From positions 23,362 to 87,361 of the forward strand of contig JBGFSC010000047.1 in NCBI GenBank assembly GCA_041694815.1: a stretch of DNA of 64,000 nucleotides, in the 5' to 3' direction. Numbering within the stretch: the first letter of the stretch is position 1; every line of letters starts with the position of its first letter. The translations under genes and the position numbers were made by a program. A model generated the notes under the pieces. It was not told the DNA's origin. It worked only from the letters and a program-made list of their open reading frames with translations, and did not search any database. Origin of the DNA: Elusimicrobiota bacterium (GTDB lineage Bacteria > Elusimicrobiota > Elusimicrobia > UBA1565 > JACRDR01). Positions 1-64,000 of the stretch are shown in pieces.

Positions 1-75
1 GCCGCCGGACGCGCCTTTCTACCAGGCCACGCTTCACTCTCCGATTATACTAATTGTGCCACGAGCCCTAAACGC

Positions 76-3000
76 ATGAGCGGCAAGCCCGAATTCGTCC
101 ACCTGCACAACCATTCGGAGTATTCGCTGCTCGACGGGATCACCCGCTTCACGGACCATGACGGCGGCCCCTCCGAGCTGCTCAAATCCCTCGCGCACGA
201 GGGCGCGCGCGGCCTGGCCTTGACCGACCATGGCAACCTCTACGGGGCCGTCGAGTTCTACACGCAGTGCAACAAGGTAGGGCTCAACCCCATCATCGGC
301 TGCGAGATGTACATGGCCAAGGGCTCCCGGCTCGACCGCGGCGGCTCGCAGAAGGAGAACTGTCACCTCACGGTGCTCGCGCGTAACCTCGAGGGATACG
401 AGAACCTCATGCTGCTGAGCTCCAAGGGCTTCCTCGAGGGCTTCTACTACGACGCGCGCATCGACCGGGAGCTGCTGGCCAAGCATTCCAAGGGTCTCAT
501 CGTGCTCTCGGGCTGCCTCAAGAGCGAAATCTGCCAGGCCATCGCCTCGGGCGACCTGCAGGGGGCCTTGAAGCTGGTCGGGCAGTACCAGGAGATCCTC
601 GAGCCCGGCTCTTTCTACTTGGAGATCATGGACCATGGTTTAGAAAAGCAGCGCCAAGCTCTCAAGGCCCTGCTCGAGATCCACGAACGCACCAAGATCC
701 CGCTGGTGGCGACTAACGACTGCCATTACGCCAAGAAGTCCGACTTCGACGCCCAGGACGCGCGGGTCTGCATCGCGACGGGACGCAAGCTCGCCGACCT
801 CAACCGGCTCAAGTTCGAAAGCCACGAATTCTACTTCAAGACCCCCGCCGAGATGGCCAAGATCTTCGACTTCGCGCCGCAGGCCCTCTCGAACACGCTC
901 AAGATCGCCGAGATGTGCCATCTGAGGATACCGATGGACCAGCTCCTGCTACCGCATTACGCGGTGCCCGAGGGCCAAACCCAGGACAGCTACTTGGAGA
1001 AGCTCTGCCACGAGGGCCTGGCTCGGCTCGGGAAATCCGGCAAGCGGGAATACGAATCGCGCCTGCAATTCGAGTTGGGCACGATTAAAAAGATGGGCTT
1101 TTCGGGCTACTTCCTCATCGTCTGGGACTTCATCCGCTACGCCAAGATCCACGGGGTCCCCGTCGGCCCGGGACGCGGGTCGGGGGCGGGATCGCTGGTT
1201 TCCTACGCGCTCGACATCACCACGGTCGATCCCATCGAGCACGCCCTGCTCTTCGAGCGCTTCCTCAACCCGGACCGCCGTTCCATGCCTGACCTCGACA
1301 TCGACTTCTCCGACGAGGGCCGCGAGACCGTTATCGAATACGTCCGCCGGAAGTACGGCGACGAGAACGTGGCCCGCATCATCACCTTCTCCTCCATGGC
1401 CGCGCGCGCGGCCATCCGCGACGTGGGCCGCGTGCTCGGTACGCCGCTGGCCGAGGTCGACGCGCTGGCCAAGCTGATCCCCTTCGGGCAGACCATCCAC
1501 AAGACCCTCGAGACCTCGCCGGAGCTGGGCGAGGCCGCCAAGCGCCCCGATATCCGGCAGCTGCTGGAGCTAGCACAGAAGCTTGAGGGTCTCAAGCGCA
1601 ACACGAGCGTGCACGCCGCCGGCATCGTGATCACCAAGGAAGCCGTCGTCAAGTATACGCCGCTGTCGCAGGCCAACAACGGCGTGGTGACCACCCAATA
1701 CGACGGGGACATGCTGCCCAAGCTCGGGCTGCTCAAGATGGATTTCCTCGGCCTGCGCACGCTCTCGATCATCGAGCACACCGTCGAGAACATCCGCTCG
1801 CGCTCGCGAGGGGAGTTCGACATCACGCGCGTGCCGATGGACGACGCCAAGACCTTCGAGCTGCTTAAGTCCGGCAAGACGCTCGGGGTGTTCCAGCTCG
1901 ACTCCGAGGGGATCCGCGACCTCGTCCGGAAGCTCAAGCCGACCGAGTTCTCGGACGTCGTGGCCTTGGTCGCCCTCTACCGGCCCGGCCCCATGAAAAG
2001 CGGCATGGTGGACGACTTCGTGGCGCGCAAGCACGGCGCTAAAAAGATCGTCTACGAGCACCCGCGCCTGGAGCCCATTCTCAAGGACACCTACGGCTGC
2101 ATCGTCTATCAGGAGCAGGTGATGGAGATCTCCAAGTCCCTGGCCGGGTTCACGCCGGGACAGGCCGACGGCCTGCGCAAGGCCATGGGCAAGAAGATCC
2201 CCGCCGAGCTCGAGAAGCTGCGCGGCGATTTCCTGGCGGGCTGCAAGAACAATAAGATCGCCGACAGGCTGGCCAACAAGATCTACGACCAGATGGCGGA
2301 GTTCGGGGGCTACGGCTTCAACAAGAGCCACTCCTGCGCCTACGGGCTCATCGCCTACCAAACGGCCTACCTCAAGGCGAATTACCCCTTGGAATTCATG
2401 ACCGCCCTGCTCACCTCCGAAATCGGGCATAGCGCCATGGTCGAAGGCAAGGAAAACAAGCTCGTCACCTACCTCGACGACGCCAAGTCGATGGGCCTGG
2501 AGGTGCTGCCTCCCGACGTAGGCCGCTCGGAGCTGCTCTTCTCCATGGAGGGGCCTGCGATCCGCTTCGGACTCGTCGCTATCAAGAACGTGGGCTCCGG
2601 AGCCGCCGAGTCCATCCTGGCGGCCCGCAAGCTCGGCCCCTTCGCCTCCTTGGACGATTTCTGCAGGCGGGTGGACCTGCACGCGGTCAACCGGAAGGTG
2701 CTCGAGTCCTTAGTCAAGGCCGGCGCGATGGATTCGATGAATCCGGAGCGGCCGGTCGCCCAGGCGCGCGCCGATCTCTTGGCGGCGCTGGAATCCTCCA
2801 TGGACCGCCAAGCCAAGGTCAAGGAGGATTTGAGCCGAGGACAGGGGCTGCTCTTCGGTGCCGAGAACAGCGCGCCGGCGGCCCCCGAGGCCGCCGCGGA
2901 GCCGCTCAAGGAGCACGATCTCCTCAAGGCGGAAAAGGAAGTGCTCGGCTTCTACCTGTCAGGGCATCCCCTGCTGCGCTACCGCGACCGCCTCCATTGC

Positions 3001-3564
3001 GTGCGCACGCACGCCATCGACGCCTTAAAGCCCGAGGCGGCCGGGCCGGCGCGCCTGGCCGGGCTGATCAGCCAGATCAAGCGGCTGGTCACCAAGGAGA
3101 AGGGCGAGCAATACGCCCGGGCCGTGCTCGAGGACATGACGGGCGAAATTCCCCTCCTCGTCTTCCCCCGGGCCTACGCCTCGGGCCTCGGCAAGCAGCT
3201 CGCGCTCAACGCGATCGTCACGGTGTCCGGCCGGATCAATTTCCGCGGCGAGAGCGACCCGCCCATGCCGGAGATGATCGTCGAGGAGATACTCCCCATC
3301 GACATGGCCCTCTCCCGCTGGGCCCGCGGGCTGACCATCCCCTTTTCCACGGCGGCCCTCGAGAAGCCCTTGCTCGAGCAGCTGCGCGGCGTGCTCGAAC
3401 GCCACCCCGGCCGCTGCCCGGTCACGCTGCAGCTCGAGTCGCCCGCGCATGGGAGCTCGGTCATCGAGACCGACACCTCGGTCCGGCTAGAGGAATCCCT
3501 GTTCGAGGACTTAGAGAAGGTGCTGGGCGAACGGGCTTGGCGGATTGAAAGCGCCGTAAAATAA
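76..3564 (+). CDS. dnaE: DNA polymerase III alpha subunit
   Basis: 1162-aa ORF; N-terminal PHP motif FVHLHNHSEYSLLDG; collinear DnaE architecture over full length. Confidence 0.9.
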   Translation: MSGKPEFVHLHNHSEYSLLDGITRFTDHDGGPSELLKSLAHEGARGLALTDHGNLYGAVEFYTQCNKVGLNPIIGCEMYMAKGSRLDRGGSQKENCHLTVLARNLEGYENLMLLSSKGFLEGFYYDARIDRELLAKHSKGLIVLSGCLKSEICQAIASGDLQGALKLVGQYQEILEPGSFYLEIMDHGLEKQRQALKALLEIHERTKIPLVATNDCHYAKKSDFDAQDARVCIATGRKLADLNRLKFESHEFYFKTPAEMAKIFDFAPQALSNTLKIAEMCHLRIPMDQLLLPHYAVPEGQTQDSYLEKLCHEGLARLGKSGKREYESRLQFELGTIKKMGFSGYFLIVWDFIRYAKIHGVPVGPGRGSGAGSLVSYALDITTVDPIEHALLFERFLNPDRRSMPDLDIDFSDEGRETVIEYVRRKYGDENVARIITFSSMAARAAIRDVGRVLGTPLAEVDALAKLIPFGQTIHKTLETSPELGEAAKRPDIRQLLELAQKLEGLKRNTSVHAAGIVITKEAVVKYTPLSQANNGVVTTQYDGDMLPKLGLLKMDFLGLRTLSIIEHTVENIRSRSRGEFDITRVPMDDAKTFELLKSGKTLGVFQLDSEGIRDLVRKLKPTEFSDVVALVALYRPGPMKSGMVDDFVARKHGAKKIVYEHPRLEPILKDTYGCIVYQEQVMEISKSLAGFTPGQADGLRKAMGKKIPAELEKLRGDFLAGCKNNKIADRLANKIYDQMAEFGGYGFNKSHSCAYGLIAYQTAYLKANYPLEFMTALLTSEIGHSAMVEGKENKLVTYLDDAKSMGLEVLPPDVGRSELLFSMEGPAIRFGLVAIKNVGSGAAESILAARKLGPFASLDDFCRRVDLHAVNRKVLESLVKAGAMDSMNPERPVAQARADLLAALESSMDRQAKVKEDLSRGQGLLFGAENSAPAAPEAAAEPLKEHDLLKAEKEVLGFYLSGHPLLRYRDRLHCVRTHAIDALKPEAAGPARLAGLISQIKRLVTKEKGEQYARAVLEDMTGEIPLLVFPRAYASGLGKQLALNAIVTVSGRINFRGESDPPMPEMIVEEILPIDMALSRWARGLTIPFSTAALEKPLLEQLRGVLERHPGRCPVTLQLESPAHGSSVIETDTSVRLEESLFEDLEKVLGERAWRIESAVK

Positions 3565-3583
3565 AAGCTAAAATCGCCTTCTC

Positions 3584-4627
3584 ATGAGACATTTTTTATT
3601 ACTTGCTTGCTGCCTTACACTCGCTCAGGCGGCTCTTTGCGCGGATCGGCCATCCAAGACGCATCCCAAGGACGCCCAGAAGGCCGAGGAGCTCTATGAC
3701 GGCAACTTCGCCCTGATCGCCTCGACCAGCGAAGTCTTAAAGCCGATGTCCCCGGTCGATTCCGCCATCTCCCGCCTGTCTCATAAGGACCCCATGGTGC
3801 GCCGCCACGCCATCGACGAACTGGGACGCATCCGGGACATGAAGGCCGTGGAAGCCATCTTGCCGGCGCTCTCCGATGACAACCCCTTCGTGCGGGCCGC
3901 CGCGGCCGACGTGCTGGGGCTCTTGCGCGCCCCGCAATCGGCGCCCAAGATCGCGAAGCTCCTCGTCAAGGACCCGGACGCGCAGGTGCGCCAGAGCGCG
4001 GCGATCGCGCTCAATTACCTGGCGGATCCCTCCACCGACGAGGCCCTAATCGCGGCCCTCAAGGATTCCTCAGACGGGGTGCGTTTCGCGGCCGCGCGCA
4101 CGCTCGGCGCGCTGCGCTCGCCTAAGGGCGCAGCCCCACTGGCCGCGGCCCTCAAGGATCCCAATCCCAACATGCGGCGCGCCGCCGCCACGGCCCTCGG
4201 CCTGCTCGGCTCCGCCAGCGCGGCAGCCGCGCTCAAGGAGGCGGCCCAGGATCCGGACGCCGGTGTGCGCCAAGAAGCGGTCAAAAGCCTGGGCGCCACG
4301 AGCGACCCATCCATCGTCGAATTCCTCAAGGCGCGCTTGAGCGACCCGGACGCGCAGGTCAAGGTCCAGGCGGCCCTCGCCCTCGGGCGGATGAACGACG
4401 ACTCGGGGCTCGGCCTGGGGCTCGAGCTGCTGGCCAGCCCAGAAGCGGCCCTCCGGCGGCAGGGTGCCAGCATCGTGGCCCTGGCGGGAGACAAGGAGAA
4501 GGCCCTGCCCGCCCTGGAGAAGGCTCTTGCGGCCGAGAAGGACCCGCCCACCCGGCATATCCTTGGCTACTGCCTCGCCCAACTCAAGGGTCGATTGGGA
4601 ATCCGGGAAAAGAAAGGCAAACCTTAA
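3584..4627 (+). CDS. HEAT-repeat (PBS-lyase-like) protein with signal peptide
   Basis: N-terminal hydrophobic leader MRHFLLLACCLTLAQAALCA; tandem repeats of the DPDAQVRQ-AA-ALG type. Confidence 0.6.
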   Translation: MRHFLLLACCLTLAQAALCADRPSKTHPKDAQKAEELYDGNFALIASTSEVLKPMSPVDSAISRLSHKDPMVRRHAIDELGRIRDMKAVEAILPALSDDNPFVRAAAADVLGLLRAPQSAPKIAKLLVKDPDAQVRQSAAIALNYLADPSTDEALIAALKDSSDGVRFAAARTLGALRSPKGAAPLAAALKDPNPNMRRAAATALGLLGSASAAAALKEAAQDPDAGVRQEAVKSLGATSDPSIVEFLKARLSDPDAQVKVQAALALGRMNDDSGLGLGLELLASPEAALRRQGASIVALAGDKEKALPALEKALAAEKDPPTRHILGYCLAQLKGRLGIREKKGKP

Positions 4628-5415
4628 TGCAACGCGCCGGCGCCGTCCTGCTGCTCGCGCTTTACGCGCTGCCCGCCACGGCGAAGGAGCGCAAGCCCTT
4701 CTTCAGCTTCAAGCCGAAGGCGGAGGCCCAGGCGCGCAAAGGGGGCCATGACGCCCTCACGCAGCCGGACACCGAGCTCATCGACACCCCGACGGCGGCC
4801 GTGCTCGACTACGGGGGCTACTCCAGCCGGACTCGCTTCTTCTCCCAGGGCGGCCTGCTCGAATGGCTGAGCTTCGGCGTCTTCCAGCGGCTCAATATCG
4901 GCGCCTCGCTCAACGTGGACCGGCTCATCGGCACCGGCAGCCCCACGCAACTGACCCGCCCCGACCTGCAGATCAAATACCGCTTTTTCGACGGCGACCC
5001 GATCATCCCGGCGCTAGCCGTCGGCTTCGATGGGCAGGGCTACCTCTACAATCGCGTCGAGCAGCGATGGAACCATCGCCAGCGCGGCTTCTACCTCGTC
5101 GGCTCGCAGGAGATCGGACTGCCCGGCCTCCAGTTGCACGGCGGCGCGAACATATCGGATTTCAACAGCAACGCCATCTTCGGCACGGTATCCGCCAGCT
5201 ACGGCGTCTCCGACAAGGCCCTGCTCATGGCGGAGTGGGACAACATCAACAAGATCCTCAACAGCCGCTGCAATCTTGGCTTGCGAATATATATCACGCC
5301 GGCTTTCCACTTGGATTTTGCCGTCCGCAGCGTCGGCCAGGGAGGCGCCTTCACCAACGGCGTCCTCCGCGGCCCGGAGCGCGTCGTCAATCTCAAGTAC
5401 ACCGGCAATTTCTAG
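4627..5415 (+). CDS. outer-membrane beta-barrel protein (hypothetical)
   Basis: signal peptide MQRAGAVLLLALYALPATA; C-terminus ends in aromatic -KYTGNF typical of OM beta-barrels; TAATG overlap with upstream stop. Confidence 0.45.
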   Translation: MQRAGAVLLLALYALPATAKERKPFFSFKPKAEAQARKGGHDALTQPDTELIDTPTAAVLDYGGYSSRTRFFSQGGLLEWLSFGVFQRLNIGASLNVDRLIGTGSPTQLTRPDLQIKYRFFDGDPIIPALAVGFDGQGYLYNRVEQRWNHRQRGFYLVGSQEIGLPGLQLHGGANISDFNSNAIFGTVSASYGVSDKALLMAEWDNINKILNSRCNLGLRIYITPAFHLDFAVRSVGQGGAFTNGVLRGPERVVNLKYTGNF

Positions 5416-5425
5416 GAGGAGAATT

Positions 5426-6499
5426 ATGGCGCATATGAAAGCAAAGGATCATTTCGTCCGTTTGACCCCCGGCAAGTTGATGGGGCTTCGTCAGATCACC
5501 GACTCCAACAACCGCTTCAAGGTCCTCGCCCTGGACCAGTCGAATTCGTTCAAGAAGGCCCTGCGCGCCATGCATGAGAAGGCCGGCAAGCCAGCGGAGC
5601 CCTCCTACGAGGAGATCCGCGACGTGAAGGTCGAGATGGTCCGCGTTCTCGGCGAATACGCCAGCGCCACCCTGCTCGACGTCAATTTTGGGGCCCGCCA
5701 GGCCCTCAACTCCCTGGCCCTGCCCAAATCGGTGGGCCTGATCGTGCGCTCGGAGGCCTCTAAGGACGCGGGCCTACCCTCCGAATATGAGCCGGGCTGG
5801 AGCGTGGAGAAGATTAAGCGCATGGGGGCCGCGGCCGTGAAGCTGCTCGTTTACCTCGACACCGAGGACGCGGCCAACGTCAAGGCACAGATCGCCTTTG
5901 TCGAGAAGGTATCGAAGGCCTGCGCCGAGCAGGATATCCTGCTCATGACCGAGGAGCTCTCCTTCCCCCGCAAGGGCGAGGAAAAGTCCAGCCCCGCTTA
6001 CCAAGCGCGCAAGGTCAAGAATATCCTCGAGGCCACCCGCCTCATCGGCCCGCACACCGACATCCTCAAGCTGGAGTTTCCCGGCAATATCAAGGAGGAC
6101 CCGGCCTCTAAACTGCAGGAGAACCTCGGCAAGCTCGACGAGGCGGCGATCCGCCCATGGGTGCTGCTGTCGGCAGGCGAGAAATTCGACCTGTTCGTCA
6201 AGCAGGTGGAGCTGGCGATGAAGGCCGGCTGTTCGGGATACATGGCCGGGCGCGCCATCTTCAACGAATATTTCGAGCAACCGAACGCATCGGCGCGCGG
6301 CCAATTCCTCAACGGGACGGGGGTCGAGCGCATGCGCACCCTCAACAAGATCATCGACGCCCACGCCCAAAGCTGGCTGGACCGCTACGGGATCAAGCCG
6401 GCCGAGCTCGCCGCCGCGGTAGCGTCCGACTGGTATCTCGATGGACGCTCGCCCGCAGCCTCCCGCCAGCCCGCCGCGGCCGTCCACGGGGATTATTGA
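5426..6499 (+). CDS. class I aldolase of the tagatose-1,6-bisphosphate aldolase (LacD) family
   Basis: GGAGGA RBS 6 nt upstream of ATG 5426. Blocks VLALDQSNSFKKAL, AAAVKLLVYLDTEDA, LKLEFPGN, WVLLSAGEKFDLF align with LacD as recalled from memory. ORF-track start at 5030 is an upstream extension. Confidence 0.6.
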   Translation: MAHMKAKDHFVRLTPGKLMGLRQITDSNNRFKVLALDQSNSFKKALRAMHEKAGKPAEPSYEEIRDVKVEMVRVLGEYASATLLDVNFGARQALNSLALPKSVGLIVRSEASKDAGLPSEYEPGWSVEKIKRMGAAAVKLLVYLDTEDAANVKAQIAFVEKVSKACAEQDILLMTEELSFPRKGEEKSSPAYQARKVKNILEATRLIGPHTDILKLEFPGNIKEDPASKLQENLGKLDEAAIRPWVLLSAGEKFDLFVKQVELAMKAGCSGYMAGRAIFNEYFEQPNASARGQFLNGTGVERMRTLNKIIDAHAQSWLDRYGIKPAELAAAVASDWYLDGRSPAASRQPAAAVHGDY

Positions 6500-6501
6500 C
6501 C

Positions 6502-7563
6502 GTGCCAAAGCCCAAGCGCATCGGCATCCTCACCGGCGGTGGTGATTGCCCGGGGCTCAATCCGGCCATCCGCGGCGTCGTGCTCCAGGCACGGCAATTG
6601 GGTTTCGAATGCGTCGGCCTGCTCGACGGCTGGAAAGGGATGATTGAGGCGCGCTCGCGCCCCCTCTCGGCCCGCGACGTGGAGGAGATCGTCGGCAAGG
6701 GAGGGACGATACTGGGAACCTCCAGGACCAACCCCTACAAAAAGGACGGCGGCCCGGCCAAGTGCCTCGAGACGCTCCGCAATCTCGACCTCGCGGCCCT
6801 GGTGGCGATGGGTGGCGAGGATACCCTCGGGGTGGCGGCCAAGCTGCACAAGGAGCACCGCTTTCCGGTGATCGGGGTCCCCAAGACGATGGACAATGAT
6901 CTCTCCGCCACCGATTACACCTTCGGCTTCGACACCTCCGTGACCATCGCCGTCGACGCGGCTGAGCGCCTGCGCGATACCGGGCGCAGCCACAAGCGCA
7001 TCATGGTACTCGAGGTCATGGGACGCCACGCCGGGTGGGTGGCGCTGTTTACCGGCATCGCCGCGGGCGCCGACTACGTATGCCTGCCCGAGCGGCCCGT
7101 TGACGTCGAGGACATGACGGCCAAGCTCAAGGCGGCGCACGCCAGGAAGGGAGTGGCCCTGGTCGTCGCCAGCGAGGCGATCGAGCTGCCCGGTGACAAG
7201 AAGGAGGAAAAGCTCGACGAGTTCGGGCATATGATCCTCAAGGAGCGCGGCGTGGCGGAGCGCCTGACCTCCCTCATCGGCGAGAAGACGGGCATCGAGA
7301 CGCGCTCGGCCGTCATCGGCCACATCCAGCGCGGCGGCCCCCCCACCCTCTTCGACCGCATCCTGGGCACCCGGGTGGGCGTGAAGGCGGCGGAGCTCGT
7401 TTCCGCCGGAGATTTCGGCAAGATGGTGGCCCTCCAAGGCGACTCCGTCGTCGCCGTGCCGCTCGAGAAGGCCACCGGCGAGCTTAAGACCGTGCCTCCC
7501 CGGTGGCTGGCCCTGCTCGACGGCCTCACCGCCGCCGAGGCGCCCATGGGGGCCGGGGTCTAG
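6502..7563 (+). CDS. pfkA: 6-phosphofructokinase (PfkA family, possibly PPi-dependent)
   Basis: RIGILTGGGDCPGLN, MGGEDTLGVAAKL, GHIQRGGPPT motifs; GTG start at 6502 immediately after the aldolase stop. Confidence 0.8.
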   Translation: MPKPKRIGILTGGGDCPGLNPAIRGVVLQARQLGFECVGLLDGWKGMIEARSRPLSARDVEEIVGKGGTILGTSRTNPYKKDGGPAKCLETLRNLDLAALVAMGGEDTLGVAAKLHKEHRFPVIGVPKTMDNDLSATDYTFGFDTSVTIAVDAAERLRDTGRSHKRIMVLEVMGRHAGWVALFTGIAAGADYVCLPERPVDVEDMTAKLKAAHARKGVALVVASEAIELPGDKKEEKLDEFGHMILKERGVAERLTSLIGEKTGIETRSAVIGHIQRGGPPTLFDRILGTRVGVKAAELVSAGDFGKMVALQGDSVVAVPLEKATGELKTVPPRWLALLDGLTAAEAPMGAGV

Positions 7564-7569
7564 CCGAAC

Positions 7570-8145
7570 GTGGCCGAGAACCAAAAATTCCAGCGCCGCA
7601 CCATCCTGGTCAAGAAGTCGCTGCAGCTTAAGTACATCGCGGTGATCTTCGCCAGCGTGGTGGTCGCGGCACTGCTCATCGGAGGGGACATCTACTACAC
7701 CATGACGCGGCTGCTGCTCTCCGAAAACCCCGCGCTCAACTCGATGATCGCGGAGGTCAACCGCGTGATCTTGCTCAAGCTCGCCTTGTACCTGGGCATC
7801 ATCTTCCTCGTTTCCCTGTTCGTCTCGCACCGCTTCGCCGGGCCGATCTACCGGTTCGAGAAGTCGGCCCAGTCGGTCGCCGCGGGAGACCTCACGCACC
7901 GCGTCAGCCTGCGCACGGGCGACGAACTCCTCGAGCTGCAGGAGGAGTTCAACGCGATGGTCGCCGGGCTCCAGGGCCAGATACAGAAGGACCGCACCCT
8001 CATCGCCCACCTAGGCTCGCGGATCGAGGAGGCGATCAAGAAGTTGCCCGACGGGGACGCCCTGCCCGCCGCCGTCTTCCTGCGCGAGGAGCTGCGCTCG
8101 CTCAAGACGGAGCTGCAACACATCACCAGCAGCTTCAAGGTTTAA
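7570..8145 (+). CDS. small membrane protein with HAMP domain
   Basis: one TM segment (IAVIFASVVVAALLIGG) followed by a HAMP-like amphipathic region and coiled coil; GTG start. Confidence 0.5.
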   Translation: MAENQKFQRRTILVKKSLQLKYIAVIFASVVVAALLIGGDIYYTMTRLLLSENPALNSMIAEVNRVILLKLALYLGIIFLVSLFVSHRFAGPIYRFEKSAQSVAAGDLTHRVSLRTGDELLELQEEFNAMVAGLQGQIQKDRTLIAHLGSRIEEAIKKLPDGDALPAAVFLREELRSLKTELQHITSSFKV

Positions 8146-8224
8146 GGGCTTGTGACACAATGCTCCTTGGCTCGCTCCAAAATCGCCTCGGCCAGATCGT
8201 CCATATTATTGTGTCACAAGCCCT
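8145..8224. repeat. 17-bp perfect inverted repeat (AGGGCTTGTGACACAAT / ATTGTGTCACAAGCCCT) with 46-nt spacer
   Basis: arms at 8145-8161 and 8208-8224 read directly; sits exactly in the gap between the HAMP gene stop and the TolC-like gene ATG at 8226. Confidence 0.8.
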
Positions 8225-8225
8225 A

Positions 8226-9479
8226 ATGGCCGCGGCATTCGCCCTTTTCTGGATCGCCGCGGCGGCGGCCCAGGGCCCCTCCCCACTGGAGCGCGGCTAC
8301 ACCCTTGAGGAAGCGCAGCGCTTAGCGCAGCTCAACAACGCGGCCCTGCTCTCCTCGGAGCAGGACATCGTGGTAGCCCAGCAGCGCGTCCAGGAGGCTC
8401 GCTTCCAGTTCCTTCCCGAGCTGGGCCTGCAGGCCAGCGGCACCCGGTACAATGCCCGCTACCCGTTCGCCCTCGCCCCGGAGTTCCGTTCCATCCTGCT
8501 ATTCCCCTCGGACATAGATAATATCTATTCGGGCCGCACCTACCTGCGCCAGTCGCTCTACGAAGGAGGGCGCGTGGTCAATCTCCTGCGCCTGGCCCAA
8601 ACGGCTCTCAAGCAGGCCCAGACGCAATACGACACCGTCAAGCTCGACATCGCCTTCAACACAAAGACGGTCTTCTACCGCCTCGTGCTCGCGCAGGATA
8701 TGCACGCCGCGTTGACCGAGCGCCTGCGCGACGCCGAGCGGCTGCTGCAGCAGCCGGGCTTCTCGGATTTCGAGCGCATCGAGGCCGAGGGGATGCTCGC
8801 CGAGCTCCGCGTGCGCGAGGCGGCGGCCGGCCGCGCCGTCGAGGCGGCGCGCCTCGACTTCCGCAGGGGCCTCAACCTCGAGCTCGACACGCCCGTGCGC
8901 GTGCTCGGCAGCCTCGAGACCAAGCCCGCCGCCGTGGACTTAGACAAGGCCGTCGTCTGGGCCACCGAGCTTCGCCCCGAGCTCCAAGCGGAAACCTACA
9001 AGGCCCAGATGGACGCGATCGCCGTCAACCTGGCCATGGGGCGGCGCAACCCCACCCTGGTGCTGGCCGGGGACTACGAGGTGACGGGGCAGCGCTTCCC
9101 CCTGAGGCAGAACAATTGGGACCTGACCCTGGGGCTGCGCATCCCGTTCTCCTACGACTTCTGGACCCAATTGCGGCAGAAGAAGGCCGAGCAGCGCCAG
9201 GGCGAGGTCAAGCGCGCCGAGCTGCACGACCGCGTGCGCATGGAGGTGCGCCAGGCCTACGACGATCTCCAATTCTGGCAGAACGAGTGGCCCCTGCGCG
9301 AACGCGAGTACAAGCGGATCGCGGGATTGTTTAAGGCCGCGCGCGGCAAGGGAGGGATGTCCCTGCTGCGGGCGCAGAACGCGGTGCTCGGCGTTCAAGA
9401 GCGCTATTTCATCGCCGTCGGCGAGCATCTGCTGGCCCGCGCCAGGCTCGAGCGCGCCATTGGCCGCCCCCTTCCCTAA
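8226..9479 (+). CDS. TolC-like outer membrane efflux protein (OEP family)
   Basis: signal peptide MAAAFALFWIAAAAAQG; OEP-type repeats. Start moved from the ORF-track 8160 to ATG 8226 because 8160-8225 lies inside the hairpin element. Confidence 0.65.
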   Translation: MAAAFALFWIAAAAAQGPSPLERGYTLEEAQRLAQLNNAALLSSEQDIVVAQQRVQEARFQFLPELGLQASGTRYNARYPFALAPEFRSILLFPSDIDNIYSGRTYLRQSLYEGGRVVNLLRLAQTALKQAQTQYDTVKLDIAFNTKTVFYRLVLAQDMHAALTERLRDAERLLQQPGFSDFERIEAEGMLAELRVREAAAGRAVEAARLDFRRGLNLELDTPVRVLGSLETKPAAVDLDKAVVWATELRPELQAETYKAQMDAIAVNLAMGRRNPTLVLAGDYEVTGQRFPLRQNNWDLTLGLRIPFSYDFWTQLRQKKAEQRQGEVKRAELHDRVRMEVRQAYDDLQFWQNEWPLREREYKRIAGLFKAARGKGGMSLLRAQNAVLGVQERYFIAVGEHLLARARLERAIGRPLP

Positions 9480-10435
9480 TGGCACCAGGCAGCATTCTTT
9501 TATTTTTATTTCTCGCGGGCAACGCGGGCGCCCTGCCCGAAACCTCGCCGGATGATCTGCTGCGCGAGCACCTTTGGAGCGAACTGACGGCCCTGCCGGC
9601 GGGAGAGCGCCCCGTCGTAGGGCTGGCCCTCTCGGCCGGAGCCTTGCGCGGGCTGGGCCACGTCGGAGTGCTGCGCGTGCTCGAGGACAACGGCTTCCCG
9701 ATCGACGTCGTCGCGGGAACCTCGATGGGGGCGGTGATCGGCTCCTTCTACGCGGCTGGAGTGCCGGTCTCCAAGCTCTGGGAAATGCGCCACACCATGC
9801 GTTTGGATTTCGGCTCGAACTTCAATTGGGTGCGTCTGGTCTCGCTGATGCTGCGCGACCGTCTGCTCTCAACGAGGCCCCTGGAACGGCTACTCCGGGA
9901 AGAGCTGGGCGACCTCTACTTCCACCAGCTCCAGAAGCCCTTTGGATGCGTCGCCATGGACTTGAAGACCGGAGAGAAGATCGTCTTCCGACAAGGGCCC
10001 TTGGCGCCCGCCGTGCGGGCCAGCGCCAACCTCCCCGGGGTCTTCGCGCCGGTTGAATACCGCCACCGCTACCTGGTCGACGGGGGCGTGGTCGATTACG
10101 TGCCCGCCGACGTCGCGCGCCTGCTGGGAGCCGACTGGGTCATCGCCAGCGTCACCGAAGGGGACTTCACCTCGTTCGCGCCGACCAACGTGCTCGCGGC
10201 CCTCTCGCAGGTCATCGACATCCGGGGCTCGCTGCTCTCGCGGCAGCAGCGGCGCCTGGCCGACGCCCTGGTGGAACCGGCCGTCGGCGACATCGGCTTC
10301 TACGAGGTGGAGCGCGCGGCGGAGGCAATGGATAAGGGCGTCGTCGCAGCCCACAATAAAGTACGCCCGATACAACAGGATTATATCCTCCACTCGCTGC
10401 CGCGTCTTGTCCCGCGATGGAGAGGCAAGCTTTGA
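9479..10435 (+). CDS. patatin-like phospholipase
   Basis: GxSxG nucleophile elbow GTSMG, oxyanion GLALSAGALRG, catalytic DGG in LVDGGVVDY. Confidence 0.8.
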   Translation: MAPGSILLFLFLAGNAGALPETSPDDLLREHLWSELTALPAGERPVVGLALSAGALRGLGHVGVLRVLEDNGFPIDVVAGTSMGAVIGSFYAAGVPVSKLWEMRHTMRLDFGSNFNWVRLVSLMLRDRLLSTRPLERLLREELGDLYFHQLQKPFGCVAMDLKTGEKIVFRQGPLAPAVRASANLPGVFAPVEYRHRYLVDGGVVDYVPADVARLLGADWVIASVTEGDFTSFAPTNVLAALSQVIDIRGSLLSRQQRRLADALVEPAVGDIGFYEVERAAEAMDKGVVAAHNKVRPIQQDYILHSLPRLVPRWRGKL

Positions 10436-11367
10436 TGCGGCGCGGGTGGCTGGCGCTGCTGATGCTTCCATGCTGTTGCGGGGCCGCCGCGGCGGCCCCG
10501 CAACAAGGCCTGGCCGCGGCCCAGCAATCCTTCGCCGCGGGGCGCTACGCCGAGGTCGAGCGCCTCCTCGGGGGGCTCGAGCGGCACCGGCTCGGCTCCA
10601 AGGACCTGCGCGCGGCCTACGACCTGCTGGGCATGAGCCAGGAGCGCCTCAACGACCTAGACAAGGCGCTGGGCACCTATCAGCTGGGCGTCGCACTTTT
10701 CCCCAAGGACTTGAACCTCCTTACGCATCTGGCCGACCTCCTCCACCGCGTTGGCCTCGACGACCGGGCGCGCCCGTTTTACGAGCGCGTCTTGAATATC
10801 CATCCGAATAACGCGGCGGCCCACCAAGGATTGGCCGAAATCGACCGGGCCAGCGGGTTGCTCGAGCCCGCGCAAGCGCACTACGAGAAGGCGCTGGAGG
10901 AGCGCGCCGAGAACCCCTCGCTATGGCGCGACCTCAGCGAGATCCGCGCGCGCCGCGGAGACAACCAAGGAGCCGTCGCGGCCGCCGAGAAATCCCTCGC
11001 GCTAGCCTTCAGCGTCGACACCTTGCTCGTCCTGGCCCGCACCCATTACGCCGCCGGGCGGCGGCCCGAGGCCTATGCCTCCCTCCTGCGCGCGCAAGGG
11101 GCGGCGCCGGAGAGGCTCGAGCTCGGGCTGCAGCACGCGCTCTGGCTGCTCGACTCCAACGACCTTGAGGGAGCCCGCAAGGTCGCCGAGGGCCTGCTCC
11201 GCGCCCAGCCCGAGCATCCCCTCGCGCTCTGGATCCGCGGGAGGGCGGCCTTAGGCGAGGGCGAACTCTCCAAGGCCATAGCCGACTTCGAGAAGGCCGC
11301 CGAACAGACGGAGCATCCCTTCGTCGCTGCGGTGGCGCGCTCGATGATCCGGACGCTCAGGCCGTGA
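10417..11367 (+). CDS. TPR-repeat protein with signal peptide
   Basis: hydrophobic leader WLALLMLPCCCGAAAAAP; repeated TPR-like helical pairs (AYDLLGMSQERLNDLDKALGTYQ...). Confidence 0.6.
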   Translation: MERQALMRRGWLALLMLPCCCGAAAAAPQQGLAAAQQSFAAGRYAEVERLLGGLERHRLGSKDLRAAYDLLGMSQERLNDLDKALGTYQLGVALFPKDLNLLTHLADLLHRVGLDDRARPFYERVLNIHPNNAAAHQGLAEIDRASGLLEPAQAHYEKALEERAENPSLWRDLSEIRARRGDNQGAVAAAEKSLALAFSVDTLLVLARTHYAAGRRPEAYASLLRAQGAAPERLELGLQHALWLLDSNDLEGARKVAEGLLRAQPEHPLALWIRGRAALGEGELSKAIADFEKAAEQTEHPFVAAVARSMIRTLRP

Positions 11368-12155
11368 GGGCACGCCGCCTGCCTTTCGCGAAGATGTCGG
11401 GTGCCGGCAACGACTTTGTCCTGGTGGAGGAATCCAGCCTGCGCGGGCGCCCGCGCGCGCCCTTGGCGCGGCGGCTCTGCCTGCGCCGAGGCGGCGTGGG
11501 CGCCGACGGGCTATTGATCGTCGGCCGGAAGGATTCTTCCCCGACGGTGGACTACTACAACGCGGACGGCTCGCGGGCCTTCTGCGCCAACGGCGCGCGC
11601 TGCGCCGCGTGGTGGGCGCGCCGTCGCGGCTGGGTCGGTAAGCGCTTCACCCTGCGCTCCTCGCGCGGCGACATCGAGGCCGAGGTTCCCCGTCCCGGTC
11701 GCGCGCGCCTGCGCATGCCCGCGGCCCGTAGGGCCCGCTTCGGCCTGTCTCTGCGCGCCCTCGGCCGCCGCTGGAAGGCGCACTCAATCGATACGGGGGT
11801 CCCGCACGCCGTCGTGGAGGTCGAGGGTCTCGACCGCTTCCCGGTCGCGTCCGTGGGACGCGCCTTGCGCCGCCACCCCGCCTTCGGAAGGGCCGGGGCC
11901 AACGTGAATTTCATCTCGCGCCGGGGAAGGCTACTGCTCATCCGCACCTACGAGCGCGGCGTCGAAGACGAGACCCTGGCCTGCGGGACGGGCGCGGTGG
12001 CCGCCGCCCTATGCGCGCACCGACTCTACGGCCTCTCCTCTCCCATCCGGGTCCAGGCAGCCGGAGGGGAGCTCGCGGTCCGCTTCGATTCCTTCGAGCG
12101 GATCTGGCTGGAAGGCCCCGCCGAGGTCCTATTCGAGGGGGAGGCGCCGCTATGA
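11364..12155 (+). CDS. dapF: diaminopimelate epimerase
   Basis: MSGAGNDFVLVEE N-terminal motif and C-terminal active-site LACGTGAVAAA. Confidence 0.8.
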   Translation: MRARRLPFAKMSGAGNDFVLVEESSLRGRPRAPLARRLCLRRGGVGADGLLIVGRKDSSPTVDYYNADGSRAFCANGARCAAWWARRRGWVGKRFTLRSSRGDIEAEVPRPGRARLRMPAARRARFGLSLRALGRRWKAHSIDTGVPHAVVEVEGLDRFPVASVGRALRRHPAFGRAGANVNFISRRGRLLLIRTYERGVEDETLACGTGAVAAALCAHRLYGLSSPIRVQAAGGELAVRFDSFERIWLEGPAEVLFEGEAPL

Positions 12156-13048
12156 GGCTTCAAGGATCCTTTCCGGCGCTGATCACGCCGTTTAAGAACG
12201 GAGCGCTCGACGACCGGGCCCTGCGCCGCCTGGCCCGGTGGCTGCTGACGCAAGGATCGGCGGGCCTGGTACCCTGCGGCTCCACCGGCGAGGCGGCCAC
12301 CCTGAGCCCCGACGAGTACAAGCGCGTCGTCTCGCTCTGCGTCGAGGAGGCGCGGGCCCACGGGCGCCCCGTCATAGCCGGGGTGGGCACCAACGCCACC
12401 TCCAAGGCCGCGGAGACCGCCCAGGCGGCCGCGGGGCTGGGCGCCGACGCCTTGCTCGTGCTCTGCCCCTACTACAACAAGCCGACGCAGGAAGGCTTGT
12501 TCCTCCATTTCCGCGAGGTCGCCCGCTCCGTCAAGCTGCCCATCGTCGTCTACAACATTCCCGGCAGGACGGCCGTCAACCTGCTGCCTAAGACCCTGGC
12601 CAAGATCGCGCGGGAGTGCCGCAACGTCGTCGCCGTCAAGGAGGCCTCGGGCTCGCTCGATCAAGTCTCGGAAATCCTGAGCGTCTGCCCCGACGGCTTC
12701 ACCGTGCTCTCGGGAGATGATTCCCTGACCCTGCCGATGATCTCCATCGGCGCCAAGGGGGTCGTCAGCGTGATCGCCAATATATTGCCGCGCGAGACCT
12801 CAAGGCTCTGCGAGGCCGCGCTAGCCGGCCGGCGCGCCGAGGCCGAACGGCTGCACGCGCGCCTGTTCCCGCTGACCAAATCCCTCTTTATCGAGACGAA
12901 CCCGATCCCCATCAAGGCCGCGGCCGCCCAGCTGGGGCTCTGCTTGAACGAATTGCGCCTGCCTCTGACTCCGATGACGCGGCGCAATAAGTCCCTGCTG
13001 CTTCGCGAGCTTCGCCGCATCGGCGTCCGGAGGCCCCGGATCGCTTAG
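12152..13048 (+). CDS. dapA: 4-hydroxy-tetrahydrodipicolinate synthase
   Basis: ATG 12152 overlaps the dapF stop (ATGA). ALITPF, GSTGEAATLS and active-site K region VVAVKEASG present. ORF-track start 12011 is an extension. Confidence 0.85.
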   Translation: MRLQGSFPALITPFKNGALDDRALRRLARWLLTQGSAGLVPCGSTGEAATLSPDEYKRVVSLCVEEARAHGRPVIAGVGTNATSKAAETAQAAAGLGADALLVLCPYYNKPTQEGLFLHFREVARSVKLPIVVYNIPGRTAVNLLPKTLAKIARECRNVVAVKEASGSLDQVSEILSVCPDGFTVLSGDDSLTLPMISIGAKGVVSVIANILPRETSRLCEAALAGRRAEAERLHARLFPLTKSLFIETNPIPIKAAAAQLGLCLNELRLPLTPMTRRNKSLLLRELRRIGVRRPRIA

Positions 13049-13052
13049 AGCC

Positions 13053-13334
13053 TCACCGATAAAAGCGCCTCTCGCGCCGCCGTTCGGCTTCTTCTAAAAG
13101 AAGGTCGGCGACCTCTTCGGAGAGCTCCATGACGTCTAGCTGCAACTCATAACCCAGGCCTTCGAAAAGTTTATCCCAGGTCGATAAACGACAATCGCAC
13201 CCGCGCTCGGCACGGTTGACCACCGATGGGTTGACGTCCGCTTCGTCGGCGAGCTGAAATTGCGAAATTCCCCGTTCTTCACGCATCTGCTTGAGCAGCG
13301 CTGCCATGCGGGACACGGCGCTTTCGGAACCCAT
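13053..13334 (-). CDS. XRE-family helix-turn-helix transcriptional regulator
   Basis: 93 aa; HTH_XRE signature GISQFQLADEADVNPSVVNRAERG. Confidence 0.7.
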   Translation of the reverse strand: MGSESAVSRMAALLKQMREERGISQFQLADEADVNPSVVNRAERGCDCRLSTWDKLFEGLGYELQLDVMELSEEVADLLLEEAERRRERRFYR

Positions 13335-13414
13335 GCCATATATACGATTAGCTCCAGAAAAAGTTCCGTAATTCGGGCTACTTTGACGCCGGGACGCGGA
13401 TTAGTCCCATTCTT

Positions 13415-13498
13415 GTTCTTTGCTTTTGAGCAATCGGGAACGGAATAGATGCCTTTATTCGCAGTTTTCTTGGCCCATTTTGCTCAAAAGCAAAGAAC
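13415..13498. repeat. 19-bp perfect inverted repeat (GTTCTTTGCTTTTGAGCAA / TTGCTCAAAAGCAAAGAAC) with 46-nt spacer
   Basis: arms 13415-13433 and 13480-13498 read directly; lies 80-165 bp upstream of the XRE regulator start in an AT-rich gap. Confidence 0.8.
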
Positions 13499-13583
13499 GA
13501 ATACATCAACAATCACCCACCCGTCTTTCCCAGCTACGTAAATGGTATACTTCGGGCCGCGCGAATTAAAGAATCAAAAGACA

Positions 13584-13673
13584 ATGACAGAAGCCCTGAT
13601 AAATTTAGCCGTGGGAATAATCTTGATTTTGGGTCTTGCCAAGTTTTCCGCTAAATTCCGAAAAAACAGATAA
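13584..13673 (+). CDS. small hydrophobic peptide (29 aa) MTEALINLAVGIILILGLAKFSAKFRKNR
   Basis: ATG..TAA ORF below the 60-aa cutoff of the ORF track; single predicted TM helix with basic C-terminus; TATACT -10-like box about 35 nt upstream; followed 27 nt downstream by an intrinsic terminator. Confidence 0.4.
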   Translation: MTEALINLAVGIILILGLAKFSAKFRKNR

Positions 13674-13699
13674 TTGACGGAGGGACGTTAAGCTGCCCA

Positions 13700-13730
13700 G
13701 GTCCCGGGAAACGGGGCCTCTTATTTTTGG
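13700..13730 (+). terminator. rho-independent terminator (GGUCCCG-GGAAA-CGGGGCC + UCUUAUUUUUGG)
   Basis: 7-bp GC stem (one G.U) with 5-nt loop followed by a U-run on the plus strand. On the minus strand there is no U-run, so it serves the plus-strand small ORF. Confidence 0.6.
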
Positions 13731-13733
13731 CTC

Positions 13734-15098
13734 CTATTTAAGCGGCTGAAGCTCTTTTGAGGAGCGCGCTTCGGGCTTGGAGGCACGACCCAGCAGCCGC
13801 TCGGCGCAGCGCTTGCCGTCCAAAATGGTCTCTTCCATGAAGGAATACTTCCAGGCGCCGTATCTGCCGATGGATTCTATCTCGCGCTTGTTCAAGAAAT
13901 TAAAGATGGCGCGCACCGCCGGAGTGCGGTCGAAGTCGTAGACGACGTAGGCGCAGGGGATTGGGAGCCACAGAGCGGTCAGCAGCTTGTCGGAGGACTT
14001 GAGCAGCCCGCAGGATCGCAGCCCGGCCAATATCTGGTTCTCGAGGCGCTTGAGCTCGACCTTCTCGCCGGGCCTGCGCGAGACCTCGATGTACATCGAA
14101 CTGCTGCCCCGCGGGGCCACTTTTGGGGAGAAATTGCTGCAGAACCCGGCCCGGTAGAACGGGAAACGGTTTTCCGGGAAGTAAATCCAATGCTTATCCG
14201 ACATGCCGGGCCGGGCAACGCCGATATTCCAATTGTAAACGGAAACGTAGCGCAGCCGGCCCCGTGCACGACGAACGGCTTCGGGCAAAGGCGAAGCAAG
14301 GTCCAAAAAATGTGCCAACGGCAGGGTGTTGACCAGGCGCTCGTAACGGACCTCGCCGATGCCATCGATCTCGGCGACCCGCTCGGCCAGATGCACCCGC
14401 CGGACGGCGCAGCCGACCCGGACATGGCCCAGGCCGGAGGCCAGGGCGTCGGCGAGCGACTGGCTGCCCCCGCGGATCGGGTAGCGGAAGGTGGCGTTAT
14501 AGCCGAAGTATTTCTTTTGGTCGAACAACGCGCCGTAGAGCACCTCCTCGACCGACGGTTTGGGGACGAAGCGTCCCTGCCATTCCGTCGTCAGCCGGGA
14601 TAAGGGCGCGCGCCAGAGCTTCTCGTTATAGGGGAACATGAAATGCCGCGAGATCCCTTCCCCGAAGGTCCGTAAGCTCCATTCGCGGAAGGAAAGTCCG
14701 GGCACCGCGGGCTGCGGCCGGTGCACGGTTTTGAGAAATCCGACCACGCAGTCCTCGACCGTCTTGGGAGGCAACCCGCAGGTGTTGGCCTGGAAGGGAT
14801 AGCGCGTGAACACTCCTTTGGAATAGATCCAGGAATTGCGCCGGATCACCGAAAGGTTGCCGCGCAAGAGCCCGGTGATCAATTCTTTTCCGTAGGGGTC
14901 GTGCAGGTGCAGCAGGTGCCCCGTATGGTCGAAGGTGAAGCCGTCCTGCGTGACCGACCCGGCCAGACCGCCGACGCGGGCCTTCTTCTCCGCGATCAAC
15001 CAGGAAGGCCGCCGCCCTCCTCCGAGCCGCTCAAGATGGTAGGCCGTCGAGAGGCCGGCCAGGCCGCCGCCCAGGATCAATACGTCCGTGGCGACCAT
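13734..15098 (-). CDS. FAD-dependent oxidoreductase, UDP-galactopyranose-mutase (Glf)/amine-oxidase-like
   Basis: Rossmann LILGGGLAGLSTAYHL; Glf-like GHLLHLHDP and C-terminal GRYGAWKYSFMEETI. Confidence 0.55.
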   Translation of the reverse strand: MVATDVLILGGGLAGLSTAYHLERLGGGRRPSWLIAEKKARVGGLAGSVTQDGFTFDHTGHLLHLHDPYGKELITGLLRGNLSVIRRNSWIYSKGVFTRYPFQANTCGLPPKTVEDCVVGFLKTVHRPQPAVPGLSFREWSLRTFGEGISRHFMFPYNEKLWRAPLSRLTTEWQGRFVPKPSVEEVLYGALFDQKKYFGYNATFRYPIRGGSQSLADALASGLGHVRVGCAVRRVHLAERVAEIDGIGEVRYERLVNTLPLAHFLDLASPLPEAVRRARGRLRYVSVYNWNIGVARPGMSDKHWIYFPENRFPFYRAGFCSNFSPKVAPRGSSSMYIEVSRRPGEKVELKRLENQILAGLRSCGLLKSSDKLLTALWLPIPCAYVVYDFDRTPAVRAIFNFLNKREIESIGRYGAWKYSFMEETILDGKRCAERLLGRASKPEARSSKELQPLK

Positions 15099-15099
15099 G

Positions 15100-16140
15100 T
15101 CAGTGCATGCGCACGACGCCCATGCGCCGGCTCAGCAGCGCGATCTCGGCTATCAAGAAAGCGTAGATCCAAAGCGCCCACATGGAAGTGACGCGGGTGA
15201 CGATGAAGCCGCAGACCGACAGCAGGGCGGCCGCCACGGCCGCCAAGACCACGATCTGCTGGCGAGTGAAGCCCATCGCTTCCAAGCGTAGGGCGAAATG
15301 GTCCCGGGATCCCATGAAGGGCGACTGACCCTTGAGCATGCGCAGCACCATGACGAAGAACGTGTCGTACATCGGGACCATCAGTATGAAGAGCGGGGCG
15401 TACACGCCGAAGGGGTTGACCTTGGTGTAATCGGTGCCCAGCGAGATCGCGGCCAGGAGGAAGCCGAGCGGCATGCTGCCCGAATCGCCCATGAATATCT
15501 TGCGCTTTTCCGATAAGTTCCACGGGAGAAAGCCCAGGGCCGACCCGGCCACCGCCGCTGAGGCGAAATTGACGTAGATATGCTCGGAGGGCATGGCGAT
15601 GAGCAAAAATCCCAAGGCGGCGATCGCCGCCTGGCTGGAGCAAAGCCCGTCCATGATATCGATGATATTGAAGGCGTTGGTGATGCCGACTACCCAGAGT
15701 ACCGTCAAGGCGATCGCCAGGTAATCCGGTGTGATGAAGTGTATCCGGATCCCGTAGGACACGAGAACGATCGCGGCGAGCAATTGCCCCGCGAACTTGG
15801 TGCCCACGTGGAGACCCTCGGGCTTTTTCCAGTCGTCGATGAGGCCGAGCAGGAAGACGATCGCCGAGCCGATGACGAGCGCGCGCAGGCTGTAGAGGGT
15901 GCCCGTGGGAAAGGCGGTATAACGCCGCAACAGAAGAAGGCTCAAGGCGAAGCCGAGCCAGATGGCGACGCCGCCCATCATGGGTGTGGCGATCTTGTGC
16001 GTCTTGACGGAGCTCGAGGGGGCGTCCAGCCAGCCGAAGCGCAGGGCCGCCTGGCGCATCACGGGCGTGGCCAGCATCGACAAAAGCCCCGAGGCGGCGA
16101 TGGTCCCGATGTAGAGTTGAATCGTTCCCGTTTCTTTCAA
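15100..16140 (-). CDS. polyprenyl-phosphate N-acetylhexosamine-1-phosphate transferase (WecA/MraY family, GT4-type initiating enzyme)
   Basis: NAFNIIDIMDGL and MGDSGSMPLGF motifs; about 10 TM segments. Confidence 0.8.
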   Translation of the reverse strand: MKETGTIQLYIGTIAASGLLSMLATPVMRQAALRFGWLDAPSSSVKTHKIATPMMGGVAIWLGFALSLLLLRRYTAFPTGTLYSLRALVIGSAIVFLLGLIDDWKKPEGLHVGTKFAGQLLAAIVLVSYGIRIHFITPDYLAIALTVLWVVGITNAFNIIDIMDGLCSSQAAIAALGFLLIAMPSEHIYVNFASAAVAGSALGFLPWNLSEKRKIFMGDSGSMPLGFLLAAISLGTDYTKVNPFGVYAPLFILMVPMYDTFFVMVLRMLKGQSPFMGSRDHFALRLEAMGFTRQQIVVLAAVAAALLSVCGFIVTRVTSMWALWIYAFLIAEIALLSRRMGVVRMH

Positions 16141-18137
16141 TCCTTGATCGCCATTAGGGCGCAGGAATCGGACGCGTAAACGGGCTCCAGGAGCCCGGCG
16201 CGCTCAAGGCCCTCCCAATTCCTGATCCCCGCCGGGGAAAACGAGAAGATGCCGTAGCCAGAGAGGCGCCTCCCCTCCCGCGGGACGAGCAGCAGGTGGG
16301 TGAATTTTCCCTCGCTTTTGAGCAGCCCCGCGAGCTCCACGGGGCTCGATGAGCGGTCGGCCCATTCCACGAAGCGGTTGGGGGCCATGACGGTGGTGGC
16401 GACGTGATCCTGCTGGACGTAGTAACCCCGCTGCTCGCCCACGATGAGGATTCTATCATTTTTGCCCAAACGCTCCCTCGCCCGCAGCGCGCAAGGATAA
16501 TAGTCCAGGCGTCGCGAGAGGTACTCGTTGCGGCTCTCGGCGCCGGAGAGCAGCCGCCAGCTCGAGAGCACGGTGTGCACGTAGAAGAAAAAGCCCAGGT
16601 TGCAGAGGATAAACAAGGCGAGGGCCGCCGCCAGGAGGGTCTTGCCTCCGCGCTCAAAGGAGCGCCAGAGCCGGTGGAAGCCAGCCGCCGCCGGCAGGCT
16701 CAGCAGCGGCACCAGCACGGTCAAGAAGCGCAGCACCACGCCGGTCGAGAACCACACGGCGGCGTGGAAGGCGCAGTAGCCGAGCATGCGGCGCAGGCTG
16801 CGGTTGGCGAAGGCGGCCCATGCCGCCAGCGGCGTCAGCGCGAGGAGCAGCCCCCAGCCGAGATTGCCCAGCACATCGGCTCCACCGCCGAAACGCAGGT
16901 TTCCGGTGAAGGCCAGGAAGGGGAACGCGAGCAGGTCCGAGAAAAACTGGCCATGCCCGTGCCCGTAATCGGTCAGGGCCGAGAAATACCGCTTCGCGTT
17001 CTCGGGACCCCAACCGGTCCCACGATAAGGGAAATGCTGGTAGAGAAACGGAAAGAAGGGGTTGCCGAGGCTCAGCCAATTGCGGATGAGCCAGGGGCTG
17101 CCAACCACGGCGGCGCAAAGGCCGAAGCGCAGCGCCGGGCGCCAGGCGCGGCGGATCACAAGATATAGCCCAATGGCCGCTGGGCATATGCCGACGTAAT
17201 ACTTCGTCCCCACCCCGAGCCCGGCGAAAAGCGCCGAAAGCAGCAGCCAACCGTCGCGCGAACCCTCGATCTCCCTCCAGCGGCAAAAGCATAGGACGGA
17301 GGCCGTAACCCAGAGCATCGCCAGGGTCTCGACGTAGGTGATCGAAGACAGCAGCATTACCGCCGTGTGGGAGGCGGCGAGCACGCAGGCGAGCAAGGCG
17401 GCGTTGATCGGCATCTCGCGTTTGCCCATCTCGAACATCCACCATAAGGAAAGGGCGGTCGCCAGCCAGCTGAACATCTGCGCCAGGAGGTCGGAGCCGA
17501 GCATCAGGGCGAACATGAAGAGCATCTCGCCGTTCTGCGGGAAATGCCCGAAGAGCACCGGGGGTTGCGCCGTAAGCCCCCCATGGCGCAGGTAATAGGC
17601 CGGGAGCTCGAGATGGTAGACCAGCGAGTCGTACTGGTGCGGCGGCACCCAAGCCGTCCAAAAGGTCAGGCAGAGCAGGGCTGCCAAGAACGCCGTCCAC
17701 CCCGAGCGCCCTCGCAGCAGGCTGCGGTTGGCGGCCAAGGACAGCACGACGTCGCGCATCTCGGTGAAGCTCAATACCCAGAGTACGGAGAATAGGAGCA
17801 CGACGGCCACGGGCTTGAGCGCCCCGGTGGCGGCCAGCAGCAGCATGCCCTGGCTCAGTATGCCCAGGCCCAACGTGCAGCCGATGAGGGTCCTCTCGGA
17901 CTCGCTCATATGCGTCGCGACGTACATCTTCAGCGCCAGGCGCCCCATGCCGGTGCAGGTGAGCACGGTCAGCGCGAGCAGGACGGCGGCCGTCAGCCCC
18001 GCGGCGAGAGGCTGGGCGAAATGGCTCCAGCAGAGGTAGAGGGCCAGCCCCAGCAGCCCCAGCAGGTACGCCCACGCGGCCAGCGAGGGGCTGCCCCCCT
18101 CGCGTTCGACGCGCGCGCCTTCGCGGTGCTCAGCCAC
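16137..18137 (-). CDS. polytopic membrane protein, putative GT-C family glycosyltransferase (ArnT/PMT-like)
   Basis: 666 aa, >12 predicted TM helices, periplasmic-loop acidic/aromatic motif (YDSLVYHLE); ATGA-type overlap with neighbours. Confidence 0.4.
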
Positions 18138-18891
18138 CGTTCTTGGGGATGAACAGGGGGCTACGGATGAGCCCCATGCGATGGAGCCGGTACTGCAGCA
18201 TCACGCCCAGCGAGGAGAGCCCGTAGACCATGCTGCGCCGGAAATTGATCGAGGAGGCCTCGGGAAAATAGCGCGCGGCGACGGGGATGTCCCCGATGCG
18301 GAACTGCAGCGCCGCCGCCTGGTAGAGGAACTGCTGGTCGAAGACGAAATCGTCGGAATTTAGCTCCCAAGGGATGGTCTCGAGGACCTCGCGGGAATAG
18401 GCGCGCAAGCCGGAATGCCATTCTCCAAGGTTCTGCCCGGTCCAGGAATTCTCGAGCATCGTGAGCCCGCGGTTGGCCAGGTATTTCCACCACGGCATCC
18501 CGCCCATGAGCGCCTCGCGACGCGTGCGGATGCGGTTGCCCAGCACTACGTCGCAGACGTCGTTGGCGATGAGCCCCGTCATATGCGGTGTCAGGCGCGC
18601 GTCATATTGGTAGTCCGGATGGATCATCACGACAATGTCGGCGCCCCGGCGCAAGGCCTCCCGGTAGCAGGTCTTCTGGTTGCCGCCGTAGCCCTTGTTG
18701 CTCTCGTGCCGGATGGCCGTCAGCCCCAGGCGGCGCGCCAGCTCGAAAGTGCCATCCTTGGAGCAGTCGTCGACGAGGATGATCTCGGACACCGAGTCCT
18801 TGGGGATGTCGCGGACGGTCTTTTCGAGCGTCTGCTCCGCGTTGTAGGCGGGCATCACGACGATGGTGTTCACGAGTGCTGCGACCGACAT
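18130..18891 (-). CDS. GT2 glycosyltransferase (DPM1/ArnC-like polyprenyl-phosphate sugar synthase)
   Basis: [26 protein letters not shown] motifs. Start placed at MSVAALV (ATG 18891) rather than the ORF-track 18948. Confidence 0.7.
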
Positions 18892-19142
18892 ATAATGCCC
18901 GCTTTGGACGGGCGATTTTGAGGCGAGGCAAGGAGCGAGGAGCGCCACGTACCTGGAAGGTACGCAAGCGACGAGCGACGCAGCCGCAGCCCAAAAGCGA
19001 CCGAATACCGGCCTGAGCCCATCTTTGGCCGGCCGCGTCGTTGCGCCTCGCTCACAGGCCTACAGGCCTGCTCGCTCGGCGCGCCTAGCGGCCGTCTCAA
19101 AGCTAGGCTCCCAAAGCGAGCATTATATGTCGGTCGCAGCAC
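18876..19142. repeat. 32-bp inverted repeats (1 mismatch) flanking a 203-bp segment; invertible-promoter-like element or MITE
   Basis: left arm 18876-18907 (GTGCTGCGACCGACATATAATGCCCGCTTTGG) and right arm 19111-19142 are reverse complements except one C/T. Each arm carries a TATAAT box and an ATGTCGGTCGCAGC start segment. Confidence 0.75.
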
Positions 19143-19185
19143 AGTGCGAGTGTACATTATTTTATAGAATCAGGCGGCCCCCTCC

Positions 19186-20088
19186 ATGCCCCGAGACCTC
19201 GAATTCGTGCCCCCTGATAATTTGCTCGAGCATTTCCGCTCCTTCGGCAGGGGATTGGCCGTCACCCGCGGGGTCTACGAGCTGCGCAACCGGCACCAGG
19301 CCCAGGACCTGGCCTGGAACCACATGGACCAGATGCATCGCCCGCTGGTGCACAACACCTATCTGGAGGCCTCGCGCATCGCCCGCGGCAGGAATTTCGC
19401 CCTGTCATTGACGAAAATGACCCCCTTTTCTTTGCTCGTGCCGGTAATGGACGTGCAATTGGGCCCCGACTTATTCTACCAGTCCTTCACGCTGTTTAGC
19501 CTCGTGCACGTGCTCTGCCTCAACCGGATGGTTCCCGAGCCGGATGGGCGCTGCCTGCAGCGCACCGAGTGGTACATCACCTCGCATTGGCTGTTTAAGT
19601 TCCTGCACCCCCTCGTCCATCGCCGCTTCAGGAGGCTCGTCGAGTTCCAGAACGCCCAGGACATCCCGATCCGCGACCGGCGCCAGCAGCTGCGCGAGCG
19701 CGGCTATCGCTTCGGCAGCGACGACCCGGATTATCTGAGCTCCAACAGCCTGGAGCTGGCCGTGCGGCCGCCGCGGCTGGAGGGGACGCACCGCATCGAC
19801 GTGAGCGCGGTCGGCGCGGCGCTGGAGCAGAAAATGGCGGGGCCGATCGAGCTCCTGATCCGGCGCTCGGGCGGGACCGTCGAGGTCTGGCCCGGGGTCT
19901 GCCCGCATGAGGGAGGGCCGCTGCTCTGCGGCAAGCTGGAGGCCGGCCGGATCGAATGCCCTTGGCATGGATTGAATTTTTCCGGGGTTTCGCTTACCCC
20001 CTCCAAGCCCGACGGCCGGCTCGGCGAGCTGGCACTGACGCTCGAAGGCGAGTCGCTGCGCGTGCAGGCGGCATCATCAGCCGGGTGA
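19186..20088 (+). CDS. Rieske [2Fe-2S] domain protein with uncharacterised ~230-aa N-terminal domain
   Basis: C-terminal CPHEGGPLLCGKLEAGRIECPWHG (CxH-x16-CxxH); in-frame TAG at 19165 fixes the start at 19186; N-terminal domain contains an H-x4-H (NHMDQMH) patch. Confidence 0.6.
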   Translation: MPRDLEFVPPDNLLEHFRSFGRGLAVTRGVYELRNRHQAQDLAWNHMDQMHRPLVHNTYLEASRIARGRNFALSLTKMTPFSLLVPVMDVQLGPDLFYQSFTLFSLVHVLCLNRMVPEPDGRCLQRTEWYITSHWLFKFLHPLVHRRFRRLVEFQNAQDIPIRDRRQQLRERGYRFGSDDPDYLSSNSLELAVRPPRLEGTHRIDVSAVGAALEQKMAGPIELLIRRSGGTVEVWPGVCPHEGGPLLCGKLEAGRIECPWHGLNFSGVSLTPSKPDGRLGELALTLEGESLRVQAASSAG

Positions 20089-20121
20089 CGCCGGCCAAAG
20101 GCATTTGCTAACATTTTAGTA

Positions 20122-21012
20122 GTGAGCGCGCTGGAAATTAGCGCCATCGTCCCGGCCTACAATGAGCAGGGCGCTGTCGGCCCGGTCGTCTCCGGCCTCT
20201 CGGAGCTGTTGCGCAAGCATGCCGCGCGCTTCGAGATCATCGCCGTCGACGACGGCTCCACCGACTCCACCGCCGAGGCCGCCGAGAAGGCCGGGGCCGT
20301 CGTCCTCCGCCATCCCGTCAACCGCGGCTACGGCCGATCGCTTCTGACCGGCATCGAAAAAGCCCGCTATGAGTGGATACTCATCATCGACGGGGACGGC
20401 AGCTACCCCCCCGAGGAGGCCGAGCGCCTGCTCCCCAAGGCCCCGGCCTGCGACCTTATCATCGGCAAGCGGGAAGGAAAGTTCTTTTGGGGGAACCCCC
20501 TTCAGGCCTTCATGCGCTGGTGCTACCTCGCGATGGCGGGCTTCGTCACGGGCGAGAGCATCCCGGACGCCAATTCGGGGATGCGGCTCTTTCGAAAAAG
20601 CTCCTTGGACCGTTCCATGCCCTTCGTCTGCCTCGGCTACTCCTTTACCACCACCATGACGCTCTCCTTCATCGCCGCCGGACGCTTCGTCGCCTATGTT
20701 CCCATCCGCTTCGTCGAGCGCCGCGGCCACTCGAAGGTCAAGCCCCCGCGCGACATCCTACGCACGCTGCAGATCATGACGCAGATGCTGCTCTACTACA
20801 ACCCACTGAAGCTGGCCGTCAGCCTGTCGGCCGGCTCGGCGGTGGCTGCGCTCGCCATCTTCCTCTTCCTCAGCCCGCGCTGGGGCATCCATTCCGCCTT
20901 CTTTGCCGCCTGCGTGCCGGCCTCCCTCGCCGTGCTGATCTTTTTGGCCGGCTGCCTGATGGATGCCGTGCGCATGCATTTTCAGGCGCGCAACGGCGGC
21001 TACAAGATTTGA
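20122..21012 (+). CDS. GT2 glycosyltransferase, DPM1/ArnC-like with C-terminal TM anchor
   Basis: IVPAYNEQ, IIAVDDGSTDST, DGDGSYPP motifs; two C-terminal TM helices typical of ArnC/GtrB; GTG start. Confidence 0.75.
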   Translation: MSALEISAIVPAYNEQGAVGPVVSGLSELLRKHAARFEIIAVDDGSTDSTAEAAEKAGAVVLRHPVNRGYGRSLLTGIEKARYEWILIIDGDGSYPPEEAERLLPKAPACDLIIGKREGKFFWGNPLQAFMRWCYLAMAGFVTGESIPDANSGMRLFRKSSLDRSMPFVCLGYSFTTTMTLSFIAAGRFVAYVPIRFVERRGHSKVKPPRDILRTLQIMTQMLLYYNPLKLAVSLSAGSAVAALAIFLFLSPRWGIHSAFFAACVPASLAVLIFLAGCLMDAVRMHFQARNGGYKI

Positions 21013-22784
21013 TGCACTGGCCGTTCTACTTACTTGCCTTGGCGATAGCGGCCTTCTCCCTTTTCCTTTCGCCGGAAACGCTGGCCCGACAGTTCAGCCA
21101 GGACTCAAGCCTCGCCGGCTATGTCGTCTTCCGGCTGGGTGTCGCCCGCGCGCTCGGGGGACTGCTCGCCGTCTTACTGGCCGCTTGGGGATCGCTCGAC
21201 GCGCAGCGTCGGGTTCTCTGGCGGGCCCGCTGGGCGAGCTGGAGCCGGCACCCCGCGCTGGCCGCGCCGATACTCGCGGCCGCCGCGGCGCTGCTTTGGA
21301 CCGAAAACCATATTTTCGAGTCGGAAAGCTGCGCGGAGGGATTTCTGACCGTCGGGGCGTGGCGCATGGCCGCCGGAGATTTTCCCTACCGCGACTTCTT
21401 CGTGTTCATCCCGCCGGCCGGGCTCGCCTATCTCGGGGCCGCCTTCAAGCTGTTCGGGCCGTCGCTGGAGGTGGGCCGCCTCTTCGTCAACCTGATCCCC
21501 AAGCTCCTGATCGTGATCGTGCTCTGGCGGCTGGCCAAGCCGTATTTCTCGCCCTTGACGGCCCTGCTCCTGGGCTGCTTCAGCCTGATGTACACCAGCG
21601 GCAACGGCGACAACGCCCAGATCTACAACGGAGCCCTCTCGATGCTCCCCGCCTTCGCGACGCTGCCCCTGCTCGACCGGTTCGCCCGAAGCGGGAACGC
21701 GGCGCTCCTGCGCTGGGCCGGCGCGGCGGCGGCGGCAGCCGCGCTCGTGCGACAGGATTTCGGGGCCTTGGCCCTCGGCGCGAACCTCTCCTTCCTGCTG
21801 TGGCTTCCCGACGGCCGCAAGATCCGGCCACTGGCGAATTACCTGCTCCCGTGGGCCGGGGTCCTGGCCGCGGCCGGCCTGATCCTGCTCCTCACGGTTC
21901 CCTTCGACCGGCTCTACGAATGCTTCGTCCGCGCGCCGTACGAGTACATGCATTACAGCGGGATCGGGCGCCCCGCCTCCTTCCACGGGATTTATCTCAT
22001 CCCTTTCGCCGGCGTGGATCTCAAGGCCATCTCCTGGAAGGCGCTCGCCGCCAACGCCTGGATCTACCAGTCGAAGCTGCTGCTCTGCTACATCGCGATA
22101 CTAGGCGGATCGTGGTTTTTGCTCCGCCGGAAGGACGAGGCGCGGCGGCCCTCGGTGGCCCTGCTGGCGCTTTGGTGCATCTTCTTCATGGGCATCGTCT
22201 ATAAGCAGAGCTCCAATATCTACATCGGGGTGGCCCCCGCCGCCGTCATTCTGGCGGCGCTGCTCATCCGCCGCCCCTTGCCGGCCCTGCTTTTGGCCGC
22301 CCACGGCCTGACCCTTCTCTTCTTCCGGCCCTTCTCGGCGCCGGAGGGCTCGGTCTGGGCCGAGCTGGCCGTGGGTCGCTTCCGCTTCCCCGACCCGCTG
22401 GAGGGCCGAGAGATGATACGGCTCATCACACATGCCCAATCCATCGTACAGCCCTCCGAGCCCGTCTACATCCACAACAAGGAGCGCATGTGCAGCGACA
22501 CGCTGCTCTACTTCCTCGTTTCCCGCCGCCCGGCCACCCGCTACCACGAGTTCCTTAACGCCTACGCCCGCAAGCCCGAGATCCGCTCGCAGATCGAGGC
22601 CGAGCTCGAGAGCCGGCGTGCGCCGGCGGTCATCGAGCGGCTGCTCCCGCCGGACCTGTCGGAGACGCCGGGGGTAAGCATCGCGCAGGCGAAACAGCGC
22701 GACTCCTTGGACCAATACATCCTAGACCATTACCGCAGCGTCGGACGCTATGGCTCCTATATCCTATGGCAAAGACGGCGCTGA
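21012..22784 (+). CDS. polytopic membrane protein, putative GT-C glycosyltransferase
   Basis: 590 aa from ATG 21012 (TGATG overlap with the upstream stop). The ORF-track 20373 start is an out-of-context extension. Many TM helices. Confidence 0.4.
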   Translation: MHWPFYLLALAIAAFSLFLSPETLARQFSQDSSLAGYVVFRLGVARALGGLLAVLLAAWGSLDAQRRVLWRARWASWSRHPALAAPILAAAAALLWTENHIFESESCAEGFLTVGAWRMAAGDFPYRDFFVFIPPAGLAYLGAAFKLFGPSLEVGRLFVNLIPKLLIVIVLWRLAKPYFSPLTALLLGCFSLMYTSGNGDNAQIYNGALSMLPAFATLPLLDRFARSGNAALLRWAGAAAAAAALVRQDFGALALGANLSFLLWLPDGRKIRPLANYLLPWAGVLAAAGLILLLTVPFDRLYECFVRAPYEYMHYSGIGRPASFHGIYLIPFAGVDLKAISWKALAANAWIYQSKLLLCYIAILGGSWFLLRRKDEARRPSVALLALWCIFFMGIVYKQSSNIYIGVAPAAVILAALLIRRPLPALLLAAHGLTLLFFRPFSAPEGSVWAELAVGRFRFPDPLEGREMIRLITHAQSIVQPSEPVYIHNKERMCSDTLLYFLVSRRPATRYHEFLNAYARKPEIRSQIEAELESRRAPAVIERLLPPDLSETPGVSIAQAKQRDSLDQYILDHYRSVGRYGSYILWQRRR

Positions 22785-23788
22785 AGCTCCGCTCGTATTT
22801 CTCCGGAAAACGCACGCTCGTTACCGGCGGCACCGGCATGATCGGCCGCGCCCTCGTGGCACGGCTCGTCGATGCCGGCGCCAAGGTGCGCATCGCCTCG
22901 CTCGACGATCCCTCGCGGGCGCATCCCAAGGCCGAATTCCTCAAGGCGGACCTGACCCGCTTCGAGGAGTGCCGCCGGGCCTGCAAAGGTATCGAGCTGG
23001 TCTTCCATCTGGCCGGCGTCAAAGGCTCGCCCTTAATGACCTCTAAGAAACCGGCGAGCTTCTTCGTGCCCACCATCTCCTTCAACACGAACATGATGGA
23101 GGCAGCGCGGCAATGCGGCGCCGCTAAATACCTCTACACGAGCTCGATCGGGGTCTACGCGCCCGCGCCCGTCTTTCGGGAAGACGACGTCTGGAAGACC
23201 TTTCCCTCCGACAACGACAAGTTCGCCGGCTGGGCCAAGCGCATGGGCGAGCTTCAGGCTGATGCCTACCGGATCGAATATGGCTGGCAGGGGGTCGAGA
23301 TCGTCCGGCCCGCCAATGTCTACGGCCCCTACGACAATTTCGACCCGGACAACGCGATGGTGATTCCGTCCTTGATCCGCCGCGCGCTCGATGGCGAGGA
23401 TCCCCTAACGGTCTGGGGGGACGGCTCGACGGTGCGCGACTTCATCCATGCCGAGGACGTCGCCCGCGGCATGATGCTGGTGATGGAGAAAGGGCTAGGC
23501 AAACCCGTCAATCTCGGCAGCGGCGAGGGCGTGAGCATCCGGCGCCTGGTGGAGATCATCGTCTCGCGGCTCAAGCGGAAGCCGCGCGTGGTCTGGGACA
23601 GCTCCCGGCCCGCCGGCGACCGCACGCGGCTCATGGACATCTCGCGCGCCAAGGCCCTGGGGTTTGAGCCGCGCGTGCCCATAGAGGAGGGCGTCGCGCA
23701 GGTCATGGACTGGTACGCCGGCAACCGCAAGGCGGCGCTCAAGCGCTATAACGTCTTCACGGAGAAGTCGCCCATCCCCGAACATTGA
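22766..23788 (+). CDS. GDP-L-fucose synthase-like SDR (nucleotide-sugar 3,5-epimerase/4-reductase)
   Basis: VTGGTGMIG Rossmann; NVYGPYDNFDPDNAMVIPSLIRR and VWGDGSTVRDFIHAEDVA blocks match Fcl/WcaG as recalled. Confidence 0.65.
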   Translation: MAKTALKLRSYFSGKRTLVTGGTGMIGRALVARLVDAGAKVRIASLDDPSRAHPKAEFLKADLTRFEECRRACKGIELVFHLAGVKGSPLMTSKKPASFFVPTISFNTNMMEAARQCGAAKYLYTSSIGVYAPAPVFREDDVWKTFPSDNDKFAGWAKRMGELQADAYRIEYGWQGVEIVRPANVYGPYDNFDPDNAMVIPSLIRRALDGEDPLTVWGDGSTVRDFIHAEDVARGMMLVMEKGLGKPVNLGSGEGVSIRRLVEIIVSRLKRKPRVVWDSSRPAGDRTRLMDISRAKALGFEPRVPIEEGVAQVMDWYAGNRKAALKRYNVFTEKSPIPEH

Positions 23789-24546
23789 TGCGACTGCTCG
23801 TGACCGGCGCCGGCGGCGGGCTGGGCCGTTTTCTATTCGAGCGCCTGGGCGGCCTGGGGCTGACCCGGCAAAACGCCGCCTCCCTGCTGCCGCGGCTTAG
23901 GCGTTCGGGGGTCGGCACCATCCTCCACTGCGCGGCAAGCCCCGCGCGGCAGGCTCGGGCCAAGCCCTTGCGCGAGTTCTTGGATGACAACCTTTTCCTG
24001 ACCCGGCGCCTGCTCGAGCTGCCTCATCGCAAATTCGTCTATATCTCGACGGTGGACGTCTACCCCAAGAGCGGCTCCAGGCACGCGGAGTCGGATCCGA
24101 TACGCCCCGACAAGGTCGAGGGGCTCTATGCCATGACGAAATGGCTTTCGGAACGGCTGGTCCAAGACCGCGGCCGCGGCCCGCTCATCCTGCGCCCAAG
24201 CTCGCTGTTAGGCGAGCACGCGCGGCCGAACAGCCTTTCGCGCCTGCTCGATGGCGGGCTCGTCCGCCTAAGCGCCTCTGGCGATTCGCGCTTCAACTGC
24301 GTTCGACACGAGGACCTGCTCGAATTCCTGCGCATCGCGCTGCGCCGGGACCTCAGGGGGATATACAATCTGGCCTCCTCCTCGGATATTACGCTTCTCC
24401 GGACGGCTCGAAGCCTCGGCGCCAAGGCCATTTTCGGACGCCATCGTTATCGGGTCCCCCGAGTCGACAACCGCAAGGCCGCCGCGCTATGGCCGGCCTT
24501 CCAACTCGGCTCGCTCGAGACCCTGCGCCGGAGCAAAAAAGTATAA
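23785..24546 (+). CDS. short SDR-family NAD(P)-binding reductase
   Basis: VTGAGGGLG and YAMTKWLSE (YxxxK); shorter than typical epimerases. Confidence 0.45.
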   Translation: MMRLLVTGAGGGLGRFLFERLGGLGLTRQNAASLLPRLRRSGVGTILHCAASPARQARAKPLREFLDDNLFLTRRLLELPHRKFVYISTVDVYPKSGSRHAESDPIRPDKVEGLYAMTKWLSERLVQDRGRGPLILRPSSLLGEHARPNSLSRLLDGGLVRLSASGDSRFNCVRHEDLLEFLRIALRRDLRGIYNLASSSDITLLRTARSLGAKAIFGRHRYRVPRVDNRKAAALWPAFQLGSLETLRRSKKV

Positions 24547-24556
24547 TGAAAACGTC

Positions 24557-25222
24557 ATGAAAACGACATTGCTCATGCCGATTTTAAACGAGATCCACGG
24601 CATGAGGGCGGTGATGCCGCGCGTGCGCCGGGAATGGGTCGACGAGATGCTCGTCATCGACGGCGGCTCCACCGACGGCAGCCTCGAATACGCCCAAGAG
24701 CTCGGCTGCCGCGTGCTGCGCCAGAAGACCCCGGGCATCACCTACGCCTACCAGGAGGGTGTGGCCGCGGCGTCGGGGGAGGTGATCGTGGCCTTCTCCC
24801 CGGACGGAAACTCGGTTCCCGAGCGTATCCCGGAGCTGCTCGCCAAGATGCGCGAGGGCTACGACATGGTGATCGTCTCGCGCTACTTGGACGGCGCCAA
24901 GAGCGAGGACGATGACTGTGTCACCGCCATTGGCAACCGGATATTCACGGCCGCCATCAATTGGACCTTCGGAGGCCGCTACACCGATTGCTTGGTGATG
25001 TTCCGCGCCTTCCGCAAGGACGCGGTGGGCGATTTCCCCTCCGGCATTCCCCGGGCGGGACTAGAGCCATTGCTGGCGATCCGCTGCGCTAAGGCCAAGA
25101 GGCGGGTCGCCGAAATACCAGGCGACGAACCCAAGCGCATCGGCGGGCAGCGGAAGATGAGCCCCGTGCTCAACGGCATCGACATCATCCGCCTCATCGC
25201 GCGGGAGTATTTTTCGAGATGA
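24557..25222 (+). CDS. GT2 glycosyltransferase (soluble, DPM/GtrB-like catalytic domain)
   Basis: LMPILNE, LVIDGGSTDGS, SPDGNSVPE motifs. Confidence 0.6.
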   Translation: MKTTLLMPILNEIHGMRAVMPRVRREWVDEMLVIDGGSTDGSLEYAQELGCRVLRQKTPGITYAYQEGVAAASGEVIVAFSPDGNSVPERIPELLAKMREGYDMVIVSRYLDGAKSEDDDCVTAIGNRIFTAAINWTFGGRYTDCLVMFRAFRKDAVGDFPSGIPRAGLEPLLAIRCAKAKRRVAEIPGDEPKRIGGQRKMSPVLNGIDIIRLIAREYFSR

Positions 25223-26187
25223 GCTCTAAACCCTGGCTGCTCATCACGGGCGCCGCCGGCTTCATCGGCAGGAATCTCCTGGAGCGCTTCGCCAAGAACC
25301 CAGCCTACTCGGTCGCGGCCGTCTGGCATCAGTCGCCGCGGCCCCGGGAGCTCATCGGCGACCCCCGAATACGCTGGATACGCGCCGACCTGACGCAGCC
25401 GGCGCAGGTACGCGATGCCGTCTCGGGCGCGGACATCGTGCTGCACGCCGCCGCCACTACCTCGGGCTCCAAGGATATCGTCGAGCGGCCCAGCCGGCAC
25501 GTCACCGACAACGCCGTGATGAACTCCCTGTTGTTTCGGGCTTGCCACGAGCAGAAGGTCAAGCACGCGGTGTTCTTTAGCTGCAGCGTCATGTACTCCC
25601 CGCAGGACAAGCCGGTACGCGAGAGCGATTTCCGCTACGAGATCACCGCGCCTTATTTCGGCGTCGGCTGGACGAAGGTGTACTCGGAGAAGATGTGCGA
25701 GTTCTATTCCAGGCTCGGCACGACGCGCTTTACGGCGATCCGGCATTCGAATATCTACGGCCCTCACGATAAATACGACTTGGAGAAGTCCCATGTCTTC
25801 GGCGCCACGCTCGCCAAGGTGATGTCGGCCGAGCGCGAAATCGTCGTGTGGGGAGAAGGGACGGAGGAGCGCGACCTGCTGCATGTCGACGACCTGGCCG
25901 ACTTCGTTGAGAAACTCGTCACCCTCCAGAAGGAGCCCTTCGAGCTCATCAATGTGGGTTCGGGCCGCTCTGTCGCCGTTCGCGACCTAGCCGCCAAGAT
26001 CATCGAGCTCTCGGGACGCAAGCTCGAGATGCGCTTCGACCGCTCCAAGCCGAGCATTCCCTTCAAGCTGGCCTTGGATTCGGGGCGCGCCAAGAAGGTC
26101 TACGGCTGGTCACCGTCGGTGTCCCTAGAGGAGGGCATTCGCCGCAGCCTCCAGTGGTACCGGGAGCATGTGGGGGCCGCCGCATGA
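25219..26187 (+). CDS. GDP-fucose-synthase-like SDR epimerase/reductase (second copy)
   Basis: ITGAAGFIG; NIYGPHDKYDLEKSHVFGATLAKV; VWGEGTEERDLLHVDDLADF. Confidence 0.6.
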   Translation: MSSKPWLLITGAAGFIGRNLLERFAKNPAYSVAAVWHQSPRPRELIGDPRIRWIRADLTQPAQVRDAVSGADIVLHAAATTSGSKDIVERPSRHVTDNAVMNSLLFRACHEQKVKHAVFFSCSVMYSPQDKPVRESDFRYEITAPYFGVGWTKVYSEKMCEFYSRLGTTRFTAIRHSNIYGPHDKYDLEKSHVFGATLAKVMSAEREIVVWGEGTEERDLLHVDDLADFVEKLVTLQKEPFELINVGSGRSVAVRDLAAKIIELSGRKLEMRFDRSKPSIPFKLALDSGRAKKVYGWSPSVSLEEGIRRSLQWYREHVGAAA

Positions 26188-27161
26188 GCGCCAAGGCCGA
26201 CCGCGAGCTGCTCGGCAAGCTCTACCGGCTCATGCTCGGCATACGGCTCGCCGAGGAAAAGATCGTCGAGCTCTACCCCACCGACAAGATCCAGAGCCCG
26301 ATACACCTGTCCATCGGCCAGGAGGCGGTCTCGGCAGGCCTCGCCTTGGCGATGGGCGAGGCGGACAGGCTCTACGGGACCTACCGGGGCCACGGCCCCT
26401 ATATCGCGCTCGGGGGCGATCTCAAGAAGCTGTTCGCGGAGCTCTACGGCAAGGACACGGGCTGCGCCCGCGGCAAGGGAGGCTCCATGCACCTGGTAGC
26501 TCCCGAGGCTGGGCTCATGGGCTGCTCGGCCATCGTCGCGAGCACCATCCCCATCGCCACCGGCCACGCCCTGGCCTCCCAGATGCGCGGCCGGCGCTAC
26601 GCGGTGCTCTCCCTCTTCGGCGACGGCGGCGTCGACGAAGGCGTATTCTTCGAGAGCGTCAACTTCGCCGTGCTCAAGAACCTCCCCATTGTCTACGTGC
26701 TCGAGAACAACCGCTACGCGATCCATTCGACGGTTCCGGACCGGCACAAGCAGACCGAGCTTTTCCGCATCGCCGAGGGGCTGGGGCTTCGGGGAGAGCG
26801 CTTCGACGGCAACGACGCCTCGAATGTCTACGCCACGGCCAAGCGGGCGATCGACGCGGTGCGCGCGGGCTCGGTCCCGGCGCTGCTCGAGTACACGACC
26901 TACCGCTGGAGGGAGCATGTGGGCTCGCAGGAGGACTATGCGGCCGCCTACCGCGCCCCCGGCGAACGCGAGGAGGCGCTGGCCCACGACCCGCTCCAGA
27001 TAACCCGGAAGGCCTTGATCGAGGCGGGCGCCAGCCCGGTAGAGCTCGACGGGTGGCGCTCGCAGGTTCTCCAAGAAGTCGAGGAGGCCGTGCGCTTCGC
27101 CGAGCAAAGCCCCAGCCCCGCGCCCGGCCGACTTCTGGCCGACGTGTACGCCTCCCGATGA
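26184..27161 (+). CDS. ThDP-dependent dehydrogenase E1 component, alpha subunit (pyruvate/acetoin dehydrogenase type)
   Basis: GDGGVDEGVFFESVNFA ThDP-binding motif; YRGHG, GKGGSMHL. Confidence 0.8.
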   Translation: MSAKADRELLGKLYRLMLGIRLAEEKIVELYPTDKIQSPIHLSIGQEAVSAGLALAMGEADRLYGTYRGHGPYIALGGDLKKLFAELYGKDTGCARGKGGSMHLVAPEAGLMGCSAIVASTIPIATGHALASQMRGRRYAVLSLFGDGGVDEGVFFESVNFAVLKNLPIVYVLENNRYAIHSTVPDRHKQTELFRIAEGLGLRGERFDGNDASNVYATAKRAIDAVRAGSVPALLEYTTYRWREHVGSQEDYAAAYRAPGEREEALAHDPLQITRKALIEAGASPVELDGWRSQVLQEVEEAVRFAEQSPSPAPGRLLADVYASR

Positions 27162-28189
27162 AAACCCTCAACTACGGCCAGGCCATCCACCGCGCGCTTG
27201 AGTTCGCCATGGAGAAGGACCCTTCCGTCTTCGTCATGGGCATCGGCGTCGACGATCACAAGGCCGTCTTCGGCACCACCAAGGGCCTGCTCGAGAAATT
27301 CGGCAGGGAACGCGTATTCGACACGCCGATCTCCGAGGGGGCCATGACCGGCGTCGCCGTCGGGGCGGCCCTAGGCGGCATGCGCCCGGTGCATATCCAC
27401 ATCCGCTCGGATTTCCTATACCTGGCCATGGACCAATTGCTCAATATGGCCGCCAAGTGGCGCTCGATGTTCGGAGGTGCCGCGAGCGTGCCGATCGTCG
27501 TGCGCGCCGTCATCGGGCGGAGCTGGGGCCAGGGGGCGCAGCACTCGCAGAGCCTGCAGTCGCTCATCGCGCATGTGCCAGGGATCAAGGTCGGCATGCC
27601 CACGACGCCGGCCGACGCACAACAGATGCTGCTGGCGGCCATCGCCGACCCCAACCCCGTCGTGCTCTTCGAGCATCGACTGCTCTACGACATCGTCGGC
27701 GAATTGCCCGAGCCGGATTGGGCGGTGGAATTTAAGCGCGCCGTCGTCCGCCGCCCGGGCAAGGACCTCACCATCGTCGCCAACTCCTACATGGCCGTGG
27801 AGGCTCTCAAGGCCGCGGAGTTCCTCCAGGAGCACGGCATCGAGGCCGAAATCGTCGACCCGGTCACCGTGGTGCCGCTGGATGAGGCCGTTATCCTCGG
27901 CTCGATCCGCAAGACGGGGCGGCTCATCGTCATCGACACTAGCTGGACCTTCTGTGGCGTGAGCGCGGAGATTGCCGCCCTAGCCGCCGAAAAAGCCTTC
28001 TCGAGCTTGAAGCAGCCGGTTTTAAGGCTCGGCATGCAGCCAACCCCTTGCCCGGTGAGCAAGCCGCTCGAGAACCTCTTCTACCCCAACGCCGGCACCA
28101 TCGCCGACGCCGCCTTCAAGATGATGGAGCGCCGCTCGCCCGAGCTGCGCGCCCCGGTTCTGACCCACGCCTTCAAGGGGCCGTTCTGA
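27158..28189 (+). CDS. ThDP-dependent dehydrogenase E1 component, beta subunit
   Basis: ATG 27158 overlaps the alpha stop (ATGA); transketolase-like pyrimidine-binding and C-terminal domains. The ORF-track 26168 start is a frame extension through the alpha gene. Confidence 0.8.
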   Translation: MKTLNYGQAIHRALEFAMEKDPSVFVMGIGVDDHKAVFGTTKGLLEKFGRERVFDTPISEGAMTGVAVGAALGGMRPVHIHIRSDFLYLAMDQLLNMAAKWRSMFGGAASVPIVVRAVIGRSWGQGAQHSQSLQSLIAHVPGIKVGMPTTPADAQQMLLAAIADPNPVVLFEHRLLYDIVGELPEPDWAVEFKRAVVRRPGKDLTIVANSYMAVEALKAAEFLQEHGIEAEIVDPVTVVPLDEAVILGSIRKTGRLIVIDTSWTFCGVSAEIAALAAEKAFSSLKQPVLRLGMQPTPCPVSKPLENLFYPNAGTIADAAFKMMERRSPELRAPVLTHAFKGPF

Positions 28190-29355
28190 TGATCCGCTAT
28201 TACCTCGCCGAGGACACGATCGACCGCAAGGACGTCGACCGACTCGTCGACTGGCTCAAGACATACCCGAGGCTCACCCAGGGGCCGCTGGTCCGGCAAT
28301 TCGAGGAGAAATGGAGCCGCTGGCTTGGGGCCCCGCGCTCGGTGTTCTGCAACTCCGGGTCCTCGGCCAACCTGCTGATGTACTATGCCCTGCTGCTCTC
28401 GGGCAGGCTCAAGAACCGCGAGGTGGTCGTGCCCTCCGTCGGCTGGGGCACCTCCATCGCACCGGCGATACAGTTCGGTTTCGAGCCGCTGATCTGCGAG
28501 GCGGACAAGGACACCTTCGGCCTCGACTTGAACCATCTCGAGGCGCTGCTTAAAAAGCACAAGCCCTCCTCCGTCCTGCTGGTTCAGGTGTTGGGCGTCC
28601 CGCACAAGATGAAGGAGCTTATGGCCCTGAAGAAGAAATACAAGTTCTTCCTGATGGAGGACGCCTGTGCCGCGATCGGGGCCGCTTATCAAGGCCGCCA
28701 TGTCGGCACCTTCGGCGACATGGCGAGCTTCTCATTCTATTTCGGGCATCAGATGTCGACGATCGAAGGCGGCATGGTCTCGACCTCGGACAAGAAATTC
28801 GCCGACCTGCTGCGCTTGACTCGCGCCCACGGCTGGAGCAAGGACTTAGACGCCGAGGCTCATCAGGCCTTGGTCAAAAAGCATCGCATCGATGATTTCC
28901 ATACCCCATTCGTCTTCTACGAGCCTGGCTTCAATCTCCGATCGACCGATCTTAATGCCTTCCTGGGCCTGGGCCAGGTCGACAAGCTCGCCTGGATCAT
29001 CGAGACCAGGCAGCGCAACCATGCGATTTACTCCCGGTTGCTGGGCGCGCGCTTCTACACGCAGAAGCCGGAACCGGGGTCTACGGTGTGCAGCATTTCT
29101 TTCGGCATGCTGGCCGACGACGCCAAGCAGCGCCGAGCCATTGTGAGCGCCCTGGTGGAAAATGGGGTGGAGACGCGAATATTTTCCGCGGGCAACCTGG
29201 GCCTGCACCCCTTCTGGGTCAAGCGATTCGGCAAGGCGAGTTTTCCCATGGCCGATCGCATCCATCACACGGGACTATTTTTGCCCAATAATCCGTCGCT
29301 TTCTACGGATACGGTCGAAAGCATCGCCAAGATTGTCCTGGAGGCGGCCCGATGA
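28189..29355 (+). CDS. DegT-fold PMP-dependent nucleotide-sugar 3-dehydratase (ColD/E1-like; His replaces Schiff-base Lys)
   Basis: DegT/DnrJ/EryC1 fold; the PLP-lysine position reads SFSFYFGHQMSTIEGG (His, no Lys) as in ColD/AscC; ATG 28189 overlaps the E1-beta stop. Confidence 0.6.
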   Translation: MIRYYLAEDTIDRKDVDRLVDWLKTYPRLTQGPLVRQFEEKWSRWLGAPRSVFCNSGSSANLLMYYALLLSGRLKNREVVVPSVGWGTSIAPAIQFGFEPLICEADKDTFGLDLNHLEALLKKHKPSSVLLVQVLGVPHKMKELMALKKKYKFFLMEDACAAIGAAYQGRHVGTFGDMASFSFYFGHQMSTIEGGMVSTSDKKFADLLRLTRAHGWSKDLDAEAHQALVKKHRIDDFHTPFVFYEPGFNLRSTDLNAFLGLGQVDKLAWIIETRQRNHAIYSRLLGARFYTQKPEPGSTVCSISFGMLADDAKQRRAIVSALVENGVETRIFSAGNLGLHPFWVKRFGKASFPMADRIHHTGLFLPNNPSLSTDTVESIAKIVLEAAR

Positions 29356-30335
29356 CCCCCACGATCCGGCGGGTGTTGATCACGGGCATCACCGGCTCCG
29401 GCGGCAGTTACCTCGCCGATCACATACTCGAGGAGCATCCAAAGGTGGAGCTGCACGGCATTACGCGCTGGCATACCTCCTCGAGCCATCGCGATCTCTT
29501 CGGCGGCCGGGCGATACTGCATGAATGCGATCTTACCGATCTGCTCTCCGTGCTCAACGCCGTGGAGAAATCCAAGCCGGACGCCATCTTCCATCTGGCG
29601 GCGCACGCCAACGTGCGCGCCTCCTTCGACACCCCGGGCGCGGTTCTCACGAACAACATACTCGGGACCAGCAATCTCTTCGAGGCCGTGCGCCGGTGCA
29701 AGCTGAACCCGCTGATCCAGCTCTGCAGCACCTCCGAGGTCTACGGGCAGGTGGATCCCACGGACCTGCCCATTAAAGAAGACGCGCCTCTGCGACCCAT
29801 TAGCCCCTATGCGGTTTCGAAGACCGCCCAGGACCTTTTGGGCTGGGGCTATTTCAAGAGCTACGGCATGCGCATCATCCGCACGCGGATGTTCACCTAT
29901 TTCAATCCCCGGCGCACCGATCTGTTCGCCACCGCCTTCGCGCGGCAGATCGCCTGGATCGAGCAGGGGCTAGCCAAGGAATTGCGCCACGGGAACCTGA
30001 ACTCGGTGAGGACCTTCATCGACGTACGCGACGCGGTGCGCGCCTATTGGGAAGCGACCCTGCATTGCGTCCCCGGCGAGGCCTACAATATCGGCGGCCG
30101 CACGACGATGACGGTGGGCGACTGCCTCGAACGCCTCAAGGCCCTAGCCAAGGTGAAGATCCCGACTCGGCAGGACCCGGCGCTGATGCGCCCGGCCGAC
30201 GTGACCCTGCAGATCCCCTGCGTGGACAAATTCGTCAAGGCCACCGGCTGGCAGCCCCGATACGATTTTGACGACAGCCTGCGGCATCTCTTGGAGCACT
30301 GGCGCGCCGAGGCGAGGAGGGAGAAAGCGGCATGA
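29352..30335 (+). CDS. GDP-mannose 4,6-dehydratase-like enzyme (Gmd/DmhA family)
   Basis: VLITGITGSGGSYLADHILE matches the Gmd N-terminus ITGITGQDGSYLAE; YAVSKTAQD catalytic YxxxK. Confidence 0.7.
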   Translation: MTPTIRRVLITGITGSGGSYLADHILEEHPKVELHGITRWHTSSSHRDLFGGRAILHECDLTDLLSVLNAVEKSKPDAIFHLAAHANVRASFDTPGAVLTNNILGTSNLFEAVRRCKLNPLIQLCSTSEVYGQVDPTDLPIKEDAPLRPISPYAVSKTAQDLLGWGYFKSYGMRIIRTRMFTYFNPRRTDLFATAFARQIAWIEQGLAKELRHGNLNSVRTFIDVRDAVRAYWEATLHCVPGEAYNIGGRTTMTVGDCLERLKALAKVKIPTRQDPALMRPADVTLQIPCVDKFVKATGWQPRYDFDDSLRHLLEHWRAEARREKAA

Positions 30336-31273
30336 TCCAACGGGTGCTGGTCACGGGAGGCGCGGGCTATATCGGCTCGGTGCTGGTCCCGCTGCTTTTG
30401 GAGCGGGGCTTTAAGGTCACGGTGCTCGATAATTTCCTCTACGGGCAAAACAGCCTGCTCGACTGCTGCGGGCGCGAGGGATTCGAGATCGTGCGCGGCG
30501 ATTGCCGCGACGAGCGCCTTCTCTCCGAGCAGCTCAGGAACGCGGATATACTCATTCCCCTGGCCGCGCTGGTGGGCGTCCCGGCCTGCGACCGGGACCC
30601 CGTCGCCGCCGAGACCACCAACCTGGGGGCCGTGCGCTCACTCTGCAAGCTCGCCTCCAAATCGCAGCGGATGCTGTTCCCGGTAACCAACAGCGGCTAT
30701 GGGATCGGCGTGAAGGGCAAGGCCTGCACCGAAGAAAGCCCTCTCAAGCCGCTCTCGCTCTACGGCCGCACCAAGGTGCAGGCCGAGGAGGCGGTGCTCT
30801 CTCGCGGCAATTCCATCGCCTTCCGCCTGGCCACCGCCTTCGGCGCCTCGCCGCGCATGCGCATGGACCTGCTCGTCAACGATTTCGTCCACCGCGCCGT
30901 CAGCGACCGCGCCGTCGTGGTGTTCGAGGGGCATTTTCAGCGCAATTACATCCATGTCCGCGACATTGCCCGAGTCTTTTTGCACGGCATCGAGCGCTTC
31001 GACTCGATGCAGGGCAGGCCCTACAATGTCGGCCTCGAGGACGCCAATCTCTCCAAGCTCGAGCTCTGCGCCATGATCCAAAAAATCGTGCCGCAATTCG
31101 TGTTCGTCGAGGCCCCGGTGGGCGAGGACCCGGACAAGCGCGATTACATCGTCTCCAACGCGCGGCTTTTGTCGACGGGGTTTAAACCCGAGTGGAGCTT
31201 GGAGCGGGGGATACGGGAACTGGTTAAGGCGTATAAGATACTCAAGGGTTTTAATCCTTATGCCAACGCATAA
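30332..31273 (+). CDS. SDR nucleotide-sugar 4-ketoreductase/epimerase (RfbJ/ColC-like)
   Basis: VTGGAGYIGS; YGRTKVQAEE. Confidence 0.5.
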   Translation: MIQRVLVTGGAGYIGSVLVPLLLERGFKVTVLDNFLYGQNSLLDCCGREGFEIVRGDCRDERLLSEQLRNADILIPLAALVGVPACDRDPVAAETTNLGAVRSLCKLASKSQRMLFPVTNSGYGIGVKGKACTEESPLKPLSLYGRTKVQAEEAVLSRGNSIAFRLATAFGASPRMRMDLLVNDFVHRAVSDRAVVVFEGHFQRNYIHVRDIARVFLHGIERFDSMQGRPYNVGLEDANLSKLELCAMIQKIVPQFVFVEAPVGEDPDKRDYIVSNARLLSTGFKPEWSLERGIRELVKAYKILKGFNPYANA

Positions 31274-31282
31274 ACGGCGGCC

Positions 31283-32293
31283 ATGATCATCAGCCGAACC
31301 CCCTTCCGCATGTCCTTCTTCGGCGGCGGGACCGATTACCCCGCCTGGTTCCGCGAGAACGGCGGCTGCGTGCTGTCGACGACGATCAACAAGTACTGCT
31401 ACATTACCTGTCGCTACCTGCCCCCCTTCTTCGACTACCGCAGCCGCATCCTCTACTCCAAGGTCGAGACGGTGCAGGACAACGGAGACATCGAGCACCC
31501 GGCGGTGCGCGCCATCCTCAAGCATTTAGACATTAGCCAGGGAGTCGAAATCCATCATGACGGAGATCTTCCCGCCCGCACGGGACTGGGCTCCTCCTCT
31601 TCCTTCGCGGTCGGCCTGCTGCACGCCCTGCGCGCCATGCGGCATCAGCCCCGCGATAAGATGCAATTGGCGCAGGAGGCCATACACATCGAGCAGGAGA
31701 TCCTCCAGGAAAACGTCGGCTGCCAGGACCAGGTGATCGCCGCCGTAGGAGGCCTCAATCGCATCGATTTCCATCCCAACGGAAAGATCGATGTCGACCC
31801 CGTCACCATCAGCCCCGCGCGGCTCTGCGAACTACAGGAGCACCTCCTGCTCTATTTCACCGGCTTTTCCCGCATCGCCTCCCTGATCGTGAAGGAGCAG
31901 CTCAACCGCATACAGGACACGAAGGCCCAGCTCAAGCGCATGCAGGCCATGGTGCGCGAGTCGATCGACATACTCAGCGGCGGCGACCTCGCGGATTTCG
32001 GCCGGCTGCTCGATGAGGGTTGGTCACTCAAGCGCACGCTGAGCTCGAAGGTCTCCTCGCCCTTCATTGACGAGATTTACGAGAACGCCAAGGCCTGCGG
32101 CGCCCTGGGCGGAAAGCTGCTTGGAGCCGGGGGAGGTGGCTTCATGCTGATCTTCGCCCGCCCTCAGGACCAGCCGAAGATCAAGGAGCGCCTCAAGAAG
32201 CTCATGCGCATCCCTTTCCAGATCGAAGACGACGGAAGCCGCATCATCCTCTACCAACCGGACGCGCAAGACGGCGCACTTCCTGAATCTTGA
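31283..32293 (+). CDS. hddA: D-glycero-D-manno-heptose 7-phosphate kinase-like GHMP kinase
   Basis: MIISRTPFRMSFFGGGTDYP N-terminus and GLGSSSSFAVGLLHAL GHMP motif. Confidence 0.7.
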   Translation: MIISRTPFRMSFFGGGTDYPAWFRENGGCVLSTTINKYCYITCRYLPPFFDYRSRILYSKVETVQDNGDIEHPAVRAILKHLDISQGVEIHHDGDLPARTGLGSSSSFAVGLLHALRAMRHQPRDKMQLAQEAIHIEQEILQENVGCQDQVIAAVGGLNRIDFHPNGKIDVDPVTISPARLCELQEHLLLYFTGFSRIASLIVKEQLNRIQDTKAQLKRMQAMVRESIDILSGGDLADFGRLLDEGWSLKRTLSSKVSSPFIDEIYENAKACGALGGKLLGAGGGGFMLIFARPQDQPKIKERLKKLMRIPFQIEDDGSRIILYQPDAQDGALPES

Positions 32294-32976
32294 TGGTGGA
32301 TGCCGTTATCCTCTGCGGCGGGCTCGGCACGCGGCTGCGCGAGGCGGTGCCGGACCGGCCCAAGCCCATGGCCGACGTGGGCGGCAGGCCGTTTTTGGAG
32401 CTGTTGGTCGACTGGGTCGCCGGTCAGGGCTTTAATCGGATCATACTCTGCGTGGGCCATCGAGCGGACATGGTGCGGGCGCATTTTCGCTCGGACTCGC
32501 GCCGCGAGATCCTATTCTCCGAGGAAAGGGAGCCTCTAGGGACCGGAGGGGCCCTGCGCCTGTGCCGTCCGCATGGCGCGAGCGATCCTTTCCTGGTACT
32601 CAACGGCGATTCTTTCTGCGACATAGACCTTCACGCGATGCTTCAGTTCCACGCGGAGAAGAAGGCCGCTGCCACGGTGGCGGCGGTGCGCCCGGACGGG
32701 CGCGAGGATGGGGGCAATATCGCGGCGGGCACGGACATGCGGGTTTCGGCCTTCGCCGAGAAAAAGAAAACCGAAGGCGCCGCTTGGCTCAACGCCGGGG
32801 TCTACGCCTTGGGCTCCCGCGTATGGGACTTCATTCCTCCAGGGCGCAGCTCCTTAGAAACGGACGTGCTGCCCAAGATGCTCCTTGCCGGCGTCTACGT
32901 GTTCGCCACGAGCGCGACCCTCTTCGATATCGGCACTCCCGCGCGGCTGGAGGCCTTCCGCCGCTTGAGGTCATGA
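32290..32976 (+). CDS. hddC: heptose-1-phosphate guanylyltransferase-like nucleotidyltransferase
   Basis: AVILCGGLGTRLRE...PKPM nucleotidyltransferase signature; translationally coupled to hddA. Confidence 0.65.
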   Translation: MMVDAVILCGGLGTRLREAVPDRPKPMADVGGRPFLELLVDWVAGQGFNRIILCVGHRADMVRAHFRSDSRREILFSEEREPLGTGGALRLCRPHGASDPFLVLNGDSFCDIDLHAMLQFHAEKKAAATVAAVRPDGREDGGNIAAGTDMRVSAFAEKKKTEGAAWLNAGVYALGSRVWDFIPPGRSSLETDVLPKMLLAGVYVFATSATLFDIGTPARLEAFRRLRS

Positions 32977-34886
32977 ACCTACTCTTCATCTGCCACGAGC
33001 TTCCACCCATCGGGGGAGGCTCTGGCAACGCGGCCCTGGCCTTGGCCCGCGAGCTTGCCGTGGAGCACTCCGTGGTGCTGCTCACTTCCGGCTATCGCGA
33101 GTTGCCGGCTCAAGAACGGCATGGACAACTCCGCGTGCTGCGCTTGCCATCACCCAGGCGTCGCGTCGACGGAGCCAGCCCCATTGAACTCGTCGCCTTC
33201 GCGGCCCTCGCCGTCCGGGAGGCCTCGCGCCTGCATCGCGAACGACCCTTCGACGCCGCCGTCGCGGTGCACGCCACCGCGGCCGCATGGGCGGCGTGGC
33301 TCTTGCGCAAGCGGCGCGGCATTCCCTACGTGCTCGCTTTGAGGGGTGCCGACGTGCCAGGCTTCTTCCCGGAAATGTACGGCTGGATGCACCGAGCATC
33401 CTCCTGGCTCACTCGGCGATGTTGGGGCAGCGCCGCGGCGCTGGTGGCCAACAGCGAGGGCTTAAAACGGCTGGCCGAACGCACCGCCGCGCCCTTGGGA
33501 CGCGCCGTTAAGCTTATCGAAAACGGCGTCGACGCGGATTTCTTCACGCCCGCGGCTTCCATGCCCCAGGGGCAGGGCCTGTTCGTCGGAAGGCTGAGCC
33601 GGCAGAAGGGCCTCGAGCCGTTCTTCGAAGCGCTGCGCCTCGGCGCGCCGAGGCTGCGCGGCCGGCTGCGCCTTGAGATCGTAGGCGTAGGGGAATTGGC
33701 AAGCACATTAAGTCGCCTGGCCGAGGACGGCTTGGCCGACATCGTCTCTTTTTCCCCATGGATGGACAAGGAAGCGCTGCGTGAAAGATACCGGGCATCC
33801 TCCTTTTTCGTTTTTCCGTCGTTGGAGGAAGGCATGTCCAACGCCCTGCTCGAGGCGATGGCCTGCGGGCTCCCGGTACTGGCCGCCGACGTCTACGGCA
33901 ACAAGGGCTTGGTCGAAAACGGGGTCAACGGCTTCCTCATCCCGCCTGATGATCCGGCCGCCTGGGCCGAAGCCCTCTACCGCATGGCGGCCCTGGAACC
34001 CACCGCCCTTAAGTCCATGGGCCAAAAAAGCCGCCAGAAGGCGCTGGGCAAGAGTTGGGGAGAGGCGGCGCGCCGCTATGAATCACTGCTGCCCCATCCC
34101 GCCGCGTGGACCCCCGAGCGCGTCGCGCGTTTCTTCGACCTGTATCAGGCCCAGGGCGGGCTAGAGGATAACTATTTCGGGAGGCAGAGGGGAGCTGCCC
34201 TGCTGCGTTTCGTGCTCCGCCGAAGCCTCCTGCCGCAGCCGGCGCTCGATGTCGGCTGCGGTCCCGGCTATTTTCTCGAGTATCTGGTCGCCGCGCGGAT
34301 CCGCTGCGCCGGCGCCGACCTGTCGGCGGCCTCCGTCGAGCGGGCGAACCGGCGGCTGGGCGGAAATCCATATTTCCTGGGGGCGCACCGGATGGGCGAT
34401 GGCTTTGCGCTCCCCTTCGAGGACGGGGCCTTCCAAAGCGCCTTCCTGATGGAGACGGCCGAGCATCTGCTGCCGGAGTCGATTGCGGCCGTGTTCGGCG
34501 AGCTCCGCCGGGTATTGGCGCCGGGTGGCCGCCTGGTGGTCACTACGCCTTACCGCGAGGACCTGCGGGATTCCTCTTTGCTATGCCCGCATTGCGGCGC
34601 CACCTTCCACCAGATCCAGCATGTCTCTTCCTTCGACGAACGCAACCTGCCGGAGCTGCTCGAGAGCCACGGCTTTTCCTGCGAGCTGGCCGAGGCACCA
34701 GCGCTTCTTCCAGACTGGCGCATCTGGCTTCGGGCGCAGGGTGGACTCGGGGCATCGGCGGCGGCATGCCCCGAATGCGGGAAGGCCTTCGCGCCGCCCG
34801 CTCCGGGCCTCCTAAAACGGGCGCGGATGCTGCTTCGGGAGCTGCGCCATCTAGTCTGCGTGGCGCACCGGGCGCCTGGCAAGTAG
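32973..34886 (+). CDS. GT4 glycosyltransferase fused to a C-terminal SAM-dependent methyltransferase domain
   Basis: EGMSNALLEAMACGLPVLAADV GT4 signature; later LDVGCGPGYFLEYL SAM motif; ATG 32973 (ATGA overlap with hddC). Confidence 0.7.
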   Translation: MNLLFICHELPPIGGGSGNAALALARELAVEHSVVLLTSGYRELPAQERHGQLRVLRLPSPRRRVDGASPIELVAFAALAVREASRLHRERPFDAAVAVHATAAAWAAWLLRKRRGIPYVLALRGADVPGFFPEMYGWMHRASSWLTRRCWGSAAALVANSEGLKRLAERTAAPLGRAVKLIENGVDADFFTPAASMPQGQGLFVGRLSRQKGLEPFFEALRLGAPRLRGRLRLEIVGVGELASTLSRLAEDGLADIVSFSPWMDKEALRERYRASSFFVFPSLEEGMSNALLEAMACGLPVLAADVYGNKGLVENGVNGFLIPPDDPAAWAEALYRMAALEPTALKSMGQKSRQKALGKSWGEAARRYESLLPHPAAWTPERVARFFDLYQAQGGLEDNYFGRQRGAALLRFVLRRSLLPQPALDVGCGPGYFLEYLVAARIRCAGADLSAASVERANRRLGGNPYFLGAHRMGDGFALPFEDGAFQSAFLMETAEHLLPESIAAVFGELRRVLAPGGRLVVTTPYREDLRDSSLLCPHCGATFHQIQHVSSFDERNLPELLESHGFSCELAEAPALLPDWRIWLRAQGGLGASAAACPECGKAFAPPAPGLLKRARMLLRELRHLVCVAHRAPGK

Positions 34887-35684
34887 GACCGCAGACGTAA
34901 CTTTCAAAGACTCGTCCTTTGGGTTAAAGTCTGTGCTCAAATAGGGCCGAATCCGCTCGAAGGCCTCTTCGTCGCTGGCACGCTCAAGGACTTCCACCAC
35001 GAATCCTTCAGACGACAGCAGGCGCAAGTGATCTGAAAGCCGCCAGCGAGGGAGATCGCCGGGATCGAGCCAACGACCCCAATGTTTCCGGGAGAACTGA
35101 AGAAAATGATAGGGATATTTGAAGAAGTGATCGCGATAGTCGACGATGTGAAGCATGAAGCCGTCTAACTTAAGCACCCGCCGAAGCTCGACGAAGAGGT
35201 CTCGAGGATCCCTCACGTGCTCGAGCACCGAATGAGAGAGCGCGACATCTATGCTTTCGCTGGCAATGGCGCGAATGGAGTCCAGCCGGCGCACTTTAGA
35301 ACCCAACGCCGACTCCGTCAAGCCATGACGCTCACACGCTTTCGAAAGCAGGCTCCGGTCCAGGCGCGCGTCTAATTCGGCCGTGGGCTCTAGCCCCCAT
35401 ACGGCTAGAGCGTCGCGCGCTGCCAATTCGTAGGCGGTGCCATTGGCATGCCCCGCCCCGATTTCCAGCACGCTCAGGCCTCGGAACGACAATCCGGCAG
35501 CAGTCAGGTGCTTCTCGTAGAGCGAAACCACCTCTTCCGGGACGCTCTCACCGAGGCTGGGCTCATAATAAGGCAGAAACGAGGAGAGCCTGCGGACGGC
35601 ATGCTCGCTCAAAAGAAACTTGCGAACCAGTCGGAGAGCGATATACTCGGCATTTTCCACGATTCTCACTTGGAGGCAGCCCAA
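34851..35684 (-). CDS. class I SAM-dependent methyltransferase
   Basis: VLEIGAGHANGTAYELA motif I. Confidence 0.6.
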   Translation of the reverse strand: MGCLQVRIVENAEYIALRLVRKFLLSEHAVRRLSSFLPYYEPSLGESVPEEVVSLYEKHLTAAGLSFRGLSVLEIGAGHANGTAYELAARDALAVWGLEPTAELDARLDRSLLSKACERHGLTESALGSKVRRLDSIRAIASESIDVALSHSVLEHVRDPRDLFVELRRVLKLDGFMLHIVDYRDHFFKYPYHFLQFSRKHWGRWLDPGDLPRWRLSDHLRLLSSEGFVVEVLERASDEEAFERIRPYLSTDFNPKDESLKVTSAVLLARRPVRHAD

Positions 35685-36889
35685 GGAAGGGATTCGGTGG
35701 AACGCCGCTCCGACAACGCCCAGGCGCCCAGGATCCAGAAGAAAGGCAGAGCTGAAAGATGGTAGCGTGGGATCGCCCAGTCGTTGGTGATATGGAGCGA
35801 CGCGTATAGAATGGGGCCCCCCAAGAGGAGTTGCTCACGCCAGCGACGTCGCAGCCGCCAGGCCCCCCATAGGCCGAAGGCCAGGGTCACCGACTGTAGG
35901 ATGAGCAGGGCCCCTTTAAAGGCCAGCGGGAGCCAGCGGTGCGCGGTGAAATACTCTTGGTTAGTGAGATTGATGCGGAATATCCCGCAGTGGCTCGTAA
36001 TCCAGAACTTGGCCAGGCGATAGGGCATCAACGACAGCAGCCTCGGCCAATTCGAGCTCCAATTACGGATCGCGAGCTCGCGGAAATGACGGTCGCCATC
36101 GGCGCTGTTGAAGTCCCCTTGTGGTCGAGCAGCGAGCGTCTCTTGGAAGTCGTAAGGGTAGTGCTCGAGAGAGCCGATCCACCAGGCATGGCCGGCGTCA
36201 CCGCTTACGGAAGTCCAGCTATGAAAGCGCAGGCGGTTGCGGACGGCCCACGGGGCGAGCGTAGACAGAAAACATATGAAGAAAACCGCCCAGAGCGCTG
36301 CACGCCGCCGCCAGGCTCCCCCCAACGATAAGAGGGGCAATAGACCCAGGGCGTAGAATTGATGCGCGGGCCGGCAGAGCACGGCGGCGCCAAGGAGCAG
36401 CCCCGCCATGGCGTAGAGCGACGCCTTCTCGCGCTTGGCGGCGCGGACGATGACAACGGTGAAGAGTAACCAAAGATTGAAGAATAAGGTCTCCGAGAGC
36501 AGATAGGCGCTCATACCCACAAAGAGGGGATGCAAGGCATAGATAAGGCCGCAGGCCAAGGCCGGTCCCCAAGCCATGAAGGCGGCGGCGATCAGCGCGA
36601 CCCAGATCGTGCTCAGGGAGTCGACGACCGCCTGAGCACCCAGGACGGGCTCGATCCGGCCGCCGGCCAGGCGGAAAAAGCAGGAGACGAACAACGGGTA
36701 AAGCGGAGGGCGGCGCAGGGTAGGCGCCGTGCCGTCGATCGTAAATCCCTGCCCTTGGGCCAGATGCACCCCTATGCGGACGTAGTCGTAGCTGTCGGGC
36801 ATGAGCGGGTCGATCGCCCGCGAGCCGATGACGGCGACGCGCACGGAAAAAGCGACCAGAAAGAGAAGGGCGGCGCGTTTAAACGGCAC
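35666..36889 (-). CDS. GT-C family membrane glycosyltransferase (ArnT/GT39-like)
   Basis: N-terminal TM then periplasmic DSYDYVRIG loop motif; about 10 TM helices. Confidence 0.5.
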   Translation of the reverse strand: MPFKRAALLFLVAFSVRVAVIGSRAIDPLMPDSYDYVRIGVHLAQGQGFTIDGTAPTLRRPPLYPLFVSCFFRLAGGRIEPVLGAQAVVDSLSTIWVALIAAAFMAWGPALACGLIYALHPLFVGMSAYLLSETLFFNLWLLFTVVIVRAAKREKASLYAMAGLLLGAAVLCRPAHQFYALGLLPLLSLGGAWRRRAALWAVFFICFLSTLAPWAVRNRLRFHSWTSVSGDAGHAWWIGSLEHYPYDFQETLAARPQGDFNSADGDRHFRELAIRNWSSNWPRLLSLMPYRLAKFWITSHCGIFRINLTNQEYFTAHRWLPLAFKGALLILQSVTLAFGLWGAWRLRRRWREQLLLGGPILYASLHITNDWAIPRYHLSALPFFWILGAWALSERRSTESLPWAASK

Positions 36890-38645
36890 GGGAGACGCTC
36901 CTGGCGGGGCGGGGCTTGGGCTGCGCGGACGGATTGACGGCGATGAAATCGCCGAGGGCCAACACGTCGAGATGGCCCTGCGAGAAGGCGCGCAACGCGT
37001 CGGAGGGCGAGCATACGATGGGCTCCTCGTGCATGTTGAAGCTGGTGTTGATGAGCACGGACAGCCCGGAACGTTTCTTGTACTCTTGGAGCACCTTAGC
37101 CATCGACGGGTTGATCCGCTCCTCGACCACTTGGGGACGCGCCGTCCCGTCGATATGCACCGTCGCCGGCGCCTCCTTTCTGCAGCGCTCCGTCGTATCG
37201 TAGGTGATCGTCATGAACTCGGCGGGATAGGCCGTCTTCTCGCCGTAACCCTTGAGGTATTTGCCGGCATCCTCCCGCAGCAGTATCGGAGCAAAGGGCA
37301 TGAACTCGGAGCGCTTGAGCCGGTCGTTGAGCCAGTCATTGATGGAGGGATCTGTGCCGTGGCAAAGGATGGAACGGTTGGCCAGCGCCCGAGGACCGTA
37401 CTCCATCCTTCCAGCCACCCGCGCCACCACCTTCCCGGAGGCGAGCTGCTCGGCGATCTCCCGCTCCACCTCTGGGGATTTGTGGAACGGAAATGGGTTG
37501 CGCCGCAGCTCTTCCTCGATCGCCTTGTCGGAATACTCCGAACCCAGGTAGACGTCCTTGAGCCGAAAGGGCCTGGCCTTCGCGCCCGCCTTGTTCATCA
37601 GCTCTGCGTTATGCCCCAGCGCGGCGCCCAACGGGATCCCACCGTCGCCCATGTTGGGGTGTATGAAAACGCTCTCTACCCCGTCTATTTCCGCGACCCG
37701 CTGGTTGAGCCGCACATTGGCGAAGACGCCTCCCGCCAGGACCAGATCGTGGATACCCGCGTCGGCGATCATCGTCTTGAGGTAGGCGGTGACCAATTCC
37801 TCGAGATGGGCCTGTATCCCCGCGGCGATATCCTCGCGGCTGAACCCCTTGAGCAGCTTTTTGAGCCTCTCGGTCTCGTGGCGGAAGAATCGACCTTGAT
37901 TAAAAAACGAGCGCCGACTAGGGTCGTAGCGGATCTCCGCCTCGAAAATCTTCTTGGTGGCCGCAGGGTCGCCGGCGGCGGCCAAGCCCGTGATCTTGCC
38001 CTCGTGCCGGCCGGGGATGAAGCCGCAGAGATAGGTAACGTACAGGTAGTAAAAGCCGATCGAATGGAACTCCGGGATCTGGAAGAACGGGGTCATGGCG
38101 CCATCCTGGCCCAGGAAGACGCGCGAACAGTAGCCGTCCCCGGCCCCGTCTACCGTCACGACGAGCGCGCGGTCCTTAGCCCCCGTGTAATAGGCCGAAT
38201 AGGCGTGCGCCGTGTGATGGTCATGGAAGGAGATCGGCGCCGAGATGCCGAAGCCGCGACGGATGAGCTCCTCGAAGCCCTCCCAGCGCTTGTTGGGCGC
38301 GGCGCGGTAGAGCGCGTTGCATACCTCGATGCCCCACACCGTGCCGAACATGTACTTGAGCAGCCCGAGCCGCTCGAAGAAATCGACCGCCTGAAAGCCC
38401 TTGGTCTTAAAATCGCCGAGGATGAAATCTTCCCAGGCCTGATTCTTGCCGGCGATGACCACGTGCTCGACCTCGGACGGCTTGATCCCGGTGTGGCGGA
38501 AGGCCTCGGCCAGGCACTTCTCTGGGAAGCCCGCGTAGCCCTTGACGCGGTTGTAGCGCTCCTCGTTGGCCGCGAAGAGTATGCCCATGCCGTCGACTAA
38601 CGCGACCCCAGCCTCGTGGCCGAAATGCAGGCCGAGCGTGATCAT
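36879..38645 (-). CDS. carbamoyltransferase (NodU/CmcH family)
   Basis: MITLGLHFGHEAGVALV N-terminus, Kae1/YgjD-like fold blocks; start moved to ATG 38645 (ATGA overlap) because the ORF-track extension overlaps the upstream gene. Confidence 0.7.
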   Translation of the reverse strand: MITLGLHFGHEAGVALVDGMGILFAANEERYNRVKGYAGFPEKCLAEAFRHTGIKPSEVEHVVIAGKNQAWEDFILGDFKTKGFQAVDFFERLGLLKYMFGTVWGIEVCNALYRAAPNKRWEGFEELIRRGFGISAPISFHDHHTAHAYSAYYTGAKDRALVVTVDGAGDGYCSRVFLGQDGAMTPFFQIPEFHSIGFYYLYVTYLCGFIPGRHEGKITGLAAAGDPAATKKIFEAEIRYDPSRRSFFNQGRFFRHETERLKKLLKGFSREDIAAGIQAHLEELVTAYLKTMIADAGIHDLVLAGGVFANVRLNQRVAEIDGVESVFIHPNMGDGGIPLGAALGHNAELMNKAGAKARPFRLKDVYLGSEYSDKAIEEELRRNPFPFHKSPEVEREIAEQLASGKVVARVAGRMEYGPRALANRSILCHGTDPSINDWLNDRLKRSEFMPFAPILLREDAGKYLKGYGEKTAYPAEFMTITYDTTERCRKEAPATVHIDGTARPQVVEERINPSMAKVLQEYKKRSGLSVLINTSFNMHEEPIVCSPSDALRAFSQGHLDVLALGDFIAVNPSAQPKPRPARSVSRAV

Positions 38646-39727
38646 TTGTAGTTGGGGCAGCCGACGCACTCCGGTGGCTGCTTGTCGTAGAAGTCCGCCC
38701 GGAAGCGTCGGAAGGCCTCCGAATTCCATATCTCCGAGAACGGGGTCTCGAAGATGTTGCCCATATTGAGCACCGAGGGGTTGTAGATCGTGCAGCAGGG
38801 GGTCACGTAGCCCTCGGCGGTCACCAGAGGGCTGAACCAGGGAAGCTGGCATTGGCCGAGATCGTTGGAGGACTCGCCGAAGGCCTCGGTGATGATCTCG
38901 ATGCGACGCCCGACCCTCCACCCGCGCAATTTATCGAGGAAGGCCTCGACCTCCGGCCGGCTTAGGCAGGACTCGCCGACCACGGCGTCTCCCAGCGTGT
39001 TGTTGAGCAGCTGGACGTAGAGCACGTCGACGCCGATCTGCTCAGAGCGAGCCACGAGATCCTCCATGGCCGGGGCCGTCTCCTTCATGAGTATCGCACG
39101 AAAGGAAAGCAGTGGCCTACGCGCGCCGGCCGCGCGGCGCAACTCCACGAAGCGCGCGACGTTCTCGGCGATCTTCTTGATCGAGGCACCGGCGCGGGTG
39201 TAGGCGAATATCTCCTCGTCGAAGCTATTGACCGAGACGGAGAGGTTCGTCAAGCCGGCCTCGATCATCTCCCGGGACTTGTTCTCGGTCAGGGCGGTGC
39301 CGTTGCTGTTGAAATAGGTCGATATGCCGCGCTCAGTGCAGTAACGGATGATGCGGGCTGTGTCCTTGTTGAGCAGCGGCTCGCCGATACCCTGCACGAC
39401 CACGTAGACGAGGTTGGGAAATTGATCGAGGACATGCCTGGCCTGCTCGAAGCTCATGTCCGCCTTCTGGTAGCCGTTGTAGGCCAGGCTGGGGGTCCCG
39501 AGAGGGCAGGTATTGCAGGTGAGGTTGCAGCGGTTGGTGACCTCCAGAAATAGGCATGGGGGCGAATACCCGACGCTGGGCGGGTGGCGCCGCCGCGCCA
39601 CCTGCGCCGAAACGCGGGCCAGATTGAGCAGTCCCGACACTCCCTGATGCGCGACGACGCGAGTCAGAAGACCCGGACCGACCTGCCGGTCGAGCTTCTC
39701 CTTGAGCCGCAGCAGATAGCCGATCAT
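38642..39727 (-). CDS. radical SAM protein with SPASM/twitch C-terminal domain
   Basis: CNLTCNTC (CxxxCxxC) cluster motif; C-terminal Cys-rich TPCCTIY...ECVGCPNY. Confidence 0.75.
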   Translation of the reverse strand: MIGYLLRLKEKLDRQVGPGLLTRVVAHQGVSGLLNLARVSAQVARRRHPPSVGYSPPCLFLEVTNRCNLTCNTCPLGTPSLAYNGYQKADMSFEQARHVLDQFPNLVYVVVQGIGEPLLNKDTARIIRYCTERGISTYFNSNGTALTENKSREMIEAGLTNLSVSVNSFDEEIFAYTRAGASIKKIAENVARFVELRRAAGARRPLLSFRAILMKETAPAMEDLVARSEQIGVDVLYVQLLNNTLGDAVVGESCLSRPEVEAFLDKLRGWRVGRRIEIITEAFGESSNDLGQCQLPWFSPLVTAEGYVTPCCTIYNPSVLNMGNIFETPFSEIWNSEAFRRFRADFYDKQPPECVGCPNYK

Positions 39728-39753
39728 CGACTAATCGGTATAGTACCAAATCG

Positions 39754-41397
39754 CTAACGGCGGGGCAGGGCGTAGAGGCGTATCGCGGGGCCGGTGCGCC
39801 GCCCACGCTCCGGGAAGAACTCGGCCAGAAGCCGTCCCTGGCGCTCGAGCCCCCCGACGAAAGCGAAGAATTCCGATAGGCCCCAAGCCCCGAAGCCCGT
39901 AAGCGCCACGTACTCGACTCCAGCCTTTTTGGCCGCCGCGAGGCCGCCACGCACGTCGAGCACCGGCTGCGCCGCCGCCGAGAAGGCGGCGTGGCCGGGA
40001 TAGGAACGCAGGTCCCGGTAATCACGCGCGACGCGGTATATGTCGTAACCCCCACCCGGATGCCCCGCCAGCATCATCTCGTAAAGCTTCTTCTTCGGAT
40101 GGCCCGCGCGCGCGGTCTGCTCGAGCAGGCGCTCGAGCATCGCACGGCTGAGGGGCAGGCGGGGCGAGGCGTGCTCCTGGTCGAGCAGTAGCACCGACGG
40201 CTGGGGGATATGCTCGAGCATCCAGGCGGCCGAGAGCGTTCTCGTGTCGGGGAGAAGCAACACCCGGTCGAAGGCCGCGCTGGCCCAAAACCCAGGCAGG
40301 GACGCGGCGAGCGCGACGGCTGCCGGCCACAGGCGATGCCGGGTCCAGGAAGGGCCGCGCGCCGCCCAGGACAGGACGGCGTCGACGCCCGCGGAGGCGG
40401 CGAAAGCGAGCCCGCCGAAGCAGGCGATGAGATACCGGAGCCAGGAACCGTCCGGCGAGCCAGAAAGCGCCAGCACGAAGGCGCCGATCGGCAGCAGCAC
40501 GAGCAAGGCCCATTCGCGGCGCGCGCGCAGCATGGTCAGGACGCCGAGCAATAAAAGCGCTCCGCCCGTCGGCCAAGGCCCGGAAAAGAGCCATATATTG
40601 CGCAGCACCGTCTTGGCCCCCACCGGCTCTCCGACGCGGCCTAACGCCATCATATCCTCCACGGCGAGGCGGAAGGCCGGGAAATCAAGGAACAGGTAGG
40701 GAGAACCGATGAAAAGCGCCGCCGCGAGAAAACCATAGGCCGCGGCCAGGTCACGGAATTTGGCGGCCCCGGCGCGCAGCCGCCGCGACAGGAATGCCGC
40801 CAGGGGCAGCGCCCCCAACGGCAGGGCGGTGTATTGCGTCGCGAAGCAGAAGCCGACGAAAGCCCCGCATAGCCACAGGTCCCGCCGCTTTCCGTCGAGG
40901 ACGAAGCGCAGCGCGAAGGCCCAAGCGCAGGCCGACAGGAAAAAGAGCATCGACTCCGGCTTGCTCGCGTGCGCCGCCTCCACCAGCACCGGCGCGGCGG
41001 CCAGGAGCGCTGCCGCCGTCCACGCCGCGGTCCGGCCCCAGGCGCGGCGGCAGCTTGAATAGACGACGGCGATGGCCGCCACGGAAAACGAGGCGGCGAG
41101 CACACGCCCGATCAGCACGAAGGAACCCGGATCCCAGGCGAACAGGACGCCGAAATCCCGCACGCTCCTGAGGAGACCAAGGCCGGACCAGATTAGGTAG
41201 TAGATGCCGTAGGCGGCGAATAGCACGTACATCCACAACGTCGGATACTTGAAGAGATGGGGATGGAGGTTGCCGCCGCCGAAGGATACCGCGATGCTGA
41301 CGAAATGGGGCTCGTCGGCGTTAAAAATCGCGGGAAGGCCGTAATGGATCGCCGTCAGGCGCAGCGCTGCCGCGACGGCGAGGATCGCCCAAAACAT
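39754..41397 (-). CDS. GT-C family membrane glycosyltransferase (ArnT-like)
   Basis: FNADEPHF periplasmic-loop motif, >10 TM helices; start either 41397 (MFWAIL) or 41454. Confidence 0.5.
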   Translation of the reverse strand: MFWAILAVAAALRLTAIHYGLPAIFNADEPHFVSIAVSFGGGNLHPHLFKYPTLWMYVLFAAYGIYYLIWSGLGLLRSVRDFGVLFAWDPGSFVLIGRVLAASFSVAAIAVVYSSCRRAWGRTAAWTAAALLAAAPVLVEAAHASKPESMLFFLSACAWAFALRFVLDGKRRDLWLCGAFVGFCFATQYTALPLGALPLAAFLSRRLRAGAAKFRDLAAAYGFLAAALFIGSPYLFLDFPAFRLAVEDMMALGRVGEPVGAKTVLRNIWLFSGPWPTGGALLLLGVLTMLRARREWALLVLLPIGAFVLALSGSPDGSWLRYLIACFGGLAFAASAGVDAVLSWAARGPSWTRHRLWPAAVALAASLPGFWASAAFDRVLLLPDTRTLSAAWMLEHIPQPSVLLLDQEHASPRLPLSRAMLERLLEQTARAGHPKKKLYEMMLAGHPGGGYDIYRVARDYRDLRSYPGHAAFSAAAQPVLDVRGGLAAAKKAGVEYVALTGFGAWGLSEFFAFVGGLERQGRLLAEFFPERGRRTGPAIRLYALPRR

Positions 41398-42703
41398 GAA
41401 GACGTTATTATACAATTTGCCCGTGCAACGCCTGGCGGCGGCCGCCGCGCGCATCCCCGAGACGGCCTCTTTCGCCCTGGCCCTGATCCTGCGGCTGGCC
41501 TTCGCGGCGGCGTTGGGGCATCGCCTCTATCAGATCGACGAAGGCGCCTTCGACGCGGCCGCGAGAAGCTTGGCGGCCTCGGGAACCCTCGGCCCTACGC
41601 CGACGGTGCTCGCCCCGCTGCCCCCTCTTTTCTTCTCGCTTTTCTATCGGCTCGCCTCGACCCCCCTGGCCCCCCGCCTGGCCCAAGCCGCGCTCGGGGC
41701 GCTGTTCGTGCTCTTGCTGGGCCGGGCGGTCCGGGACATCTCCCGCTCCGAGGCGGCGGGGAGAATCGCCGCGGCGCTCGCCGCTATCTACCCCTTTTAC
41801 GTCTACTATTGCGGGATGCTCATGAGCGAGACCCTTTATCTTTTCTTCTCGGTCGCCGGGCTCTGGGCCTTCTGCCGCCTGCTGCGCGGCGGCGGGAGGA
41901 TGCTCGACGCCTTGGGGGCGGGAGGCGGGCTGGCGGCGGCTGCCCTCTGCCGCACCGAGGCTGCGCCGATCGCGGTACTCGTGTTCGCCGCGGCCGCGGG
42001 ATTCTGCGCGCGGCGCCTGCTTTCCCGCAGGCTTTGGGCCGCGGCGCTTTTCGCCTGGCTGCTGCCGCTGTCCTTATGGTGCGCCCGAAACCGCGCCGAA
42101 ACCGGGAGATTCACGCTCGATACGCACGGAGGCATCACGCTGCTGCACGGCACGCTGCTCTTCGAGCATAATGAGATCGATACCGAGGAAGCCATGCGGA
42201 TTTTTCGCCAAACACCCTTATACCAGGCGACGCGCGGACTGCCCGAGGCTGATCAGGACGCGGCCTTCCGGCGCGCGGCTTTCGAGCATATGCTCGAGAA
42301 CCCGCGCCGCACCCTGGGCCAGTGGGCACGCAAAAGCGTGAGTTTCTGGCGCTTCTACCCGCGCGTGGATAAGGCCTACGCCCAAAGCCCCACCAGCAAA
42401 CCGGACATGGGGCTGGGCCGCTGGGCCTTGGTGGCCGTCAGCCTACTTTTTGAGCCCTGGCTGATATTGCTGGGGGCCTTCGGCTTCTGGGCCCGCGGCC
42501 GGAAGGCGGAGTGGCTGCCTTTGTGGCTGTTCGTGCTGGCCACGATGGGCATACACGTGCTCAGCGTCAGTCAGATGCGTTACCGGCTGGCGGTGACACC
42601 CTGGTTGATGCTCGCCTGCGCTACCATGGCCACCAGCGCTCCCGGCGCGCGGGAGTCGCCAGGGCCGAGTGGAGCGCATCAAGAACGGAAGAGATCTTGG
42701 TGA
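41396..42703 (+). CDS. GT-C family membrane glycosyltransferase (ArnT-like)
   Basis: YQIDEGAFD loop motif; multiple TM helices; divergent from the previous gene with overlapping CATG start codons. Confidence 0.45.
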   Translation: MKTLLYNLPVQRLAAAAARIPETASFALALILRLAFAAALGHRLYQIDEGAFDAAARSLAASGTLGPTPTVLAPLPPLFFSLFYRLASTPLAPRLAQAALGALFVLLLGRAVRDISRSEAAGRIAAALAAIYPFYVYYCGMLMSETLYLFFSVAGLWAFCRLLRGGGRMLDALGAGGGLAAAALCRTEAAPIAVLVFAAAAGFCARRLLSRRLWAAALFAWLLPLSLWCARNRAETGRFTLDTHGGITLLHGTLLFEHNEIDTEEAMRIFRQTPLYQATRGLPEADQDAAFRRAAFEHMLENPRRTLGQWARKSVSFWRFYPRVDKAYAQSPTSKPDMGLGRWALVAVSLLFEPWLILLGAFGFWARGRKAEWLPLWLFVLATMGIHVLSVSQMRYRLAVTPWLMLACATMATSAPGARESPGPSGAHQERKRSW

Positions 42704-43619
42704 CATCCTCTCCCCGACATCCGTCCTGGGGACAGACCTTCGACACCATGCAATCGCTGTTGGCATAGCGGTAATCGGGCTCACCGCGCACAAGGACTCC
42801 TTCGATCTGCAGCGTCCTGGCGTTGAATACGGCGCTGCCTGAGTTGCCGTGATAGGTATCCAGATCGGTGACAAAATATCCCCGCGGGGAGGAGTCCCGC
42901 ACGGAGGCGCCTCCCGATACCTTGGTCGGGATGCCGGAAGGATGGCCGATGACGAGCAGGGGCGTCCCGTTTTCGATATGCCCGGTTTCGTTGACTCCGA
43001 GAGGCGCATGACCCTTCACGGGACGGTCCAAACGAACGAGCGCCCAATCGGACCCGTCCTCATAGATTCCCGTAAGATAATCGTACTCGTCCCTGCCGTA
43101 CTGGGGGAAACGGGTGCTGACCAGCCCGGCGCAGCCGTAGACCTCGCTCAACGGCACGGCCAGAGGGGCGTACCCCCTCTTTTTGATTTCGAAGCCGAAC
43201 ACGAATTTCGTGCGATAGCAGCTGTCTTGCGTCGGCACGCAATGGCCCGCCGTCAGCACCAGGTCCGGCCCGACCAGCGCGCCGGAGCAGAACGCCCCCG
43301 TCGGCTGGTCGAAAAACGGCTCCTCCGAGCATAGCCTGAATTCATGCCCGAAGACGTCCGTCTTAAGGAAAGCCCAAAAATCGCCCGGGATCATGGGACT
43401 CGAGAATCGGCGCGGGCGTCTCTGCGTCACGTTATCGGCGTTGAATAAGGCGACCGTCGAATCCGCCAGCCTTCGGATTTCTGGGTCGTCGATCTCGTAG
43501 AGGTCCTTGCGGTCATCCTGCCCGTAAATGACGGGCGGCGGCCTTTTCGGCTCCGAAAGCTCCTGCGCCGAAGCCCCGAAGTCCATCATAAACGCTAATG
43601 CCGCAAACAAGGTTCTCAT
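42621..43619 (-). CDS. secreted trypsin-like (S1B, V8/glutamyl-endopeptidase-like) serine protease, paralog 1
   Basis: signal peptide MRTLFAALAFMMDFGASA; catalytic LTAGHC (His), DWALVRLD (Asp), GNSGSAV (Ser). Confidence 0.7.
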   Translation of the reverse strand: MRTLFAALAFMMDFGASAQELSEPKRPPPVIYGQDDRKDLYEIDDPEIRRLADSTVALFNADNVTQRRPRRFSSPMIPGDFWAFLKTDVFGHEFRLCSEEPFFDQPTGAFCSGALVGPDLVLTAGHCVPTQDSCYRTKFVFGFEIKKRGYAPLAVPLSEVYGCAGLVSTRFPQYGRDEYDYLTGIYEDGSDWALVRLDRPVKGHAPLGVNETGHIENGTPLLVIGHPSGIPTKVSGGASVRDSSPRGYFVTDLDTYHGNSGSAVFNARTLQIEGVLVRGEPDYRYANSDCMVSKVCPQDGCRGEDVTKISSVLDALHSALATPARRERWWPW

Positions 43620-43620
43620 A

Positions 43621-44643
43621 TCAATCACACATGAGCGCCTGACCCGTCTCGCAATCGTGATGACAGCCATGGGCGAAATAGGTCTTCGAACCCTCCAGGC
43701 ACATACGCGGCAGGCCGAGCGCCTCGATGGCCCCCAGCCGAACCACCCCGATGCCAGTCCCGCCATCCGGGTCGTAGGCCTTGAAGGTCCAGCAGTCCCT
43801 GCCGGCGTCATACGCGTAATCGCCGTCGTAGCTAAACGAGATAATCCCCTCGATTAAACCCGTATTCCGGTTGAACACCCCGCTGCCCGAGTTTCCGTGA
43901 AAAGCATCGATCGCCGCCATGAAATGGTTTACTGGGCTGTCGTCTCGCACCGCTCCATTGTCGGCGATCTTGGTGGGCAGGCCCGAGGGATGGCCGATGA
44001 CGACGAGCGGCGTGCCGACCGGGATATGCGCGCTGACGTTCATGCCGATCGGCTCATGGCCTGCGACGGGCCGATCCAAGCGTATGAGCGCGTAATCCTT
44101 CTTGACGGCCCAGTCCATTTGGCGCTCGACCAGCTCGGCGCAATCGTACACCTCCTCGGTCGGCGCGGTCGAGGGGTATTCCCCTTCGCGCCTGACCGCG
44201 AAGCCGAATACGAATTTGGTGGCTGCGCATTCCTCCTGGTCGCGGACGCAATGGCCCGCGGTCAGGATCCGGTCCGGGGCGATCAAGAAACCCGAGCAGA
44301 ACGGCCCCAGGGGTTGGTCGTAGAAGCGCTCTCCCTGGCAAAGGGGGTGCCCTTCCCACAACGGAAGCTGATCGTCGGCCGGCAGGTCGGGGTTGAAAAC
44401 GGGCATGTAAAGCGTAGCCGCGCTGTAGAGCTCCGTCTTGAGCGCCCACCCACCCTCGATCGGCATCAATTCCTCGGCATCGAAAAGCCCCACCGTGGAG
44501 TCGGCCAAGCGCAGCAGCATGGGGTCACGGACTTCATATAGGTCCTTGCGATCGTCGACCCCGTAAATCACCTTGGGGGGCCTGGCTTGCGCCGAGGCGG
44601 CCAGAATCGCGAGCGCCCCGAGCGCTCCGAAAACCCTCACCAC
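43621..44643 (-). CDS. secreted S1B serine protease, paralog 2
   Basis: TAGHCV, DYALIRLD, GNSGSGV; GTG start at 44643 gives signal peptide MVRVFGALGALAILAASAQA. Confidence 0.65.
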   Translation of the reverse strand: MVRVFGALGALAILAASAQARPPKVIYGVDDRKDLYEVRDPMLLRLADSTVGLFDAEELMPIEGGWALKTELYSAATLYMPVFNPDLPADDQLPLWEGHPLCQGERFYDQPLGPFCSGFLIAPDRILTAGHCVRDQEECAATKFVFGFAVRREGEYPSTAPTEEVYDCAELVERQMDWAVKKDYALIRLDRPVAGHEPIGMNVSAHIPVGTPLVVIGHPSGLPTKIADNGAVRDDSPVNHFMAAIDAFHGNSGSGVFNRNTGLIEGIISFSYDGDYAYDAGRDCWTFKAYDPDGGTGIGVVRLGAIEALGLPRMCLEGSKTYFAHGCHHDCETGQALMCD

Positions 44644-45551
44644 GGCCCCCGATGCGGCCACGGCGGGCTCTGGGGCCATAAGGCGCTGACGGTGGAAGCC
44701 CGATTGACCCCGATACCCGAACCCTCCCCCGGCCCGTACACCTTCGCCGCGTAGCACTCGCGGTATTCGTCGAACTCGTAATCGTTGTCGTAGCTAAACG
44801 AGATGATACCCTCGATCCAACCCGTGTCGCGGTTGATGACGGGGCTGCCGGAATTCCCGTGGAAGGCGTCGACATCCGCCAAAAAATAGCTCGAGATCCC
44901 ATAGCCCGGCCGCGCGACGCGTACCGTCCCGTTCTCGGCCACCTTCGCCGGCAGGCCCGAGGGATGGCCGATGACCACCAGTCGAGCGTCGTCCGGTACC
45001 ACGCCGCCGAGATTAGTCGACAACGACTCACGACCTTGGACGCGCCGGTCCAAGCGCACCAGGGCCCAATCGGCCGATTGCACCTCGCTGAAGGCGTGGT
45101 CGATGAGCTCCGCGCAACGATACACCTCGGAGCTGGGGAACTCGGTGGGATACTCGCCCGCCCGCTTCACGTGGAAGCCGAAGACGAATCTCAGTCCGTC
45201 ACAGACCGTCTGGGAAGGAACACAATGCCCGGCCGTCAAAACCAGGGCGGGACCGACCAGCGCCCCGGAGCAATAGGAAGCCGAGGGTTGCTGGTAGAAA
45301 CGCTCCTTTTGGCATAGGAAGCGCGCGTCTCCGTAGCGAGTGGCGGTGAAGCCCCAAGCCCCGTCCGGCTTCTGGGTCAAGGCGTCCGCTTGGAAAAGGG
45401 CCACGGTCGAGTCCGCCCAGCGCAGGATGCGCGGGTCGCGGACCTGATACAAATCGAGCCGATCATCCTGTCCGTAAATGACAGGCGGCGGCCCCTTGGG
45501 CTCGGCCTCAAGCGGAGCGGCAATAAGGCCCAGCAGCCAAAGGGGGTTCAT
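44637..45551 (-). CDS. secreted S1B serine protease, paralog 3
   Basis: TAGHCV, DWALVRLD, GNSGSPV; start overlaps the paralog-4 stop (ATGA). Confidence 0.7.
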   Translation of the reverse strand: MNPLWLLGLIAAPLEAEPKGPPPVIYGQDDRLDLYQVRDPRILRWADSTVALFQADALTQKPDGAWGFTATRYGDARFLCQKERFYQQPSASYCSGALVGPALVLTAGHCVPSQTVCDGLRFVFGFHVKRAGEYPTEFPSSEVYRCAELIDHAFSEVQSADWALVRLDRRVQGRESLSTNLGGVVPDDARLVVIGHPSGLPAKVAENGTVRVARPGYGISSYFLADVDAFHGNSGSPVINRDTGWIEGIISFSYDNDYEFDEYRECYAAKVYGPGEGSGIGVNRASTVSALWPQSPPWPHRGPW

Positions 45552-46618
45552 CGGGGCCGCCCTCGCTGGAAAATCGGGTCGTCGGGGTCGGGTATATAGG
45601 GTGCGACAGCAGCGATCTTCGTGGCCCCTTCGCCGCTGCAGCCGTTTAGGGCACAGGTCTTGACCCGGGCGCAGCGGTCCTCGCCGTACGGGTAGTCATA
45701 ATCCGACTCACCGTCGACCAAAATTCCCTCCACCTCGAGCGTCCGGGCGTTGAGGACAGGGCTGCCGGAATTGCCGTGGAAGCTGTCGAGGGTGGTCGTG
45801 AAGCGGTTTAGGTCCTGCACGTCCCGTGCGACAGCGTTGCCGGCGATCTTGGTCGGCAGGCCAGCCGGATGGCCGATGATGAGTATGGGGGCTCCGGGTT
45901 CGATGTAACCCGTCCGGTTGATCCTCAGCGGCGCATGGTCCGGGACCGAGCGGTCCAGGCGGATCAGCGCCCAGTCGGGCAGGGATGCCGGCTGGGGCGG
46001 CGTGGGGTCGGGATACGGCTCTATCTTGCGGCGTGTCGGGCTGTAGGTCCCGCCGCCGAAGCCGCCGCCAGTGACCGGGCCTTCCACATAACCGCGCGCG
46101 ACGACGGAGCGGCAGGCGTAGACCTGGTCGCCCGGCGCGCCGCGGGGGTATTCCCCCTCCTTCTTAACGCTGAACCCGAATACGAAACGGATCATCTCGC
46201 AGGCCGCTTCGGAGGCGACGCAATGCCCCGCCGTCAGTACCAGGTCCGGGGCCACGAGAAAGCCGGAGCAGAAGGGACCCACCGGCTGATCGGCAAAGCG
46301 CTCCCCTTCGCAGAGGAAGGCGTAATCCCGATATACGCGCGTATCTAGGTCGAACCAGTCGACGTAACCTGGGTCCAGGCGCGGGGTGCGGTCATCGGCG
46401 GGCGCCTTCCAGCGGCGCACGTTATAGGTCCAAAAAAGCCCGACCGTCGAATCCGCCAGGCGGCGAAGCGCCGGGTCTTCTATTTCGTAAAGGTCTTTAC
46501 GATCGTCTTGCCCGTATATGGTCGGCCCGGGCCGGGACGGCGGGGCCCCGGTCGGGGCGCTATATAAAGGAGAGCCTGCCAATAAAAAGGCTAGCGCGCG
46601 CAGGATAGGGGGGGGCAC
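45548..46618 (-). CDS. secreted S1B serine protease, paralog 4
   Basis: TAGHCV, DWALIRLD, GNSGSPV; signal peptide MPPPILRALAFLLAGSPLYSA. Confidence 0.7.
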   Translation of the reverse strand: MPPPILRALAFLLAGSPLYSAPTGAPPSRPGPTIYGQDDRKDLYEIEDPALRRLADSTVGLFWTYNVRRWKAPADDRTPRLDPGYVDWFDLDTRVYRDYAFLCEGERFADQPVGPFCSGFLVAPDLVLTAGHCVASEAACEMIRFVFGFSVKKEGEYPRGAPGDQVYACRSVVARGYVEGPVTGGGFGGGTYSPTRRKIEPYPDPTPPQPASLPDWALIRLDRSVPDHAPLRINRTGYIEPGAPILIIGHPAGLPTKIAGNAVARDVQDLNRFTTTLDSFHGNSGSPVLNARTLEVEGILVDGESDYDYPYGEDRCARVKTCALNGCSGEGATKIAAVAPYIPDPDDPIFQRGRPR

Positions 46619-46678
46619 CTCCCGAGTATAGACCCGGTTCCGCTATGGCGCAAGGCCCATTCTCGCGAGAAACCTAGA

Positions 46679-46703
46679 ACTCGTCGCGCGAAGCGCGACG
46701 AGT
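46679..46703 (-). terminator. GC-rich hairpin (11-bp stem ACTCGTCGCGC/GCGCGACGAGT, GAA loop), putative terminator after the OMP gene
   Basis: perfect palindrome read directly; on the minus strand followed by a UCUAGGUUUCUC U-rich stretch; a second short hairpin sits at 46706-46721. Confidence 0.35.
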
Positions 46704-46746
46704 CACGCGCCCGAGGCGCGTAAAAGCCGCCGTTCAGACTCGAGGA

Positions 46747-47790
46747 CTACTCGTCCAAGCTGAACGCCTTGATACCGGCCGGGTCGCGCTTTTGCGCGAG
46801 GAAGCGCAGGTTCACGCTGAACCAATGCGTGTTGTAGAGGGAATCGATGCTGTACTGGAAGGCGTAGTCGATCGAGATGCCGGCCGAGCGCGTATCCCAC
46901 GCGTAGCCGAAGCCCGCGGTCGGGTCGTAGGCGTTGGCGCCGGCTCGCAGCCAGAACCCCTTGTAAGCCTTCCACTCCCCGCCCAGGTGCACCTTTAGGT
47001 TCTGGTCCCGCGCCTTGACGAAGTCCAGGGCAAGGCTCCATTTCGGATTCGGCGAATAGGCGGTCCCTAACACGTACTTGGTCGTGACCGGCTCGCTGTA
47101 GCTATACTCCGCGCCGATATTATCGTCGCTCAATTTCCAGTCCAGCGCGCCGCTCAGGTCACGGACCAAGAAACCTAGGTCGAATTTTCCCCACCGCGTC
47201 TGCGGCAGACGGTAAATCGCCCCGACGTCGAAGGAATTGCCGTCGGCGGAGGCGGCGTGCAGTTTCTGCGTCAGGATCTTGCCCGTGAACCCGACTGAAA
47301 AATTCTCGATCGCCTGCAGGCCCAGCGAGAAATAGTAGGCGTGCTCGGAGTTCTCGAAGTTGCTTTGCGGCTGGCCGAACTCGCTGCGTCCCTCGATGTT
47401 CTTGGTGGCGAAGGAGGCGAGGCCCCCTGCCAGCGCGATGTAGATGCTCTGGGAGCCTTGGCGGAAATCCCAACCCTCGTGCCGGATCGTCCAAGGCAGC
47501 AGGTAGCCGACGAAGTACAGCGACCGGTCGATTCCGAGCACGCCGGAATTCGTCGCCAAGGAATGGGCGGGCACGAAGGTCATCAGCCCGGGGTTGGCGA
47601 GCAAAGCCGTCGCGTCCATGGGCTCCAGTGCGGCGCGGGCCTGGCCCATGGCGATGGCCCTCGCCCCGGCGACCAGGTCAAGGTAGGCCGCAGCCCCCTT
47701 GGCGTACCCGGAATCCTCGGCAAGAGCGGTGCCGGCGGACAGCAAAAGAACCGCGGACGCGGCGGCAAGTCCTTTCAACGCCCGACCCAT
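46747..47790 (-). CDS. outer-membrane beta-barrel protein (possibly PorP/SprF- or PorV-like)
   Basis: signal peptide MGRALKGLAAASAVLLLSAGTALA, alternating beta-strand pattern, C-terminal aromatic; directly downstream of a T9SS-CTD cargo gene. Confidence 0.4.
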   Translation of the reverse strand: MGRALKGLAAASAVLLLSAGTALAEDSGYAKGAAAYLDLVAGARAIAMGQARAALEPMDATALLANPGLMTFVPAHSLATNSGVLGIDRSLYFVGYLLPWTIRHEGWDFRQGSQSIYIALAGGLASFATKNIEGRSEFGQPQSNFENSEHAYYFSLGLQAIENFSVGFTGKILTQKLHAASADGNSFDVGAIYRLPQTRWGKFDLGFLVRDLSGALDWKLSDDNIGAEYSYSEPVTTKYVLGTAYSPNPKWSLALDFVKARDQNLKVHLGGEWKAYKGFWLRAGANAYDPTAGFGYAWDTRSAGISIDYAFQYSIDSLYNTHWFSVNLRFLAQKRDPAGIKAFSLDE

Positions 47791-49601
47791 TTGAGCACCG
47801 CGATCTTGCCGGTAGCCGAACGCTCGCCCATGCTGACGCGGTAGAGGTAGACCCCGTTGGCGACGTCCGCGATCGGCCAATTCACTTCCTGCCAGCCGGC
47901 GCCCGGGGCATTGACGCTCAGGGTTCGGATGGCGCGGCCCGCGGTAGTAAAGAGCTGGATCTCGGCGGAGCCGGCGGACTCGGCGTAAAAGGTTATTTTG
48001 GCGCTTCCCTGATGCACGGGATTCGGGTAGGAAAAGCTCTGTAATTGATTGCCGGCCGAGAGGACGGAAGGGTTCGTCGAGGCTCCTGCCTCAGTCGTGT
48101 CCGTCACGATGGCCTGGAAGTAGGAGTCGGCGCGCCCGGCCGCGACGATCCGGACGGTGTAGGTCCCAGCGGGGAGGCTGCCCACCGCGTAGGTCCCGTC
48201 GGTCTGCGTCGTGGCGGCGCCGATCTGCACGCCTCCGTTGAGCACCGTCACCGCGGCGCCGGCGATGGGGACGCCGTAGATGTCTGTCGCCTGGCCGTAG
48301 ACCGCGTTGGGAATATTGGTGAGGAAAACGTTGCGTAGCACGTTCACGGAGCTGGCTCCTACCTGCGTAATCACACTGAAAGTCTGAGTACCCAGGTTGC
48401 GGCCCACGGCCTTCACCCTCCAGTCCACCTCGGCGGTGGCCGAGGACGCCACCACTCCGCTGCCGGCGACTACCTCGATCGGCTTGGTGGCCGTCTCGCC
48501 CGTATCCAAGGAGAAGCCCGGCCTAAGGCGCAGCGTGGCCTGCGCGCCTGAAACGGCCGAAGCGGTGACGTTCGAGAAGAAAGCCGATACGACGAAGGGG
48601 GATGGATGATACACGTACGAATTCCCCTGCACCTCGCCCGTGAGTTCGGCCGGGGCAAACAGCCCTATCTGGAAAGGCGACCAGTTCTGGAAGGTGTAAT
48701 CCCCCAGCCCATAGAGGATGGCGAAGCTGGTGGTGCCCCCCGGCAGGAGATTGATCGCCTTGGCGTCTGGATACCCCCACCAAACGATCACCGAACTGTC
48801 GCTGTCGGGGCTGGATCCGGAGATCTTGCCGTCGTTGTTGTTGTCGAGGAAGGAGCGCGTGGGATCGACCGTATAATCCCAAGCGCCGCTCGAGATGGGC
48901 CAGTAACCGAATACCAGCCGATCCGGAGTCTTGTAGCCGATATTATTAAAGGTAAACAGCCCGATCGCCGTCGGGTTGGCCAGGCTGTCGAAAACGAGGG
49001 TCGTCAATGGGATGCTGCTGACGTTCACGGTGGCCGGGTCGTTGTCGAACTGCCTGTCCTTGGTGATCTCCCCTACGAAAGGGACCCGGAAAGGCGCGCC
49101 GTCGTTGGATCCCAGCATCGTGTCGAGCTGCACGCGCAGGCCGACGTTGTGGGCGACGCTATCGAGATTAGTCAATTGGTAGAAGATCTCCACCGTATCC
49201 TGGTTCCGGGTGCCCCTAGACTTAACGATGCTTAAGCGCTCGGTGACGCGGATATTCGCCGTCGTGATGTTCACCGTGCCGACCATGCCGCTCAAGATCG
49301 CGCCGGTGCTCGAGCCGGTATGGATGGAGTAGGAGGTCGCGTCCACACGGAGCATCGTGTCGCTCGTCGAGGCGCCGGGGTGCCCGAAGAGCAGCTTGCG
49401 CCCCGCCCCGTCGCCGATGGTGAATTTGCCGTCGTCCTTGAGCGTGACCTGAATGAAAGAGTTATTGTTGGTGACTGTGGCGGCCGGGGCGAAGGCGGTC
49501 CGCGCCGATTGCGTCGCGTAGGACGACTTGGATTGGACGGGAGCGTTTTGGGCCCAAAGAGGCGACGCGCAGAGCAGCCAAAGCACGGGAGCCGGTCGCA
49601 T
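47775..49601 (-). CDS. cell-surface protein with T9SS-type C-terminal sorting domain and CarboxypepD_reg-like domain
   Basis: C-terminus SYPNPV...LFTTAGR...GVYLYRV...KIAVLK matches the Por-secretion CTD pattern; signal peptide MRPAPVLWLLCASPLWAQ (start 49601). Confidence 0.6.
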   Translation of the reverse strand: MRPAPVLWLLCASPLWAQNAPVQSKSSYATQSARTAFAPAATVTNNNSFIQVTLKDDGKFTIGDGAGRKLLFGHPGASTSDTMLRVDATSYSIHTGSSTGAILSGMVGTVNITTANIRVTERLSIVKSRGTRNQDTVEIFYQLTNLDSVAHNVGLRVQLDTMLGSNDGAPFRVPFVGEITKDRQFDNDPATVNVSSIPLTTLVFDSLANPTAIGLFTFNNIGYKTPDRLVFGYWPISSGAWDYTVDPTRSFLDNNNDGKISGSSPDSDSSVIVWWGYPDAKAINLLPGGTTSFAILYGLGDYTFQNWSPFQIGLFAPAELTGEVQGNSYVYHPSPFVVSAFFSNVTASAVSGAQATLRLRPGFSLDTGETATKPIEVVAGSGVVASSATAEVDWRVKAVGRNLGTQTFSVITQVGASSVNVLRNVFLTNIPNAVYGQATDIYGVPIAGAAVTVLNGGVQIGAATTQTDGTYAVGSLPAGTYTVRIVAAGRADSYFQAIVTDTTEAGASTNPSVLSAGNQLQSFSYPNPVHQGSAKITFYAESAGSAEIQLFTTAGRAIRTLSVNAPGAGWQEVNWPIADVANGVYLYRVSMGERSATGKIAVLKWVGR

Positions 49602-49689
49602 GCCGCTAATACGTAACAGGAACTTCAAAAAAATGCAATACATTCTTAGGTGCCTGGGCGAAAGTCAATCCCTGGCACCTAGGCCACGC

Positions 49690-50418
49690 TTAATCGAAAA
49701 CGCGGTAGCGGAGTATGGCGATAAGCACCCGGATTCCATCGCGCCAGAAGCGGATCTTCTTGCCCTCAGCCCTTGAGCGGGCCTTATAGGAGACGGGGAC
49801 TTCCTCGATGCGGCAGCCGCTTCTGACCAGTTTGGCCGAGATTTCCCAATCATAGTCGAAGCCGTCGCTCTTAAACGTGATCCGTTTGAGCCGGTCGGCC
49901 TTGAATACCTTGAACATCGTCGCCCCGTCGCTTAAGCGGGTGCCGTAGAGCAGATTAAAAAGCGTGGTGAATAAGACCCCGCCCAGGTTGACGAAGAAGC
50001 CGTAGAAGCGCTCGAGCCCCTTGAATCTCCTGAACTGCCAGTGCTGGGGTGAGGTGAGTACGCGGGAGCCGAAAACCATCTCGCAGCGCTCTTTTAGGAT
50101 CGGCTCGAGCACAGCGGAATAATCGTCGGTCGAGTACTCCAGGTCCCCGTCCTGGACCAGCACCACGTCGCCGGTGACGAGCTCCAGCCCCGAACGCACG
50201 GCCGCCCCCTTGCCACGCGGACGGTCCTCGAAAACGACGCGCACCCCCTGGCGACCCTCGTAGGAGCGGACGATCTCGCGGGTGCCGTCGCTCGAGTGGC
50301 CCTCGACGATGATGATCTCTTTCTCCACCCCGTGGATTTGAGTCGCGAGCACCCGGTCCAAAAGCGCGCCCACCGTCGCTCGCTCGTTGTAAACGGGGAC
50401 GATGATGGAAAACTTCAC
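49690..50418 (-). CDS. GT2 glycosyltransferase (DPM1-like)
   Basis: FSIIVPVYNE, DGDLEY motifs; GTG start at 50418 (GTGA overlap with the gmhA stop). ORF-track N-terminal 170 aa is a low-complexity extension. Confidence 0.65.
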   Translation of the reverse strand: MKFSIIVPVYNERATVGALLDRVLATQIHGVEKEIIIVEGHSSDGTREIVRSYEGRQGVRVVFEDRPRGKGAAVRSGLELVTGDVVLVQDGDLEYSTDDYSAVLEPILKERCEMVFGSRVLTSPQHWQFRRFKGLERFYGFFVNLGGVLFTTLFNLLYGTRLSDGATMFKVFKADRLKRITFKSDGFDYDWEISAKLVRSGCRIEEVPVSYKARSRAEGKKIRFWRDGIRVLIAILRYRVFD

Positions 50419-51044
50419 CGGTGCTGCTTCAGGAAAAAGGTCAGTATGTGGCCGATGCTCAGGTGCAGGTCCTCGATGACGCCGTACTGGTCGGAGGCGA
50501 CGAGTATCGGCAGCTCGACGAGGCGCTTGAGCTTGCCGCCGTCGAATCCCAAGAGGGCAGCGGTCTTGGCGCCCCGCGCCCGGGCCAGGCGGGCGGCGCG
50601 CAGCAGGTTGGGCGAGTTCCCGCTGCCGCTGACGAGGAGCACCACGTCTCCCCGGCCCACGAGATTCTCCATCTGCCGCGAGAATATCTCGTCGAAGGAT
50701 AGATCGTTGCCGATGGCGGTGATGAGAGAGGTATTGTCGGCTAGGGATAGGCAGCGCAGCTGCTCGCGTCCCGGCACGGACGCCGTTTTCGAGAGGTCGG
50801 TGGCGATATGCGAGGCGGTGGCCGCCGAGCCGCCGTTTCCCATGACGAACACCGTGCGCTTCGAGCGTCGCGCGGCGAGCACCCATTCCGCAAGCCTGCC
50901 GACTCCCTCGAAATCGAGCTCCTCCCATTGGGCTAGAGCCTGGTTGCGGTACCAGCGGGCAAAGCCCTCGGGCGAAAGCCCCCCAGGCCCGGTCTTGTGG
51001 ATACGGCCGGGCAGAGTCCCTCGAATCCTGTTATTGGCTGACAT
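50415..51044 (-). CDS. gmhA: sedoheptulose-7-phosphate isomerase (SIS domain)
   Basis: GNGGSAATASH and VLLVSGSGNS SIS motifs; ATG 51044. Confidence 0.75.
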   Translation of the reverse strand: MSANNRIRGTLPGRIHKTGPGGLSPEGFARWYRNQALAQWEELDFEGVGRLAEWVLAARRSKRTVFVMGNGGSAATASHIATDLSKTASVPGREQLRCLSLADNTSLITAIGNDLSFDEIFSRQMENLVGRGDVVLLVSGSGNSPNLLRAARLARARGAKTAALLGFDGGKLKRLVELPILVASDQYGVIEDLHLSIGHILTFFLKQHR

Positions 51045-52002
51045 AGATGATTTTGGAGCCCTCCGGCTCGAAGCGGAACGGGATCTCGCGCCAGCCGCGC
51101 AGCACGCGCACGACCTTGGCCCGCTTGGCCGGCGGGCAGAAGAGCAGGAGGAACCCTCCGCCCCCCGCGCCGAGTATCTTGCCCCCCACGGCCCCGGCGC
51201 GCCGGGCCGCCTGGTAGGCCGCGTCGATGTGCGGCGTGCTGATGCCTCCGGCGAGGCTTTTCTTGAGTTCCCAGCCCTCGCGCAGCGTCTCGCCGACGGC
51301 CTCGACGCGCCCTGCCTGCAGCTCGCGACGCAGGGACTCCGCCTGGCGGCGCATGGCCTCGAGCGTCTCCTCATGCGCCTTGTACTGCGCCCGCGCGCGG
51401 CGCAACAACGGTGCCGCCCGTCGGGTGACGCCGGAGTACAGCAGCGCGAGGTGCTCGCCCAGGCGCTGGAAGGTACGCACCGGGCAGATTAGGGGATCGA
51501 CGCGCACGCTCTCGTCCGGCATGAACTCCATGAATTGGAAGCCGCCGTAGGCGGCGATGTACTGGTCCTGCTTGCCGATGGGCTCCTTGAGCCGCTCGAT
51601 TTCAACTTCGCAGGCCTCGCGGGCCAGTTGCTCGGCCGTCCTAAACTCTCCCTTGAAGGCGTGCAGGGCGTGGAGCACGCCCACCGTAAAGCTCGAGGAG
51701 GATCCCAGCCCCGTCCCGCCGACCACGTCGGCCATCGAGGTGATCTCCACGCCCTTTTCGATGCCCGCTTTGCGCAGGCATTCCCGCAGCAGGGGGTGCT
51801 GCACCTCGTCGACCTTCGACACGAGCTCGGTGCGCGAATACTTCAGGATGATATGGTCGTCGAAATAGCGGTTGACCGTTACGTACATGTACTTGTCGAT
51901 AGCGGTCGACACCACCGCCCCGGCCGAGCTGCGGTAGAATTCGGCCAGATCCGTGCCGCCGCCGGCGAAGCTCACCCGAAACGGCGTCCTCGAAATAATC
52001 AT
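51031..52002 (-). CDS. hddA: heptose 7-phosphate kinase-like GHMP kinase (second copy)
   Basis: MIISRTPFRVSFAGGGTDL and GLGSSSSFTVGVLHAL; ATGA overlap with the upstream gene. Confidence 0.7.
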   Translation of the reverse strand: MIISRTPFRVSFAGGGTDLAEFYRSSAGAVVSTAIDKYMYVTVNRYFDDHIILKYSRTELVSKVDEVQHPLLRECLRKAGIEKGVEITSMADVVGGTGLGSSSSFTVGVLHALHAFKGEFRTAEQLAREACEVEIERLKEPIGKQDQYIAAYGGFQFMEFMPDESVRVDPLICPVRTFQRLGEHLALLYSGVTRRAAPLLRRARAQYKAHEETLEAMRRQAESLRRELQAGRVEAVGETLREGWELKKSLAGGISTPHIDAAYQAARRAGAVGGKILGAGGGGFLLLFCPPAKRAKVVRVLRGWREIPFRFEPEGSKIIYVSQ

Positions 52003-53279
52003 GCCCGCGCCGTCCGTCGACTGTCTTCGATCACCCATTCGGCGGCACGCAGCACGTCATCGCAGATGCTGTCGGGCTTGGCCGGGAAGCGGCCGTCCTT
52101 GCCGGCGTTTCCCGTGCGCACAAGGACGGCGCGGCAGCCCGCGTTGCGGGCGGTTTGGATGTCGCGGGTCGAGTCGCCGATGAAATAGGACCGGGAGATG
52201 TCGATGCCCAGCCGCCGCGCCGCCGCGCCGAGCATTCCCGTCTTGGGCTTGCGGCAATCACAGTCGCGCCGGTAGCGGGGGTCGCTGGCCTCCGGGTGAT
52301 GCGTCTCGGGGTGGTGCGGGCAGTAGTAAAGGGCGTCTAGCTCGGCCCCGCCTTCCTTGAGCAGGGCCTTGAGCCGCTCATGGATGCGGCCGAGCCCTTC
52401 CTCGTCGACGAGCCCCCGGGCGACCACCGGCTGATTGGTCGCGAGCACGACCAGCGCCCCAGCCTCGCGCAACCGGCGCACCGCCTCGGCGGCGCCGGGG
52501 AGCAGGCGCAGGTCCTCCGGCCGTGACACTAGCCCGAGATCGTCGGTGAGCACGCCGTCGCGGTCGAGGAAGGCGGCCCATTTGCGGCTGCGCGCGAAGG
52601 ATTCGGCGCGCTCCGGAGTGCCGATGTCGACGATCTCCTCGCCGCAGCGGTAGGCCATTAGCTCCAGCCCCTGCGCGAGCGCCGCGGGAAAAATGTCGCG
52701 CCCGAAATCGCTGGGGGCATCCTTGGGGACCAGCTCGAGCAGACTCGGACGAAGCACCCAAACAGCGGCGCAGGCCAAGTTCTCGAAGGCCTCGCCGGGG
52801 GCGGCCCGAAAGAAAGCGGTGATTCGGTCACCCTCGGTCCGGACCAGGTCGGAATCGAGTGGGTGCCCGCTGGGATGGACAACGAGGGTGGCGGCGGCGG
52901 CGTGGCTTTCATGGAAGCGCAGCAGCTTGGCGCAGTCGAGGGCGACATAGAGGTCTCCATAGACGACAAGTACGTCGCTCGAGAGCCCCAAATCGCGCAC
53001 CGCGCCGGCCGTCCCCCGCGGCTCCTTTTCGACCTGGTAGCGAAGCTTGAGCCCCCAGCGTGAGCCGTCGCCGCAGTGCGAACGGATCATCTCGGCCTTG
53101 TAACCGAGGCACAGGCATACGTCCCGCACGCCAGAGCTCTGGAGCCACTCCAATTGATGCTCGAGCAACGGCTTGCCGGCGAGCGGCAGCATGGGCTTGG
53201 GAACCTGGTCGGTCGCCGGGCGCATGCGAACGCCGCGGCCGCCGGCTACGATGGCCGCTGGCAGCATTCCGGAACCCAT
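51999..53279 (-). CDS. bifunctional nucleotidyltransferase (HddC-like) / HAD heptose-bisphosphate phosphatase (GmhB-like) fusion
   Basis: N-terminus AAIVAGGRGVRMRP...PKPM nucleotidyltransferase; C-terminal HAD motifs FLDRDGVL...DD and IGDSTRD. Confidence 0.65.
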   Translation of the reverse strand: MGSGMLPAAIVAGGRGVRMRPATDQVPKPMLPLAGKPLLEHQLEWLQSSGVRDVCLCLGYKAEMIRSHCGDGSRWGLKLRYQVEKEPRGTAGAVRDLGLSSDVLVVYGDLYVALDCAKLLRFHESHAAAATLVVHPSGHPLDSDLVRTEGDRITAFFRAAPGEAFENLACAAVWVLRPSLLELVPKDAPSDFGRDIFPAALAQGLELMAYRCGEEIVDIGTPERAESFARSRKWAAFLDRDGVLTDDLGLVSRPEDLRLLPGAAEAVRRLREAGALVVLATNQPVVARGLVDEEGLGRIHERLKALLKEGGAELDALYYCPHHPETHHPEASDPRYRRDCDCRKPKTGMLGAAARRLGIDISRSYFIGDSTRDIQTARNAGCRAVLVRTGNAGKDGRFPAKPDSICDDVLRAAEWVIEDSRRTARA

Positions 53280-53287
53280 CTTAGCAA

Positions 53288-54940
53288 TTAAGGAGTGGGC
53301 GGGGGCAGAACCATCGGCCTTTCTGGTTTTAACTCCGAGCGCTGCAGCTCCACTTCCTGGAGCAGCAGGCTGGGGTTCACCGTGGAGGTCGGCAAGGATC
53401 CCGACGCATGTTCCGAGAGGGAGTCAGTAACTTCGAAATCGTCGCCGGCCGCGAGTATGCGGCCCGCCAGATCGAGCGGAGTGCCGACCAAGTCGAGATC
53501 GCGGACGAGAGTCTGCCGCCCGCTGTCGGTCTCGACGAGGTAAACGCGCGTCGGGACCAAGCGCAGGGCTTGCTGCTGCCCAGTCTTATCCTGCTGCCTC
53601 CAGCTGCGCACTCCCTGGATGTAGACCCCGTACGGCTTGCCGCGGCGGCGGCATTCCTCACGCAAGAGTTCCAGCAGGTGGGGCTTGGAAAGAGGCCGAT
53701 TCGAACGGAGAAATAGATTACCCGCCCGGCCCGTCGGCATCAGGCCGGGCGCCGCGCGCCCATGCCCGTTGGAGCGGCCGAATCCAATGACAGGGTGCCG
53801 CGAGAGCAGAAAGCCGCGCAATACCCCATTCTCCACTAATACGGTTCTGCGCGGCTCCACGCCTTCCTCGTCGACGTGATAATGCCCGAGCAGGGCGCGT
53901 CCTCGGAATTCACGCAGGGTCGGATCGTCCTCGAGACTGAGGAATGGCGGCATCACCGCCTTGCCCAATTTGTCGCGGAATGTCTGGGCCCCATCCGGAT
54001 CGCGCTGCTGCTCGCCCGAAAGCCGCAGGGCGAAGGCCTGCAGGACGGCGGCCCCCACGGACGGGTCGAGCAGGGCGGGGGCGTTGAAGGGAGACGTGGA
54101 AGAAGCCTCCGTGAGGGCGGCCATGTCTTCGGCCATGGCCTGGATCTCGGCGGAAAGTCGTTCTCCCTGGGGCAGGCCCGAGGCGTCACGGGCCATGTAG
54201 GAACGCGCTAGTTTCGTACGCATGCCCTCGGGGCTCAGGCCTTCCGCCTCCAGCTGCAAACGGAACCAAGAATCCCCATAGCGCACACGGCTTCCCTCGG
54301 AATCGATGTGCAGGTTGCCCAACGCCTGCCAGCTGAGCTCGGCCTGGGAATCGAGCACGTGTGTCCTGCCGGCCAAACCTCGCGACGCCTCCAGGCACGC
54401 CTGCCGGCCCGCCCCCTCGAAGGCCTCCCGCTCGCGCTCGAGATCCGGCCTTGGGAAATCACGGCGCAGCGGCGTCTGGCGGCTGCGGTCATCGGTGTCG
54501 TATTCCGTCGGCCCACGGCGCACGCGCAACGCCTGCTTGCGCAGCAGGGCCGCCGCGGCCTTCTTGTATTCCGCGTCCAGGTGGAACCACGTGAAGTGCC
54601 TTACGGAAAGTTCGTCCGCCCCGTCGGGCATCTCGCGTCCCTTGAAACCCTCCGAGGCGCCTAAGGGATGGTTATCGAGCTCGTAGCCGCCAACCCGCAG
54701 CTCGGGCGTCAACAGGCGCTGGCGGCTGGCGGCGGAGCTTTTCAATCCTCCCGCCGAGCAGCGATGCTCGCCCGAGAGCACGTCGGACACTCGAAGCCCG
54801 ATGTAATACGGAAGTGGGTATCCCTCCTGCCGCAGCGAGCTCGTCGAGCGGGCGATCTCGCGCGCGAGGGCTTCCTCCAGATCCGCGGAGGCAGGAGCGG
54901 CCAGCACGCAGCAGAGCAAGAAGGAGAGGCTACTTCTCAT
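53288..54940 (-). CDS. TldE/PmbA-like (peptidase U62 family, no HExxxH) protein with signal peptide
   Basis: signal peptide MRSSLSFLLCCVLAAPASA; TldD/PmbA-fold C-terminal blocks (GHYHVDEEGV, GVLRGFL, GRSNGHGR) but no HExxxH. Confidence 0.55.
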   Translation of the reverse strand: MRSSLSFLLCCVLAAPASADLEEALAREIARSTSSLRQEGYPLPYYIGLRVSDVLSGEHRCSAGGLKSSAASRQRLLTPELRVGGYELDNHPLGASEGFKGREMPDGADELSVRHFTWFHLDAEYKKAAAALLRKQALRVRRGPTEYDTDDRSRQTPLRRDFPRPDLEREREAFEGAGRQACLEASRGLAGRTHVLDSQAELSWQALGNLHIDSEGSRVRYGDSWFRLQLEAEGLSPEGMRTKLARSYMARDASGLPQGERLSAEIQAMAEDMAALTEASSTSPFNAPALLDPSVGAAVLQAFALRLSGEQQRDPDGAQTFRDKLGKAVMPPFLSLEDDPTLREFRGRALLGHYHVDEEGVEPRRTVLVENGVLRGFLLSRHPVIGFGRSNGHGRAAPGLMPTGRAGNLFLRSNRPLSKPHLLELLREECRRRGKPYGVYIQGVRSWRQQDKTGQQQALRLVPTRVYLVETDSGRQTLVRDLDLVGTPLDLAGRILAAGDDFEVTDSLSEHASGSLPTSTVNPSLLLQEVELQRSELKPERPMVLPPPTP

Positions 54941-56588
54941 GGAACGGAGAGGGAAGGAGGGGTGGGCGCGAGCGCTCCTCGGGCAGGCGCTGCAGCTCCA
55001 CCTCCGACAACAGCAGGCTCGGGGCGATCTGGTTGACGGCGACCGAGCCCGATTCGGCGCCGCAATTGAACGGATTGGAGAGCTTGCTGTCGTCTCCGGC
55101 GGAAAGTATCCGGCTGAGCACCACGAGGGGGGTGCCCACCATCTTAACGCCGCGCACGGGCGTCTCCTCGCCCGTCTTAGCGTCTACGCGGAACACCAGC
55201 CGCGGGCGAACCTCCAAGGTTTGCGCCGCGCGACGGTTGTTAGGGTTCTCGCCGCCGGAGGAGCCAACCAGCCGCAGGCCGTATGGTTTTCCCCGCGCAC
55301 GGCAGAGGGCCATCAGGCGGCGCTTGAGCTCCGCGGGGCTGACGGGCTCATGCGGGATCACCATCAAGTTCCCCATCCGCCCGCTCGCATGATGCACCGC
55401 GTCGGCACGCCCGTGCCCGTTGGAGCGCGCAAAGCCACGGATCGGCCAGCGGGACATGAGGAAATTCCTCAGAACGCCGCGCTCTACGAGCGTCACGCGC
55501 TGTGCGGGCACTCCCTCGTCGTCGTAGGTGTAATGCCCGTGCAGGGCCTGTCCGTGGAACTCCTCGAGAGTGGGGTCGTCGACCACACTCAAGAACGGGG
55601 GCAGGATGGTCGAGCCCACCTGATCGCGGAATACCTGGCTCTCGTTCGGATCCCTCTGCCTCTGGCCCTCGAGCTTATGCCCGAGGGCCTCGTGGAAAAA
55701 TACCCCGGCGAACTCGGGGTCCATGATGGCGGGAGCCGAGAACGGGGCTTGGACCGGGGCCTGCCTCGCGGCAGAGAGCTCCGCGGCCAAGGTGTCGACT
55801 TCCCGCTCCAAAGCCGCCGTCGCGGGAAGCTCGGAAGCCTCGCGCACCGTCCACGCGCGGCGATTATCTAGGCGCATGCCATCGGCCGCGCGCGTCCAAG
55901 CGCTGAGCACGAACAATAACGGCGTATGCTCGCTCGGTGCCGCGATGCGGGTCCCCTCGCTGGTAAGCAGGTAGCGCCGCGAACGGCTCAGCGAAGCGAA
56001 GGCGTAGCTGCCGTAGACGAACGGGTAGCGTTTGAAGCGCGCACTGGCGGCCTCCAAGGCAGGCCGTAGCGAGTCGATATCGGCCTCGGGAGCCTGCGGC
56101 AGGAAGGCCTCGCTCGGGGGCTCCGCGGAAAAATCGTCCAAGCGCTCGCGGTCGAGCTCCGTGGCCTTGCGGGCCTTCTTGTCGAGATAATCGGCCACGG
56201 CTGATTTATAGGATTCGTCGGTAAGTTGCCAGAGCTGGTGGCGCAGCACGCCGGCATCTATCGAGGCGGGACCCGATCGCCCATGGTAGCTGAGGTCGGT
56301 GTTATCGAAAGCGGGAGAGCCAAAGCGCGTCTCCACGTAGAGCGTGCGGTCGCGTTCTACGCCGCCGCGCAGCTGGGCCCCGAGCGCGTAGACCAGGCGT
56401 TGGGAACTCTCATCGCTTAAGCGGTAAGCGATGAAATAAGGAGGGCCGAAGGAGTCCAAGCGCAGGCGCTCGATCGATCGATCCATCTCCGCGCGCATCG
56501 CTGAGAAGATCGCGAGGTCGGCGGCCGTCGGCGTGGAAGCGGCCGAGGCCGGGCAGGCCAGGACCGCGATGAGGAACGCGAGGCGCAT
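54930..56588 (-). CDS. TldD-like zinc metalloprotease (U62) with signal peptide
   Basis: signal peptide MRLAFLIAVLACPASA; HEALGH (HExxxH) motif; GHYTYDDEGV, GFARSNGHGR blocks. Confidence 0.6.
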   Translation of the reverse strand: MRLAFLIAVLACPASAASTPTAADLAIFSAMRAEMDRSIERLRLDSFGPPYFIAYRLSDESSQRLVYALGAQLRGGVERDRTLYVETRFGSPAFDNTDLSYHGRSGPASIDAGVLRHQLWQLTDESYKSAVADYLDKKARKATELDRERLDDFSAEPPSEAFLPQAPEADIDSLRPALEAASARFKRYPFVYGSYAFASLSRSRRYLLTSEGTRIAAPSEHTPLLFVLSAWTRAADGMRLDNRRAWTVREASELPATAALEREVDTLAAELSAARQAPVQAPFSAPAIMDPEFAGVFFHEALGHKLEGQRQRDPNESQVFRDQVGSTILPPFLSVVDDPTLEEFHGQALHGHYTYDDEGVPAQRVTLVERGVLRNFLMSRWPIRGFARSNGHGRADAVHHASGRMGNLMVIPHEPVSPAELKRRLMALCRARGKPYGLRLVGSSGGENPNNRRAAQTLEVRPRLVFRVDAKTGEETPVRGVKMVGTPLVVLSRILSAGDDSKLSNPFNCGAESGSVAVNQIAPSLLLSEVELQRLPEERSRPPLLPSPFHEK

Positions 56589-56591
56589 GAC

Positions 56592-58022
56592 TTACTCTAC
56601 CAAATAAAGCGTTCTGCCCTCGGCGACGGCCCTCGGAGCCATGCGCAGCGGCAGAGAGAAGGGGCGCCAATCGGGAGGTAGGCGTTCGGGCACCACGGCC
56701 ACCGGCTCGCCCGAGCGACGCAGGGCATCGATACGCTTGGCCAGCGAGGCCCGGTCGTGGTAGCGCAGGCTGAGCGTCTTGCGGTGGGCGAAATAGGGGA
56801 CGTAGACGCGGTCGACCCCTTCGGCTAGAATCCAAGTATCCTCACTAGTCTCGCGCCCGACCCAAAGACTGTATTGCAGATCGGCGTTGAGCGCAGGATC
56901 CGCGCCCGGACGTATCACACGGGCCCAGTTCCATAAGCCCAAGGCCGCCGCGGCTAGGCACGCGAGTAGCGGGGCCCGGTCGAAGGGGAGGCCGGAGAGG
57001 CCCAACGCGATCAAAAGCCACAACGGCGCCAGGTCGCTGTAGCGGTAGACAACGGTTCCCGACTCCCAGGAAAGATAGAGCAAGGCGTAGCCTGCCAGCC
57101 AGGCCACGGCGAGTCGGACGGGCTTAGATCCCAGCCCCCCCTTGATCGCTCCCCATGCCGCCAGGCACCAACCGAGCGCGCCCGCCCAGACGCCGGCGCC
57201 GAAAAGCTGCAGCGAGCGCGTTAGCCAAGTGAGTAGGTTGGGCATCGAATAGCCGCCATGCCAGTCGAATTGGCGGTCGACCGTGAGCGCCGCGCTGCCC
57301 AAAAGCCATACCCGAAGCTCCTCCCACGAGCCTGGCCGCATGATGAACGCGCCCGCCGCGAGATACGCCGCGCCTACGGTGGAACCGAGGGCCAGGAGGT
57401 ATCGCCGCCGGGCGCAGGTATCCTTAAGCAGCCAAATCGCCGCCGGAGCGAGCATCAAATGCCCCACATGCCCCAGGACGGCGCCAGCCTGGAGCAGCCC
57501 GATTATGATGGGCCTCTGGCTTGGCCGCAACAGCTCTACCGCGGCGCAGAACGCGAAAAAGGCGCCCAGGGGATAGACCTGCGCCTCCAGCGACCAGCGC
57601 CAGTAGACATCCGACACCGCCAGACACGCGGCGACGCACGCTGAGAATCGCCGGTCAAAGCCAGAGCGGCGCATCATGAGGAAAAAAGCTCCCACCCCCG
57701 CCGCTCCCAGAAGGGAGCTCAATGCCTGCAGCGAGAGGAGCGCCGGCCCCGAGTACCCCAAGATCTTCCAGAATTCGAAGAAGAGCCAGCCTAAGAATCC
57801 GTAGGCGAGATGGTTGCCGTGCACGAGATGCTTGAGATCCCCCAACTCCACGGCGATGGCGCAGGCCACCCCGTCGTAATTGTAACGGGCGGCCGGGAAA
57901 CTCAAGTACAGTCCCGCCACTAGCACGAAGAGGAGCGCGGCCCAACGGACGGGCCGGTCTAGCGGAGACACCGTCGAATTTCGCGACCTGGATGAATCGC
58001 GACCCCGTCGATCATGTAGCAA
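56592..58022 (-). CDS. polytopic membrane protein, putative GT-C/GT87-like glycosyltransferase
   Basis: about 12 TM helices; first ~25 residues of the ORF are low-complexity, so the true start is probably internal. Confidence 0.35.
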   Translation of the reverse strand: MLHDRRGRDSSRSRNSTVSPLDRPVRWAALLFVLVAGLYLSFPAARYNYDGVACAIAVELGDLKHLVHGNHLAYGFLGWLFFEFWKILGYSGPALLSLQALSSLLGAAGVGAFFLMMRRSGFDRRFSACVAACLAVSDVYWRWSLEAQVYPLGAFFAFCAAVELLRPSQRPIIIGLLQAGAVLGHVGHLMLAPAAIWLLKDTCARRRYLLALGSTVGAAYLAAGAFIMRPGSWEELRVWLLGSAALTVDRQFDWHGGYSMPNLLTWLTRSLQLFGAGVWAGALGWCLAAWGAIKGGLGSKPVRLAVAWLAGYALLYLSWESGTVVYRYSDLAPLWLLIALGLSGLPFDRAPLLACLAAAALGLWNWARVIRPGADPALNADLQYSLWVGRETSEDTWILAEGVDRVYVPYFAHRKTLSLRYHDRASLAKRIDALRRSGEPVAVVPERLPPDWRPFSLPLRMAPRAVAEGRTLYLVE

Positions 58023-58119
58023 GCGCGCGGCGATACCAGGCGATGGTCGCGCGCAGGACGCGGTCGGTCATCTCGGAGAGGCGGGTGCCCATGCCCCCCG
58101 CCAGGATGGCGACTTTCAT
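58012..58119 (-). pseudogene. 35-codon remnant of a sugar-1-phosphate nucleotidyltransferase (RfbF/RmlA-like) N-terminus
   Basis: MKVAILAGGMGTRLSEMT matches the G-x-G-T-R-L nucleotidyltransferase N-terminus, then diverges and stops; ATG overlaps the upstream gene stop (ATGA), i.e. positioned like a former full-length gene. Confidence 0.45.
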
Positions 58120-59339
58120 CGAAGGGAGATTTTAGCAATTCTCACCGCGGCGCGCTCCGCGGCGAGGGCGGCGAAAAGGATGATCCAGGTCATGACGGGA
58201 ATGCGGTAGCGCAACATGGTAAATATCAAAGAAAAAGTGAAGGCGACCGAAGCCACGAAGAGAAGCGGGACGATGCTCTCTTTTTTGCGGCGCAAGCCCA
58301 AAACCGCACCCAGCAGCCCCAATGGGATGATCCAGCCGTCCGACAGCATGCCTACCAGGCGCACCTGCCCGTATGAATGGCCGGAGCCGTACGACCGCGG
58401 CCTGGGCCAAAGCCGCCAGAAGTCCACGAAAAACCGCCACGCCCAGATGCGCAGGTAGCCGAGCGGGTGCTCGCCCACCCAGTTGAGCCCCGCCTTCCAG
58501 AAGTACTTCTCCCGTTCGATGGGATCGAGTCCCCCGCTGTTCTGGAACACGGAATCGTTTTTGATGATCTCTTGGTGCTCGGCAAGCCCTCCCAATTCCT
58601 GAGGGACAACGAGGTATTCGTAAAAGTTTCCGCCCGCACCGCAGGTGTTGCCAAAAACGAAGCGTTGGAAATGGATGTAATTGCGAATGGGCCAGAGCGC
58701 GTACAGCGGAATCAACGCCGACAAGAACAGCCCAGCCCTCCGCCATTGCCATCCGCACTTGAAGTCCCACGCCAAGAGCAGGAGCGGCGCGAGGATCAAG
58801 CCGAAGGGCAAGAGCGTCGTATCCGTCAGCGCGCCCAAGGCATTGATGATCCCGGAGAGCCAAACCCAACGGGGCCGCTCGAGCGATTCCAATAAACTCC
58901 AAACTCCCGCCACACCGAAGAACACAAGCAGGGATTGGCGCATCGCCTGGGCGTTGTAAAAAATGAAGGGAGGGTACAGTGCCGCTATCGCCATCGCCAG
59001 GGTAGCGGCGCGCTCGCCGAACAGCCGGCGGCCGCAGAGGAACAAAAGCCCGATGCCCAAGGCCTGCGCCAGCGTGTTGACGACGAGCACCGCCGCGTAA
59101 TTCTTTCCAAGCAGTTTGAAGCCCAAGCCCAGGTATACCGGATATCCGGGTTCGCGCCAGGCCGTCACCTTGCCGTCGGACCCCTTTAAGGTCCAGGAAT
59201 CGGCGAAGGCGGAGGCGATGGTCGCGTAATCGTCCGGGTGGGCCAAAGGGGCGCCATGCGGCTGCGGCGGGCGCGCCCATCCGTAAAAGAGGCGTGCGGC
59301 GACGGCCAGGCCGAGCAGGGCCCAATGCAGCCGGCTCAC
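58116..59339 (-). CDS. GT-C family glycosyltransferase (ArnT-like)
   Basis: GYPVYLGLGF...YPPFIFYNAQAMRQS ArnT-like periplasmic loop; GTG start 59339 (GTGA overlap with the aminotransferase stop) preferred over ORF-track 59573, which would overlap by 238 nt. Confidence 0.55.
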   Translation of the reverse strand: MSRLHWALLGLAVAARLFYGWARPPQPHGAPLAHPDDYATIASAFADSWTLKGSDGKVTAWREPGYPVYLGLGFKLLGKNYAAVLVVNTLAQALGIGLLFLCGRRLFGERAATLAMAIAALYPPFIFYNAQAMRQSLLVFFGVAGVWSLLESLERPRWVWLSGIINALGALTDTTLLPFGLILAPLLLLAWDFKCGWQWRRAGLFLSALIPLYALWPIRNYIHFQRFVFGNTCGAGGNFYEYLVVPQELGGLAEHQEIIKNDSVFQNSGGLDPIEREKYFWKAGLNWVGEHPLGYLRIWAWRFFVDFWRLWPRPRSYGSGHSYGQVRLVGMLSDGWIIPLGLLGAVLGLRRKKESIVPLLFVASVAFTFSLIFTMLRYRIPVMTWIILFAALAAERAAVRIAKISLR

Positions 59340-60439
59340 GCCTTGAATTTCCTCAAAGAGGATAGGATTTTCTCTACGTCGGCGTCGGAGAGGCCCGGGT
59401 GCAGGGGAATGCTCAGGGCTTCTTCGTTCAAACGCTCGCAGACCGGCAATTTTGCTTTGGAGCCGTAAATGGGATTTAAGTGCAGCGGATGATAGCGCAG
59501 CGTGGTATAGATGCCCTCTTGATAGAGGAATTTGGCCAGCATGTCCCGACGACCGCCCGGCACCCGGATGCAATAGGTGAAATAGGAATGCCTGTCTCCG
59601 GCCGGGACATCCTTAGGGAGCTTGAGCCAGGAAAGCCCCGCGAGCTCTTTTTGATACAGCTCCCATATCCAGCGACGCCGGGATTGCATCGCGTCGAGCT
59701 TGCGCAATTGGGCCAGGCCTATGGACGCGGCGATGTCGTTGGGCAGCATCTTGGGGAAGAAATCGGTAACGCTGTATTCCCACCAGCGGTCTTTGTTGGC
59801 GGAGGCTTCGAATCCCGATTTGCCGATCCCGCAATAGCGCAACTGCCTCGCCCGAACGAGCCGGGCCGGGTCCTTGGCCGTCAGCCCGCCTCCCTCTCCC
59901 ATAGCCAGGTTCTTGATCGCGTCGAAGCTGTAAATGCCGATGTCGCCCAAGGAGCCGCAAGCCTTGCCCGCCCTGCGGGAGTCCACGGCGTGCGCGGAGT
60001 CCTCGATGATGGGCAACCCCAAATCCGCGATGGGCTCGAACTCGACCGGAAGCCCGCCGTAATGGACCACCATCACCGCCCTGGTCTTGGGGGTCCGCGC
60101 CTTCTCGATGCATTCGCGTGTCACATTCTGGGTTTCGTAATCGACGTCGCAGAACACGGGCGCGCAGCCGCAGAGCACCACCGCGTGCGCGCAGGAGATC
60201 CAGGTGAAGGAAGGAACGATCACCTCGGAGCCCTGAGGCAGGTCCAGGAGCTTCACGGCCAGGTGCAGGCTGTTGGAGCCGGAATCCAGCAGCACGAAGC
60301 CCGGCAGGCCCAGCCGGGCCGCGAACTGCCTCTCGAAAGAGGCTGTCTTGGGACCAATGCCCATCCACTGCGCCTCGAGGCTGCTGCGCACCTCCTCGAG
60401 CTCCTCCTTTCCGACCAAGGATCCGAATACGTTGATCAC
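59336..60439 (-). CDS. DegT/ArnB-family PLP-dependent sugar aminotransferase
   Basis: SFDAIKNLAMGEGG with the conserved PLP lysine; GTG start 60439 (GTGA overlap). Confidence 0.7.
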   Translation of the reverse strand: MINVFGSLVGKEELEEVRSSLEAQWMGIGPKTASFERQFAARLGLPGFVLLDSGSNSLHLAVKLLDLPQGSEVIVPSFTWISCAHAVVLCGCAPVFCDVDYETQNVTRECIEKARTPKTRAVMVVHYGGLPVEFEPIADLGLPIIEDSAHAVDSRRAGKACGSLGDIGIYSFDAIKNLAMGEGGGLTAKDPARLVRARQLRYCGIGKSGFEASANKDRWWEYSVTDFFPKMLPNDIAASIGLAQLRKLDAMQSRRRWIWELYQKELAGLSWLKLPKDVPAGDRHSYFTYCIRVPGGRRDMLAKFLYQEGIYTTLRYHPLHLNPIYGSKAKLPVCERLNEEALSIPLHPGLSDADVEKILSSLRKFKA

Positions 60440-60948
60440 GCCCCCCCCTTCGCATAGGCGCACGGGGAGAATACGTACCAGTCAAGACGCATCTGGTAGT
60501 AGTCCCCCTTGTCCTCGGCGATGCTGAAACCGCATTTCTGATACCAGCCGACGGCGGGATTGCCACAAAGCACCTTGCAGCCGATCTCCCGGGTATGCTC
60601 GGCGGCGATGAAGCTGCACATCAGGGTCATGGCGCGGCGCAGCACGCCGCGCCCAGTCGCCTGGGGCGTGCCAATGATATTGTAGCAGTCGGCCGCACCG
60701 CCCAAGAGCCTAAAGCCCATGCATCCCGCCTTGAGGTTTTCCCACTCGACGACGAACATGTGATCGTCCGGGCGCGCCAGAAAGCCCTCGTACCAGCGCC
60801 GCTGCATCTCGGGCGTAATCTCGTCCTTGAAGAAAAAGGCCCGGCGGTTGGCGTTCTTCCAGACTCGAAGATCTTCCAAGTCGGACTCGTCGATGGAGCG
60901 CAGCGATACGTCCAAGGAGGGTCCCTCGAGGACCAGGCGGGCTTTCAC
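60436..60948 (-). CDS. GNAT-family N-acetyltransferase
   Basis: GNAT-like core (FVVEWENLKAGCMGF...GRGVLRRAM); GTG start 60948 overlapping the upstream stop. Confidence 0.45.
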   Translation of the reverse strand: MKARLVLEGPSLDVSLRSIDESDLEDLRVWKNANRRAFFFKDEITPEMQRRWYEGFLARPDDHMFVVEWENLKAGCMGFRLLGGAADCYNIIGTPQATGRGVLRRAMTLMCSFIAAEHTREIGCKVLCGNPAVGWYQKCGFSIAEDKGDYYQMRLDWYVFSPCAYAKGGA

Positions 60949-62648
60949 GAGCCCGGGCCTCCGCGCTCGTAAATCGTGAACGCCATATTCGCGAAGACGG
61001 AATTGTCCCTTGCCTTGGCCCAGCCCGGCTCCCAAGGCCTGAACTCGGCCGCCTTACGGTAGCCCGCCTTCGAGGGGTCCCCCAAGGCCTCGCGTCCACT
61101 TTCGCCAAGAACAAGGAAACGAGGAGACTGTCCGGGCTTGAGGGACTCCAGCCGGTCCGTGATCACCCAATGGTAGCGGTCGAAACGCAGCGGCGGCGTA
61201 TGCGCCGGCTCGGGGTAGCGGGAAAGCCCGACCCTGCTGCCGGCGGGCACATGCGCCTCGATCCAAGCGGCCGCCCGAGCCCGAGTCGATGACGGCCCGG
61301 AGTCCAGCCGCATATTTTCCAGGGCGGCGACGCCGCGCAGGCCGGTATCGGCTAAGAGCAGCGCCGCGGCCAGCGCGCGCCAGCGCGGCTTAAGGCGCCA
61401 GAGCAGATCGACGCCTAAGAGCACGGCCACGGCGACGAGGGGATAGTAGAGCCGCAAGAACCCGGGAGCGGTGAAAAAACCGAACCGCACGAAGATCGGT
61501 ACGGCGCAGCCCAGCACCGTCGCCGCAAGCAGGCGGCGGCCGCCCACGCCGGAGGCGAGCGAGCCAAGCACCCCGGCGGCGGCCACTATCGCCAAAAACG
61601 GACCCATGCCGATCCAGAACGCCGGCAGGAATGCCAAGAGATGCTCGGGTCTGCCGCGCATGTCGACTCCTCGGGTCTCCCAGATGAAATCCTCGAAGGC
61701 GAAAACCAGGTACGGGTTAAATAGCAAGGCGACGGCCGCGGCGGCCAAGCATCCCGCGGCAGCCGGCCGCCATTCGCCGGGCTCGGCCTCGCCCGACGCC
61801 TTGCGGCCGGCCAATAGGAGCAACGGAAGTGCGAGCAAAAACACCAGCGAAAAGTTCGCGCCGACAGCCATCCCAGCGCAGGCTCCGCAGAGCCAATAGC
61901 CGCGGCGCCGCCGGAAGGATACGAGGAACCAGCAGGCCGACAGCGTCCAGAACGCGGCGAATGGATGCGGCTTGACCACATGCGAATTGTCGACGATGTT
62001 CGGGCACAGCGCGAAGAGCAGCGCGGCCAGGACTCCCGCGGCCGGCGAGGCCAGGCGCCGGCCCATGGAGTAGATCACCCAGAGACAACCGATCTGAAAC
62101 AGGAGAACGAAGAGGCGTCCGCAGAGGTAGAGCAGGCCCATTTCCTCGGGCCGAAGCAGATAATATTCCACCTCCGGCACCAGTCGGCAGGCGCCGAGCC
62201 AGGAGACTGCCTTCAAGAAAGCGCCCAGCGGGTAGATGAAGGCGCCGCCGTACTGCACGTACAGCGGCTTGAATTCCAGTTTCCAAGGGCGCATATGCGC
62301 CAGGATAATGAACGATTTCTTCTCGTCCGGGTGCTCCGACTGCAGGAGCATCGCCCGGCAGGAGTTGAGCAGGTTTCCGGGAGGGAAGCGCCATCCCGCG
62401 CGGAATTCTTCGACGCCGCGGCTGTAGGTGATCGGCTCCTCGGCGCGTAATTCGCGGTGGGCCTGCGCGATGCCTTCATAGAGCCGCCTCCAGCTCTCCG
62501 AAAATTCGCGCATCGCCTCCGGAGAGCGGCGGAGATGCTCGGGTAGGACATGCCAGCGCGCGGGTCCCGGCAGACCCCAACGCAGGCCCCAGAGCCCGAT
62601 GCAAAGGCCCGACAGCAGGACGCAGGAAGCGGCTAGTTTATCGCGCAT
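60945..62648 (-). CDS. GT-C family membrane glycosyltransferase (ArnT/PMT-like)
   Basis: 567 aa, >12 TM helices, periplasmic-loop EHPDEKKSF / FIYPLGAFLK region. Confidence 0.45.
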   Translation of the reverse strand: MRDKLAASCVLLSGLCIGLWGLRWGLPGPARWHVLPEHLRRSPEAMREFSESWRRLYEGIAQAHRELRAEEPITYSRGVEEFRAGWRFPPGNLLNSCRAMLLQSEHPDEKKSFIILAHMRPWKLEFKPLYVQYGGAFIYPLGAFLKAVSWLGACRLVPEVEYYLLRPEEMGLLYLCGRLFVLLFQIGCLWVIYSMGRRLASPAAGVLAALLFALCPNIVDNSHVVKPHPFAAFWTLSACWFLVSFRRRRGYWLCGACAGMAVGANFSLVFLLALPLLLLAGRKASGEAEPGEWRPAAAGCLAAAAVALLFNPYLVFAFEDFIWETRGVDMRGRPEHLLAFLPAFWIGMGPFLAIVAAAGVLGSLASGVGGRRLLAATVLGCAVPIFVRFGFFTAPGFLRLYYPLVAVAVLLGVDLLWRLKPRWRALAAALLLADTGLRGVAALENMRLDSGPSSTRARAAAWIEAHVPAGSRVGLSRYPEPAHTPPLRFDRYHWVITDRLESLKPGQSPRFLVLGESGREALGDPSKAGYRKAAEFRPWEPGWAKARDNSVFANMAFTIYERGGPGS

Positions 62649-64000
62649 CCGCCAGCTTCCGAGCGAGCCTCTCGGCTGCCTCGTAGCCCATCTTCATGGC
62701 GACATGGGTGTTGACGTACTGGAAGCGCCCCTGCCGGCCCGCCGTTTCCAGGTTCGCGATCCGGCCAAAAGCCTCCAACAACCTCCCTAAAGCCTCTTCA
62801 TAACCCAACGTGTATATCGGGTGGGCGTGACGCGCCCGGAAAACGTTCATCGCCACGACTTCATCGCGCGCGACGATTCCCTCGCGGAGCAGGTCGCCCA
62901 GCACGGCCTCCTTGACGAAGGCCTCGTCAGTCCATAGCCGCTCGCCCGGGTCGCAGGTCACCTCGGCGACGAGCAGCGTGCTGCCCGCCGGCTCTATCTT
63001 GAAGCGGAACTGGGCTAGGTCTGTGATGCGGTTGAAGGAATGCTCCCGGAAATACATGAAGGAGGCGGGCAGGACCCTCGGACGCCGGACCTTGATCCCA
63101 ACGAAGACGATGGCGCGAAAGCGCAGGGCGCCGGCGGCGCGCTCGGCCTCCACGCCGAGACCCGGCTCGAACATGCGCGCGGCCTCGTTGATGGGCAATG
63201 TGTTGACTATGGCCGAGCAGGGGATCCTTTTTTCGATACCCTCCACGCGCGCGGAGACCGAAATGGCGCGCCCGCCTTCCCGCGCGATCTCGAACACCTC
63301 GGCGCGGTAGAGGATCTCGCCGCCCCGCAACGCGAGCCGCTCGGCCATGCGGCGGGTGATCAGCGAGAAGCCCTGACGGGTCGTATAGAGCTCGCCTTCG
63401 ACCTTCTCGACGTATCCTTCGGTGCGCAGCTCCCTTTTGCCGAAAAAGGAGCTGCGCAGCACCTCCTTGAGCTTGTCCAAAAAATCCAGCAGGCTCAGAC
63501 GGGGGATGCGCTCGCGCGCGAAGGCCGGCGAGAATCCGGACGGAGGGATGCCCCAAACCCGCTCAATATAATCCTTGAAAAAAATCTTGTAGAGGACATC
63601 GCCGTAGTAGCGCACGAGCACCGTCTCGGAGTTTTCCACCGGGGGCTTGTAAAAGAAACCGTGGAGGAAACAGTACGCGAAGCTTGCCGCCGCCCGACAC
63701 ACGGTCGTGAAGGGCAGCTTGAAGAGCACGTCCGCCACCGAGAGCGGGAACTTAAAGTAATTGCCGAGGAAGCGGATCTGGATCGTGCGCTTGTAGGGAA
63801 GCAATTCGGAACCCATGAGCTCCTTGACATCGGCCAGTATCTGCGGGTCGGTGGTATGGAACACATGCGGGCCGTATTCGTAGACGTCGCCGCCCAACGT
63901 CACGCCCCCGGCCAGGCCGCCAGGATGATCCTCCTTTTCCAGCACCAGCACGGAGTGGCCGAGCTTCTGTAGTCGAAAGGCCGCGGACAGCCCGGCGCAG
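62638..64000 (-). CDS. UDP-galactopyranose mutase (Glf)-like FAD-dependent nucleotide-sugar pyranose/furanose mutase (5' end beyond window)
   Basis: YGPHVFHTTDP and C-terminal GRQGRFQYVNTHVAMKMGYEAAERL match Glf blocks; upstream in-frame sequence GAGLSAAFRLQKLGHSVLVLEK (Rossmann) continues past position 64000. Confidence 0.6.
   Translation of the reverse strand, partial: CAGLSAAFRLQKLGHSVLVLEKEDHPGGLAGGVTLGGDVYEYGPHVFHTTDPQILADVKELMGSELLPYKRTIQIRFLGNYFKFPLSVADVLFKLPFTTVCRAAASFAYCFLHGFFYKPPVENSETVLVRYYGDVLYKIFFKDYIERVWGIPPSGFSPAFARERIPRLSLLDFLDKLKEVLRSSFFGKRELRTEGYVEKVEGELYTTRQGFSLITRRMAERLALRGGEILYRAEVFEIAREGGRAISVSARVEGIEKRIPCSAIVNTLPINEAARMFEPGLGVEAERAAGALRFRAIVFVGIKVRRPRVLPASFMYFREHSFNRITDLAQFRFKIEPAGSTLLVAEVTCDPGERLWTDEAFVKEAVLGDLLREGIVARDEVVAMNVFRARHAHPIYTLGYEEALGRLLEAFGRIANLETAGRQGRFQYVNTHVAMKMGYEAAERLARKLADAR

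Follow-up and report, generated by a model that had tools for sequence, protein, structure and literature searches.

What kind of enzymes are encoded by four adjacent serine protease genes in an uncultured Elusimicrobiota bacterium, and are they the V8-like glutamyl endopeptidases that an earlier, sequence-only reading of the locus took them for? The genes, P1 to P4, fill positions 42621-46618 on the minus strand of the window, the stretch of 64,000 nt analyzed here (Table 1).

Layout of the array

The open reading frames of four tandem minus-strand paralogs were found exactly where the sequence-only reading had placed them, and at all three junctions the stop codon overlaps or adjoins the next start codon, as it described. 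P1 and P2 are joined by ATGA, a 4-nt overlap in which the ATG of P2 lies over the stop codon of P1. The P2 stop is overlapped by P3 for each of the possible P3 starts (GTG 44643, GTG 44640 or ATG 44679), and the length of the overlap, 4 to 43 nt, is set by this choice. At the third junction a single base separates the TGA of P3 from the ATG of P4. The array is thus tightly packed and, judged from its layout, probably translationally coupled. The only Shine-Dalgarno-like motif of P1 is overlapped by its GTG start. In public gene models P3 begins at ATG 44679 and has 352 aa, and P4 is given a later Met start, which shortens it to 322 aa and removes its signal peptide. Signal peptides, assessed by eye, are plausible on all four proteins as had been proposed, and are good in P3 (MVRVFGALGALAILAASAQA/R) and P4 (MRTLFAALAFMMDFGASA/Q), but that of P1 is weaker and that of P2, whose n-region has no basic residue, is the weakest.

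Table 1. Features of the protease array and adjoining genes, in window positions
Feature	Coordinates	Strand	Description	Catalytic triad
GT-C-like/Agl23-like membrane protein gene	41396..42703	+	convergent; 83-bp overlap with P4 at the 3' ends	
P4	42621..43619	-	serine protease paralog; ATG start, 332 aa	His126, Asp191, Ser260 (42840-42842)
P3	43621..44643	-	serine protease paralog; GTG start at 44643, 340 aa	His131, Asp183, Ser252 (43888-43890)
P2	44637..45551	-	serine protease paralog; ATG start, 304 aa	His109, Asp161, Ser234 (44850-44852)
P1	45548..46618	-	serine protease paralog; GTG start, 356 aa	His132 (46223-46225), Asp215 (45974-45976), Ser284 (45767-45769)
Leader	46619..46746	-	128-nt intergenic, PorV-like gene to P1	
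PorV/PorQ-family outer-membrane protein gene	46747..47880	-	NF033709 E 8.5e-21, below curated cut-off; directly upstream of the array	
622-aa protein gene	47775..49643	-	CarboxypepD_reg and T9SS type A C-terminal sorting domain; upstream of the PorV-like gene	

Fold and catalytic core

All four proteins scored above the Pfam gathering cut-offs for Trypsin_2 (53-64 bits, cut-off 27.6; E 1e-14 to 3e-17) and Trypsin (33-50 bits, cut-off 20.6), and pairwise comparison among them gave 39-49% identity (E 1e-66 to 1e-95), which together exclude a chance likeness. TAGHC and HGNSGS are identical in the four copies, and the catalytic Asp lies within D[WY]AL[IV]RLD. On alignment, TAGHC, D[WY]AL[IV]RLD and GNSGS are invariant over 40 homologues, confirming the intact His/Asp/Ser triad claimed for each copy, and the order His, Asp, Ser is that of clan PA family S1. 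The motifs first quoted as common to all copies proved somewhat narrower: DWALxRLD becomes DYALIRLD in P3, GNSGSP is confined to P1 and P2 (GNSGSG in P3, GNSGSA in P4), and the IYGQDDR block reads IYGVDDR in P3, while P1 has TIYG. The oxyanion-hole Gly193 is present throughout, and the double beta-barrel fold of clan PA family S1 was found; the AF2 model of P3 had a pLDDT of 83 (core >90) and a pTM of 0.81. The best structural match is the lysyl endopeptidase LysC (Achromobacter protease I, PDB 4nsv), at only 14% identity. Membership in the LysC/API group at the sequence level was considered and rejected, as the PDB sequence searches gave no significant match to it. These observations support P1-P4 as chymotrypsin-fold serine endopeptidases of clan PA family S1 that are predicted to be exported and catalytically intact.

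Relationship to BspK

Only one family member has been characterized: BspK (Bd1962), a secreted serine protease from Bdellovibrio bacteriovorus HD100 that cleaves after Lys, becomes more active on self-processing after K28, and had previously been mis-annotated as V8-like (PMC5288813). Using the BspK sequence machine-read from Fig. S1 of that paper, which differs slightly from the paper's own numbering and primers, BLASTP gave 44% identity to P4 over 295 aa (E 5e-73) and 37-38% to P1-P3 (E 8e-51, 2e-53 and 3e-48, respectively). The family motif YFVTNLDTYGGN(A)GSA is also encoded by the S230A mutagenesis primers for BspK (PMC5288813). The homology extends over the full length, and BspK resembles the array proteins in being a single-domain protein of about 30 kDa with a signal peptide. 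The motifs in common include VIYGxD[DN]R, LADSTVAL, CSGxLV...TAGHC, D[WY]ALVRLDR and VIGHPSGLP, as well as NLDTYGGNSGSAVFN, GILVRG and CPxxGCRGE.

There are also clear differences. BspK has Gly192 whereas all four array copies have His192, and its LVRG wall is absent from three of the four. BspK cleaves itself after K28, which by its numbering should be the residue before VIYG, whereas three array copies have Pro at this place instead of Lys or Arg. In its host, a predator of another phylum, BspK is encoded by one gene that has a single distant paralogue (bd0994); the Elusimicrobiota array has four copies. By homology, P1-P4 are therefore assigned to the BspK family, with a predicted cleft that is atypical for it.

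Divergence of the substrate cleft

To map the divergence, 297 non-redundant family members were compared. D189 is almost invariant (291 of 293). Position 192 is Gly in 94% and His in only 2% of the family, and positions 213-216 read LVRG in 95%. Against this consensus, His192 occurs in all four array copies and LVRG in P4 alone, P1 having LVDG and P2 and P3 ISFS. Residue 190 is Ser in P1, Thr in P4 and Ala in P2 and P3. The inspection of S1 pocket residues that the sequence-only reading had recommended thus uncovered divergence at 190, 192 and 213-216, and no Glu-type His213. Among 268 members, Pro before VIYG (TIYG in P1) occurs in just three, P1, P2 and P4; P3 is the sole array copy that keeps Lys there.

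Each copy has features of its own. P1 carries a Gly/Pro-rich insert of about 31 aa immediately N-terminal to the catalytic Asp. P2 and P3 have both lost the cysteine pair of the C-terminal CxxxxCxGE motif; P3 also has a Cys/His-rich C-terminal tail and an additional 22-aa loop following strand 1. P4 is the canonical copy, retaining LVRG, Thr190 and CPQDGCRGE alongside the array-type His192 and Pro, and it is 53-58% identical to homologues of other genomes. The changes in P1-P3 fall on cleft-lining sites that are 94-95% invariant in the family, namely residues 190 and 213-216, the loop preceding Asp102 and the loop following strand 1.

The loss of the near-invariant LVRG in P1-P3 and of the cysteine pair in P2 and P3, the long branches of P1-P3 and the weak signal peptide of P2 could indicate that P4 is the sole working enzyme and that the others are decaying or non-catalytic duplicates serving as substrate binders or decoys. 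However, P1-P3 are full-length open reading frames that still encode the triad, the Cys42-Cys58-type pair and Gly193 and share about 50 alignment columns that do not vary among 40 family members, and their changes cluster at specificity-determining positions rather than in the catalytic machinery. The ISFS of P2 and P3 even restores the classical Ser214 of chymotrypsin numbering. We regard decay as unlikely.

Copy number and origin of the array

More than 3700 clusters matched at E<1e-40, which makes this a large family. All named matches in protein searches are from Elusimicrobia, and a genome scan added Bdellovibrionota. A survey of 162 related loci found one copy at 155, two at six and no callable ORF at one, and three or more copies at none of the 162, which agrees with the earlier remark that a four-member array is unusual. 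Duplicate copies in other genomes retain the canonical motifs, unlike P1-P3.

The pairwise comparison suggested earlier gave the 39-49% identities above, and the phylogeny, built by NJ, placed P4, the conservative copy, closest to other genomes and also nearest to P1. P2 and P3 group together as sisters (bootstrap 68-79%), and P1-P3 are on long branches. The four copies were not recovered as one clade in the NJ tree (0-2% bootstrap); their adjacency, shared His192 and shared Pro-rich linker before VIYG suggest a single local origin. The array is an unusually large local expansion of an ordinary kind of enzyme.

A comparable arrangement is the spl operon of Staphylococcus aureus, in which as many as six S1 serine protease paralogs (SplA-F) stand in tandem, likewise homologous secreted chymotrypsin-fold proteases head to tail in one operon (PMC3793935). 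The likeness is an analogy only, since the Spl proteases belong to another subfamily and phylum and their genes lack the stop/start overlap. Spl proteins are also far less diverged among themselves than P1-P4.

Taken together, it is likely that the array is a lineage-specific tandem expansion of exported BspK/Bd1962-type endopeptidases whose specificity has diversified, probably for protein foraging. The four genes would be co-transcribed and translationally coupled, and the products would leave by Sec, with trimming producing a mature N-terminus close to VIYGxDDR. They may then act jointly as endopeptidases with differing, probably basic-residue-centered, cleavage preferences, so that more kinds of protein could be broken down, periplasmically or extracellularly, with peptide and amino-acid supply as the most likely purpose. 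Of the functions raised in the sequence-only reading, a nutritional protease set appears to fit best, a role that draws on general secreted-protease biology rather than on conserved context.

Genomic neighborhood

Two GC-rich hairpins (MFE -61.6 kcal/mol, z -3.2) lie in the 128-nt leader; the 11-bp stem of the second is followed by UCUAGGUUUCUC. This second hairpin could be a terminator or attenuator that makes the array its own transcription unit; a consensus scan of the leader gave no terminator score.

As had been noted, the array is embedded among glycan genes, with at least six PMT_2/GT-C genes and also GT2 and GT4 glycosyltransferase genes flanking it in the window. Directly upstream on the same strand are the genes for the 622-aa protein, whose T9SS type A sorting domain matched TIGR04183 above cut-off (E 3.9e-11), and for the PorV/PorQ-family protein. 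A comparable pair, in which a PorV-like protein follows a FlgD_ig/Por_Secre_tail protein, lies 0.5-7 kb from the protease at 13 of the 162 related loci. These genes are a weak lead for surface processing, in which the proteases would mature CTD-bearing or glycosylated surface cargo together with the PorV-like protein and the glycosyltransferases. The lead does not extend far, however. A PorV-like neighbor is missing at the other 149 loci, and where the pair occurs elsewhere it is downstream and parted from the protease by unrelated genes (Memo, GIY-YIG, PBP1a), so that the pairing looks like clade-specific synteny and not a tight operon. The strongly structured spacer separates the PorV-like gene from P1, a profile search found no T9SS C-terminal sorting domain (Por_Secre_tail/TIGR04183) in P1-P4, and the known T9SS sortase, PorU, belongs to the cysteine rather than the serine peptidases. 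Homologues elsewhere have unrelated neighbors, such as RecA/XerD/LexA or M16/Memo/PBP1a, and no tie of the proteases to glycan processing was found in the neighborhoods of the array and its homologues. A maturation battery is quite improbable. There is an even slimmer chance that CTD cargo and the PorV-like protein make up a minimal surface-sorting module outside Bacteroidota, in Elusimicrobiota, with BspK-family proteases as its processing enzymes. The four copies, with their unique Pro-blocked N-termini and the Lys-bearing P3 as initiator, would then be a hierarchical activation cascade devoted to the maturation of this cargo.

The glutamyl endopeptidase question

'V8-like Glu-specific endopeptidase' is the JGI annotation of many family members, and the best PDB sequence match is the glutamyl endopeptidase of Bacillus intermedius (1p3c, E 1.8e-11). 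The staphylococcal and Bacillus Glu endopeptidases (V8/SspA, Esp and BIGEP 1p3c; MEROPS S1B) have GNSGS around the catalytic Ser in common with the array and, like it, are small secreted single-domain proteins with a VIGxDDR-like mature N-terminus, activated by N-terminal trimming. We take the VIYGxDDR N-terminus of the array family to resemble that of mature S1B enzymes. GNSGSP, which had been read as a marker of glutamyl endopeptidases, is not specific, and the family consensus around the catalytic Ser is GNSGSA.

The V8-like label itself found no support as a guide to function. Residue 213, counted from the aligned Gly211 of 1p3c with 212-216 placed by alignment register and not by structural superposition, is Leu in P1 and P4, Ile in P2 and P3 and Leu in 95% of the family, whereas Glu enzymes need His213, which is present in all known ones and essential by mutagenesis (review PMC5508998). 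P2 and P3 have Ala190 in place of the Thr/Ser190 of Glu endopeptidases, which P1 (Ser) and P4 (Thr) do have. In the array proteins an additional 35-60 aa separate strand 1 from the CSG strand, and there are extra disulfides. Asp at alignment position 189 is not diagnostic, since the Glu-specific Bacillus enzyme has it too. Streptomyces trypsins scored almost as high as the Glu endopeptidase in the PDB sequence search, the top structural match is a lysyl endopeptidase, and BspK, the characterized homologue, carried the same V8-like annotation yet is Lys-specific. That P1-P4 are S1B enzymes cutting after Glu is hardly tenable.

Implications for the family

Most likely the array is an ordinary secreted-protease expansion that opens no new mechanism. 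It corrects a widespread annotation: several thousand proteins, often labeled 'V8-like Glu-specific endopeptidase', are without His213, and this mis-labeled family, found so far in Elusimicrobiota and Bdellovibrionota, has one tested member, which is Lys-specific. The array is also a compact natural experiment in specificity evolution, in which one conservative copy stands beside three with an altered cleft. The sites concerned are residues 190, 192 and 215/216, the loop that precedes Asp102 and the loop that follows strand 1, all of them 94-95% invariant elsewhere. BspK is already in use as a reagent for antibody analysis, and its diverged relatives could give new cleavage specificities.

Relationship of the four proteases to BspK

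On sequence grounds, the tandem expansion at 42621-46618 in an Elusimicrobiota MAG is genuine and, with four copies, rare; it consists of predicted exported S1 serine endopeptidases of the BspK type. The four ORFs (P1 to P4) fill the minus strand from 46618 to 42621 with no spacer, and their stop and start codons overlap or abut, as the sequence-only reading had described. One ATGA is common to the P1 stop and the P2 start, P3 overlaps the P2 stop whichever of its candidate starts is used, and a single base lies between the P3 TGA and the P4 ATG. The GC content is 61-71% across the window, without a compositional break at the array. All four proteins passed the Pfam gathering thresholds for Trypsin_2 and Trypsin, and none of them had an NCBIfam match.

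Coordinates of the proteases and neighboring features in the window
Feature	Coordinates	Strand	Description
P1	46618-45548	-	GTG start, 356 aa
P2	45551-44637	-	ATG start, 304 aa
P3	44643-43621	-	GTG start, 340 aa; in-frame alternatives GTG 44640, ATG 44679
P3 C-terminal tail	43621-43710	-	28 residues
P4	43619-42621	-	ATG start, 332 aa
T9SS sorting-domain protein	49643-47775	-	622 aa, CarboxypepD_reg and T9SS type A sorting domain; upstream of array
PorV/PorQ-family protein	47880-46747	-	outer-membrane protein; upstream of array
PmbA/TldD-family gene pair	53288-56588	-	two adjoining metallopeptidase-like genes, 550 and 552 aa; few kb upstream of array
Radical SAM/SPASM and NodU pair	36879-39727	-	maturase-like gene adjoining NodU/carbamoyltransferase-like gene; within glycosyltransferase region
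PMT_2/GT-C-type gene	16137-18137		
PMT_2/GT-C-type gene	20373-22784		
PMT_2/GT-C-type gene	39754-41454		
PMT_2/GT-C-type gene	41396-42703		
PMT_2/GT-C-type gene	58116-59573		
PMT_2/GT-C-type gene	60945-62648		

The motifs TAGHC (His), D[WY]AL[IV]RLD (Asp) and HGNSGS (Ser) were found intact in all four copies. Since the family matches and these triad motifs were confirmed throughout, the earlier description was correct apart from three details. GNSGSP, claimed for all four, was present in P1 and P2 only; the block given as a shared IYGQDDR reads IYGVDDR in P3, and P1 reads TIYG; in place of DWALxRLD, P3 has DYALIRLD. The Sec-type signal peptides reported for all four, judged by eye, are clear in P3 and P4, moderate in P1 and weak in P2. 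In the public gene models (P0028, P0001), P4 begins at a later Met (window 43589) and so loses the signal peptide, and P3 begins at the upstream ATG 44679 and gains 12 residues. Comparison with family N-termini favors ATG 43619 as the P4 start. The 3' end of P4 overlaps that of a convergent gene on the plus strand, for a 435-aa GT-C-like membrane protein, by 83 bp (42621-42703) if both frames are followed to their stops.

Searches of 5.8 billion protein clusters at E<1e-40 gave 2371 relatives for P3 and more than 3700 for P4. Every named match in these searches was from Elusimicrobia, and many relatives carried the JGI label 'V8-like Glu-specific endopeptidase'. GTDB species genomes were scanned as well and gave at least 573 loci, spread over Elusimicrobiota and Bdellovibrionota (Bdellovibrio, Halobacteriovorax, Oligoflexia). 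The characterized homologue is BspK (Bd1962) of B. bacteriovorus, which is likewise annotated as V8-like and was shown by experiment to be a secreted serine protease that cuts after Lys as LysC does, Lys-Pro bonds included (PMC5288813). BspK processes itself after K28 and K210, its activity rises once processed, and S230A inactivates it (PMC5288813). Over 295 residues, the sequence in Fig. S1 of that paper is 44% identical to P4 (E 5e-73); its identity to P1-P3 is 37-38%. The primers used to mutate BspK code for the family motif YFVTNLDTYGGN(A)GSA (PMC5288813). Hence, the Fig. S1 match and the primer-encoded motif place BspK and P1-P4 in one family.

In the machine-read Fig. S1 sequence, Cys and Ser positions fall 2-4 residues below the C99/S230/K28 numbering of the paper, and Arg precedes VIYG (PMC5288813). 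Both of its ends also differ from those in the cloning primers. The sequence may therefore be a close variant, or residues may have been dropped in text extraction. Bd2269 and BspE/Bd2692, two other characterized proteases of Bdellovibrio, have no bearing here because they are subtilases. Multidomain forms also occur in the BspK family, since a 455-aa member from Bdellovibrio sp. HCB337 (locus L046, 7872-9239) combines a lipoprotein-like N-terminus with a Pro/Ser/Thr-rich linker and an additional C-terminal domain of about 120 aa.

Substrate specificity

The sequence-only reading had taken the proteases for S1B enzymes of the glutamyl endopeptidase type. In PDB sequence matches the best score was to 1p3c, the Bacillus intermedius glutamyl endopeptidase (1.8e-11), followed by Streptomyces trypsins (about 1e-8), exfoliative toxin (1.5e-5) and V8 (5e-4), so that placement in subfamily S1B is not firm. 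His213 is the element common to all glutamyl endopeptidases, and Thr/Ser190 is conserved (PMC5508998). Residues were numbered by HMM alignment to 1p3c and a Streptomyces trypsin, with the family D-T-Y-G-G-N-S as 189-195 and the next ...EG as Gly211, from which 213-216 were assigned by register. Residues 213-216 are LVDG in P1, ISFS in P2 and P3, and LVRG in P4 and BspK; by this register none of the four copies has His213, and residue 190 is Ala in P2 and P3. With the Lys specificity of BspK, these alignments argue against the earlier reading, and the array, as judged from its sequences, is very unlikely to be one of glutamyl endopeptidases. As to the suggested check for S1 pocket divergence, residues 190 and 213-216, which probably line the substrate cleft, differ among the copies. 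Asp occupies alignment position 189 in 291 of 293 family members; it was rejected as proof of Lys/Arg specificity and left out of the inference, since the Glu-specific 1p3c carries Asp in the same column.

Rarity and divergence of the copies

Copy number was surveyed by ORF calls and a family HMM in 162 related loci (80 GTDB, 80 metagenome and 2 others), each taken with 6-8 kb of flanking sequence. One copy was found in 155 loci and two in 6, one locus had no callable ORF, and none had three or more. No orthologous array was found when GTDB genomes and JGI metagenomes were searched, the maximum being two copies. The best identity of any locus or protein was about 48% to P1-P3 (45-48% for P1 and P3) and about 58% to P4, and the three window proteins on record each form a singleton cluster.

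P4 is the conservative copy, retaining LVRG, Thr190 and the CPxDGCRGE motif, with up to 63% identity to other genomes in trimmed alignments. LVRG occurs in 95% of 297 non-redundant members and is kept within the array by P4 alone; at position 192 these members have Gly (94%) or His (2%), and all four window copies have His. The residue preceding [VT]IYG in 268 members is Lys in 50% and Arg in 5%. Pro occurs in only three, which are P1, P2 and P4, and P3 has Lys before VIYG. The C-terminal Cys pair has been lost from both P2 and P3. Where other genomes carry tandem duplicates, these retain the canonical motifs.

P1 carries about 31 additional Gly/Pro-rich residues immediately N-terminal of the catalytic Asp, and P4 about 12 at the same site, the 99-loop position in chymotrypsin numbering. 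P3 has 22 additional residues after strand 1, modeled with low pLDDT. It also ends in a Cys/His-rich tail, MCLEGSKTYFAHGCHHDCETGQALMCD, absent from P1, P2 and P4 and modeled with pLDDT <50, perhaps an appendage that binds metal or is rich in disulfides.

Pairwise identities among the copies are 39-49%. In the phylogeny proposed earlier, built by neighbor-joining with bootstraps, P2 and P3 are sisters (bootstrap 68-79%), and P1 has P4 as its closest relative. Because of the common His192, the Pro-rich linker and the adjacency of the genes, we infer that a P4-like ancestor was duplicated locally and that the copies then diverged quickly; we do not read this off the tree, because the four-member clade was not recovered (bootstrap 0-2%).

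Genomic neighborhood

The 128-nt spacer before P1 contains two GC-rich hairpins (-61.6 kcal/mol, z -3.2). In a consensus promoter and terminator scan these failed the T-tract rule and no terminator was called, and the single promoter-like site equaled the shuffle expectation.

The label 'glycan island' was fair. At least six paralogous PMT_2/GT-C membrane glycosyltransferase genes lie within the 64 kb, an unusually dense glycosylation region that also holds GT2, GT4-methyltransferase, sugar-nucleotide, GHMP kinase and NTP-transferase/HAD genes. Nothing was found to tie the proteases to glycan processing. Homologues elsewhere have different neighbors (RecA/XerD/LexA, or M16 peptidase/Memo/PBP1a), and neither the GT-C and GT2 genes nor the gene for the 622-aa CTD protein recurred beside them.

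PorV-like genes lay loosely near homologues in 13 of the 162 loci, usually downstream in the same orientation at a distance of 2-7 kb, with a gene for a FlgD_ig/Por_Secre_tail protein ahead of them. Since the intervening genes are unrelated, this looks like clade synteny, not an operon, and a link between PorV-like proteins and the proteases is a lead of low probability. The T9SS sorting-domain gene directly followed by the PorV/PorQ-family gene (46747-49643, minus strand) recurs as a pair in other Elusimicrobia loci (L055, 9413-12093; L056, 2817-5686). T9SS-type sorting parts outside Bacteroidota may merit separate study.

P1-P4 look catalytically competent, with a diversified substrate cleft. 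Since the kind of enzyme is known, they are atypical new members of an existing family. Co-expression of the four copies would most likely give the organism a wider proteolytic range for protein foraging.

Follow-up and report, generated by a model that had tools for sequence, protein, structure and literature searches.

The enzymes of the known GDP-heptose pathway belong to families whose critical residues have been described. For GmhA, PMC5705639 describes H64, E68, Q175 and H183 as "completely conserved" and as required for activity; R13, D22, S118-120, Q162 and D163 of the kinase WcbL are essential by mutagenesis (PMC4691232); and HddC carries the guanine motif EXEPLGTGGA, in which Glu80 selects guanine (PMC6981941). 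Fused NTP_transferase::HAD-IIIA proteins (~430-450 aa), annotated in public data as "HAD-IIIA family hydrolase" or "D,D-heptose 1,7-bisphosphate phosphatase", occur in Verrucomicrobiota, Bacteroidota, Firmicutes, Spirochaetes, Alphaproteobacteria and other groups, where they usually adjoin an HddA-type kinase and GmhA; in the literature searched, no such fusion turned out to have been characterised biochemically.

The locus described here lies in a 64,000-nucleotide stretch of an Elusimicrobiota contig (the window). On the minus strand, between 53279 and 50415, three genes whose stop and start codons overlap encode an NTP_transferase::HAD-IIIA fusion, an HddA-type GHMP kinase and a GmhA-like SIS isomerase (Table 1). 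A preliminary description of this DNA had proposed a complete, translationally coupled heptose-activation module there, and both its coordinates and its content were borne out: domain matches accounted for the isomerase, kinase, phosphatase and nucleotidyltransferase activities, and the overlaps, read directly off the sequence, were ATGA, 14 nt and GTGA, identical to those in the Elusimicrobia relative L012. The three genes stood, but the operon extends further, to a fourth coupled gene that had been missed and that encodes a GT2 joined to gmhA by the GTGA overlap. Two mechanically called ORFs had to be shortened. For the kinase (52038..51031), the likely start is the ATG at 52002, overlapping the TGA of the fusion as ATGA; for gmhA (51374..50415, over-extended), it is the ATG at 51044, giving a 14-nt overlap with the kinase end, as in L012. 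The four-gene operon sits within a longer co-directional gene run.

Table 1. Features of the heptose operon and related genes in the window
Feature	Position	Strand	Remarks
NTP_transferase::HAD-IIIA fusion	51999..53279	-	426 aa; Pfam, NCBIfam, PDB relatives, alignment, AF2
Fusion junction, encodes ...FARSRKWAAF...	52572..52592 (approximate)	-	DNA alignment with L012
HddA-type GHMP heptose-7-phosphate 1-kinase (predicted), paralog 2	51031..52002	-	323 aa; ATG overlaps fusion TGA
GmhA-like SIS sedoheptulose-7-phosphate isomerase (predicted), variant T-H-D-E-H clade	50415..51044	-	209 aa
GT2, polyprenyl-phosphate sugar synthase type (DPMS/ArnC/GtrB-like)	49690..50418	-	242 aa; GTG overlaps gmhA TGA
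Secreted TldD/PmbA-like protein	53288..54940	-	PmbA_TldD_3rd; 8 nt upstream of fusion
Second secreted TldD/PmbA-like protein	54930..56588	-	52% identity to L081 ortholog; overlaps first by 11 nt
GT-C (PMT_2) membrane glycosyltransferase	58116..59573	-	PMT_2 1.7e-11; multiple TM segments; upstream of operon
GT-C-like polytopic membrane protein	41396..42703	+	50% identical to L039 protein; also in L081
HddA-type kinase paralog 1	31283..32293	+	44% identical to paralog 2
Canonical HddC-type guanylyltransferase paralog 1	32290..32976	+	exact EXEPLGTGGA motif

With slightly better than even confidence, we lean towards a pathway in which the operon converts sedoheptulose-7-phosphate (S7P) to GDP-heptose and then to polyprenyl-P-heptose, for GT-C transfer outside the cytoplasm. 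The variant GmhA would isomerise the ketose phosphate to heptose-7-P (step 1); the HddA-type GHMP kinase would phosphorylate O1, giving the alpha-1,7-bisphosphate (step 2); the HAD-IIIA (GmhB) domain at the C-terminus of the fusion would take off the 7-phosphate (step 3); and the nucleotidyltransferase domain at its N-terminus would couple heptose-1-P with GMP from GTP (step 4). The co-translated DPMS/ArnC/GtrB-like GT2 would then move the heptose onto polyprenyl phosphate (step 5), and one of many neighbouring GT-C (PMT_2) enzymes might consume the lipid-P-heptose at the membrane's outer face (step 6). The fusion unites the consecutive steps 3 and 4.

The domain architecture of the fusion was as first proposed, with Pfam matches to NTP_transferase at residues 9-223 (5.6e-26) and to Hydrolase_like/HAD at 231-410 (7.9e-18). 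Residues ~1-230 are predicted to form a sugar-1-phosphate nucleotidyltransferase and ~234-426 a GmhB-like HAD-IIIA heptose-1,7-bisphosphate 7-phosphatase; the NCBIfam GmhB model NF006506 matched residues 235-418 (163.8 bits), and PDB relatives included GmhB (3l8h, 2gmw) and nucleotidyltransferases (7whr, 4y7t). The catalytic motifs FLDRDGVL (motif I) and IGDSTRD (motif IV) are both present in the C-terminal domain. HAD motifs I-IV, including D239, D241, N282/Q283, K344, D369 and D373, were invariant in a 22-sequence alignment, and so was the Zn loop (C320, H322, C340, C342). The nucleotidyltransferase domain aligned with solved HddC over its N-terminal 120 residues only and, judging by PDB relatives, is closer to mannose-1-P guanylyltransferases and MurU than to HddC, which counts against our preferred pathway.

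A four-activity operon with two of its enzymes fused is real, and the fusion architecture itself is ordinary; the preliminary description had mentioned neither how common it is nor the secondary origin of the window's own fusion. The widespread fused proteins have the same domain order and 43-48% full-length identity, but the alignment showed that the window protein is without their typical inter-domain linker of ~13 residues. In all five Elusimicrobia relatives examined (L012, L039, L081, L082, L083), nucleotidyltransferase and HAD are separate genes. DNA alignment with L012, the closest relative, which has two separate ORFs in different frames (5986..6732 and 6734..7312), showed that the window lacks 19 nt comprising a stop codon, a 1-nt spacer, an ATG and flanking bases. 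The window's version is therefore a lineage-specific fusion, formed by loss of these 19 nt across the stop/start junction of adjacent genes, and it appears to be an independent, recent event because the nearest relatives have split genes. The split genes of the relatives, and a source that is probably a metagenome-assembled genome (MAG), would also suit an assembly or sequencing artefact, in which a spurious deletion merged two adjacent genes. This we consider very improbable: the gap is a clean 19 nt that restores the frame exactly, with no homopolymer slip; equivalent, functional-looking fusions abound elsewhere; the public annotation of the 148.5-kb contig also calls one fused gene (P0001); and in the AF2 model (mean pLDDT 87.6) both domains fold confidently across the junction, helix 222-230 almost abutting the strand 235-238 that bears the DxD motif. 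A precedent for two nucleotide-heptose steps in one protein is HldE (compare PMC4691232), which joins steps 2 and 4 whereas the window protein joins 3 and 4; its domains (PfkB kinase and cytidylyltransferase-like) are unrelated to those of the window protein, and its product is a beta-anomer ADP-sugar.

The kinase of the operon contains GHMP_kinases_N and GHMP_kinases_C domains (Pfam), and, among solved structures, WcbL and HddA are the closest to it (E = 3e-42). The isomerase matched SIS_2 (Pfam, 2.8e-17) and TIGR00441 gmhA (NCBIfam, 3e-32) and, by its sequence, belongs to a large variant GmhA clade. Where B. pseudomallei GmhA has the metal/catalytic residues E68, Q175 and E176, the window protein has D, E and D, as do 142 of the 150 best cluster representatives, and these positions are the only group-specific differences between the variant and canonical clades among conserved columns; D61 (B. 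pseudomallei numbering), which usually differs in the variant clade, is T. The variant GmhA co-occurs with a kinase clade of its own (16/18 loci versus 0/14; Fisher p = 5e-7, a statistic uncorrected for phylogeny). Among relatives of the variant GmhA, every other pairwise fusion is found as well (SIS-HAD, GHMP-SIS, NTase-SIS), which supports a functional link between the four activities.

Given the changes at E68, Q175, E176 and usually D61, the product of the isomerase could differ. HygP, presumably a further member of the GmhA family, is the S7P isomerase of hygromycin B biosynthesis. Its product is not the manno-heptose (PMC10948575), so an S7P isomerase step can set a different stereochemistry. 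With its remodelled active site, the variant isomerase may yield something other than D-glycero-D-manno-heptose-7-P. This could be another heptose epimer, by analogy with the altro configuration given by HygP, or the module could act on a hexose (fructose-6-P to mannose-6-P, mannose-1,6-bisP, mannose-1-P and GDP-mannose) and serve DPMS/PMT-type mannosylation. Both the substitutions and the co-variation with the kinase clade would fit a different sugar, as would the NTase domain scoring highest against mannose-1-P guanylyltransferase (NCBIfam), the Dol-P-Man synthase match of the GT2, the naming of the partner GT-C family after protein mannosylation, the binding of mannose by WcbL and the assay of HddC with alpha-mannose-1-P. 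We nevertheless judge it quite unlikely. The best NCBIfam family matches were heptose-pathway enzymes in 4/4 cases, although all four scored under the curated equivalog cut-offs (GmhA, 111.8 vs 209; HddA, 153 vs 600; GmhB, 163.8 vs 178; HddC, 72.7 vs 300), a point against our preferred pathway; the GNGGS and S-x-S-G-x-S-x-N loops, which we take to bind phosphate, are identical in both GmhA clades, arguing for equal substrate length; and every heptose contact of WcbL that mutagenesis has probed is kept. A C7 manno substrate is the one we would assign.

The window holds a second kinase/nucleotidyltransferase pair, from which two distinct NDP-heptose pools had been suggested. With identities of 44% between the kinases and 34% between the nucleotidyltransferases, the paralogs are not recent duplicates, and there is indeed only one gmhA and one gmhB domain, as no further SIS or HAD-IIIA was found in the window (Pfam, ~54 ORFs; tblastn at E<=10, 64 kb). 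The WcbL residues essential by mutagenesis are all kept in both kinases and the guanine motif in both nucleotidyltransferases (EREPLGTGGA in HddC1, EKEPRGTAGA in the fusion). Both nucleotidyltransferases are probably GDP-forming, because each keeps the Glu80 equivalent. HddC1 matched Y. pseudotuberculosis HddC (6jq8) over its full length (4e-36).

The pairs differ in downstream use and cassette lineage. Pair 1 has as neighbours genes for 4,6-dehydratase-like, PLP 3-dehydratase-like, SDR and ThDP E1 alpha/beta proteins, and resembles a route to a deoxy or branched heptose, whereas pair 2 is coupled to the DPMS-like GT2; the closest relatives that HddA1 has outside the phylum pair with canonical GmhA, while the GmhA of pair 2 is of the variant clade. 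Orthologs of HddA1 and GT2 occur ~30 kb apart on a single 522-kb scaffold of another Elusimicrobia genome, and this joint conservation of both pairs, in at least one further genome of the group, argues for a division of labour rather than redundancy. The proposal of two pools is only partly supported, since both nucleotidyltransferases retain the guanine Glu. The two-pool claim would be wrong if a single pool had two entry points, with pairs differing only in regulation or channelling, and to this we give an appreciable, though less than even, chance. A single pool would agree with the residues shared by the paralogs, with the lack of gmhA and gmhB in cluster 1 itself (window, L084 and L086) and with the sharing of GmhB between pathways in C. 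jejuni (PMC10680097). It sits less well with the low identities, with the retention of both pairs across Elusimicrobia and with the canonical GmhA partners of HddA1 relatives; canonical gmhA and gmhB may, moreover, exist elsewhere in the genome, beyond the window.

The GT2 matched AglJ (NCBIfam, 124 bits), and its best PDB sequence match was the Dol-P-Man synthase 5mlz (2e-13). In a Foldseek search with its AF2 model (pLDDT 89.8), the top 20 hits were all ArnC, DPMS or GtrB (TMq 0.60-0.77 over ~240 columns); the structural alignment was full-length and took in both a long helix (134-157) and the C-terminal one (223-239). The soluble GT-A enzymes GpgS, MpgS and WrtF ranked closely behind. TM-segment prediction on the 242-aa protein found no TM helix, and no ORF for a GtrA- or SMR-like flippase turned up within the window, which contains 7 GT-C-like and 4 small GT2 genes in total. 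At 20122-21012, a GtrB-like GT2 of the classic type, with two TM helices at its C-terminus, abuts a GT-C gene.

Orthologs of the operon's GT2 are 63-81% identical, and all those with an organism name are from Elusimicrobia, where the cassette invariably contains this GT2. On three further Elusimicrobia contigs the GT2 lies inside a kinase/SIS/NTase cassette with PMT_2 genes adjoining (in L081, also near TldD-like genes), and GT-C genes are adjacent in every relative with flanks available (L039, L081, L082, L083), a synteny that comes from five related MAGs and is non-independent evidence. In L039, a GT-C-like protein 50% identical to the product of 41396-42703 is encoded in one operon with gmhB, directly beside it and GT2; the window protein had no Pfam match and is 27-30% identical to the window's PMT_2 proteins. 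TldD/PmbA-like orthologs adjoin gmhB in L039 and L081, and the first TldD/PmbA-like gene has kept its place next to gmhB and PMT_2 in relatives.

The operon appears to be wired to lipid-linked glycosylation outside the membrane, with the PMT_2 protein upstream as a candidate user of the lipid-linked sugar, although no lipid-P-heptose is described in the literature searched. Characterised systems send GDP-heptose to cytoplasmic capsule assembly (PMC10680097), and the heptose might likewise be added in the cytoplasm to a nascent lipid-PP-linked or other glycan, the GT-C genes serving other pathways. Such conventional use would explain a GT2 without the TM anchor of GtrB and ArnC, a flippase not found within the window and the proximity of soluble GT-A enzymes in the fold ranking. 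It seems unlikely to us, as polyprenyl-phosphate glycosyltransferases, aligning in full, make up the whole top 20 by structure and also give the best match by sequence, and GT-C genes adjoin in the four relatives named above. Polyprenyl phosphate is the presumed acceptor.

Lipid-linked use would resemble that of the three-component systems (GtrA/GtrB/Gtr*, ArnC/ArnEF/ArnT and DPMS/PMT; PMC11127046), in which, as in the window, a polyprenyl-phosphate-fold GT2 stands beside a GT-C. Here, however, the sugar would be a heptose whose GDP donor is made in the operon itself, and the GT2 has no TM anchor. With the known GDP-heptose pathway the window shares four activities and families (SIS isomerase, GHMP kinase, HAD-IIIA phosphatase, NTP_transferase), and it keeps the catalytic and heptose residues of the kinase, the HAD motifs together with the Zn loop, and the guanine-binding Glu of HddC. 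It differs in having phosphatase and nucleotidyltransferase as a single polypeptide, a GmhA with altered metal/catalytic residues, a kinase of a separate clade and a nucleotidyltransferase whose sugar-binding half is not HddC-like; and where the known pathway continues with dehydratases or reductases, that of the window would continue with a DPMS-like GT2.

The heptose operon comprises four minus-strand genes (53279-49690) that, on inspection of the sequence, are joined by overlapping stop and start codons. The preliminary description was correct in its coordinates, quoted motifs and domain count; it had recognized the first three genes and did not mention the fourth, a GT2 glycosyltransferase. 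Also borne out was its statement that the window holds one gmhA and one gmhB domain, as neither Pfam searches on some 54 ORFs nor tblastn at E ≤ 10 uncovered a second gmhA or gmhB, or any other SIS or HAD-IIIA sequence, in the 64 kb. Genomic context was read from the loci of homologues, and the loci nearest to the window genes are from Elusimicrobia (58-78% identity).

Coordinates of the heptose operon, cluster 1, the glycosyltransferase genes and other features of the window
Feature	Coordinates	Strand	Remarks
Gene 1, fusion	53279-51999	-	426 aa; Pfam NTP_transferase residues 9-223, HAD-IIIA/Hydrolase_like residues 231-410
Gene 2, GHMP kinase (paralog 2, HddA2)	52002-51031	-	323 aa; ATG overlaps gene 1 TGA; best solved relatives WcbL, HddA (3e-42)
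Gene 3, GmhA-like SIS protein	51044-50415	-	209 aa; 14-nt overlap with gene 2
Gene 4, GT2 (small, DPMS/GtrB-like)	50418-49690	-	242 aa; GTG overlaps gmhA TGA
Cluster 1, SDR epimerase	25219-26187	+	
Cluster 1, PDH-E1-alpha-like ThDP protein	26154-27161	+	
Cluster 1, E1-beta/transketolase-C-like protein	~27161-28189	+	
Cluster 1, RfbH/E1-like PLP enzyme	~28189-29355	+	
Cluster 1, GMD-like 4,6-dehydratase	29352-30335	+	
Cluster 1, SDR	30332-31273	+	
Cluster 1, kinase paralog 1 (HddA1)	31283-32293	+	
Cluster 1, nucleotidyltransferase paralog 1 (HddC1)	32290-32976	+	
Cluster 1, GT4::methyltransferase fusion	~32973-34886	+	after HddA1 and HddC1
GT-C-like	16137-18137	-	
GT-C-like	~20963-22784	+	
GT-C-like	35666-36889	-	
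GT-C-like	39754-41454	-	
GT-C-like	41396-42703	+	
GT-C-like (PMT_2)	58116-59573	-	
GT-C-like (PMT_2)	60945-62648	-	
Small DPMS/GtrB-like GT2	18130-18948		
Small DPMS/GtrB-like GT2	20122-21012		
Small DPMS/GtrB-like GT2	24557-25222		
Sole sizeable intergenic gap	13049-13733		
ORF, XRE-type helix-turn-helix look	13053-13334	-	93 aa
Methyltransferase	34851-35684		
Carbamoyltransferase (Carbam_trans_N/C) and radical-SAM/SPASM protein	36879-39727	-	between GT-C genes
Four consecutive Trypsin_2 serine proteases	42621-46618	-	downstream of heptose operon
Gene without Pfam match	46747-47880		377 aa
Secreted protein	47775-49643	-	622 aa; CarboxypepD_reg, C-terminal Por_Secre_tail/FlgD_ig sorting domain
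TldD/PmbA-like protein	53288-54940	-	signal-peptide-like N-terminus
TldD/PmbA-like protein	54930-56588	-	signal-peptide-like N-terminus
Membrane protein without Pfam match	56592-58022	-	476 aa; at least 5 predicted TM segments

For the C-terminal half of the fusion protein (P0001), the top NCBIfam family was GmhB (NF006506; 163.8 bits, just under the cut-off of 178), and the PDB entries 3l8h, 2gmw and 3l8e were matched with E values of ~1e-29 to 1e-31; the HAD-IIIA family TIGR01662 scored 109 (cut-off 44.6). HAD motifs I-IV (DxD, T/S, K, DxxxD) are present, together with a CxH...CxC zinc loop of the GmhB/HisB type (C320-x-H322...C340-x-C342). The catalytic Asp motifs, on which the proposed HAD assignment turned, are invariant in an alignment of 22 sequences (D239, D241, D369 and D373), as are K344, C320, H322, C340 and C342. 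The N-terminal half scored best against mannose-1-phosphate guanylyltransferases and MurU. Its alignment with HddC of Y. pseudotuberculosis (PDB 6jq8) was limited to residues 8-121, and the HddC equivalog NF049965 was matched over residues 8-126 only, at 72.7 bits, below the cut-off of 300. The loop corresponding to G-x-G-x-R reads AGGRGVRM, and the guanine motif reads EKEPRGTAGA, with the Glu kept and two substitutions. In an AF2 model (pLDDT 87.6), hardly any chain separates the last helix of the nucleotidyltransferase (222-230) from the first HAD strand (235-238).

In the terms of the preliminary description, the operon is a module of the GDP-heptose type, and proteins with the architecture of its fused enzyme are already plentiful in databases. 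Among 5.8 billion proteins searched, 3,307 matched the fusion, and the best 120 of these all combine NTP_transferase and HAD (42-48% identity, the window's own protein excepted); when one genome per species was scanned, 589 relatives were found. Full-length fused matches came from Verrucomicrobiota, Firmicutes, Bacteroidales, Leptospirales, Spirochaetes, Saccharibacteria, Planctomycetes, Alphaproteobacteria and others, the cultured carriers including Holdemanella biformis and Nitrospirillum amazonense, and the fused relatives mostly adjoin an HddA-type kinase and GmhA. No report of an HddC-GmhB fusion or of a bifunctional enzyme of that kind was found in the searched literature. Some relatives (P0024, P0032, P0051, P0063, P0096, P0104 and P0109) are three-domain proteins of ~630-640 aa, in which precomputed Pfam matches add P-loop kinase domains (PRK in P0096 and P0109, also AAA_18 in P0096). 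This suggests that in proteins of the P0096/P0109 type another kind of kinase was fused onto the nucleotidyltransferase-HAD pair.

The nearest relatives of the window's fusion, all from Elusimicrobia MAGs, have the nucleotidyltransferase and GmhB as separate genes. In one such locus (L012, 64-70% identity), the nucleotidyltransferase ends at a TAG codon and gmhB starts 1 nt further on, in a different frame; in two others (L039 and L081) gmhB is on the other strand, at a distance of several kb; L082 has HAD and nucleotidyltransferase apart and L083 has the cassette without HAD. When the DNA was aligned, the window was found to lack exactly 19 nt that L012 has, among them those of the stop codon, the 1-nt spacer and the start ATG. 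The fusion also lacks the ~13-residue linker typical of the widespread fused family. We conclude that it arose through the lineage-specific joining of two translationally coupled neighbours; that the two reading frames were merely run together during assembly is unlikely. With this 19-nt junction deletion, a fusion appears to have been caught at its origin, a bifunctional enzyme having been made from translationally coupled neighbours.

The presence of two kinase/nucleotidyltransferase pairs had been taken to suggest two distinct NDP-heptose pools. The paralogs are ancient and not near-identical recent duplicates, with 44% identity between the kinases in pairwise alignment and 34% between HddC1 and the nucleotidyltransferase half of the fusion. 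Mutagenesis of the kinase WcbL showed R13, D22, S118-120, Q162 and D163 each to be essential (PMC4691232). The equivalents in paralog 2 are R9, D18, S101-103, Q145 and D146, and the pairwise alignment shows that paralog 1 has the same residues; a different substrate pocket in the two kinases finds no support at any of these five mutagenesis-defined positions. Both kinases fall below the cut-off of 600 for the equivalog NF049969 (153.3 bits for paralog 2, 146.2 for paralog 1). In HddC, the first Glu (Glu80) of the motif EXEPLGTGGA hydrogen-bonds N1 and N2 of guanine (PMC6981941); HddC1 fits the motif exactly (EREPLGTGGA). Judging from this motif, both nucleotidyltransferases probably use GTP, and the use of a different nucleotide by each is unsupported, since the guanine-binding Glu is kept in both. 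Comparing the HddA and HddC paralogs, as had been proposed, therefore revealed none of the hoped-for differences in the pockets. HddC1 aligned with 6jq8 over its full length (4e-36) and scored 114 bits against NF049965 (below the cut-off of 300), and by sequence the pair of paralog 1 is of the canonical HddC type.

The two pairs differ in the company they keep. Paralog 1 belongs to a plus-strand cluster (cluster 1, 25219-34886) whose make-up is reminiscent of the C. jejuni routes to GDP-6-deoxy- and 3,6-dideoxy-heptoses (PMC10680097), the window adding a two-carbon-branching module; the cluster resembles a pathway in the style of yersiniose, 3,6-dideoxy and with a two-carbon branch, but built upon a GDP-heptose. 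Its cassette is kept in another Elusimicrobia locus (L084) and in a Chloroflexi MAG (L086), both without a gmhA or gmhB of their own, and the two modules lie ~30 kb apart on a 522-kb scaffold of another Elusimicrobia. In other phyla, the nearest kinases to paralog 1 (47-50% identity) are found together with canonical GmhA. In C. jejuni, GmhB can be shared between pathways (PMC10680097). Cassette context, conservation and GmhA partners argue that the pairs represent different cassette lineages which would feed different downstream chemistry, rather than being redundant. The observation itself stands, as do the operon, the fusion and the age of the paralogs. The interpretation is partly supported: two distinct pools are not established. 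A locus of the cultured alphaproteobacterium Falsiroseomonas frigidaquae (L072, 5538-13176) combines a canonical gmhA, a nucleotidyltransferase::HAD fusion, an ortholog (61% identity) of the window's SDR at 30332-31273 and an HddA1-like kinase (50% identity), and could be a tractable model for a pathway of the cluster 1 type.

The isomerase of the operon matched SIS_2 (2.8e-17) and has the GNGGS and S-x-S-G-x-S-x-N substrate loops; against the GmhA equivalog TIGR00441 it scored 111.8 bits, below the cut-off of 209.45. In B. pseudomallei GmhA, the catalytic zinc ligands H64, E68, Q175 and H183 were stated to be completely conserved among orthologues, the D61A mutant retained 6% activity, and Q175E trapped the substrate (PMC5705639). 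Alignment to that protein showed that the window GmhA departs from the canonical tetrad and from D61: H64 and H183 are kept, E68 is replaced by D and Q175 by E (H-D-E-H), and position 61 is a T. When 1.84 billion cluster representatives were searched exhaustively with HMMER, 444 matched at E ≤ 1e-30, and H-D-E-H was present in 142 of the best 150. Between variant (n = 124) and canonical (n = 19) sequences, the only group-specific changes at columns conserved in both are E68D, Q175E and E176D, whereas both loops, H64, H179 and H183 are common to the two groups. These loops bind the substrate phosphate, and their sameness in both groups argues for an equal substrate length.

A large and widespread clade thus shows systematic replacements at residues called universally conserved, and this clade has a kinase clade of its own. 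A kinase at least 42% identical to paralog 2 accompanies variant GmhA in 16 of 18 loci and canonical GmhA in none of 14 (Fisher p = 5e-7 for the fetched loci, uncorrected for phylogeny). Variant GmhA domains also occur fused to HAD, to GHMP kinase, to nucleotidyltransferase and, in one case, to a transketolase's C-terminal half; such fusions to each partner activity mark the four activities as one functional unit, and every pairwise fusion of the four is found in nature. Because the site is remodelled, mechanistic and inhibitor work on the canonical site may not transfer. By analogy with HygP, an S7P isomerase that sets another configuration (PMC10948575), the product of the variant may likewise differ from standard D-glycero-D-manno-heptose. 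Among single proteins, P0296 joins variant GmhA to transketolase pyrimidine-binding and C-terminal domains, which physically links the isomerase to an enzyme family making ketose phosphates such as S7P; P0298 joins it to a Clp_N domain, and P0245 has it in tandem with a second SIS domain.

The GT2 had AglJ, a dolichyl-phosphate hexose transferase, as its top NCBIfam match (124 bits) and the Pyrococcus Dol-P-Man synthase 5mlz as its top PDB sequence match (E = 2e-13, residues 1-219). With its AF2 model (pLDDT 89.8), the top 20 Foldseek matches were all ArnC, DPMS or GtrB (TMq 0.60-0.77, ~240 columns). The protein consists of a GT-A catalytic domain plus interface helices, and its closest structures are polyprenyl-phosphate glycosyltransferases. 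The C-terminal TM anchor seen in GtrB, ArnC and archaeal DPMS is absent from it, no hydrophobic 19-mer rising above threshold; anchorless polyprenyl-phosphate glycosyltransferases exist, eukaryotic DPM1 being an example. Its orthologs are 63-81% identical, and those with an organism name are all Elusimicrobia.

GT-C genes are adjacent in L039, L081, L082 and L083. The order is NTase-kinase-SIS-GT2 in L081, with a GT-C-like gene, gmhB, TldD, PMT_2 and TldD on the other strand; PMT_2 followed by HAD-kinase-SIS-GT2-NTase-PMT_2-GT2-PMT-GT4 in L082; and SIS-NTase-kinase-GT2-PMT_2 in L083. In L039, the operon of gmhB also encodes a polytopic GT-C-like protein that is 50% identical to the product of 41396-42703 and 27-30% identical to the PMT_2 proteins of the window. 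The window's PMT_2 genes at 58116-59573 and 60945-62648 are on the strand of the heptose operon. Altogether, the 64 kb hold seven GT-C-like (PMT_2/ArnT-type) genes, which with the four small GT2 genes make an unusually dense set for glycosylation dependent on lipid-phosphate sugars. One of these GT2s is classic GtrB-like, with two C-terminal TM helices, and adjoins a GT-C gene.

Other genes surround this machinery. In L039 and L081, orthologs of the two tandem TldD/PmbA-like proteins are interspersed among gmhB and PMT_2 genes, so that a secreted pair is conserved within the glycosylation locus. Directly upstream of the pair, and downstream of a PMT_2 gene, lies the 476-aa membrane protein, a candidate transporter, flippase or GT-C. 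The 622-aa secreted protein, whose gene starts 46 nt past the GT2, might be a target of glycosylation or be carried to the surface as cargo; the 377-aa gene and then the Trypsin_2 genes follow. The carbamoyltransferase, radical-SAM and nearby methyltransferase genes suggest further tailoring of the glycan by carbamoylation, methylation and radical chemistry. The tRNA and Rfam scans found no tRNA gene or Rfam family anywhere in the window.

Three findings take the case beyond the initial claim: the fusion is secondary, with an origin that can be dated; the GmhA belongs to an H-D-E-H clade whose kinase co-varies with it; and the coupling to GT2 and GT-C is conserved in Elusimicrobia. LPS cores, capsules and S-layer glycans are built with nucleotide-heptoses, which also act as innate-immune agonists and whose enzymes serve as drug targets. 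Given the family and fold of the GT2 and the synteny, the best-supported route would run from GDP-heptose through polyprenyl-P-heptose to GT-C; no report of a polyprenyl- or undecaprenyl-phosphate heptose was found in the searched literature. More tentatively, and with somewhat less than even confidence, we propose that the operon is the core of a phylum-wide system, in which the product of an unrecognised nucleotide-heptose branch (the H-D-E-H GmhA and kinase clades), possibly a non-D-glycero-D-manno heptose, would be loaded by the DPMS-like GT2 onto polyprenyl phosphate, as a lipid-P-heptose donor for extracytoplasmic GT-C enzymes. Such a donor, predicted from the conserved coupling of a Dol-P-Man-synthase-like GT2 to GT-C, would, if true, widen the sugar repertoire of extracytoplasmic glycosylation and open a first way into the glycobiology of the envelope in Elusimicrobiota, a poorly cultured phylum.

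Three-component extracytoplasmic glycosylation systems (PMC11127046) include a dedicated small flippase, GtrA or SMR-like, and none was found here: no ORF of 60-260 aa in the window reaches three predicted TM segments, and the three such ORFs with two segments are not near the heptose module. These systems also encode the GT-C together with a GT2, a feature that the window has and, on gene order, the synteny of GT2 and GT-C is a signature of such a system.
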